This document shows positions 1 through 32,000 of a stretch of 32,000 bases of DNA, piece after piece. Position 1 is the stretch's first letter. The number at the start of each line of letters is the position of its first letter. The notes beneath the pieces are model-generated. The model was given only the letters and a program-made list of their open reading frames with translations, did not search any database and had not been told where the DNA came from. The translations under genes were made by a program, and so were the position numbers. The DNA is from Pseudomonas aeruginosa (lineage in GTDB: Bacteria; Pseudomonadota; Gammaproteobacteria; Pseudomonadales; Pseudomonadaceae): NCBI RefSeq assembly GCF_001457615.1, contig NZ_LN831024.1, forward strand, positions 4,740,001-4,772,000. The letters are read 5' to 3'.

Positions 1-476
1 ACGATGGCGGTAGCTACCAGGGCCTTGTGAAGTCCTGCACCCTGCCCCCGCTGGCCCGCAAGATGGAGCCCTTCCGCGGGGGCGGCATGAACGGCCCGGT
101 CAAGGCCGACCTCGGCCACGACGACGACGGCATCCAGTTCGAGTGGACCGTCGGGGGCCTGGAGCTGACCGTCCTCAAGCAGTACGGCGCAGTCAGCGCC
201 AGCGGCGTGATGCTGCGTTTCGCCGGCGCCTACCAGCAGGACGATACCGGCGCGGTCACGTCCGTCGAAATCGTCGTTCGCGGCCGGCACGAGACCATCG
301 AAATGGGTGACGCCCAGCCCGGCGAAGACACCGAGCACAAGATCACCACCACCTGCAGCTACTACAAGCTCGTCGTCAACGGTGAGGAAGTCATCGAGAT
401 CGACCTGCTGAACTTCGTCGAGAAGGTCAACGGCAAGGACCTGCTCGAGGCACAGCGCAAGGCCATCGGCCTGTAA
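1..476 (+). CDS. FII: Major tail tube protein, P2 gpFII-like (5' end truncated by window edge)
   Basis: The frame is open from position 3 with no upstream stop. It lies immediately upstream of the E/E'/T/U/D genes in P2 order. Confidence 0.85.
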   Translation, partial: DGGSYQGLVKSCTLPPLARKMEPFRGGGMNGPVKADLGHDDDGIQFEWTVGGLELTVLKQYGAVSASGVMLRFAGAYQQDDTGAVTSVEIVVRGRHETIEMGDAQPGEDTEHKITTTCSYYKLVVNGEEVIEIDLLNFVEKVNGKDLLEAQRKAIGL

Positions 477-483
477 TCCCTTC

Positions 484-502
484 CCGCCGGCCCGACCGGC
501 GG
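484..502 (+). terminator. GC stem-loop after the tube gene (possible attenuator or mRNA stabiliser)
   Basis: CCGCCGG-cccga-CCGGCGG forms a 7-bp stem, followed by TTCCTCTCCC. There is no clean U-tract. Confidence 0.35.
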
Positions 503-530
503 TTCCTCTCCCCCTTGGATACCGACGCCC

Positions 531-860
531 ATGAAAACCGAACAGACTCCCGCTGACCTGCAGAACGCTCCCGACAACGTCGTAACCCTCGACCAGCCGA
601 TCAAGCGCGGCGCCCAGTCCATCGAATCGCTCACCCTGCGCAAGCCCTCCTCTGGCGAACTCCGCGGCCTGCACCTGCTCGACCTGCTGCAGTTCGACGT
701 GGCTGCGACCATGAAAATCCTGCCGCGCATCAGCCAACCGACCATCACCGAGCCCGAGGCCGCCGGCATGGACCCGGCTGACCTGCTCGCCTGCGGCCAG
801 GTGATCGCCGGTTTTTTGCTGCAGAAGCGGGCGAAGGCGGCAGCCTCCCTGATCGCGTAG
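531..860 (+). CDS. E: Tail assembly chaperone gpE
   Basis: 109-aa ORF between the tube and tape measure genes. It contains the TTTTTTG slippery heptamer near its 3' end, as in P2 gene E. Confidence 0.85.
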   Translation: MKTEQTPADLQNAPDNVVTLDQPIKRGAQSIESLTLRKPSSGELRGLHLLDLLQFDVAATMKILPRISQPTITEPEAAGMDPADLLACGQVIAGFLLQKRAKAAASLIA

Positions 861-988
861 AAAACGCCATGGCCGACCTGGCCGTGACGTTTCACTGGGC
901 GCCGGACCATATGGACCGGCTCTCGCTCACCGAACTGATGGAATGGCGCGAACGCGCCCGGGTACGGAGTTCCGCCGATGGCGAATGA
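531..988 (+). CDS. E': Tail assembly chaperone E+E' (-1 programmed frameshift product)
   Basis: After a -1 slip at 812-818 the frame stays open to TGA at 986-988. It encodes ...MADLAVTFHWAPDHMDRLSLTELMEWRERARVRSSADGE and overlaps the tape measure ATG at 978. Confidence 0.75.
812..818 (+). promoter_or_regulatory. -1 ribosomal frameshift slippery site TTTTTTG
   Basis: G TTT TTT G read in the gpE frame. This matches the slippery motif described for P2 E/E'. Confidence 0.75.
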
Positions 989-3691
989 CCTGCAGCTGCG
1001 CGTGCTGCTCAGCGCGATCGACAGAGCCACCGCTCCCCTGCGTCGCATCATGCAAGGCAGCGATGCGACGGCCCGGGCGCTCAAGGCAACTCGCGAGCGC
1101 CTGAAGCAGCTCAACGCTCAGCAGAGCGACGTACGCGCGTTCCGTACCCAGCGCGGCGCTCTGGAGCAGGTCAGCACCGCGCTGGCCGCGCAACAGGCCC
1201 GGGTGAAAGCGCTGGCCCAGCAGATGGCCACCGCCGGCAACCCCACCCGTGCGCTCACCCGCGACTACAACCGGGCCATCCGTGAAGCTGGTTTCCTCAA
1301 GCAGCAACACCTGCAGCAGAGCCAAGCCCTGCAGCAACTGCGCACGCGCCTCAGCAACGCCGGCATCAGCACCCGCAACCTCGGCCAGCATGAGCGCGAC
1401 CTGCGCGCGCAGATCCAGGCGGCCAACGGCGCCATCAACAGCCAGGCGCAGCGCTTGCGCAACCTCAGCCAGCAGCAGGAACGCCTGACCCACGCCCGAA
1501 ACACCTACAGCCGCGGCATCCAGAGCGCCGCCGCGCTGGCCGGCACCGGCATGGCGGCGCGCGCGACGGGCATGTACACCGGCGACAAGCTGCGGCAGAT
1601 GCTCGGCGTGGGCTACGAGTTCGACGCAACGATGTCGGCGACCCAGGCGGTGACCCGCATCGAGCGCAAGGACGATCCGCAGATGCAGGCGCTGCGGCAA
1701 CAGGCCCGCACCCTGCCGCTGTCCAGCAAATTCACCGACAAGGAAGTCGCCCAGGGCCAGTATTTCCTGGGCCGCACCGGCTACAACGCGAAGCAGATCC
1801 TCGGCGCCATGCCCGGCATGCTCAACCTGGCCGCCGCCGGCGACATGGACCTCGGCGACACCGCTGACATCGCCTCGAACATCCAGACGGCGATGGGTAT
1901 TCCGGCCGAGAAGATGGACCAGGTGGCCGACGTACTGACTGCGGCGTTCACCCGGAACAACGTCGACATCCGCATGCTCGGCGACTCGCTGAAGTACTCC
2001 GCCGGCGTCGGTCGCGAGTACGGCCAGAGCCTGGAGACGGTCACCACCGCCACGGCCCTGCTCGGCAACGCCGGCGTCCAGGGCAGCATGGCCGGCACCT
2101 CGATGCGCTCTGTGCTGACCCGCCTGGGCACGTCCAAGGCGGTAGCCAAGCTGGGCGTCCAGACCAAGGACGCCAACGGCAACATGCGCGATATGCTGGA
2201 CATCCTGAAGGACATCAACAAGAAGACCGCCGGCATGGGCAACGTGCAGCGCGGCGCGATCTTCAAGGACATCGCTGGGCAGTACGCGGTGACAAGCTTC
2301 GGCACCCTGATGCGCGCCGTCGAGGGCGGCCAGTTCCAGACCATGCGCGAAAGCCTGAACAACTCCGAGGGCGAGGCCGCGAGGGTCGCCGCTACCCAGC
2401 TGGACAACCTCAAGGGCGACATGACCATGCTGCATGCGGCCCTGGAAAACATTTCGGTCGAGCTGTTCGACAAGAACAGCCCCTGGCTGCGCGAGCTCGC
2501 CGCCGACCTCAGTCACCTGCTGCACAACGTCGGCGAGTTCCTGAAGGCCAACCCGCAGGTCAGCAAGGGCATCGTCATCACCGTCGCCGCGTTCTCGGCG
2601 CTGATGGCCACCGTCGGCAGCCTGGCCATCACCCTCGCCGGCATCCTCGGCCCGATGATCGCAGTCCGCTTCATGCTCGGCACCATCGGCATTCGCCTGC
2701 CCGGTCTGATCGGCCTGCTGAAACTGCTGTTCGCACCGATCCGCATGCTGGCCGGCCTGTTGATCGGCCCGCTGGTGACCGCCCTGCGCGTCGTGAGCAT
2801 CGCGCTGTGGGGCCTGGCCGCCAACCCGGTGGTCCTGGCAATTGCCGCCGTCGTGGCGGTGCTGGCCGCCGCCGCGTACCTGATCTATCGCAACTGGGAC
2901 GCCGTCAAGGCGTACCTGCTCGGGATGTGGGAAGAGATCCAGGCGGGCCTGAACGGCGGGATCGGCGGGATCATCCGCATCCTCCTCGACTTCAACCCAC
3001 TCGGCCTGATGTACCGCGCCTTCGCCGGCGTCCTGGGCTACCTGGGCATCGACCTGCCGGCGCGCTTCAGCGACTTCGGCAACATGATCGTCCAGGGCCT
3101 GGTGAACGGCCTGCTCGCCGGCTTAGGGCAGATCAAGCGCGCCGTCCAGCGCGTCGGCGGTGCCGCGATCGACTGGTTCAAGGACAAGCTCGGCATCCAT
3201 TCACCGTCGCGGGTATTCGCCGACCTGGGCGGGTTCACCATGGCCGGCCTGACCCAGGGCCTCGGCGCCGGCCAGGCCGGCCCGCTGGGCGTGATTGCAC
3301 GTCTCGGCCAAGGCCTGGTCAGCGCGGGCCGTCAGGCTGTCGCCGGCCTCGACGGGGAGTTTGCCCGAGGCCCCCGCCCTGCGATCACGCCGCCGACGTT
3401 CGACCAGCCGCTGCTGGCCATGCTGGGCGCCCTGGGCAAGAGCGCCGGCGCCATCGGCGCCCTGGTGCTCGGCGCCAGCGCCCCAGCGCAGGCCATCACC
3501 ATCGACAACCGTCCCCGGTCAGTTCGGCGCCAGCAGCGATCAGCGTCGGCGGCGACACCTACTACATCACCATCCAGGCCGGCGCGGGCAGCGACACCGC
3601 AGACCTGAAACGCACGCTCAGCCAACTGCTGGACGAGCGCGAACGCAACAAGGCGGCGCGCCTGCGCGCCCGCCTGCAGGACCGGGAGTAA
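978..3691 (+). CDS. T: Tail tape measure protein gpT-like; reading frame broken at about 3513-3517
   Basis: The 876-aa ORF (978..3608) has a coiled-coil N-terminus and hydrophobic central segments. The expected C-terminus (ISVGGDTYYITIQAGAGSDTADLKRTLSQLLDERERNKAARLRARLQDRE) sits in the -1 frame, ends at 3691, and is followed 5 nt later by the gpU start. Confidence 0.8.
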
Positions 3692-3696
3692 CCACC

Positions 3697-4137
3697 ATGA
3701 TGCTGTCCCTCGGGATGTTCGTCTTCAGCCTGCACACGCTGGCCTACCAAGAGTTCCAGCGACAGACCGAGTGGCGACACGCCAGCAGCAGCCGCATCGG
3801 TGCCCAGCCGGCGCGCCAGTTCGTCGGCCGCGGCGACGACGCGATCACCCTGCCTGGCGTGCTGCTGCCGGAGCTGGCCGGCAGCGCGTTGAGCCTGGAC
3901 GTGCTGCGGCAGATGGCTGACACCGGGTCGGCCTGGCCCATGGTCGAGGGCACCGGACGCATCTACGGCCTGTGGGTGATCGAGCGCGTCACCGAGACGC
4001 GGACACTCTTCTTCGCCGACGGCACCCCGCGGCGGATCGAGTTCTCCCTCGAGCTCAAGCGCATCGACGACGGCCGCACCGATCTGCTCGGCTCGGTCCT
4101 CGGTACCGCCGGCAACCTGCTGAGACGCATCCTGTGA
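3697..4137 (+). CDS. U: Tail protein gpU-like
   Basis: ATG at 3697 lies behind GGGAG. The 146-aa product begins MMLSLGMFVFSLHTLAYQEF, and the gene sits between T and D. Confidence 0.85.
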   Translation: MMLSLGMFVFSLHTLAYQEFQRQTEWRHASSSRIGAQPARQFVGRGDDAITLPGVLLPELAGSALSLDVLRQMADTGSAWPMVEGTGRIYGLWVIERVTETRTLFFADGTPRRIEFSLELKRIDDGRTDLLGSVLGTAGNLLRRIL

Positions 4138-5405
4138 TCGATGCCGCCCTCGCCCGCGTAACGGGCTACCTGACCAGCGCCGTCGACCAGTTGCAGCGCG
4201 ACGCCGGCTACCCGGTGCCGGTGTTCCGGCTCACGGTCGACGGCAACGACATCGCCCAGCTCATCAGCCCTCGGCTGATCGCCCTGGATCTGACCGACAA
4301 TCGCGGCCTCGAGGCCGATCAGTTGAGCGTGACACTCAGCGATCATGACGGGCTGCTCGCGATCCCCCCGCGCGGCGCCGTGCTGCACCTCTGGCTGGGC
4401 TGGAGTGACAGCGGACTGGTCGACAAGGGCACCTACACCGTCGACGAAACCGAGCACAGCGGCGCGCCGGACGTGCTCAGCATCCGCGCCCGCTCAGCGG
4501 ACCTGCGCAAGGGCCTGAAGGTCAAGCGCGAACGCAGTTGGAGCAGCCCGAAGACGCTGGGCGACGTGCTCACCGACATCGCCCTCGGCAACAACCTGAA
4601 GCCGGTGCTCGCGCCGGCGCTGGCGGGCCTGCCGATCCTGCAGCTGGACCAGGCCAACGAGTCCGACGCCAACCTGCTGACACGCCTGGGCGAGGACTTC
4701 GATGCGGTGGCCACCGTGAAAGCCGGCTGCCTGCTCTGCCTGCCGGCCGGCGGCGGCAAGACTGCCAGCGGCCTGGCGCTGCCGCACATCAACCTCACCC
4801 GCCAGGATGGCGACCAGCACCGCTACCTGCAGGCCGACCGCGACAGCTACGACGGCGTGCGCGCGTACTTCTACGACGTGAACAGCGCAAAGAAGCAGGA
4901 GGCCATCGCCGGTGCCAAAGGCGACAACCTCAAGGACCTGCGCCACACCTACAGCGACCGCCAGAGCGCCCTGCGCGCCGCCCGCGCCGAGTGGAACCGC
5001 CTACAGCGTGGCAGCGCCACGCTCAGCTACGTGCTCGCCAAGGGCCGGCCGGACCTGATCCCGGAGCTGACCTACACCCTGCAGGGCGTGAAGACTTCGA
5101 TCGATGCGATCATCTGGTACGGCGGCAATGTGCAGCACAGCCTCAGCGCCGACGGCGGCTACATCACCAGCCTAGAGATGGAAAGCAAGCTGCCCGAGGA
5201 CCTGGTCAGCGACCTGGCCGACGACACCGGCGGCGACTACACCGGCATCATCGCCTACTACCGCGACGAGAAGAGCGGGACGGAGAAGACCATCACCGCG
5301 GGAGACCAGAGCAAGCCGCGCCGTCTGCGCTACCTGTACAGCACCAAGGCCAGTGCGAAGCGGGCTGTGGATCGAGAGTGGAAACGGCTGCTGGCATCCC
5401 GCTAA
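4134..5405 (+). CDS. D: Tail/late protein gpD-like
   Basis: GTG at 4134 overlaps the gpU stop (GTGA). About 423 aa and last gene of the tail cluster. Confidence 0.85.
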   Translation: MIDAALARVTGYLTSAVDQLQRDAGYPVPVFRLTVDGNDIAQLISPRLIALDLTDNRGLEADQLSVTLSDHDGLLAIPPRGAVLHLWLGWSDSGLVDKGTYTVDETEHSGAPDVLSIRARSADLRKGLKVKRERSWSSPKTLGDVLTDIALGNNLKPVLAPALAGLPILQLDQANESDANLLTRLGEDFDAVATVKAGCLLCLPAGGGKTASGLALPHINLTRQDGDQHRYLQADRDSYDGVRAYFYDVNSAKKQEAIAGAKGDNLKDLRHTYSDRQSALRAARAEWNRLQRGSATLSYVLAKGRPDLIPELTYTLQGVKTSIDAIIWYGGNVQHSLSADGGYITSLEMESKLPEDLVSDLADDTGGDYTGIIAYYRDEKSGTEKTITAGDQSKPRRLRYLYSTKASAKRAVDREWKRLLASR

Positions 5406-5437
5406 CCGCTTGTCTAACTGGTACCGTGTTAGCGGTT
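5404..5437. terminator. Inverted repeat between convergent gpD and the cargo gene (putative bidirectional terminator)
   Basis: AACCGCT (5404-5410) pairs with AGCGGTT (5431-5437), with inner AAC/GTT and GGTACC pairing, followed by TTAATA. It also marks the GC-to-AT compositional boundary. Confidence 0.4.
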
Positions 5438-5486
5438 TAATAGGATATGTACGAAACCAAAGTCCCCATCTAATTCAAATAGAACA

Positions 5487-6176
5487 CTAAGAGCCACTTG
5501 GCTTTTCATCCAGAGCCATACGGTAACGTAGGATTTGCTCATCCAACTTACCAATCTGCCTCCGAAGATCTAAATTCATATCTTTCTCATTTGAAAGATC
5601 TGTATTAAGGCTACTAATTTGCCGCTCTAAAGTCCTGACAAGAATTGCGCTATCCGGTGGATACTTGAAATCTTCCTTTACTCTTTCAAGTTCAGCCAAA
5701 GTAGTGGCCCAACTATCCTTAACCTCTCGCTCTCTAGCCGTCGCCGCTCTCGCTATTTCTATCTGGTTTTTGAGTTGATTCTCAAGGTCGTCAGCCTTAT
5801 GAATATATTTAACCCTTAGCTCCATAGCTTCTTCTTCAGAGATGGGCCTTTTCCCTTCTGCTGCAAGTCTTATCTCTTGAATATCCCTCTTACTTTCAAG
5901 TGAAAATTTCAGAGCCCACCTAGCAGGAACTGGATAAATAAATATATAGAAAAGAGCGGTAGCAAGAGGACCAAAGAAGAAAAAGATTAGAGCAACGTAC
6001 CAAGGATTCCATAGACTCTGCTCTATATAATTAAACTTAGCACCAGGCTCCATGTTGGAAAAAATCACAACAAAAAACTTATAATTCCATAAAATCCACG
6101 AGACACAAAAAGCGCCGGATAGTGGGCTCTCAATCCTATCCTTAAAATTACTTTTAATGGACTCCAAAATATCCAT
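5487..6176 (-). CDS. Orphan membrane-anchored coiled-coil protein (2 predicted TM helices plus about 140-aa coiled coil); AT-rich foreign cargo
   Basis: 229-aa ORF whose ATG lies 13 nt after the upstream stop, behind GGGGAGGGGG. Hydrophobic segments are GAFCVSWILWNYKFFVVIF and WYVALIFFFFGPLATALFYIFIYPV. The C-terminal half is charged and heptad-like. No family recognised. Confidence 0.8.
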   Translation of the reverse strand: MDILESIKSNFKDRIESPLSGAFCVSWILWNYKFFVVIFSNMEPGAKFNYIEQSLWNPWYVALIFFFFGPLATALFYIFIYPVPARWALKFSLESKRDIQEIRLAAEGKRPISEEEAMELRVKYIHKADDLENQLKNQIEIARAATAREREVKDSWATTLAELERVKEDFKYPPDSAILVRTLERQISSLNTDLSNEKDMNLDLRRQIGKLDEQILRYRMALDEKPSGS

Positions 6177-6189
6177 GCCCCCTCCCCGT

Positions 6190-6540
6190 TTATGCGCCAG
6201 CCGCGCAGGCTAGGCGCTTCCGCTCATAATCCATCTGGTGCCCCTTCAGTTCAGGCAGCGGGTCGTCCATATCGGCCTGTACCACCAGATCGGACAACAC
6301 CCATCCCAATGCCTCATAGGCCTTGAAGCAGATTTCGTTGGCGCTGCTGCGGATACCAGGGCGGTACCGGTCCAAATCGCCGAACACCTCGGTTACTTGG
6401 TCAACACTCGAAGCCTGCAACGCGTCCAGCATCCTCTGGTGCAGGTTGTCCATCAGTTCGACCTGGGCGGCCGAATCCGCCACCGCAGCACATGAAACCA
6501 TCAGTCCGACCGACGCGGCCGTTCCCTTAAGCCAGTTCAT
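6190..6540 (-). CDS. Small exported protein, possibly a lipoprotein
   Basis: 116 aa with an N-terminal signal-like MNWLKGTAASVGLMVSCAAVA. LMVSC is lipobox-like, and two further Cys are present. SD GAGAGGGA lies upstream. Confidence 0.7.
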   Translation of the reverse strand: MNWLKGTAASVGLMVSCAAVADSAAQVELMDNLHQRMLDALQASSVDQVTEVFGDLDRYRPGIRSSANEICFKAYEALGWVLSDLVVQADMDDPLPELKGHQMDYERKRLACAAGA

Positions 6541-6560
6541 ACGTCCCTCTCTTCACAGTG

Positions 6561-6586
6561 GGGCCTTCGGCTACCGCCGAAGACCC
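6561..6586 (-). promoter_or_regulatory. Strong RNA hairpin between the micro-ORF and the exported-protein gene
   Basis: On the minus-strand transcript, GGGUCUUCGGC-GGUA-GCCGAAGGCCC gives 11 bp with one G-U. On the plus strand the same position is a C-A mismatch. No U-tract follows. Confidence 0.5.
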
Positions 6587-6592
6587 GTTCAA

Positions 6593-6709
6593 TCAACGAT
6601 CCCGGTAAGCGCATGCCAACCGCAGCAAGTCCAACTGGTCCTGCTCGCTCATCTGACTCAGGCAGATCAGAAGAGCGGTGAGCACGACAGGATCGATGGG
6701 CTTATCCAT
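6593..6709 (-). CDS. Micro-ORF, 38 aa (MDKPIDPVVLTALLICLSQMSEQDQLDLLRLACAYRDR)
   Basis: ATG is preceded by AAGGAG at good spacing. It is the first ORF downstream of the repressor gene on the same strand and is below the ORF-track size cutoff. Confidence 0.4.
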   Translation of the reverse strand: MDKPIDPVVLTALLICLSQMSEQDQLDLLRLACAYRDR

Positions 6710-6858
6710 AGGTCTACTCCTTAGACAGGCCACCCGGCGACATCATGCCACCGTGCCAGCAGCCTGGGAGTACCCCATTGTTCACATAGGTTGACGCCCA
6801 AAAAGCAGACGCAGCGAAGCCTCCCCCTAACGAATTTCCTACTCGACAGCGATACGTC

Positions 6859-7257
6859 TCATTTCTTCGTAGGACGTGTTGCAGCGGCTTCGGAGAGCGC
6901 GCGCCCCATCCGCACATAGGCAGCTCGATCTGCTTCGTCCATAGATGTCATGTATCCCAGTACATCCAACTCGCTCTGGCTGAGAGCATCGAGTTCGGCA
7001 GGAAGTCGCCTGCCAGTTATCACGTAAAGAACATCAACCCCAAACGCATCGGCCGCAGCGAGATACAAAGCATCAGGGCTACGCTCCCCTTTTTCGTAGT
7101 TGTATTGGCTGTTCTTCGACACATTCAGCTGGGCAGCAAAGTCCGTCTGGTTCATGCCCAGCCGTTCCCGCTCCTCCTTCAGCCGTTCCCCGATTCCCAC
7201 ATACGTCTCCAAATGCGCTTGACTTTCCATCATTCGTAGGAAAAACTGCGCATACAT
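6859..7257 (-). CDS. cI-type immunity repressor, XRE-family HTH
   Basis: HTH motif IGERLKEERERLGMNQTDFAAQLNVSKNSQYNYEKGERSP. It is divergent from a Ner/Cro-like gene. Alternative ATG starts lie at 7233 and 7230. Confidence 0.8.
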   Translation of the reverse strand: MYAQFFLRMMESQAHLETYVGIGERLKEERERLGMNQTDFAAQLNVSKNSQYNYEKGERSPDALYLAAADAFGVDVLYVITGRRLPAELDALSQSELDVLGYMTSMDEADRAAYVRMGRALSEAAATRPTKK

Positions 7258-7276
7258 TCACACGAAGTCACACGAA
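7258..7276. promoter_or_regulatory. Tandem direct repeat TCACACGAA x2 (10-bp register) in the immunity switch region; putative operator
   Basis: TCACACGAAG TCACACGAAA lies between the divergent repressor and Ner-like genes. Confidence 0.45.
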
Positions 7277-7284
7277 ACGAGACT

Positions 7285-7497
7285 ATGCACAACGCCTACC
7301 CCACCGAGCAAGCGTGCGAGAAAGCGCGCCAGCATCTGGCGAGCCAAGGGCTGTCGGCCAGGCAATGGGCGGTGAAGAACAACCTCACCCCCTCGACCGT
7401 GTACGCCGTCCTCAACCGACAGAAGAAGTGCCTGCGCGGCGAAGCCCATCGCGCGGCTGTCCTTCTCGGCATCAAAGACGGCGTGATCGCACAGTAA
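7285..7497 (+). CDS. ner: Ner / BcepMu gp16-like small HTH regulator (Cro analogue)
   Basis: 70 aa with the motif LTPSTVYAVLNRQKKCLRGEAHRAAVLLGIK. It is the first gene of the rightward early operon. Confidence 0.6.
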   Translation: MHNAYPTEQACEKARQHLASQGLSARQWAVKNNLTPSTVYAVLNRQKKCLRGEAHRAAVLLGIKDGVIAQ

Positions 7498-7997
7498 TGG
7501 CCACCGCACTGGGGGGACACCAGAAGATGAAACGCCCGCTCCTAGAAACGCGGCGCCAGGTGGTCAGCGCGATCATCGGCGCCTACCCCGGCGGTCGCGA
7601 ATGCGCCGCTGCCCGCCTGGGCCTCGACCTGAAGAAGTTTGACAACCACGCCTACGAAAACGCCGGCAGCAAGCCGCTCAGCGACGACCAGTTGCTCTTG
7701 CTCGAGCAGGAAACCGGCACCAGCCACTTCCCCGAGTACGTCGCACACCTGTATGGCGGCATGTTCGTGCAGATGCCCGATCCAGCCCAGCTGGACAACC
7801 TCGACCTGTACGCCAGGGGCGTCGCCACCGCCATCAGGCGCGGCGAGGTCGACCGCATCATCGCCGAGGCGCTACGCGACGGAGAGATCGACGAGGCCGA
7901 ACTCGCCGAAATCATCGTCGCCCACCGCCAACACCTGGCCGCACGACATGCCGAAGTCGGCGCAGTGATCACCCTGCACCGGAGGGTCAAGGCGTGA
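7497..7997 (+). CDS. Phage CII-like regulatory protein
   Basis: ATG overlaps the preceding stop (TAATG). The segment ETRRQVVSAIIGAYPGGRECAAARLGLDLKKFDNHAYENAGSKPLSDDQLLLLEQETG resembles CII/CP76-type regulators; assignment is from memory. Confidence 0.55.
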   Translation: MATALGGHQKMKRPLLETRRQVVSAIIGAYPGGRECAAARLGLDLKKFDNHAYENAGSKPLSDDQLLLLEQETGTSHFPEYVAHLYGGMFVQMPDPAQLDNLDLYARGVATAIRRGEVDRIIAEALRDGEIDEAELAEIIVAHRQHLAARHAEVGAVITLHRRVKA

Positions 7998-8287
7998 GCG
8001 TCTACAAGCTCGTCTGCCCCTGCTGCCACAGCCGGATGCGGATCCGCTCCTCCGAGGGCCAAACCCCGTGCTTCCGCTCGATGTACGCGCAATGCACAAA
8101 CGCGCTCTGCGGCGCCACCTTCACCGGCTCCCTGAGCTGGGACTACCAGCTCAGCCCCTCGGGCCTCGAGCGGCCACTGCTGGTACTCCCCATGGCGCCT
8201 TCGAAAACCCGTCAACTGGCACGCCGCGACCTCGCGGCCGCAACCAACCAACTGGACCTGCTGGATCATGTGGAGTGCATGCAATGA
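7994..8287 (+). CDS. ogr: Ogr/Delta-family zinc-finger late transcription activator
   Basis: CPCC-x22-C-x4-C zinc-finger pattern (CPCCHSRMRIRSSEGQTPCFRSMYAQCTNALC). 97 aa, P2-like context. Confidence 0.8.
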   Translation: MSVYKLVCPCCHSRMRIRSSEGQTPCFRSMYAQCTNALCGATFTGSLSWDYQLSPSGLERPLLVLPMAPSKTRQLARRDLAAATNQLDLLDHVECMQ

Positions 8288-8634
8288 ACGGCACCAACGA
8301 CTACCGCAGCACCATGCAGCAAGCCGCCGCAGCGTACCTGCTGGCCAACGCCAACCAGTATCTGTCCTCCGGCTCCGACCGGTTGTTCGATGCCTGTGTC
8401 AACCATCTGGCCAAAGGCCTCGAGGTTCCCCAGTTCATGGCCGAACAACTCGCCCAGCGCGCGTGGGATGAAGTCTTCGCGGGGCCAGACCCTATCTGGC
8501 TGGGTATCGACTGGGGCCAGGGAGACGACGAGGTGGTCTATTTGATCGACACCCGCAGTCACTGTCGCTTCCCGATCCCGGCCCGCTATCTGCCCGCGCA
8601 CCTGCTCAAACAGCGCCCCCAGCACACCCAGTAA
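8284..8634 (+). CDS. Hypothetical early protein
   Basis: ATG overlaps the ogr stop (ATGA). 116 aa with coding-like composition. Confidence 0.6.
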   Translation: MNGTNDYRSTMQQAAAAYLLANANQYLSSGSDRLFDACVNHLAKGLEVPQFMAEQLAQRAWDEVFAGPDPIWLGIDWGQGDDEVVYLIDTRSHCRFPIPARYLPAHLLKQRPQHTQ

Positions 8635-8710
8635 TCCCTGAAACACGCCCTACCCACTCCACTGCCGTGGGTTTGGGGAAGTTACGCCCAGAATTCGAGG
8701 TATCACCGCC

Positions 8711-8944
8711 ATGAGCGGCCACATTTCAATCACCGTCGAAGTCGACCAGAACCAGGCTGAGAAGTACCTGCTCTGGCTGGTCAGCCAGTACGAAGCCGCC
8801 ATGGCCGAGTGCTGGTACGACGATCGCTACCGCTATACGCCGCAGGGGCTGCGCGGCAAGCGCATCCTCGAGGACCGCCCACACATTGCTGGCATCTGCC
8901 GGACGATCCGCGAACTGCGCAAGCAGATTCGGGGGCGCGCATGA
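8711..8944 (+). CDS. Hypothetical early protein
   Basis: 77-aa ORF whose stop overlaps the primase ATG (ATGA). Confidence 0.6.
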   Translation: MSGHISITVEVDQNQAEKYLLWLVSQYEAAMAECWYDDRYRYTPQGLRGKRILEDRPHIAGICRTIRELRKQIRGRA

Positions 8945-11661
8945 AGGAAATGGACCGCGAACTCAAGGCCGACGTGCTGCGCCGCCTGCAGGATCAGTAC
9001 GGACTGACGCCGATCAAGGGCACAAAGTACATGCGCAAGGGCGAGTGCCCGACGTGCGGCAAAAAGGAGCTCTACACCCTGGTCGACAGCCCCTGGTTCA
9101 TCCGCTGCGGGCGCGGCAAGTGCGGCGACACCTGGCACATCAAGGAAATCTACCCGGAGCTCTTCGACGACTGGAGCAAGCGAGCGCCGGCCACCGACAA
9201 GGAACCCGCCGCCTCGGCCCGGGCGTACCTGGCCCATGCCCGCGGCTTCGACCTGGCGCTGATCGATGGCTGGTACAGCCAGGAAAACTACTGGGACCGC
9301 GACCTTGAGATCGGTAGCGCGACAGTACGCTTCCCGCTGAAGAAAGGCGGCTACTGGGAACGCCTAATCGATCGCCCGAGCCGCTTCGGCAAGAAGAAGG
9401 CCCGCTTCAAGCCGGGCGACAGCCCGCGCGGCGTCTGGTGGTGCCCACCCAGCGTCGACCTGCAGGAGGTGAAGGAGCTGTGGATCGTCGAAGGTATCTT
9501 CGACGCCATCGCACTGCTGCACCACGGCATCGACGCCGTGTCGGCCATGAGCTCCAACGCCTTCCCCGAGCAGTCTTTGCGCGAACTCGCGACAGCCCGT
9601 AGCGGCAAGCTGCCGAAACTGATCTGGGCGCTGGACAACGAACCCGGCGCCCACAGGTACACCCGGCGGTGGGTGACCGAGGCACGTGCCCTGGGCTACG
9701 TCTGCGAAGCGGCCCAACTACCGCAGCGCAACAACCGCAAATTCGACTGGAACGACCTGCACCAGCGCTGGATGTTCATCGATGACGCGGCCGAGCGCGC
9801 CGCGCAGATCGAGAAGGACCTCAAGACCGCGCGCCATGAGGGCGCGCTGCTGATCGCCGAGAGTCCTGCCGAGAAAGCGCTGCTGATGTACGACTGGAAC
9901 AGCCGCGGCGAATTCCACTTTCGGTTCGGCAACAGATTGTTCTGGTTCAAGCTGGACCTCGAGAAGTTCGACCGGGCCATGCGCGCGTTCGAAAACAGCG
10001 ACGACCACGAAGATAAGTTGCTGAACGACAGACAGAAGCGCGACAAGGCGCTGCAGCAGTCCGGCAATGTGGTTGAAATCGCAAACTGCTTCCCCCAGGC
10101 CCTGTACTTCCAGCGCAACGAGGTCACAGACGAGAGCTGGTACTACTTCCGCATCGATCGCCCCGACGACGAGAGCGTGAAGAACACCTTCACCAGCGCC
10201 CAAGTCGCGGCGGCCAGCGAGTTCAAGAAGCGCCTGCTCGGCGTGGCAGCGGGGGCGATCTTCACCGGCAGCGGCGCGCAGCTCGACCAGATCATGAAGC
10301 TGCAACTCACCGGCCTGAAGACGGTGGCCACCATCGATTACCTGGGCTACAGCCGGGAGCATGCCTGCTACGTCCTGGGCGACGTGGCGGTGCGCGGCGG
10401 CGTGATCGAGAAGGCCAACGCCGAAGACTTCTTCGAATTCCAAAAGCTGCGCCTGAAGACCCTGCAGCGTTCGATCAAGCTGCAGATCGCCACCGACGCC
10501 AAGGACTACCGCCCCGAGTGGCTGGACTGGCTGTGGACCTGCTTCGGCGCCAAGGGCCTGGTGGCGCTGGCATTCTGGTTCGGCTCGCTGTTCGCAGAGC
10601 AGATCCGCGCCGAGTTCCAGTCCTTTCCGTTCCTCGAGGCCACCGGCGAGGCCGGTGCCGGCAAGTCCACGCTGATCACCTTCCTATGGAAGCTGCTCGG
10701 CCGGGCGGACGAGGAAGGCCAGGACCCGTCGAAGATGACCAAGGCGGGCCTGCGCCGCTGGCTGACCCAGCTGTCGAACATGCCCATGGTCATGCTCGAG
10801 GCCGACCGCAGCGACAACAGCCGCGCCGGCGGCGCCGCCAAGTCATTCGACTGGGACGAGTTCAAGCCGCTGTTCAACGGCCGCGCGCTGGGCGTGACCG
10901 GCCAGAAGACCGCCGGCAACGAGACCTACGAGCCACCCTTCCGCGGCACCCTGGTGATGAGCCAGAACGCCACGGTGCAGGCCTCCGAAGCGATCATGAC
11001 CCGTATCGTGAAGCTGCACTTCATTCGCCCGGAGATCACCCGCGAGAGCCAGGCCGCGGCCGACAACCTCAACCACCTGGACGTGCTCGAGGTCAGCCAC
11101 TTCCTGCTGATGGCCATCCGCGCGGAGGCCCGCGTGCTGGAGTGCTTCCGCGAGCGGCTGAAGGTTCACAGCGCGACGCTGCGCGGTCTGAAGCAGATTC
11201 GTATCGAGCGGCTGATACTCAACCACGCGCAGATGATGGCCCTGGTCGACGCGCTGCGCCTGGTGGTGCCGCTGTCCGAGCACCAGCTCGCCTGCGCTCA
11301 GCAGACCCTGATGACGATGGCCCTGGAGCGCCAGGACGCCGTCAACGCCGACGCGCCCGAGGTGGCCGAGTTCTGGGAGGTCTACGACTACCTCGAAAAC
11401 CTCAGCGAAGAGCCGGTGCTCAACCACAGCAAGAACCCCGGAACCATCGCCATCAACCTTAATGAGTTCGTGAAGCTGGCCGCCGACCACCGCCAGAAGG
11501 TGGCCGACGCGGCAACCCTGCGCGACCTGCTGAAAGAGTCCCGCCGGCACAAATTCATCGAATACAAGGCCGTCGACAGCGCAGTGCGCGCGGCACACGC
11601 CCGCCAGAACCCTTTCACCAACCGACCCAGCACCGTCAAGTGCTGGATTTTCCAAGCCTAA
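8941..11661 (+). CDS. Bifunctional primase/helicase-type replication protein (zinc finger + TOPRIM + P-loop NTPase)
   Basis: Cys cluster CPTCGKKELYTLVDSPWFIRCGRGKCG, TOPRIM-like LWIVEGIFDAIAL...ALDNEPG, and Walker A GEAGAGKST. About 906 aa. Confidence 0.8.
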   Translation: MKEMDRELKADVLRRLQDQYGLTPIKGTKYMRKGECPTCGKKELYTLVDSPWFIRCGRGKCGDTWHIKEIYPELFDDWSKRAPATDKEPAASARAYLAHARGFDLALIDGWYSQENYWDRDLEIGSATVRFPLKKGGYWERLIDRPSRFGKKKARFKPGDSPRGVWWCPPSVDLQEVKELWIVEGIFDAIALLHHGIDAVSAMSSNAFPEQSLRELATARSGKLPKLIWALDNEPGAHRYTRRWVTEARALGYVCEAAQLPQRNNRKFDWNDLHQRWMFIDDAAERAAQIEKDLKTARHEGALLIAESPAEKALLMYDWNSRGEFHFRFGNRLFWFKLDLEKFDRAMRAFENSDDHEDKLLNDRQKRDKALQQSGNVVEIANCFPQALYFQRNEVTDESWYYFRIDRPDDESVKNTFTSAQVAAASEFKKRLLGVAAGAIFTGSGAQLDQIMKLQLTGLKTVATIDYLGYSREHACYVLGDVAVRGGVIEKANAEDFFEFQKLRLKTLQRSIKLQIATDAKDYRPEWLDWLWTCFGAKGLVALAFWFGSLFAEQIRAEFQSFPFLEATGEAGAGKSTLITFLWKLLGRADEEGQDPSKMTKAGLRRWLTQLSNMPMVMLEADRSDNSRAGGAAKSFDWDEFKPLFNGRALGVTGQKTAGNETYEPPFRGTLVMSQNATVQASEAIMTRIVKLHFIRPEITRESQAAADNLNHLDVLEVSHFLLMAIRAEARVLECFRERLKVHSATLRGLKQIRIERLILNHAQMMALVDALRLVVPLSEHQLACAQQTLMTMALERQDAVNADAPEVAEFWEVYDYLENLSEEPVLNHSKNPGTIAINLNEFVKLAADHRQKVADAATLRDLLKESRRHKFIEYKAVDSAVRAAHARQNPFTNRPSTVKCWIFQA

Positions 11662-11679
11662 CCGGCGCGGCAACGCCGG
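11662..11679 (+). promoter_or_regulatory. Hairpin CCGGCG-CGGCAA-CGCCGG directly after the primase stop
   Basis: 6-bp perfect stem. Its CGGCAA loop is identical to the hairpin at 12284-12313. Confidence 0.5.
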
Positions 11680-11686
11680 AACTGCA

Positions 11687-11711
11687 ACCCCAAAGGAGAG
11701 ACACCATGCAA
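11687..11711 (+). repeat. 25-nt exact repeat ACCCCAAAGGAGAGACACCATGCAA (SD plus start codon), copy 1
   Basis: Identical to 12318-12342. Contains AAGGAG and the ATG of the downstream ORF. Confidence 0.9.
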
Positions 11712-12059
11712 CCCCTCCCCCACGACTATCTGCAGTTGATCCACGACTTCCAGGCCAGGCAGCAGGAGAACGAGGTAGCCGGCATCACAGCGTTGAAACG
11801 CCTGCTCCCGATCGCACAGCGCGACAGCGGCCAGAGCGGCGTGATCGGTCGGTTCCTGCTCGGCCTGTACAACGGCCAAGCCCACCGCTTCGACCTCACC
11901 GAGCTACGCCGCCTCGACCCAGCTCTGTTCGATGCGTGCCTGTCCGTGCTGCGTATGGACTACGCCCCGAAACAGGAAGTGCATGAGTACTTCGAGGACG
12001 GCGACGCGATCTGGCAGGACCTGCGCAAACGCTGGGCCGCAGCATCGCTGCCGGCATAG
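11706..12059 (+). CDS. Hypothetical early protein
   Basis: ATG at 11706 behind AAAGGAGAG. 117 aa. Confidence 0.65.
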   Translation: MQPLPHDYLQLIHDFQARQQENEVAGITALKRLLPIAQRDSGQSGVIGRFLLGLYNGQAHRFDLTELRRLDPALFDACLSVLRMDYAPKQEVHEYFEDGDAIWQDLRKRWAAASLPA

Positions 12060-12070
12060 GGGGACTGACT

Positions 12071-12277
12071 GTGGATGTGATCGACCAGGCCAACGAACGG
12101 GCCGAGAACATGATCCAGGCCGCCCTGGCCCAGCGGACGAACACCCGCCTGGCGCCCAGCGCCCTCTGGTGCGAGGACTGCGGCGAGCAGATACCCGAGG
12201 CCCGCCGCCAGGCCGCCCCAGGCTGCGAGTGCTGCATCAGCTGTCAGGAACTGCGCGAGCACCCCGCGCGGCGCTGA
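12071..12277 (+). CDS. TraR/DksA-family C4 zinc-finger protein
   Basis: CEDCGEQIPEARRQAAPGCECCISC shows the C-x2-C...C-x2-C pattern typical of phage TraR-like proteins. GTG start. Confidence 0.75.
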   Translation: MDVIDQANERAENMIQAALAQRTNTRLAPSALWCEDCGEQIPEARRQAAPGCECCISCQELREHPARR

Positions 12278-12283
12278 AGAAGA

Positions 12284-12313
12284 GGCGCCAGGGAGCGGCA
12301 ACTCCCTGGCGCC
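12284..12313 (+). promoter_or_regulatory. Hairpin GGCGCCAGGGAG-CGGCAA-CTCCCTGGCGCC after the TraR-like gene
   Basis: 12-bp perfect stem. The loop matches 11662-11679, but the stem sequence is different. Confidence 0.55.
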
Positions 12314-12317
12314 GACC

Positions 12318-12342
12318 ACCCCAAAGGAGAGACACCATGCAA
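12318..12342 (+). repeat. 25-nt exact repeat ACCCCAAAGGAGAGACACCATGCAA, copy 2
   Basis: Identical to 11687-11711. Confidence 0.9.
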
Positions 12343-12777
12343 GCGAATCAGCCTCAAGGCGGCAGCGCCAAGGCTAGCACACCACGCTATGACACCATCG
12401 TCATCCGCGGCGCCACCGGCAAAGACGTCCCGAGGGAAGTAGACGGCGGAGAGGTGGTCAGCTGGGCACGCGGCCATGAACTGGCAGCCGGCGACGCCCT
12501 GCTGGAGTTCGTCAACTACGTGGCCGATGGTGATTGCGGCATCACCCCGGAGCTGAGCACCAAGGCGCGTAAGGCGCTGGATCTGATGGAGCGTCGCAGC
12601 AGGTTGGGCTGGGAGGCGGACGAACAGCCAGAAGATTGGCCGGCGTCGGTTAACCGTGCAGCACAAACGGCCCGCGAAGTGTTCAACGGCTCCCACGAAG
12701 ACGCCATCCAGGCGATTGAGTACATGCATGCCCTGCTGCTGCAGGCTGCCCCTGTCGTGCAAGGCGGTGACGTATGA
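12337..12777 (+). CDS. Hypothetical early protein
   Basis: ATG at 12337 behind AAAGGAGAG. 146 aa. Confidence 0.65.
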   Translation: MQANQPQGGSAKASTPRYDTIVIRGATGKDVPREVDGGEVVSWARGHELAAGDALLEFVNYVADGDCGITPELSTKARKALDLMERRSRLGWEADEQPEDWPASVNRAAQTAREVFNGSHEDAIQAIEYMHALLLQAAPVVQGGDV

Positions 12778-12950
12778 AGCCCTGCACCCTTGGCAAGCGC
12801 CACAGCTGGACATTCGTCCGCAACGTCGTCACCAGCCACCTGAGCGGCCGTTTCGGCCGCATCACCAAGCGCGGGTTCTACCGCTGCGAATGCGGCGCCG
12901 AGAAGTACGGCAACGCCGGCGACCTGTCCGGGGGTAGCACCCATGCTTAA
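12774..12950 (+). CDS. Small basic Cys-containing hypothetical protein (58 aa)
   Basis: ATG overlaps the previous stop (ATGA). Translation: MKPCTLGKRHSWTFVRNVVTSHLSGRFGRITKRGFYRCECGAEKYGNAGDLSGGSTHA. Below the ORF-track cutoff. Confidence 0.5.
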   Translation: MKPCTLGKRHSWTFVRNVVTSHLSGRFGRITKRGFYRCECGAEKYGNAGDLSGGSTHA

Positions 12951-13041
12951 GCGCACCCTCTACCACTTCCACTTCTGCTGCGGCCTGGGCGGCGGCGTGG
13001 CGGTGGCGCTGAGCGTTTCACAACCCGCTGAAAGTCGCTGA
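12943..13041 (+). pseudogene. Possible N-terminal remnant of a C5 cytosine methyltransferase (32 codons)
   Basis: MLKRTLYHFHFCCGLGGGVAVALSVSQPAESR. FCCGLGGG resembles SAM-binding motif I (FxGxGG), and the frame stops soon after. Confidence 0.3.
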
Positions 13042-13051
13042 GGTGAACGGC

Positions 13052-13228
13052 ATGCACGAATTACTGAAGATGCTGGACAACCCGCGCAGCTTGCTGAACT
13101 TCTCGCTGGCGATTCTGGCTGTCCTGGCTTTGTTCTTCATGTTGAAGAGCGGCGCGCAAGCTGCTTCGCAGCCGGCCTCCTCCTTCTCCGCTCCCAAGGA
13201 AGCAGACTCAAGGGGGAAACGTCCATGA
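13052..13228 (+). CDS. Small membrane protein
   Basis: SD GAGG lies 8 nt upstream of the ATG. Hydrophobic helix LLNFSLAILAVLALFFML. The ORF track offers an alternative GTG at 13043. Confidence 0.5.
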   Translation: MHELLKMLDNPRSLLNFSLAILAVLALFFMLKSGAQAASQPASSFSAPKEADSRGKRP

Positions 13229-13851
13229 GCGACCTTTTCTACCTGCAGGACAGCCGCAGCAACGTCGGGAGCCGAGCAACGTTCTGGCGCGCCGGCGGCG
13301 GCTACACCACGAACCTCGACGACGCCGAGACGTTCGCCCGCGAACGCGCCGTAAAGCAGTACGAAAACCGCGACAGCGATCTGCCCTGGCCCGTGGACTA
13401 TGTCCGCGCCCGGGCAGAGGTCGGGGTCGACTGCCAGTACCTCACCAAGTCAGAAGCCGAGGCCTACCGCAACGAGGACGGCCGCATGTATGTGGCGTAC
13501 GCACGCGAGTGGGACGGAAACGACCTGGTATGGCGCGGCGCCCAAGGCCCAACCGCCAACCTGGACGACGCCATCCACCCGGGGGCGGCTGATGCCGCTG
13601 TGTTCCTGGCCCAGGGCTTCGAGCTGTGGCCATGCGGCTACATCGCGGAGCACTCCCGCCTGGTAGTCCGCGCCATGCTGCTCGACCACAAGCAGGCGCT
13701 GCGCTCGGTCGGCCTCAAGCTGCCCAAGCTCCAGCGCCCGCGCTATCGCAGCTACAGCAACCTGCTCAACTGCGAAGGCTGCGGCCGTTTTCTCAACGAG
13801 CGCCAGCGCTTCGACGACTGCCCCAACTGTGGGACAAGGAATGCGCCATGA
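13225..13851 (+). CDS. Hypothetical protein with an internally duplicated N-terminal motif and a C-terminal zinc ribbon
   Basis: FWRAGGGYTTNLDDAETF is echoed by VWRGAQGPTANLDDAIHP. The C-terminus carries CEGCGRF...CPNCG. Confidence 0.65.
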   Translation: MSDLFYLQDSRSNVGSRATFWRAGGGYTTNLDDAETFARERAVKQYENRDSDLPWPVDYVRARAEVGVDCQYLTKSEAEAYRNEDGRMYVAYAREWDGNDLVWRGAQGPTANLDDAIHPGAADAAVFLAQGFELWPCGYIAEHSRLVVRAMLLDHKQALRSVGLKLPKLQRPRYRSYSNLLNCEGCGRFLNERQRFDDCPNCGTRNAP

Positions 13852-14705
13852 CCGCCTATCGCCCACTACTTCGTTATCACGGCGGCAAGTGGAAACTAGC
13901 CCCGTGGATCATCAGCCACATGGCCGAGCACAAGACATACGTCGAGCCATTCGGTGGCGGTGGATCCGTCCTGATTCGCAAGCCCCGCGCCTACGCCGAG
14001 GTCTACAACGACTTGGACGGGGACGTGGTGAACCTGTTCCGTGTCGCGCGCGACCGCGGCGAGGAGCTGCGCCAGGCCCTGGCACTTACTCCGTTCGCTC
14101 GAGGCGAGTTCGACATCAGCTACGACGAAACAGCAGACACGCTGGAGCGCGCACGCCGGATGATCGTGCGCTCATTTCAAGGGTTCGGTAGCGCAGCGGC
14201 GAGCGGCGAACGCACGGGGTTTCGCTCATCGTCCTCCCGTTCGGGAACATCCCCGGCGATGGACTGGCGCAACTACCCGGACGCACTGTCCGCGATCATT
14301 GACCGCCTCCAGGGCGTAGTGATCGAGAATCGCGACGCTATGGAAGTGATGGCACACCACGACCGGCCGACCACTCTGCACTATGTCGATCCGCCCTACG
14401 TGCATTCAACTCGCAGCCCCAAGGTCCGGCACAACGACACCGGGAAGAGCTATCGCTACGAGCTCAGCGACGAGCAGCACCGGGACCTTGCGGTCGCACT
14501 GCATCGGTTGGATGGCATGGTCATTGTCTCTGGCTATCCATGCCCCCTATATGACGATCTGTTCCAGGACTGGCACTGCATCGAGCGCGCAGCGCATGCC
14601 GACGGTGCACGCCAGCGCGTCGAGTGTTTATGGCTCAACCCTAGCGCTTACCAGGGACTGGCTCAGTTCGACATTTTCAAGGAGGGCAACGCATGCGCAT
14701 GCTGA
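13848..14705 (+). CDS. dam: N6-adenine DNA methyltransferase, Dam/D12 class
   Basis: YHGGKWKLAPWI, FGGGGS (motif I) and DPPY (motif IV). The ATG overlaps the previous stop. Confidence 0.85.
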   Translation: MTAYRPLLRYHGGKWKLAPWIISHMAEHKTYVEPFGGGGSVLIRKPRAYAEVYNDLDGDVVNLFRVARDRGEELRQALALTPFARGEFDISYDETADTLERARRMIVRSFQGFGSAAASGERTGFRSSSSRSGTSPAMDWRNYPDALSAIIDRLQGVVIENRDAMEVMAHHDRPTTLHYVDPPYVHSTRSPKVRHNDTGKSYRYELSDEQHRDLAVALHRLDGMVIVSGYPCPLYDDLFQDWHCIERAAHADGARQRVECLWLNPSAYQGLAQFDIFKEGNACAC

Positions 14706-14935
14706 TACTCCAAAGTGGCCGCCGCTGCGGCCGCTCGAAAAGCCTGCAGCCATTGCTTCAGTACGCCCTGGCCAACGGTTGGAGGGTTGGACTGACCAAC
14801 GGCGGGCATCTGCGCTTCACCAAGGCAGAGCGGCCAGTTATCCACACCAGCAGCACGCCGAGCGATTGGCGCGCAGTCCGCAACGCGGTGGCAATGCTGG
14901 CCAGGGCCGATCGCAAGGAGGTGATCCTTGTCTGA
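14693..14935 (+). CDS. Hypothetical small protein (weak HicA/YcfA-like resemblance)
   Basis: Strong SD AAGGAGG. 80 aa. The segment GWRVGLTNGGHLRFTKAERPVIHTSSTPSDWRAVRNAVAML recalls the HicA fold pattern, but this is not verified. Confidence 0.5.
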   Translation: MRMLILQSGRRCGRSKSLQPLLQYALANGWRVGLTNGGHLRFTKAERPVIHTSSTPSDWRAVRNAVAMLARADRKEVILV

Positions 14936-15131
14936 TCAGGCCAACCGCCAGCACATGCTGGCATGTGAGGCCCGGTACTGGCTCCGGCGTGGCATCACCA
15001 CGCCGGAGAAAGTCGCCGAGCTGAGCGAAACCCTCAAGCGGCGGGGGGAAAGCGCCGTCGAGCAGTTGATAGCGGAAATGCGCCGTCAGTGGCTGGCACG
15101 GACAGAGTGGATAGGTGGTGAAGATGGCTGA
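14928..15131 (+). CDS. Hypothetical small protein (TTG start)
   Basis: AAGGAGG lies 8 nt upstream of TTG 14928. 67 aa. Confidence 0.45.
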   Translation: MSDQANRQHMLACEARYWLRRGITTPEKVAELSETLKRRGESAVEQLIAEMRRQWLARTEWIGGEDG

Positions 15132-15327
15132 ACTGGACAGATTCATGCGGGAAGCCGAGGTACTGGAAGCCACCAGCCTGGCGCGCTCGACACTCTGGCG
15201 GGAGGTGAAGGCCAAGCGCTTCCCCAGTCCGGTACAGATCACACCTGGGCGAGTAGGCTGGAGACAATCCGATATCAACCGCTGGCTGGAAAACCCGATG
15301 GGATGGACGCCAACAAGGGCCGCGTGA
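15124..15327 (+). CDS. alpA: AlpA-family phage regulatory protein / excisionase-like HTH
   Basis: LEATSLARSTLWREVKAKRFPSPVQITPGRVGWRQSDINRWL matches the AlpA pattern. The gene is adjacent to the integrase. Confidence 0.75.
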   Translation: MAELDRFMREAEVLEATSLARSTLWREVKAKRFPSPVQITPGRVGWRQSDINRWLENPMGWTPTRAA

Positions 15328-15333
15328 GCGGCC

Positions 15334-16536
15334 CTACTTCTTGGTGTCGATAACGTTCTTTTCGAGCCAGGCGGCCCAGCGATCGAGCCCGCGCTTCTTC
15401 TCTTGGAAGTAGTCGTAGCGGTCGTAGTGCTTGGATGACACATCGTTGAAGGCGTGGCCCTGGATTCTGTCCCGCAGCTCCTTGGTGAGCCCGGCTTTCG
15501 CCATCAGCGTCTTGCAGGTCCGACGGATGTCCCGAAGTGTGAACGGGCCGTTGAACGACTTGTGATGCCGGCCGTATAGCTTCGTCACCGCCCTGGACAG
15601 AGACTGGGGGTTCAGTGATTTCCCCTCCTCCTTGCCCTGGAACGGATACGCGCTCTTCTCGCTGATGCAGTCCATTTCCTTCAGGCTCGCCCGCATCAGC
15701 TTGTTGTAGGGCACCACATGCATCGCCCGCTCACCTTCACCGCCCTTCCCGTTGCGGATCATCACATGGTCCCGCTGATACATCGTCCGATCAGACCGGA
15801 GCAGTTGCTCCGGTCGTTGACCACCGCTGGCGATCAAGAACTTGAGCAACTCGGAAGTCGTGAGGGACAGCTTCTCCGGCAGCAGATGCCAGAGCGCTTG
15901 CAACTCCTTCTCCGTGAGTGCCCGATCCCCGGGCTGCTCCCAGTCTTCCTGTACAGGGATGCTAGCCACCGGGTTGCTGGTCAGGCCGAAGCGATTTTCC
16001 TGCTCCAGATAGGTGCGGGGGTTGTAGTCCTGCTGCAGGGCACTCTGGAACGCCGAATGAAGGCGAGAGCGCACCCGGTTCGTCATTGTCGTGACGCCGC
16101 CGGCAATCATCTTGGCCAGGATGTCACGGATATCGGCCGGCCCGATCAACACCGCCGGGCGCTCCACCAGGGTTGGGAACGGCTCGGAAACGTAGTGTTT
16201 GAAGGACCACTCGACGTGCTCGGCACTCGCCGCCCCTTCCTGCTTCAGCTTGGCGACATAGGCGGCCATCAACTCCTTGAAGGTGCCAGCCTCAACCTGT
16301 ATCTCCTTCTCCTCGCGGCACCGGTCCCGCGCTTCCGTGAGCGCCATCGTCGGCCAGGTGCCCAGCTTGGTCTTCAGCTTCCGCCCGTTCTTCCGGCGCT
16401 GGAAGTAGAACTCCTTCGTACCATTGGGCCGCACCCGAAGCATCAAGACACCCTCGCCCCGCGCGCTGCGCCCGTCGCTGACGGTGTATTCCTTCTCGGC
16501 TGGCTTGAGTGCGCGGATCTGTCTCTCGGTGAGCAC
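15334..16536 (-). CDS. int: Tyrosine integrase, P4-type with an N-terminal arm-binding domain
   Basis: The N-terminus VLTERQIRALKPAEKEYTVSDG... is typical of P4-like integrases, and the C-terminus has R...H..R..Y-type motifs (HDLRRT-like LRDIRRTCKT, GHAFNDVSSKHYDRYDY). GTG 16536 is preceded by AAGGA. The ORF stays open to a TTG at 16587. Confidence 0.85.
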   Translation of the reverse strand: MLTERQIRALKPAEKEYTVSDGRSARGEGVLMLRVRPNGTKEFYFQRRKNGRKLKTKLGTWPTMALTEARDRCREEKEIQVEAGTFKELMAAYVAKLKQEGAASAEHVEWSFKHYVSEPFPTLVERPAVLIGPADIRDILAKMIAGGVTTMTNRVRSRLHSAFQSALQQDYNPRTYLEQENRFGLTSNPVASIPVQEDWEQPGDRALTEKELQALWHLLPEKLSLTTSELLKFLIASGGQRPEQLLRSDRTMYQRDHVMIRNGKGGEGERAMHVVPYNKLMRASLKEMDCISEKSAYPFQGKEEGKSLNPQSLSRAVTKLYGRHHKSFNGPFTLRDIRRTCKTLMAKAGLTKELRDRIQGHAFNDVSSKHYDRYDYFQEKKRGLDRWAAWLEKNVIDTKK

Positions 16537-16587
16537 GGGGCTGTCCTTAATTAGGGGCCCTTTCTGGGGGCCGTTTGCACGGAGCAA

Positions 16588-16623
16588 GGTGGTTCTTCCT
16601 GGGACAACCTAGGACGAACCACC
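16588..16623. promoter_or_regulatory. Long imperfect palindrome upstream of the integrase gene
   Basis: GGTGGTTC-T-TCCTGGG-ACAA-CCTAGGA-C-GAACCACC: 8 + 7 bp arms, with one G-T on the plus strand. Confidence 0.4.
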
Positions 16624-16655
16624 TACCCAGAGGCCCCGGGATAGAAGGCCTCGAC

Positions 16656-16667
16656 GCACAATTGTGC
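16656..16667. promoter_or_regulatory. Perfect 12-bp palindrome GCACAATTGTGC in the att-proximal arm
   Basis: Read directly from the sequence. It lies between the int gene and the att core. Confidence 0.35.
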
Positions 16668-16702
16668 ATGAACTCAGACAGCCGTGGACAGTGCGCCTCA
16701 AT

Positions 16703-16748
16703 GCTTCCCAAGCTCATGACGAGGGTTCGATTCCCTTCGCCCGCTCCA
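16703..16748 (+). other. 3' 46 nt of tRNA-Gly(CCC), from anticodon stem to CCA: attR of the P2-like prophage, not an intact tRNA
   Basis: GCTTCCCAAGCTCATGACGAGGGTTCGATTCCCTTCGCCCGCTCCA contains an anticodon loop TTCCCAA, a T-arm GAGGG-TTCGATT-CCCTT, and acceptor CGCCCGC-T-CCA. No complementary 5' acceptor (GCGGGCG) or D-arm lies upstream. Confidence 0.8.
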
Positions 16749-16750
16749 GA
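16725..16750 (+). repeat. attL core of the Pf prophage (26-bp direct repeat, T-loop to 3' end of tRNA-Gly)
   Basis: GTTCGATTCCCTTCGCCCGCTCCAGA is identical to 26479-26504. Confidence 0.9.
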
Positions 16751-16805
16751 CTCCATAGCTAAGCCCCTGAAAACATTGCGTTTTTGGGGGTTTTGCTTTT
16801 TAGGA

Positions 16806-16834
16806 GTCGAAAACGTGTCGAAAAAATGTCGAAA
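16806..16834 (+). repeat. Three GTCGAAA repeats in 11-bp register (putative integrase arm-type sites, left arm)
   Basis: GTCGAAA occurs at 16806, 16817 and 16828. An 18-nt block TGTCGAAAAAATGTCGAA is shared with 26366-26383. Confidence 0.55.
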
Positions 16835-16871
16835 CATATTTGCTAGCGCCCCCGAAGCAAAACAAGGATTG

Positions 16872-17111
16872 ATGCATATGAATGATCGTTACGAGGTCAA
16901 AGAAAAACGTTCAGCATCTACGGTGCAAGGCAAGACATTAGGACAACCAAAGCCAAGAGGTAACCCATCTTGCACTGGCGTACCCCAGTGGGTTGTTTAT
17001 GACACCTTCACGAAAGAAAGCGGGGAGCCATTCAGCAACCGACAAGACGCGTATACAGCATGTGATCAGCTAAATAGAAAACACGCTAGAAAAATGCGAG
17101 AAGAGGGTTAA
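16872..17111 (+). CDS. AT-rich small hypothetical protein (79 aa) at the int-proximal end of Pf
   Basis: ATG at 16872 gives MHMNDRYEVKEKRSASTVQGKTLGQPKPRG...NRKHARKMREEG. Its 3' end overlaps the convergent integrase by 26 nt. Only the 3' part of the track ORF 16575..17111 looks coding. Confidence 0.45.
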   Translation: MHMNDRYEVKEKRSASTVQGKTLGQPKPRGNPSCTGVPQWVVYDTFTKESGEPFSNRQDAYTACDQLNRKHARKMREEG

Positions 17112-18075
17112 GTCGCACCGCTTCCGATAAATGATCCTGCGACAAATGCGCATATCGCATCGTCATTGATAACGAGGCGTGCCCCAGGATGTGCTGTAGG
17201 GTCACGATGTGCCCCCCGTTCATGATGAAGTGACTGGCGAACGTGTGGCGCAGTACGTGGCTGGCCTGCCCCTTCGGCAGCTTGATCGAGGTCGACAGCA
17301 GCACTAGGCGGAACACGCCAAGGCAGTTCGTGAACGGCCCGTGGGTCTGCCAATGCCGGCGAATGTCGGCGGCCAGTTGTTCCGAGATCGGCACCGAGCG
17401 CACACGCTTGGACTTGGTGTTGGCGAAGATCACCGTATTACCTTTCAGACGTTCCGGCGTCAGCGCCTGAGCCTCACCCCATCGAGCCCCTGTCGCGAGG
17501 CAGATACGAGCGACCATCTTCGGATGTGGCGACGTGGTGCGCGCATCCAGGGCCGTAAGCAGTTCGGACACCTGATGCTTGGTCAGGTACGACAGCGGTC
17601 TTTCCTGAAGCTTGAGCGGCCGCATGCGCCCTACCGGATTCTCATAGTCAATGACGCCGAGTTGACGCAATTCGTTGTACATGGACTTGAGGTAGCCAAG
17701 ACGGTTATTCGCGGTCTTGCCCGACATGCCATTGGCTATCTGCCGGCTACGCAACCGAGCCACTTTCGCAGGCTCCAGGGAGACAGCGACCGGGTCGCCC
17801 AGGTCCTTTGCCACCAACCTCAGAATCGCCACGCAACGATGCCCGTTGCTGAGGGTCTGGCCGTGCAGTTCATACCAGAGTTCGACCAACTCCGAGAGAC
17901 GCCGACGGTCCTTCGGCCTGAGCGTCCAGCAGGGGTTTTCCGCACACTTCTGACGCGCGGTGGCCTCGAATTGCTGCGCCTCCATCTTGGTTTTGAACCG
18001 CTTGCGAAAGCGCTTGCCCTTGATCGGTTCTACATCGACGAACCAACGGCCATCGGGGAGCTTGGTGATCGACAT
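17086..18075 (-). CDS. int: Tyrosine recombinase / phage integrase (Pf integrase)
   Basis: 329 aa. The C-terminal catalytic region has ARWGEA, HVLRHTFASH and LGHASLSMTMRYAHL. It lies adjacent to attL. Confidence 0.9.
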   Translation of the reverse strand: MSITKLPDGRWFVDVEPIKGKRFRKRFKTKMEAQQFEATARQKCAENPCWTLRPKDRRRLSELVELWYELHGQTLSNGHRCVAILRLVAKDLGDPVAVSLEPAKVARLRSRQIANGMSGKTANNRLGYLKSMYNELRQLGVIDYENPVGRMRPLKLQERPLSYLTKHQVSELLTALDARTTSPHPKMVARICLATGARWGEAQALTPERLKGNTVIFANTKSKRVRSVPISEQLAADIRRHWQTHGPFTNCLGVFRLVLLSTSIKLPKGQASHVLRHTFASHFIMNGGHIVTLQHILGHASLSMTMRYAHLSQDHLSEAVRLNPLLAFF

Positions 18076-19367
18076 TAGACGGCATACCCCCGCCGCAGAT
18101 ACCGATCACACATCAGCTTGTGGATATGCCTTTCCAGATCGCGACGAGTCCAACCCTTGGCGAGATAGTGGTCTTCGATAACGTGCCAGAACTCCAGTTT
18201 ACGGGCGGACTCAATAGCCTTTTTTGCCGGGACACGCTCCCGCGCGATCAGGCTCACGAACTGGCCGAGAAACATCTCGCAGTTACGCCCGCTAAAGCCC
18301 TTGGCGGTCTTGTAATAGCGCCGATACTCGGTGCGCTCGATCAGCGGATCGCACTCGACCTGGACGCGGGCGTCCTGGCTGATCAGGCTCCAGAACGGAT
18401 CGTAGACCGCCGTCCGGCTCAGCAGCTTGAAGCTTTCGCAGGCGTAGTTCCACAGTCCTTGCAGGTGCGGGCAAAGCCCCTCATAGGTGCGGCAGCCGAT
18501 GACCTCTCCCGAAGCCATGCGCGAGCCTTCGGAGAACTGCTGGACGATGGAGTGATGGAAGCGGAATTCGAGCCGCCAGACCGTTTCCAGGGGGTTATAG
18601 GCCGGGTCGCCATCGCCGAACGGATCCCCATTCAGGGTCGCCCACACGCTTTCCCAATAGTCGAGCTTGTCGGTGGCCCGAGCCTGGAGGGTCTTGTTAT
18701 AGATCGACAGTTGCAGGCCGTTGGCCGAGCCGAACATGTACGTCTCGCCACGCCCGTAGACCGAGGCGTTACCGTCGAACTCGATCCGCTCGATCCCGCT
18801 GATTTGCCGTACCCGACGCGAGCGGCAATGCATGCGGTCCACCAGATCACGAGGCGGTTTCCAGCCCTGCACATCCAGCGCGATATGCACTGCGGCTTGG
18901 TTGGTTTCGCAGTGGCTCAGCACGGCAGCGGCCAAGTCATCCAGCACGCCCTGGAGGATATGCGGGTCGGCACCGTCGAGGGCATGGGGCGACACTTCGA
19001 TCTTGAGGTGCGAGCCGAGGGTATCGACCTTGATGTTGTGATTCTTGATCAGCAGGATCAGGCCCATTTCGGCGTTCTGCAGGCGGTACTGATAGCCGGA
19101 GTCGCGACCGATGCGGCCCTTGGACCACTCGTAGCCGGCGAACTCGACCACATCCACCGAGAGGTCAAACAGCGCCATGACTTCCGGCCGGAGTTTGCCG
19201 TTGTACAACTGCCGCACCGTATCCACGCCGCACCGCAGAATGCGCACGCCTGACAGGTCGGTGAATTGAGCCGTGGTGTCGTCGAAGAACAACCGCCCTT
19301 TCGGGCTTTCCAAGACCTGACCGTCCGACTCGATACTGACGCGAATTTGATGGCTGATTTTCTTCAT
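18075..19367 (-). CDS. Filamentous phage replication initiation protein (gII-like)
   Basis: 430 aa. The stop overlaps the int start (TAATG). Its position next to zot matches the Pf gene order recalled for Pf4. Confidence 0.8.
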   Translation of the reverse strand: MKKISHQIRVSIESDGQVLESPKGRLFFDDTTAQFTDLSGVRILRCGVDTVRQLYNGKLRPEVMALFDLSVDVVEFAGYEWSKGRIGRDSGYQYRLQNAEMGLILLIKNHNIKVDTLGSHLKIEVSPHALDGADPHILQGVLDDLAAAVLSHCETNQAAVHIALDVQGWKPPRDLVDRMHCRSRRVRQISGIERIEFDGNASVYGRGETYMFGSANGLQLSIYNKTLQARATDKLDYWESVWATLNGDPFGDGDPAYNPLETVWRLEFRFHHSIVQQFSEGSRMASGEVIGCRTYEGLCPHLQGLWNYACESFKLLSRTAVYDPFWSLISQDARVQVECDPLIERTEYRRYYKTAKGFSGRNCEMFLGQFVSLIARERVPAKKAIESARKLEFWHVIEDHYLAKGWTRRDLERHIHKLMCDRYLRRGYAV

Positions 19368-19504
19368 CTTTAACGATCCAAATTGGTACGAATTGAAACC
19401 GCAATAGGTGGCTTATCTGACGTGTTACAGGGGCGTCAGCCGGCCCCGCCGTGGCGCTTGCTCACTCCGAGACGAGCCGTTCGCGCGCGCCCCGGCCAGG
19501 CCGG

Positions 19505-19615
19505 CTACAGCGGCCATACCGGCCCCGTCGGCGTCACCGCCACCGCGAAGAAGAAGCCCGCCAGATAGGCCAGGAACGCCAGCCCCAGGGCGGCGAAATA
19601 GCTTGTCCAGTTCAT
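19505..19615 (-). CDS. Small hydrophobic protein (36 aa) immediately after zot
   Basis: MNWTSYFAALGLAFLAYLAGFFFAVAVTPTGPVWPL. SD GAGGGGGAG overlaps the zot stop. Below the ORF-track cutoff. Confidence 0.4.
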   Translation of the reverse strand: MNWTSYFAALGLAFLAYLAGFFFAVAVTPTGPVWPL

Positions 19616-19625
19616 CGGCTCCCCC

Positions 19626-20888
19626 TCAGTTGATCGAGCGCGGCAAGCGGCTGGTGTCAGGAACCACCGTCACCCGCACGGCGGCGCTGTTCGCGGCGGC
19701 GGGCGGCACGCTCGGCGCGGCGGCCTGAGCCGGCGGCGCATTGCCCAAGGCACTACGCCCGGCGCAGGCGGCATAGCCGGACCAACCGCCCTTGAAGCTC
19801 AGTTCCGCAGCGCAGTTGCCCCGCGGCACCACGGCATAGCCGGTGTCGGTCAGGTCGCGATCGGTGAGAGTGAATTCGCTGCCGTCCTGGCCCCGGACGG
19901 CGAACAGATAGGTGCGGCGCCCGGAGGCGGACAGCAGGGTCGCCTTGACGATGAAGTCGCGGCCGGCGAAGGGATGCCCTACAGGAGCAGCGCCCGGAAC
20001 GCCTGGGTGCCCAGGTACATCATCAGCAGCATCAGGATCAGCCGCACCAGTAGCACGCGCAGCACCCACAGCAGGACCGGCTTGAGCAGGCGCAGCAGTT
20101 CCAGCAGCAGGCGGCAATACAGGGTCGCCCATGAGCAGACGAGGTCCGCCGTCATAAACCACAGACCCAATAGCAAGGGCCGGAATTGCCATGAATAGAA
20201 GAATCTTAGGTTGTCTAAAAAGGCTCTTGCCGGCGATGGTGTCGGTGACGGAGCCGGTGGCTGTCGATTCATAGAGGGCGAAGGTCTCCTGGCGGATTTT
20301 CTTGATCTCGACGATCACGTCGCGGGCCGGCGGTTTGTTGTCCTGCGCCGAGTGCTGGCTTTCCTTGTAGCGGCCCCGAATGCCGATGACGGCGAGGTTG
20401 GAGTGCAGATAGGCCTTTTCCGCCGTCATGCGGATGTCGTCGCGGATATAGGCGATGTTCGGCGTGGTGAGGATGATGTCCCAGTTGAAATGCCGGTGCC
20501 GGGTCCAGGCATCCAGCCAGCCCATGGGCCGCCCGGCTGCCTTGGCCGCTTCCGGGCCGTCCGGGAAGTCGAAGCGCTTGAGGTCGGCTTCGCGCCAGGA
20601 CTTCAGAAAGATCAGTTGGGTTTCGTCGAAAATGATGAACGCGCCACGCGGCGCCCACATGAACCAAGTGCGCATCTTTTCCATGTCTTCCAGGTCCTCG
20701 AGGTCGAGGTTGATGACGTCGCAGCTGGAGGGCGTCTCCGGCATCACTTGGAAGATCCGTTCGCGGGTCAGGCCGCGCACGTTGGTGATGATGACGCGGC
20801 CTTTCTTGATCGCGGGGATCAGGTCATCTTGGATCGCGCCGGAGGTCTTGTAGGAGCCGTTCGGGCCGTGATGAATCTTGATCGCCAT
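19626..20888 (-). CDS. zot: Zot-family assembly ATPase (gI-like)
   Basis: N-terminal Walker [11 protein letters not shown], a TM segment in mid-protein, and a Pro/Ala-rich linker. 420 aa. Confidence 0.9.
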
Positions 20889-20889
20889 G

Positions 20890-21240
20890 TCACTTACCTA
20901 TGAAGGGGATGAAGGACATGGAGAAGCGCGTGCCGATGGCGGCGAAGATCATGTTCACCGCGTCCGGCAGGCCGAAGAACGCCAGCAGCGAGCGCAGGTC
21001 GCCGTCCAGGGACGAGTAATAGGACGTGATGGTCGAGCCGATACCGATGCCGCCGACGACTTCGCGGAACGCCTTGTAGCCGATTTCCGCGACGAACAAT
21101 TGCATCTCGAACCAGCCCTTGATGGCCATCTTGGTCAGCAGGACAAAGGCGTCGGTGACGAAGTCATAGACGCCGCTGTAGAGGAAGTCCCAGAGGGATT
21201 GCATCCAGGCGAGAATGTCGGAGAGAAAGGGAATGTCCAT
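20890..21240 (-). CDS. Inovirus minor coat/membrane protein (gVI-like)
   Basis: 116-aa hydrophobic protein between coaA and zot. Confidence 0.7.
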
Positions 21241-21249
21241 GGCGTTTCC

Positions 21250-22404
21250 TCAGGAGCGATAGAAAACGATCCATCCGGCCAGGATCGCGGCGATGAACAG
21301 CACCACGTAGCGGATGACGGAGAGTTCTTGGGCGTACTGGGTGAGGCAGACGTCGTAGCGCTGGCCGAGGGCGGTAAAGTCCCAACACGGTAGGGAGCCG
21401 CCGCCGGTGCCCAGGTGAATATCGAACTTGGAAGCGAGGACGCTTTCGAACTTGCCTTGCAGTTCCTGGAAGTCCTTTTGCGCCTTGACGATGGCGTCGT
21501 CGTATTCCTTGATGGTCTTGTCGAAGGAGCCTTGCTTCGGCTCTTTCAGGCCTCCCCCGCCGGAGCCGTCGCCGCCATCGCCACCGGTCCCGCCGCTGGA
21601 GCCGGACCCGTCGCCATCGCCGCCGCTACTGCCGTCACCGCCGGGCGTGGTGCCGCAGTCACTGCCAACATGGCCCTGACAGGGGTTGTTACCGCCACCG
21701 CCCCCACCGCCGCCGCCACCACTGGAGCCGTCATCGCCACCGCCGTTACCGGGCTTGGTGCCGCCATCGCTTCCACCGTCGCCGCCGGGCGGGTTGCTGC
21801 CACCGTCGCCCCCGGTGCCGCCGTCTCCCCCCGGAGGCGGACCGTCGCCCGGGCCCACGTCGCAGCCGAAAGCACAGGAGCCCTTGGAGGTGAACCAGTT
21901 ACCGGTGAACGAGCCGATGACCCGGCAGAAGGTTCCACCCGCTTCGCCCTCAGCGGGGCCGATACAACCATCAATCGAACTGACGGCGATCTCACAACCG
22001 AGGTAATTGATGAAGCGGGAAATCGGTGCTTGGTGGCCGCCTTTTTCATAGAGCGAGCCAGCCAGAATCTTGCACTTATTCTCCCGGCATTCGCCGGCAC
22101 TGAGATCAAGCTCAGTTCCCTCAGGACACCTATCACCTTTCAAATAAACATCCGTATTAAAAAGAATCCAATCACCAGAACGAACCACACAATAGAAAAC
22201 CTTGCCCGCCTCACTTGGATTTGACGAAGGTTCCATAACAAAAACCCGACCAGGGTCCTTGGAAAAACTGCTGAAATAAAGATCACAGCCAGCCGTAGGG
22301 GATGAAACTTTCTTATTAAAATAACCCATGTACCAGTAATAATATTCGGCATGAGCTGCCGAACCAAATAACAACGTGATAATCAACAATATGAACCGAG
22401 GCAT
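21250..22404 (-). CDS. coaA: Minor coat/adsorption protein CoaA (g3p-like) with Gly-rich linkers
   Basis: Signal peptide MPRFILLIITLLFGSAAHA, a Cys-rich N-terminal domain, long GGDGG/GGGGGG linkers and a C-terminal membrane anchor. The N-terminal ~90 codons are AT-rich. Confidence 0.85.
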   Translation of the reverse strand: MPRFILLIITLLFGSAAHAEYYYWYMGYFNKKVSSPTAGCDLYFSSFSKDPGRVFVMEPSSNPSEAGKVFYCVVRSGDWILFNTDVYLKGDRCPEGTELDLSAGECRENKCKILAGSLYEKGGHQAPISRFINYLGCEIAVSSIDGCIGPAEGEAGGTFCRVIGSFTGNWFTSKGSCAFGCDVGPGDGPPPGGDGGTGGDGGSNPPGGDGGSDGGTKPGNGGGDDGSSGGGGGGGGGGNNPCQGHVGSDCGTTPGGDGSSGGDGDGSGSSGGTGGDGGDGSGGGGLKEPKQGSFDKTIKEYDDAIVKAQKDFQELQGKFESVLASKFDIHLGTGGGSLPCWDFTALGQRYDVCLTQYAQELSVIRYVVLFIAAILAGWIVFYRS

Positions 22405-22426
22405 AAAAAAGGGGCCTTTCGGCCCC
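22405..22426 (-). terminator. Rho-independent terminator after the major coat region, abutting the coaA start
   Basis: On the minus strand, GGGGCC-GAAA-GGCCCC is followed by TTTTTT and then directly by the coaA ATG. Confidence 0.8.
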
Positions 22427-22513
22427 TCCTCCTGTCACTGATACTGGCCGATTTTCAATCCCGTCAGCAGCGCGGACGCCATGAATGCGCCCAGCATCAG
22501 GGACCAGATCACG

Positions 22514-22732
22514 TCAGGCCTTGCGCATCGCGCCGATGACCAGGGCGAGGCCGACCAGCACCGCCACGGCGGCGATCACCAACTTGGCCACGGACCCGCC
22601 ATCAGTGCTGGCTTGCGCCAGAACCCCCTTGGTGGTTTCGTCGAGCAGCGATTCGGCGAAGGAGACGTTGGCCACGGCCAGGCCGGCGGTGGCGATGGAA
22701 GCGTTGCGGAACAGGGCTTTCATTTTTTCCAT
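22514..22732 (-). CDS. coaB: Major coat protein CoaB (g8p-like)
   Basis: 72-aa precursor with signal ...ANVSFA | ESLLDE. The 46-aa mature part has an acidic N-terminus, a hydrophobic core and a basic C-terminus (MRKA). Confidence 0.85.
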   Translation of the reverse strand: MEKMKALFRNASIATAGLAVANVSFAESLLDETTKGVLAQASTDGGSVAKLVIAAVAVLVGLALVIGAMRKA

Positions 22733-22745
22733 GATTGGAACCTCA

Positions 22746-22997
22746 TTAATTGCGCGCTTTGCGCATGGCGGAAATGATCAAGCCAGCCCCCAAACCAACG
22801 GCGAACAGCCCGATGGTCCCGGCGAAGCCGAGGCGGAAGGCCGACGGGTCGAAACCACCCATCAGCAGAGTCAAATAGCCCTCTGCCTCAGGCGGCAGCA
22901 GGTAGGTCTGTATCCACTCAAGGTGCGTACAGCCAACCGTGCCGTCCGCGTTCTGGACCCAGGTCTTGCACACTTGAACCGATACAGAGCCTTCCAT
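22746..22997 (-). CDS. Inovirus small membrane protein
   Basis: ATG at 22997 lies behind GAGGA. The C-terminal TM is GTIGLFAVGLGAGLIISAM, with a basic tail. The track ORF starts at an upstream TTG (23012). Confidence 0.65.
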   Translation of the reverse strand: MEGSVSVQVCKTWVQNADGTVGCTHLEWIQTYLLPPEAEGYLTLLMGGFDPSAFRLGFAGTIGLFAVGLGAGLIISAMRKARN

Positions 22998-23008
22998 TCG
23001 TGCAGTCC

Positions 23009-23101
23009 TCAAACAGCCAGGGAGGCCGCTAGGCCGTCGATCCAGCCCCAGGCGTAGCCGGTAGCCAGACCTACCGCGAACAGCGAGAGATAACGGAGCA
23101 T
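23009..23101 (-). CDS. pfsE: PfsE, 30-aa Pf superinfection-exclusion peptide
   Basis: [30 protein letters not shown] behind AGGAGG. Y16/W18/W20 match the aromatic motif recalled for Pf4 PfsE. Below the ORF-track cutoff. Confidence 0.75.
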
Positions 23102-23117
23102 CGCGGCCTCCTAGGGC

Positions 23118-23552
23118 TTACGCCTTGGCGTCCGGAGACTTGTCTTGTTTGTCCTGGCCCTGCGGCTGCTGGGCCGGGCGCGGGGCTTGGGCCTGTGCTT
23201 GCGGGCGGGCCGGGGCTTGGGCGGTCGGCGCCATCGGCTTGCCGCCCACGGCCAGCAGATCCACAAGGACCTGGGTATTGGTGATCCGACCGAAACGGTC
23301 TTGGGTCGGGCGGACCACGCTGGCGAACTTGCAGAGCACCGGCTGGCCTTCGAAGACGATGGCGTCCAGCAGCGTCGGCTCGATGTTGTATTCGCTGATC
23401 TCGAAGCCCTTGGCGTTGCCACGGGCACCTTCCGGGATCGGAGCGATGGACTGGACCGAGGCGTAGATTTCCCCGGTCTTGGTCGAGGTGTAGGTGTCGG
23501 TCTTGGTGACCCACAGTTCGACGACGCCGCCTTGGGTTGCAAACATGTTCAT
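23118..23552 (-). CDS. ssDNA-binding (helix-destabilising) protein, gV-like
   Basis: ATG at 23552 lies behind AAGGAG. MNMFATQGGVVELWVTKTDTYTSTKTGEIYASVQ... with a Pro/Gln/Ala-rich tail. 144 aa. Confidence 0.85.
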   Translation of the reverse strand: MNMFATQGGVVELWVTKTDTYTSTKTGEIYASVQSIAPIPEGARGNAKGFEISEYNIEPTLLDAIVFEGQPVLCKFASVVRPTQDRFGRITNTQVLVDLLAVGGKPMAPTAQAPARPQAQAQAPRPAQQPQGQDKQDKSPDAKA

Positions 23553-23822
23553 CGGTGTTTCTCCTTCAATTCGCCTTTTTCGGCGTGAGTTGTCCCGCTG
23601 CTGCAAATTCGGCTGTTTCGCCTTCATTCAGCGGTGTTGGGTGAAAGTGATTTGTCGGGCGATCCCTTCGGGCCGGGCTCTATTCGCTAGCGAACCAAGC
23701 CAACCACGGGTGTTCGTCTCGGCCCATTCGGGTAACGACCCCTATCGCAACGTCGTCTCCAACGGCCAAGGGGAACGCTCCCCCTTGGAACCCGCAGAGC
23801 AACACCAAGGGCTCTGCCCTTG

Positions 23823-24065
23823 TCATCCCGCTCTTGCCGCCGAGGGCTCGGGAGCGCGGGGCGGAGAAGCTGCCCCCACACTCCCCAGCGGAGGCTGTTT
23901 CAGGGGGGAGGCGTTCAAGGGTGCGCTCCGCCCGTGCTTCCGTTCGCCGGAACGGTGAGGCGGTTCCGACGAGCCGGGAGCGCGGCCCTTGACCGGATCG
24001 ACCACGGTGCGAGCGGCCTGGATCAGGCAGAGCAGGAGCAGCGCTTTCAGGGTGTCAGCGAGCAT
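23823..24065 (-). CDS. Pf hypothetical protein with an N-terminal hydrophobic segment
   Basis: 80-aa ORF in the conserved Pf early block upstream of ssb. Confidence 0.55.
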
Positions 24066-24068
24066 GGG

Positions 24069-24359
24069 TCAGCCCTCCAGTTGGAATGCTTCGCGCACGG
24101 GCACAAAGGGCGTGGGCTTCCCGCTGTCGTACACAACGTGCCAGTACTTCGGCGGACGCCGGGACGGGTCGTGTTTCACGCAGAAGGAACGGGGACGGCA
24201 GAGCCAGCGGCCACCTTCGAGATAGGGCAGCCCAGGGGGCCGGCAGTCCGGACACGGCGACGGGTTGTGCAATGGGATGGCCTGCCTTGCGGACCAGCAC
24301 ACAGAGCAGGCGCAGTCCGGGGCGTGGGTTTGGCGCAGGTAGTAGGGACTGGCGGTCAT
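24069..24359 (-). CDS. Pf hypothetical Cys-rich protein
   Basis: 96 aa with CACSVC...CPDC motifs. Tightly packed with its neighbours. Confidence 0.6.
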   Translation of the reverse strand: MTASPYYLRQTHAPDCACSVCWSARQAIPLHNPSPCPDCRPPGLPYLEGGRWLCRPRSFCVKHDPSRRPPKYWHVVYDSGKPTPFVPVREAFQLEG

Positions 24360-24362
24360 GGT

Positions 24363-24584
24363 TCATGCCCTCACCCCACGGATGCGGTAAACCTGGCGGG
24401 CGCGTTCGCGGGTCAGGCCGAAGGAGCGGCGAGCTTCTTCTTCAGTCGGGAAGACAGCCACCAACTCTTCGACCCAGCGTTGGCATTCCACGCGGGAAAT
24501 GCCCTGATGGACGCGATGCCAGCGACGTTGCCGGGTCGGGCCGTGGAAGGTGCAAATCTCTACGAGGTAACGCATATCAGGCAC
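24363..24584 (-). CDS. Pf hypothetical protein
   Basis: 73 aa. Overlaps the upstream xis gene by 8 nt. Confidence 0.6.
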   Translation of the reverse strand: MPDMRYLVEICTFHGPTRQRRWHRVHQGISRVECQRWVEELVAVFPTEEEARRSFGLTRERARQVYRIRGVRA

Positions 24585-24792
24585 TCCATTCCTGTTCCAG
24601 CAGCCAGGTACGCAACAACGCGCTATTCACCATGCGCAGCTTCCCCAGCTTCACGGACGGCAGCACACCCCGGTAAACCCAGGCGCGGGCGGTGCCGTAG
24701 CTAATGCCGTTGCGCTCCGCCCACCGTTCGATGGATTCCACATCCTGTTGCGGCCCGATCAGGGCGCCGGGGTTCAGCTCTTCCAAATCCAT
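24577..24792 (-). CDS. xis: Excisionase-type HTH protein (XisF-like)
   Basis: ISYGTARAWVYRGVLPSVKLGKLRMV is an HTH. ATG at 24792 is preferred over the TTG at 24810. The gene is divergent from the repressor. Confidence 0.7.
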   Translation of the reverse strand: MDLEELNPGALIGPQQDVESIERWAERNGISYGTARAWVYRGVLPSVKLGKLRMVNSALLRTWLLEQEWSA

Positions 24793-24812
24793 GTCGTACT
24801 CCAAGCTCAAAA

Positions 24813-24882
24813 GGGATCACGGTGGTCCCTTTGAAGCAATGGGATCACGGTGGTCCCATTGCTGTCAAGACCACCGTGGTCC
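24813..24882. promoter_or_regulatory. Three operator-like palindromes in the xis/repressor divergent region
   Basis: GGGATCACGGTGGTCCC occurs at 24813-24829 and identically at 24841-24857. An inverted variant GACCACCGTGGTCC lies at 24869-24882. Half-site consensus is GGGAyCAC. Confidence 0.7.
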
Positions 24883-24893
24883 ATGATCACGTC

Positions 24894-25316
24894 ATGAGCA
24901 GAGAAGACCCACAATTCAAATTGCGTATGCCCCCAGAGCTACGCCTCCAAGCAGAGCAAGCAGCGAAAGCAGCTGGCCGCTCAATCAACGCAGAATTAGT
25001 CGCTCGAATTGAGTCGAGCTTCTTAAACTCATCAACCCAAGAAACCTTAATTCCCGCCAAGCGCGCAAAAGAACTTGCCCTCATGGCAAGAACGGTAATA
25101 CCAAGTGAGATTCGTAAACGAGTCATTATGGCAATACAAAGAGCAGTAAGCCTCGGCCATACTGAAGCTTATGCAAATCTAACCGATCTATCCCTTGAAG
25201 TTGGCATCTCCGACGAAGATCTTGACAATCTAATAAACCCTGTCATCGAAGAGTTAAAGAAGGCCGGCTACAATGCCAAGCTTGATGATATTACAACGCT
25301 TGCAATTGAATTCTAA
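24894..25316 (+). CDS. Pf immunity repressor, Arc/MetJ ribbon-helix-helix N-terminal domain plus AT-rich C-terminal domain
   Basis: MSREDPQFKLRMPPELRLQAEQAAKAAGRSINAELVARIESSF matches the Arc-like RHH pattern. The gene is divergent from xis. ATG at 24894. Confidence 0.75.
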   Translation: MSREDPQFKLRMPPELRLQAEQAAKAAGRSINAELVARIESSFLNSSTQETLIPAKRAKELALMARTVIPSEIRKRVIMAIQRAVSLGHTEAYANLTDLSLEVGISDEDLDNLINPVIEELKKAGYNAKLDDITTLAIEF

Positions 25317-25489
25317 TTATACTCTCCGAGCCTGAGACAAACTCAAACTCTTAAGATGCAAGGTAATTCAACAGAATGGATTCCCACAACGGCTGTTATT
25401 GCAAGTCTAAAATATCACTCAGTGAGATCTATTGGCGAAGAACTGGTATAACCCCTGAAATTTTGTTACGTAAATAAAACACCCATTAA

Positions 25490-25897
25490 ATGCGAGGCAA
25501 TCGATTGATTTCATATAACAAATTCACTCCTGCCCTGATAGCCTGTACTATGGCCTCTTTAATGAGCGGGTGTGACAATACAAGTGCAAAAAAAACGGAT
25601 AACATGATCAAAGGAAATTATCCGCTCCAGGTGGCTTTACACTCCATGGGGGAGTCTTTCCAAGAGGATGCTTATAATTTAAGCGCAATACAGCATATAA
25701 ATAGCGGGGAGTCACCTACTAAAGCGGTGGTTACTATTGAAGTTTCAGAGTTACCGGACGATTCCGTGTCTGCCGAAAAAACTGTCTTTACAATGAGCTA
25801 TCAAAACGACAGGTGGCAAATAGTGAATCAGGTAAAAACACAACGATGCTGGCCAGGGCGAGGACATACAGACTTTTCAGAACAACCATGTAATTAG
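25490..25897 (+). CDS. AT-rich cargo lipoprotein
   Basis: Lipobox LMSGC follows a hydrophobic leader. 135 aa in a visibly AT-rich region. Confidence 0.65.
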   Translation: MRGNRLISYNKFTPALIACTMASLMSGCDNTSAKKTDNMIKGNYPLQVALHSMGESFQEDAYNLSAIQHINSGESPTKAVVTIEVSELPDDSVSAEKTVFTMSYQNDRWQIVNQVKTQRCWPGRGHTDFSEQPCN

Positions 25898-25898
25898 A

Positions 25899-26239
25899 TT
25901 ACCAATGACGTGAACTAGCTTTCTTGAGTGTGGCCAGCCACCTAGGAAGATCCTTCATTTCATGCAGTACGCGCCAAACATCGATGTGAGCGTTTTGCTC
26001 GACCTAGACACAAGGTAGGGATGGCGCTGGAGTGGTCAGAAGCGTAGGCCGGACAGATCCAGTTCTTAGGCGTAGCGTGCCGAGCCAGAGTTGGGGTGAC
26101 GGCGGATCTGCTTATACGCTCGTTCCAGGGCGTCAATGAAGCTTAATGCCGCTTTCTCGTCTGTTCTTCGGTAGTACGCAATGGCGTTGTCTACGCCTCT
26201 ATTTGCTAGCTCATGCAGGATGACGAGCTTTTGCTTCAT
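25899..26239 (-). pseudogene. ParE/RelE-family toxin pseudogene
   Basis: Reading the minus strand: MKQKLVILHELANRGVDNAIAYYRRTDEKAALSFIDALERAYKQIRRHPNSGSARYA-TAA-ELDLSGLRF-TGA-PLQRHPYLV, then a frameshift, then VEQNAHIDVWRVLHEMKDLPRWL. That is two in-frame stops plus one frameshift. Confidence 0.7.
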
Positions 26240-26241
26240 TC

Positions 26242-26310
26242 TTAAGCATTCCGCACGCGAGCACGGATCGATTCGAAGTAGTCAGTATCGACAGGGCAGC
26301 GAGAGCGGAC
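26242..26310 (-). pseudogene. C-terminal remnant of the cognate antitoxin
   Basis: ...PVDTDYFESIRARVRNA ends at a stop 2 nt before the toxin ATG. The frame is closed by a TAG about 22 codons upstream, with no start codon. Confidence 0.4.
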
Positions 26311-26366
26311 GCAGCACTAGCAAACAATATTTTGCCAAGAATCATAACGCGGCTTTGGCGGCTAAT

Positions 26367-26384
26367 GTCGAAAAAATGTCGAAT
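26367..26384 (+). repeat. Two GTCGAA(A/T) repeats in 11-bp register (putative arm-type sites, right arm)
   Basis: GTCGAAA at 26367 and GTCGAAT at 26378, in the same orientation as the 16806-16834 copies. Confidence 0.55.
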
Positions 26385-26478
26385 TTATAGGGCCGAATAG
26401 CGACGAATCGAGCACGTGAGGAAAGCGGAAAGCCCGTATTGAGCGGGTTTAACACGAATTGACATGCTACTGAAAAGA

Positions 26479-26504
26479 GTTCGATTCCCTTCGCCCGCTC
26501 CAGA
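26479..26504 (+). repeat. attR core of the Pf prophage (26-bp direct repeat)
   Basis: Identical to 16725-16750. Imperfect similarity continues about 20 nt further (shared AAGCCCCTGA). Confidence 0.9.
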
Positions 26505-26514
26505 TCCCAATGCA

Positions 26515-26555
26515 AAAGCCCCTGACACCAACCAGTGCCAGGGGCTTTCTGTTTT
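26515..26555 (+). terminator. Rho-independent terminator downstream of the tRNA 3' end (native tRNA-Gly terminator; bidirectional with the convergent gene)
   Basis: AAAGCCCCTG...CAGGGGCTTT forms a 10-bp stem followed by CTGTTTT. Confidence 0.7.
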
Positions 26556-26638
26556 CAGGCTTTACCGCGTAAAGCCCGGGAAAGATCGGAAGCGCCCCAT
26601 GGATTTCGGCGGAGACGCAGCCGGAAGGTTCCTCTCCT

Positions 26639-27115
26639 TTACATCATCAGCGAGTAGGCCCGCTCCAACTGGTCCAGATCGATATCCAGGGGCAGCGGCA
26701 GGGGCGCTTCGCCGATGCGCTGCTCGCTGGCGAACTTTCCCTCGGCCAACACACGTGCCGGGTCGTTGAGGGCGAGGAAGTCGCCCCCGTCGTATTCCCA
26801 GAAATTCAGCGGGGAGCGGCCGGAATAGGTTTCGTTCCAGCAGGCGACGTACGAACGTTCGCCCAGGACTTTCGGACGGCAGGAAACGTAGGGTTCCAGA
26901 TAGACCTCATGGGTGAGGTACAGGAAGGTGAGGTCATCCACGCGATAGGCCGGCGCTTCGCTGACCTCCTGAGGCTCCTCGTCCAGTTGCGCTTCGGGGT
27001 TCGCTCCCGGATCGACCGCTGCGACAGCGGAAAACCCATCCGCCCCCCCAGGCTCTCCCATGGCCATGCCTCCACAGATGAAAAGGGAAGCAACCACGAC
27101 CAATAACTTCAACAC
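26639..27115 (-). CDS. Secreted hypothetical protein
   Basis: GTG start behind GAGGA. Hydrophobic leader LKLLVVVASLFICGG. 158 aa. Confidence 0.65.
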   Translation of the reverse strand: MLKLLVVVASLFICGGMAMGEPGGADGFSAVAAVDPGANPEAQLDEEPQEVSEAPAYRVDDLTFLYLTHEVYLEPYVSCRPKVLGERSYVACWNETYSGRSPLNFWEYDGGDFLALNDPARVLAEGKFASEQRIGEAPLPLPLDIDLDQLERAYSLMM

Positions 27116-27346
27116 GACGCGTCCTCGCCTGAAAATCGCGGAGATTACGCCGCCAACTTTTCAGGTATGCGATCAGGGTGGCCCGCAACCTTCCGCCCCG
27201 CCGCCCGATATCGGGCAATTCCTACACGACGGAAGACGCATCCATCTGGGCCCGCACCCGGCTCGTCTTCTCTCTCAGCGCTCTTTCACGGTGTTCCGCA
27301 GCAAATTAGTAATTATCTGTAGGAATAACTCCTCAACAGCCTCGTA

Positions 27347-27640
27347 TCACTTCCGCTCGAGCCGAATCTCGACCAGCTTGCCATCGATGAAGCGCAAGTG
27401 TCGGTAGACGCCTCCACTGGGGCCATACACCCAGAATTCGGTGCGTGCGGCATTCAACTTGGGCACGCCGTTGTTGCGCAGGGCAGGCTCGTTGACGATC
27501 CTGCTCAGCGGTTGCCCGCACCTTTCCAGGACTTGCTCGACGCTGTCGCCCTCGTCCACCAGATGCGTGCCGCATCTCATCGAGGCGACGGCAGGAATTG
27601 CCAACGAAGACATGAACAGCGTCAGCGCCGTGCGAAACAT
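27347..27640 (-). CDS. DUF2845-like small periplasmic protein
   Basis: ATG at 27640 behind GGGAGG. Signal peptide MFRTALTLFMSSLAIPAVAS, then CGTHLVDEGDSVEQVLERCGQP...FIDGKLVEI. Confidence 0.7.
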   Translation of the reverse strand: MFRTALTLFMSSLAIPAVASMRCGTHLVDEGDSVEQVLERCGQPLSRIVNEPALRNNGVPKLNAARTEFWVYGPSGGVYRHLRFIDGKLVEIRLERK

Positions 27641-27979
27641 GGATACCTCCCGCTTCCCCCGATAATGAAAGCGCGGACCGCCGCGGGGCGAGGCGAACTC
27701 CCTCACAAAGGCGCAAGCGTCGCACGGCGGCATAGCGACGCAGGCAGTTTCTTGCCGTCGCTTCGCCAGCTTCGTTAGACTGCCGCATCGCAGCACGCTT
27801 TCGTGGCTGCGCCCTCCCCGATCCGAGGCTTGTATGTTGGAGATAGTAATCATCCGATAACCGCCACTTCGTCATCCCGCACGAGGTGTCGCCGGTTATC
27901 TGCCTTCGCCATGGCTCGCACACGCCTTTTCGCGCAGTGCGGCCGCGTTGTCACACCGATGATTACAGGTTCTACCGAC

Positions 27980-28237
27980 ATGAACGTTTCCAAGCCGGAA
28001 CAACGGACGCTTCACGCCTTGGCCCAGGGCGGCCATATCGCCTTCCTTCGCGACGCTTCGGGCAAGATCACCCGCGTCGAGTGCTACAACCGCGACGGCC
28101 ACCTGCTACTCGACTGCACCCTGGCGGTGTTCTCCAGGCTGAAGAACAAGGGCCTGGTCCACTCCCGCCAGGGCAGGCCCTACCGGATATCCATGGCCGG
28201 GCTGAAAGCCGTGCGCCCGCAGGCGGACAATCGCTGA
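27980..28237 (+). CDS. yjhX: YjhX (TopAI)-family toxin, UPF0386
   Basis: 85 aa: [60 protein letters not shown]... This is collinear with E. coli YjhX as I recall it. Confidence 0.8.
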
Positions 28238-28256
28238 CCCCCTTCCTTTTCCATTG

Positions 28257-28279
28257 CCCCCGCCGGGACAAGGCGGGGG
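28257..28279 (+). terminator. Stem-loop after the yjhX-like gene
   Basis: CCCCCGCC-gggacaa-GGCGGGGG followed by TTCC. The U-tract is weak. Confidence 0.4.
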
Positions 28280-28296
28280 TTCCGAGGAGTGCTTGC

Positions 28297-28803
28297 ATGA
28301 ATATTTCCATCCGTGCGGAAACGCCCGGCGACATCAACGCCATCGCTCGCCTGACCGAAGCCGCGTTCCGCAACGAAACGCATAGCAGCCATACCGAGCA
28401 GTACATCGTCGATGCCCTCCGCCGTGCTGGCGCGCTGACGCTTTCGCTGGTGGCCGAAGCGAATGGCCAGGTGATCGGCCATATCGCAGCCTCACCAGTG
28501 ACCATCGATGGCGAAGCGGGCGGCTGGTACGGCCTCGCGCCGCTATCGGTGGCGCCCGGGCGACAGCGCCAGGGTCTCGGTTCGCAGTTGGTCCGGCGCC
28601 TGCTCACCGAGTTGCGACTGCTGCCCGCGGGTGGCTGCGTGGTACTGGGCGAACCGACCTACTACTCGCGCTTCGGCTTTCGGGTGGAAAGCGGCCTGGC
28701 GTTGCCCGGCGTTCCCGCCGAATACTTCCAGGCACAGTCCTTCAGCGGGCGCATGGCGCGAGGAATAGTGGCCTTCCACGCCGCATTCGACGCCAGCGAC
28801 TGA
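28297..28803 (+). CDS. GNAT-family N-acetyltransferase (YjhQ-like partner of YjhX)
   Basis: 168 aa. The acetyl-CoA motif region is RQRQGLGSQLVRRLL. It lies immediately downstream of the yjhX-like gene. Confidence 0.8.
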   Translation: MNISIRAETPGDINAIARLTEAAFRNETHSSHTEQYIVDALRRAGALTLSLVAEANGQVIGHIAASPVTIDGEAGGWYGLAPLSVAPGRQRQGLGSQLVRRLLTELRLLPAGGCVVLGEPTYYSRFGFRVESGLALPGVPAEYFQAQSFSGRMARGIVAFHAAFDASD

Positions 28804-28846
28804 GCCGGAACGACAGCAGCCGCTATGTCGCCCCCTAGTCGCGGGC

Positions 28847-29242
28847 TCAATCGAACTGGGTACCCTTCTGGATCAGTTCCACCTTGTAGCCGTCCGGGTC
28901 TTCGAGGAAGGCGATCACGCTGCGTCCGTGCTGCATCGGCCCGGCCTCGCGGGTGACCCGATAGCCCAGCGCCCTGGCCCGGGCGCAGGTGACGGCGGCA
29001 TCCTCGACCTCGATGGCCAGGTGGCCGTAGCCGTCGCCCTGGGTGTAGCCGTCCCGGTCCCAGTTGTGGGTCAACTCCAGGGCAGCGGCCGCGCGCTCGT
29101 CCTGGTAGCCGACGAAGGCCAGGGTGAAGCGGCCTTCGGGATAGTCCCGGCGCCGCAGCAGGCGCATGTCCAGGGCGCGGGTGTAGAACTCCAGCGCGGC
29201 CTCGAGATCGGCCACGCGGAGCATGCTGTGCAGGATTCGCAT
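28847..29242 (-). CDS. gloA: Lactoylglutathione lyase (glyoxalase I)
   Basis: MRILHSMLRVADLEAALEFYTRALDMRLLRRRDYPEGRFTLAFVGY...THNW...GYGHLAIEV...GYKVELIQ. 131 aa from the ATG at 29242. Confidence 0.9.
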   Translation of the reverse strand: MRILHSMLRVADLEAALEFYTRALDMRLLRRRDYPEGRFTLAFVGYQDERAAAALELTHNWDRDGYTQGDGYGHLAIEVEDAAVTCARARALGYRVTREAGPMQHGRSVIAFLEDPDGYKVELIQKGTQFD

Positions 29243-29286
29243 GGAAATTCTCCGTGGAATCCGGCGGCGAGCCGCCGGAGCGGGGA

Positions 29287-29583
29287 TCAACCCTCGATGC
29301 GGTAGCCCTTGAACAGGAAAAGCGGACCGAAGGCGTAGCTGTCGATCAGTTCGTAGAAGCGCGCGATGGTTTCGTTGCGGCAATGCTGGAGGAACGCCGC
29401 CTCGTCTTCGTACACCTCGTCGAGGTAGAAGCGGTTGCGGTTGTTCTCGTCGCGGATCACTTCGAAGCGCAGGGTGCCCGGCTCGCTCTGCAACGAGCCA
29501 TTGGCATCGAACAGACCTGCCGCGGCGAACGCTTCGCGCTTGTCGGAGGGAACGTCGAACTGAACCAGTACGTGGTAGGTCAT
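29287..29583 (-). CDS. ABM-domain (antibiotic biosynthesis monooxygenase-like) protein
   Basis: 98 aa with an ABM-like pattern: EPGTLRFEVIRDENNRNRFYLDEVYEDEAAFLQH. Confidence 0.7.
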   Translation of the reverse strand: MTYHVLVQFDVPSDKREAFAAAGLFDANGSLQSEPGTLRFEVIRDENNRNRFYLDEVYEDEAAFLQHCRNETIARFYELIDSYAFGPLFLFKGYRIEG

Positions 29584-29698
29584 GGAATCTTTCCTCGTGA
29601 AATGGGGTTGGAAGCGATCGCGAGGTCCATGCTAGGGTGGCCTTTCACTCATTAAAAGTAATCAATAATCAGCAAGGCACTCACTTAAAGAGAATTAT

Positions 29699-30553
29699 GT
29701 GAAACTCTCCCAACTCGGATTCTTCTGCGCGGTGGTCGAACGCGGCACCATCGCAGCCGCGGCCGAACAGTTGCATTGCGTGCCGTCGAACATCACTACC
29801 CGCTTGCGCGAACTCGAAGGACAACTCGGCGTAGCCCTGTTCAATCGCGAAAGGAATCGCCTGCTGGTCACCCCCGAGGGCCGCCTGCTGTACCGCCACG
29901 CCACGCGCCTGCTGGCGCTGGCCGACGAGACCGCTGCGCTGTTCGCCGGCGACCAGGCGCACGGCGCGCTACGGGTCGGCGCACTGGACGTGGCCCTGGC
30001 CAATCACCTGCCCCAGCGCCTGGCCCGCTACCGCCGCGAGTCGCCGGGCGTTGAACTGCACATCCGCCCCGAGCATTCGCTGCTGCTCGAGCGTCTGCTG
30101 ATGGAGGGAGAGCTGGACCTGATCGTTGCCGACGGCCCCATCGAACACCCGTTGCTGGCCAGCCGCCTGGCCTTCCGCGAGCGCCTGTTGCGAGTCACTC
30201 CCGCCAACCTGCCGGCGCCCACTCCCGAGGACCTCGCCAGCCTCGAACTCTATGTGTTCGGCCACACTTGCCACTACCGCCGCCAGGTCGACCGCTGGCT
30301 GGCGGAAAGCGGTATCCAGCCGCGTGCAACCCTGGAAATCGAGTCCTACCCAAGCCTCTTCGCCTGCATCGAGGCCGGTCTCGGCTTCGCCTGCGTGCCG
30401 GAGAGCTTCGTTGCACGCATGCCCTCCACGCGACGGGGTTTCCATGCCGAACCGGTAGCCGGCCTGGACTCCAGCGATATCCATTTCGTCTGGCGCAAAC
30501 AGCAAGCCTCGCCGCTGATCCAGGGCTTCATCGACAGCATCGGCGCCGACTGA
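29699..30553 (+). CDS. LysR-family transcriptional regulator
   Basis: N-terminal HTH LSQLGFFCAVVERGTIAAAAEQLHCVPSNITTRLRELE. GTG start. Divergent from the ABM gene. Confidence 0.9.
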   Translation: MKLSQLGFFCAVVERGTIAAAAEQLHCVPSNITTRLRELEGQLGVALFNRERNRLLVTPEGRLLYRHATRLLALADETAALFAGDQAHGALRVGALDVALANHLPQRLARYRRESPGVELHIRPEHSLLLERLLMEGELDLIVADGPIEHPLLASRLAFRERLLRVTPANLPAPTPEDLASLELYVFGHTCHYRRQVDRWLAESGIQPRATLEIESYPSLFACIEAGLGFACVPESFVARMPSTRRGFHAEPVAGLDSSDIHFVWRKQQASPLIQGFIDSIGAD

Positions 30554-30838
30554 CGCCAACGATCGATGCCGCAACACAAACGCACTCGGAAAAATCGGTA
30601 ACAGCGGAACCACTGCACAGACCAGAGAAAAAGCCGCCACCAACCAGGCCTGGCGGCGACACCGGAAGTACCCTCGGCGGCCGATTGCCGAGCCGATCCC
30701 CTACCTGCCCCCTGGGTTTTCCGACGAAAGACCTTGATTCGTGGGAGGTAGGGTCGTCTCCGCTAGATACCCCTCAACCCTGCGTGCGGGCTCCATGCCC
30801 GAGCGCCTTGGCGAGATTTGCCCATAGAGCCATCACTT

Positions 30839-31618
30839 ATGACTGCGACAGACAGAACGCCCCCGCCATTGAAATGGCTCTGCCTCGGCAACCGTGATGC
30901 GAACGACGGATTCGAGCTCTTCGCCCATGGCATCTATGCGAGGAACGGCGCGTTGGTCGGCAGCAAGCTCTCCCTGCGCGAACGGCGCCAGCGCGTCGAC
31001 CTGTCGGCCTTCCTTTCCGGCGCACCGCCGCTGCTTGCTGAGGCGGCGGTCAAGCACCTGCTGGCGCGCCTCCTGTGCGTGCACCGGCACAACACCGACC
31101 TCGAACTGCTCGGCAAGAACTTCATTCCCCTGCATGCCAGCAGCCTGGGCAACGCCGGGGTCTGCGAGCGGATCCTGGCCTCGGCCAGGCAATTGCAGCA
31201 GCACCAGGTCGAACTCTGCCTGCTGCTGGCCATCGACGAGCAGGAACCCGCCTCGGCGGAGTACCTGGCGTCCCTCGCCCGGCTACGCGACAGCGGCGTG
31301 CGCATCGCGCTGCACCCGCAACGCATCGATACCGACGCTCGCCAGTGCTTCGCCGAGGTCGACGCCGGCCTCTGCGATTACCTGGGCCTGGACGCGCGCC
31401 TGCTTGCCCCCGGCCCGCTGACGCGTAACCTGCGCCAGCGCAAGAGCATCGAGTACCTGAACCGGCTGTTGGTGGCACAGGACATCCAGATGCTTTGCCT
31501 CAACGTCGACAATGAGGAACTGCACCAACAAGCCAACGCACTCCCCTTCGCCTTCCGTCACGGCAGGCACTATTCGGAGCCTTTCCAGGCCTGGCCGTTC
31601 AGCAGTCCGGCCTGCTGA
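30839..31618 (+). CDS. toxR: Exotoxin A regulatory protein ToxR/RegA
   Basis: 259 aa beginning [20 protein letters not shown]. Recognised from memory as P. aeruginosa RegA, and the neighbourhood (LysR, gloA, cat) agrees. Confidence 0.75.
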
Positions 31619-31710
31619 ACGCCGACGCGGCTGCCAGCCGTCACGCCAGGCTGGCCCGCTATCCCACCAGGCGCTACCCTTGGCGGTTTCGACGGACAGG
31701 GACGACGGTC

Positions 31711-32000
31711 ATGGGCAACTATTTCGAGAGCCCCTTCAGGGGCAAGCTGCTCTCGGAACAGGTCAGCAACCCGAACATACGGGTGGGGCGCTACAGCTAC
31801 TACTCCGGCTACTATCACGGGCATTCCTTCGACGACTGCGCCCGCTACCTGATGCCGGACCGCGACGACGTGGACAAGCTGGTCATCGGCAGTTTCTGCT
31901 CGATCGGCAGTGGCGCCGCCTTCATCATGGCCGGCAACCAGGGACACCGCGCCGAATGGGCGTCGACCTTCCCCTTCCACTTCATGCACGAAGAGCCTGC
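31711..32000 (+). CDS. catB: Xenobiotic (chloramphenicol) acetyltransferase, CatB type (3' end cut by window)
   Basis: [79 protein letters not shown] shows the hexapeptide-repeat CatB signature. The frame is open to the window end. Confidence 0.85.

Follow-up and report, generated by a model that had tools for sequence, protein, structure and literature searches.

Several phage-encoded proteins exclude superinfecting phages at the cell envelope, among them T4 Imm, P22 SieA and HK97 gp15, as well as Tip, Aki and PfsE of P. aeruginosa prophages, and prophage-encoded membrane proteins of the exclusion kind are common in P. aeruginosa. An architecture of two hydrophobic helices followed by a charged cytoplasmic coiled-coil tail is one that resembles class II holins and the holin of mycobacteriophage D29. 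For P2-like phages, a tail-protein/CI hotspot is reported in the iLund4u preprint (bioRxiv 10.1101/2024.10.15.618418). The locus described herein lies in a 32,000-nucleotide stretch of P. aeruginosa DNA, which we refer to as the window, and belongs to a phiCTX-like (Citexvirus, P2-type) prophage in which a variable slot, bounded by gpD and the cI-side genes, holds a 229-aa gene and no other cargo (Table 1). Judged from its sequence and that of its relatives, this gene is a credible candidate defence gene, given that its family recurs in known anti-phage hotspots. The best reading, which we hold tentatively and with a little less than even confidence, is that it would encode a single-protein sensor and membrane effector of anti-phage defence.

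Table 1. Coordinates of the slot, the 229-aa gene with its protein segments, and the neighbouring genes (window positions).
Feature	Position	Strand	Description and basis
gpD tail gene	4134..5405	+	left border of hotspot; 423 aa as called in public assemblies; swap point in last few codons
Low-GC cassette	5392..6190	.	~800 bp, GC 0.41, swapped as a unit; blastn, gpD 3'-end alignment, GC
229-aa gene, hotspot cargo	5487..6176	-	NCBI CKI05092.1 'hypothetical protein'; ORF, family profile, pN/pS
Predicted cytoplasmic helical rod, residues 114-223	5508..5837	-	helix 114-169, PPDS break, leucine-zipper-like 177-223; AlphaFold2 and heptad analysis
Conserved N-terminal membrane module, residues 1-112	5841..6176	-	alignments, AlphaFold2 model, profile search
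Hydrophobic segment 2, residues 59-84	5925..6002	-	19-residue Kyte-Doolittle maximum 2.27; strong TM helix, ends in YPVPA motif
Hydrophobic segment 1, residues 21-40	6057..6116	-	19-residue Kyte-Doolittle maximum 1.54, family median 1.43; borderline TM
13-nt spacer	6177..6189	-	Shine-Dalgarno-like GGGGAGGGGG (6178-6187); sequence read
Conserved 116-aa gene	6190..6540	-	right border; phiCTX orf30-like, phrog_26546; signal-peptide-like N-terminus
Conserved 38-aa gene	6593..6709	-	phiCTX orf31-like; relatives, reading frame
cI-type HTH repressor	6859..7257	-	132 aa as longest ORF, relatives 113-118 aa; Pfam HTH_31 4.5e-9, HTH_3 6.4e-8
cox-like / BcepMu gp16-family HTH gene, divergent	7285..7497	+	marks lysis-lysogeny switch

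The 229-aa gene and its cassette

The reading frame and protein sequence quoted in a preliminary description of the window match ours exactly, as does the gpD stop at 5405, and the AT-richness that it noted relative to gpD is borne out by GC values of 0.40 for the 229-aa gene (GC3 0.37) and 0.68 for gpD (GC3 0.86), with 0.60 for the adjacent 116-aa gene and 0.62 for the whole window. Between this copy and a second allele (L006) there are 21 nucleotide differences, with 14 synonymous and 7 non-synonymous codons, and the resulting pN/pS of 0.13 between the two alleles leads us to conclude that the ORF truly codes for a protein, one on which purifying selection acts. The exact protein is found in public P. 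aeruginosa assemblies, where it occupies this slot in 8 of the 8 places listed (23 contigs read), and none of the copies found has a disrupted reading frame. The 116-aa gene ends in a TAA at 6192-6190, which is followed by 13 nt, ACGGGGAGGGGGC, and then by the ATG of the 229-aa gene at 6176; the 13-nt gap and the Shine-Dalgarno sequence that had been claimed are thus both seen, the latter as GGGGAGGGGG at 6187-6178.

As judged by blastn, homology to phiCTX, Dobby and Sirocco ends at ~5382-5391 and restarts at ~6191-6197, and this exact swapping of a low-GC cassette supports the foreign acquisition proposed at the outset. Nothing convincing was found at the cassette borders in the way of flanking repeats or recombination sites. 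An alignment of relatives had been suggested as a check on whether the gpD/cI slot is a hotspot of cassette swapping, and the six relatives compared have six different cargoes in it. OQ658368 carries a full-length PD-Lambda-5_A (4e-90), D14A carries a C5-methylase together with a protein that is annotated with a ParB domain and matches PD-Lambda-5_A models over its N-terminal ~150 residues (6e-20), and Dobby and Sirocco carry a LuxR-type regulator. In a check for recognised defence genes, the slot cargoes other than those of OQ658368 and D14A were unannotated. The slot is a diversity hotspot in that conserved core genes flank non-homologous content and recognised defence genes occupy it in relatives.

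On the repressor side, the 229-aa gene follows the cI-type repressor in the same orientation, as previously described. A consensus scan gave no terminator-like sites in the intergenic gaps from the repressor to the 229-aa gene, and its single minus-strand match, which falls within the 116-aa gene, does not exceed what shuffles give. No intrinsic terminator was found after the 229-aa gene (hairpin z -0.55), no promoter of its own was predicted, and Rfam gave no matches over 4800-7800. We infer that lysogens transcribe the gene at the end of an operon that begins with cI and continues with the 38-aa and 116-aa genes, and that its translation may be coupled to that of the 116-aa gene, the evidence for the predicted co-expression with the repressor being gene order, the 13-nt spacing and the lack of a predicted terminator in the gaps. 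The 116-aa gene itself is not a dedicated partner, since it is conserved in relatives that have other cargo. It should be noted that tracts of 40% GC in P. aeruginosa are typical targets of the MvaT/MvaU silencers, and expression in the lysogen is for that reason not assured. The same composition, 40% GC in a host of 66% GC and hence likely to be bound by xenogeneic silencers, together with the missing promoter, is what one would expect of a silent or decaying hitch-hiker, an AT-rich insert with no present function in its host. We consider this very improbable, however, given the pN/pS value, the intact frames, a strong ribosome-binding site and an N-terminal module that is conserved across thousands of clusters.

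Membrane module and predicted cytoplasmic rod

The two hydrophobic segments of the preliminary description are present. The first is kinked at the invariant N31, where the AlphaFold2 model has a helix break, and because it is only borderline as a transmembrane helix the topology of the protein is uncertain. The second segment has a median Kyte-Doolittle value of 1.96 across the family, with 85% of members at 1.6 or above, and the 20 residues that follow it have a K+R of 6.2 versus a D+E of 1.7. This strongly positive stretch after the second helix would place the C-terminal tail in the cytoplasm, with a predicted periplasmic loop of ~18 residues that is conserved. The AlphaFold2 model of the 229-aa protein is all-helical (pLDDT 86), with helices 2-15, 18-30, 32-39, 44-55, 59-80 and 82-106 in the membrane module, followed by a long helix (114-169) and two shorter ones (177-195 and 202-223), and family alignments show that P18, L19, W27, N31, S40, P70, Y81, P82, P84 and P111 of the module are invariant. 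Residues 177-223 form a clean heptad zipper in which 85-100% of the a/d positions are hydrophobic, and the heptad signal of residues 114-169 is weaker (69%). The earlier estimate of about 140 residues of coiled coil was therefore somewhat overstated: it holds for the last ~47 residues, which have clean heptads, but the rest has no clean pattern. The 229-aa protein has no DNA-binding head, its tail consisting of the zipper only.

This predicted topology bears on whether the protein might act in superinfection exclusion at the envelope, where a membrane protein would block genome entry or switch off a receptor system (e.g., type IV pili) while the cell survives. Such a role would suit an inner-membrane protein that plausibly belongs to a lysogeny operon, lies in a hotspot next to cI and has no conserved partner, and prophage membrane proteins of this type are, as mentioned above, common in the species. 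We nevertheless regard exclusion as unlikely. The variable and presumably specificity-giving part is cytoplasmic, while the periplasmic loop is both short and conserved, and there is no Pfam match to superinfection-exclusion families such as Imm or SieB. In addition, the family occurs in hosts as unlike as Sulfurimonas, Leptospira and candidate-phyla bacteria, and this span of very different hosts argues against a host-specific receptor as the target.

The holin-like architecture raises another alternative, namely that the protein is a holin- or toxin-like membrane-damaging protein that serves its carrier element, through lysis timing, addiction or kin killing, and is not anti-phage. In keeping with this, one homologue has a tail cluster and an S-pyocin gene for neighbours. 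Set against it are the position of the 229-aa gene, which is between gpD and the repressor-side genes and thus outside the lysis cassette, the lack of any holin match in Pfam or among the PHROGs, and the occurrence of homologues on their own in integrase mini-islands devoid of lysis genes, with no conserved antitoxin-like partner. We consider this role quite improbable.

An unnamed protein family and its genomic context

The preliminary description treated the gene as an orphan that could not be placed in any family, and this did not hold. A profile of the N-terminal ~145 residues retrieved 3096 cluster representatives (50%-identity clusters) at E<=1e-3, of which 322 remain at E<=1e-30, and the protein also matches five PHROGs, phrog_22645, phrog_13369, phrog_4780, phrog_35327 and phrog_24478, all of 'unknown function' (E-values 1.2e-8 to 3e-3), over residues ~2-175, which cover the N-terminal module and part of the stalk. 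That the family is split into several PHROGs is due to its differing C-termini. Members are spread over many phyla and phages and are mostly bacterial or prophage-borne. The 229-aa protein belongs to this family because residues 1-~145 match the profile and P18, L19, N31, P70, P82, SW..WNYKF and YPxPA are all present, and it has the family architecture of a ~112-aa membrane module, a long helix and a variable C-terminal region. Its AlphaFold2 model shares helices 1-6 and the long stalk with that of another member, P0027. In tblastn searches of 50,697 isolated phage genomes, neither the 229-aa protein nor P0027 gave a match, and with a third member, P0009 from the P2 hotspot, the one match was weak and came from a Klebsiella Uetakevirus. 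In 19 of 19 loci, the GC content of the family gene falls short of that of the remaining locus by 8-24 points.

No model for the family exists in Pfam, NCBIfam, PADLOC or the PDB. The 229-aa protein has no Pfam match at E<=1, its search against PDB sequences returned nothing, and the N-terminal family profile found nothing there even at E<=10. A counterpart of the architecture was likewise absent from Pfam, NCBIfam, PADLOC, PDB sequence, PDB/BFVD fold and text searches, and text searches of the literature gave nothing relevant on a described defence protein with two transmembrane helices and a coiled coil or winged helix. Matches to PUMA_CC, FlaC and JetC in Pfam, NCBIfam and PADLOC were rejected as coiled-coil noise, JetC (coiled-coil type, E 7.7e-4) being the sole match of the 229-aa protein in PADLOC-DB v2.0.0. 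Tab, by which a P. aeruginosa prophage blocks tail assembly, was dropped as a candidate because the paper that describes it has no mention of transmembrane segments, coiled coils or P2-like phages.

The C-terminal tails diverge so far that 110 members fall into 53 clusters, that of the 229-aa protein being a singleton. A MarR-like winged-helix head, verified in P0027, ends about one third of the close family representatives and forms the largest C-terminal cluster. Among the same 110 members there was one informative PADLOC match, in which the C-terminal domain of P0069 (488 aa) matches the C-terminal ~240 residues of the candidate PDC-S49 (E 1.7e-18). This match shows that head domains have been exchanged between the family and a candidate defence protein; membership of the family as such in PDC-S49 was rejected, since the domain is present in one distant member only. 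Matches of eight members to PADLOC CARF3 models are read as helix-turn-helix matches, given that the LuxR-type HTH of Dobby matches related CARF3 models at its HTH region and that the largest cluster is winged-helix. The other PADLOC matches are confined to single members or are read as winged-helix or coiled-coil noise (LmuB, JetC).

In other P2-like prophages, homologues of the 229-aa gene are found in the classical gpA-portal (old/tin) hotspot, where their neighbour is HEPN_AbiU2 or an AAA_15/AAA_21 ATPase. Further homologues form mini-islands together with an integrase, share an island with a PARIS-like AAA_15-AAA_21-DUF4435 protein, or adjoin TIR and nSTAND1 genes. No conserved partner gene emerged among 104 neighbours and 10 immediate upstream genes, an HSDR_N-domain neighbour being common to no more than two loci, both in Pseudomonas and related to each other. 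The neighbours in many homologue loci are ordinary metabolic genes, and the association with defence is therefore anecdotal and not statistical. For the anti-phage role suggested in the preliminary description, the guilt by association from defence hotspots and islands thus stands, but at that anecdotal level.

The heads and the genomic context also bear on a role outside defence, in which the protein would be an accessory scaffold or regulator, tethered to the membrane, that brings DNA or proteins there and affects prophage maintenance, induction or host physiology. Examples of such activity would be winged-helix heads that tether DNA, or a zipper that sequesters a host or phage factor. The frequency of the MarR-like head, the many loci with neither defence nor mobile-element neighbours, and the LuxR-type regulator in the Dobby and Sirocco slot all favour such a role, and the membrane-tethered winged helix of many relatives could equally well serve DNA tethering or regulation, which counts against the defence reading. 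On the other hand, validated defence hotspots and islands harbour the family gene repeatedly, turnover of the C-terminus is very rapid although the membrane module is conserved, the composition is consistently foreign, and the 229-aa protein itself is without a DNA-binding head. We judge an accessory role outside defence to be somewhat unlikely.

Proposed mechanism and relation to known systems

The defence reading is supported by the combination of a conserved membrane part and a hypervariable cytoplasmic tail, and for this reading we put forward a hypothetical mechanism. The 229-aa protein would be anchored in the inner membrane, its C-terminal rod projecting into the cytoplasm, and would oligomerise through the zipper. 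The variable cytoplasmic end may recognise a phage-derived cue after genome entry, upon which the hydrophobic module, with its invariant N31, P70 and P82, would rearrange or assemble such that the membrane is compromised and the infection aborted. In a less likely variant, the protein would block an early step at the inner membrane. It counts against the defence reading that Pfam, fold and PDB searches revealed no fold or family of known pore-formers or holins, and that PADLOC offers no meaningful match to the 229-aa protein. We further suggest, as a possibility about which we have rather more doubt, that the family as a whole is a widespread and unrecognised group of single-protein anti-phage systems in which the two-helix module is the killing or blocking device and the swapped head on its coiled-coil stalk is the sensor. 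The heads in question are the winged helix, small alpha/beta domains and the bare zipper. In that case the heads, tethered to the membrane and sensing DNA or protein, would directly bring about membrane failure, without a second messenger or a partner.

Should the family prove defensive, it would amount to a very common single-gene system that escapes current defence-annotation tools, its 50%-identity clusters numbering in the thousands and drawn from many phyla. The gpD/cI slot of phiCTX-type prophages would then be a place to mine for P. aeruginosa defences, with a bearing on phage therapy, and the fixed membrane part with its swappable cytoplasmic head would offer a convenient model of how sensing is coupled to membrane damage. 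Should it not be defensive, there remains a large set of mobile membrane proteins that lack annotation and merit a name of their own.

Among known systems, the 229-aa gene resembles the cargo of the P2-like hotspots (old/tin, Z/fun and tail-protein/CI; PMC9122126; 10.1101/2024.10.15.618418) in that its slot is exactly swapped between core genes and in that its relatives share the gpA-portal hotspot with recognised defence genes. The phiCTX-type slot differs in that it extends from gpD to the conserved 116-aa gene and does not adjoin cI. No family member is among the systems tested in Rousset et al. 2022 (PMC9122126) or the iLund4u preprint, within the text of each that was searched. The five PHROGs contain the same N-terminal module and have no functional annotation, and they are much smaller than the family. 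PDC-S49 has its C-terminal domain in common with P0069, whereas its N-terminus is unrelated to the membrane module and it has no match to the 229-aa protein. T4 Imm, P22 SieA and SieB, HK97 gp15 and lambda RexB are, like the 229-aa protein as predicted here, prophage-borne inner-membrane proteins linked to the immunity region, but there is no homology to them, the variable region of the family is cytoplasmic, and RexB needs RexA. A RexAB- or SieB-type assignment does not apply, there being no homology to RexA, RexB or SieB and a single cargo gene in place of a two-gene arrangement.

Nor is the 229-aa protein a SLATT/DUF4231 member, since there is no Pfam match at E<=1 and no cyclase or other signal-producing neighbour in the window or the homologue loci. 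The SLATT-type and 2TM effectors of CBASS, Pycsar and Thoeris, and Cam1 of type III CRISPR, differ from the family in that it has no sequence or fold match to them and no signal-producing partner gene, and in that their cytoplasmic part is a nucleotide-binding domain whereas that of the family is a coiled coil or winged helix. Like these effectors, however, the family joins a short helical membrane module to a cytoplasmic part that, in their case, is a signal-receiving domain, and the outcome that we propose for it would be the same as theirs, namely membrane damage and abortive infection.

An exchanged cassette beside gpD

Part of a phiCTX-like (Citexvirus, Peduoviridae) prophage of Pseudomonas aeruginosa, from the tail genes to the early region, lies in the window, and its nucleotide matches to Dobby, phiCTX, Sirocco and vB_PaeM-D14A have 82–92% identity. 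The preliminary description, made from the sequence alone, had singled out an AT-rich minus-strand ORF beside gpD as an orphan and a candidate exclusion or abortive-infection effector. The 229-aa translation agrees exactly with the residues it quoted, the gpD stop lies at 5405, and the ATG (6176) follows the stop of the 116-aa gene after 13 bases, ACGGGGAGGGGGC. The contrast in composition that it estimated is likewise present, the GC content being 0.40 in the ORF (GC3 0.37) versus 0.68 in gpD (GC3 0.86), with 0.60 in the adjacent 116-aa gene and 0.62 in the whole window.

Comparison by blastn with phiCTX, Dobby and Sirocco places the left edge of homology at ~5382–5391, in the last gpD codons, and the right edge at ~6191–6197, at the 116-aa gene's stop codon, and thus the ~800 bp of low GC DNA at 5392–6190 reads as an exactly exchanged cassette. 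The relatives carry different cargo in this slot, as expected of the cassette-swapping hotspot envisaged earlier. Phage diversity hotspots of this type are recognised, and in this one the ORF is the only cargo. Hotspots adjoining cI have been described in P2-related Vibrio phages (Rousset et al., PMC9122126). A search of the cassette borders found no flanking repeats that would account for the exchange.

Features of the locus and of related loci (window coordinates unless a locus handle is given)
Feature	Position	Strand	Remark
gpD	end at 5405		left neighbour of ORF
229-aa ORF	5487–6176	-	
116-aa gene	6190–6540	-	conserved; upstream of ORF; stop codon 6192–6190
38-aa gene	6593–6709	-	upstream of ORF
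HTH_3/HTH_31 repressor	6859–7257	-	upstream of ORF
cox-like gene	7285–7497		divergent from repressor
Second patchy region	~11,900–13,200		past primase and TraR/DksA genes
Pf-type filamentous prophage	~17,150–25,300		
phiCTX slot			orf28 and orf29
Dobby and Sirocco slot			LuxR/GerE regulator, plus hypothetical gene on the other strand
vB_PaeM-D14A slot	L032 467–3434		C5-cytosine methylase, 299-aa protein, ParB-domain-annotated protein
BR319a slot			two hypothetical genes
OQ658368 slot	L034 5098–7529		464-aa protein
Minimal islands, two Pseudomonas genomes	L039 2859–5040; L009 7074–8939		integrase and family gene
HSDR_N gene, P. kilonensis and P. tehranensis	L017 6763–7848; L018 6772–7857	same as family gene	361-aa protein; precedes family gene

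Defence-type genes are recognisable in the slot in two of these phages. In OQ658368 the protein is homologous to PD-Lambda-5_A over its full length (4e-90), and the ~1 kb of unannotated DNA before it could contain a partner gene; in D14A the N-terminal ~150 residues of the ParB-annotated protein match PD-Lambda-5_A models (6e-20).

A second allele occupies the same slot in another prophage (L006) and encodes a protein of 97% identity. Between the two there are 21 nucleotide differences, of which 14 fall at third codon positions, giving 14 synonymous and seven conservative non-synonymous codon changes and a pN/pS of 0.13, a value for this one pair of alleles. Public records list the identical protein as "hypothetical protein [Pseudomonas aeruginosa]" (CKI05092.1 and others), and at each of the eight places displayed, from 23 contigs read, its gene is flanked by gpD and the 116-aa gene. 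Together, the allele comparison and the constant position show this to be a real gene under selection, fixed within a single lineage of Citexvirus. Consensus scans revealed no terminator-like site in the gaps from the repressor to the ORF and no minus-strand promoter of its own; the one minus-strand terminator match, within the 116-aa gene, did not exceed shuffled sequence. The hairpin 3' of the ORF was no better than shuffles (z -0.55), and Rfam gave no match in the region. We infer that the ORF would be expressed together with the cI operon. The rival reading, that this is silent DNA, draws on the possible silencing of such an AT-rich tract by MvaT/MvaU in the P. aeruginosa host.

Several neighbouring features deserve mention. 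The 116-aa gene is kept in every Citexvirus examined (phrog_26546, 2.7e-75). Its product begins MNWLKGTAASVGLMVSCAAVA/DS and, because this resembles a cleavable signal peptide, would be a small secreted protein, apparently a member of the lysogeny operon; its CDC37_C Pfam match (1e-4) is probably spurious. The repressor ORF, listed as 132 aa, is longer than its counterparts in Dobby, in Sirocco and in some assemblies, which are annotated at 113–118 aa; translation probably begins at an internal Met. The Pf-type prophage (Zot, CoaA, replication initiator and integrase genes; 96% identical to PfAC03, PfAC05 and relatives) begins a few kb past the phiCTX-like early region, so the two prophages lie close together; an ARAGORN scan of the whole window detected no tRNA gene. 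Relatives align over only ~18% of 11,600–17,200, where they encode a C5-methylase and a PAPS reductase, and the second patchy region is probably another variable slot.

A membrane module with an exchangeable cytoplasmic end

Pfam, NCBIfam and PADLOC gave no meaningful match for the 229-aa protein, defence models included, and a word-indexed protein search found three relatives only. Matches to its N-terminal two-thirds came from five PHROGs that lack a known function (E 1.2e-8 to 3e-3), and an exhaustive search with a profile of the first ~145 residues recovered 3096 cluster representatives at E<=1e-3, a number that falls to 1593 at E<=1e-10 and to 322 at E<=1e-30. The term "orphan" must therefore be dropped; it is the only part of the preliminary observations that did not hold. 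Most representatives are of 250–370 aa with the match at the N-terminus, and they come from viral contigs and from hosts that include Pseudomonas, Shewanella, Sulfurimonas, Leptospira, Ramlibacter, Sedimenticolaceae, Sulfuricellaceae and candidate-phyla bacteria. No Pfam family covers the N-terminal module in any of 110 aligned members, a PDB sequence search with its profile brought up no relative at a cutoff as loose as E<=10, and the whole-protein model has no fold neighbours in PDB or BFVD.

The AlphaFold2 model (pLDDT 86.4) is all-helical, with helices at 2–15, 18–30, 32–39, 44–55, 59–80, 82–106, 114–169, 177–195 and 202–223 and a break at N31. Hydrophobicity is strong over residues 59–84 (Kyte-Doolittle 2.27; family median 1.96, with 85% of members at 1.6 or above) and borderline over residues 21–40 (1.54; family median 1.43). 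Over the 20 residues past the second segment the average is 6.2 K+R versus 1.7 D+E, and the C-terminal part is therefore placed in the cytoplasm. The simplest reading is the two-pass N-in/C-in protein of the preliminary description, which would be anchored in the inner membrane, the alternative being a single pass with a re-entrant or interfacial helix. Across the 110 members P18, L19, N31, P70 and P82 are invariant and R14, S17, F23, S26, W27, W30, S40, K47, Y81, P84, A85 and P111 nearly so. Such conservation of polar and proline residues inside hydrophobic helices suggests a working membrane device rather than a passive anchor; a holin- or toxin-like role serving the element itself is one rival to defence.

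Past residue ~145 the family is hypervariable, the 110 members falling into 53 tail clusters, and the tail of the 229-aa protein clusters with none of the others. Its heptad pattern is clean at 177–223 (a/d positions 85–100% hydrophobic) and weaker at 114–169 (69%), and the protein may oligomerise through this zipper. In the largest cluster (38/110) the tail is a MarR-like winged helix, with weak and consistent profile matches to MarR, SlyA and PadR structures (best E 2e-3). In the AlphaFold2 model of one such member, P0027 (pLDDT 87), ~75 residues of the C-terminal domain overlay winged helices of the MarR family to ~2 Å, with a Foldseek probability of 1.0. These heads prompt another rival reading, in which the protein has a tethering or regulatory function outside defence. 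Small unrelated domains form other tails.

About one-third of close representatives (P0005, P0011, P0027 and others) combine the anchor, a coiled-coil stalk and the winged helix. A DNA-binding-type head tethered to the membrane is an unusual arrangement, and no description of it was found in the literature searched.

Genomic company and proposed role

No conserved partner gene occurs among 104 neighbours, and the family gene stands alone. In two different P2-like prophages it directly adjoins the portal gene, past the gpA replication gene, which is the classical old/tin hotspot, accompanied by HEPN_AbiU2, by an AAA_15/AAA_21 ATPase or by other unknown cargo. The minimal islands contain an integrase, intact or fragmentary, and the family gene as only cargo, and both lie at the same chromosomal site upstream of ECH_1, acyltransferase and CorA genes. 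Another island adds a methylase and a PARIS-like AAA_15-AAA_21-DUF4435 protein to integrase and family gene. In P. moraviensis the gene comes after TIR (CAP12-PCTIR) and nSTAND1 genes, and in P. lurida it is flanked on one side by a tail cluster that ends in gpD and on the other by an S-pyocin gene; other loci show ordinary metabolic genes as neighbours. In each of the 19 loci measured its GC content is 8–24 points under that of the rest of the locus. The HSDR_N protein encoded before the family gene in P. kilonensis and P. tehranensis has a restriction-enzyme-type nuclease domain, and the pair may be a local two-gene variant.

The family is large, mobile and compositionally foreign, and joins a conserved membrane module to an exchangeable cytoplasmic end. 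By guilt by association we infer an anti-phage role for the 229-aa protein; the defence interpretation first proposed is thus plausible and somewhat strengthened, though unproven. We propose that the cytoplasmic end would sense a cue and that this sensing would be coupled to membrane damage, giving abortive infection. We favour this over a block to entry, the envelope-level exclusion that is its rival, because the variable part, which presumably confers specificity, is cytoplasmic, and because the loop on the periplasmic side is both short and conserved. No description of the family or its architecture was found in the resources searched. One member, P0069, has at its end the C-terminal domain of PDC-S49, a PADLOC candidate (E 1.7e-18). 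Membrane-anchored single-gene cargo of a P2-type hotspot is, as a kind, already known.
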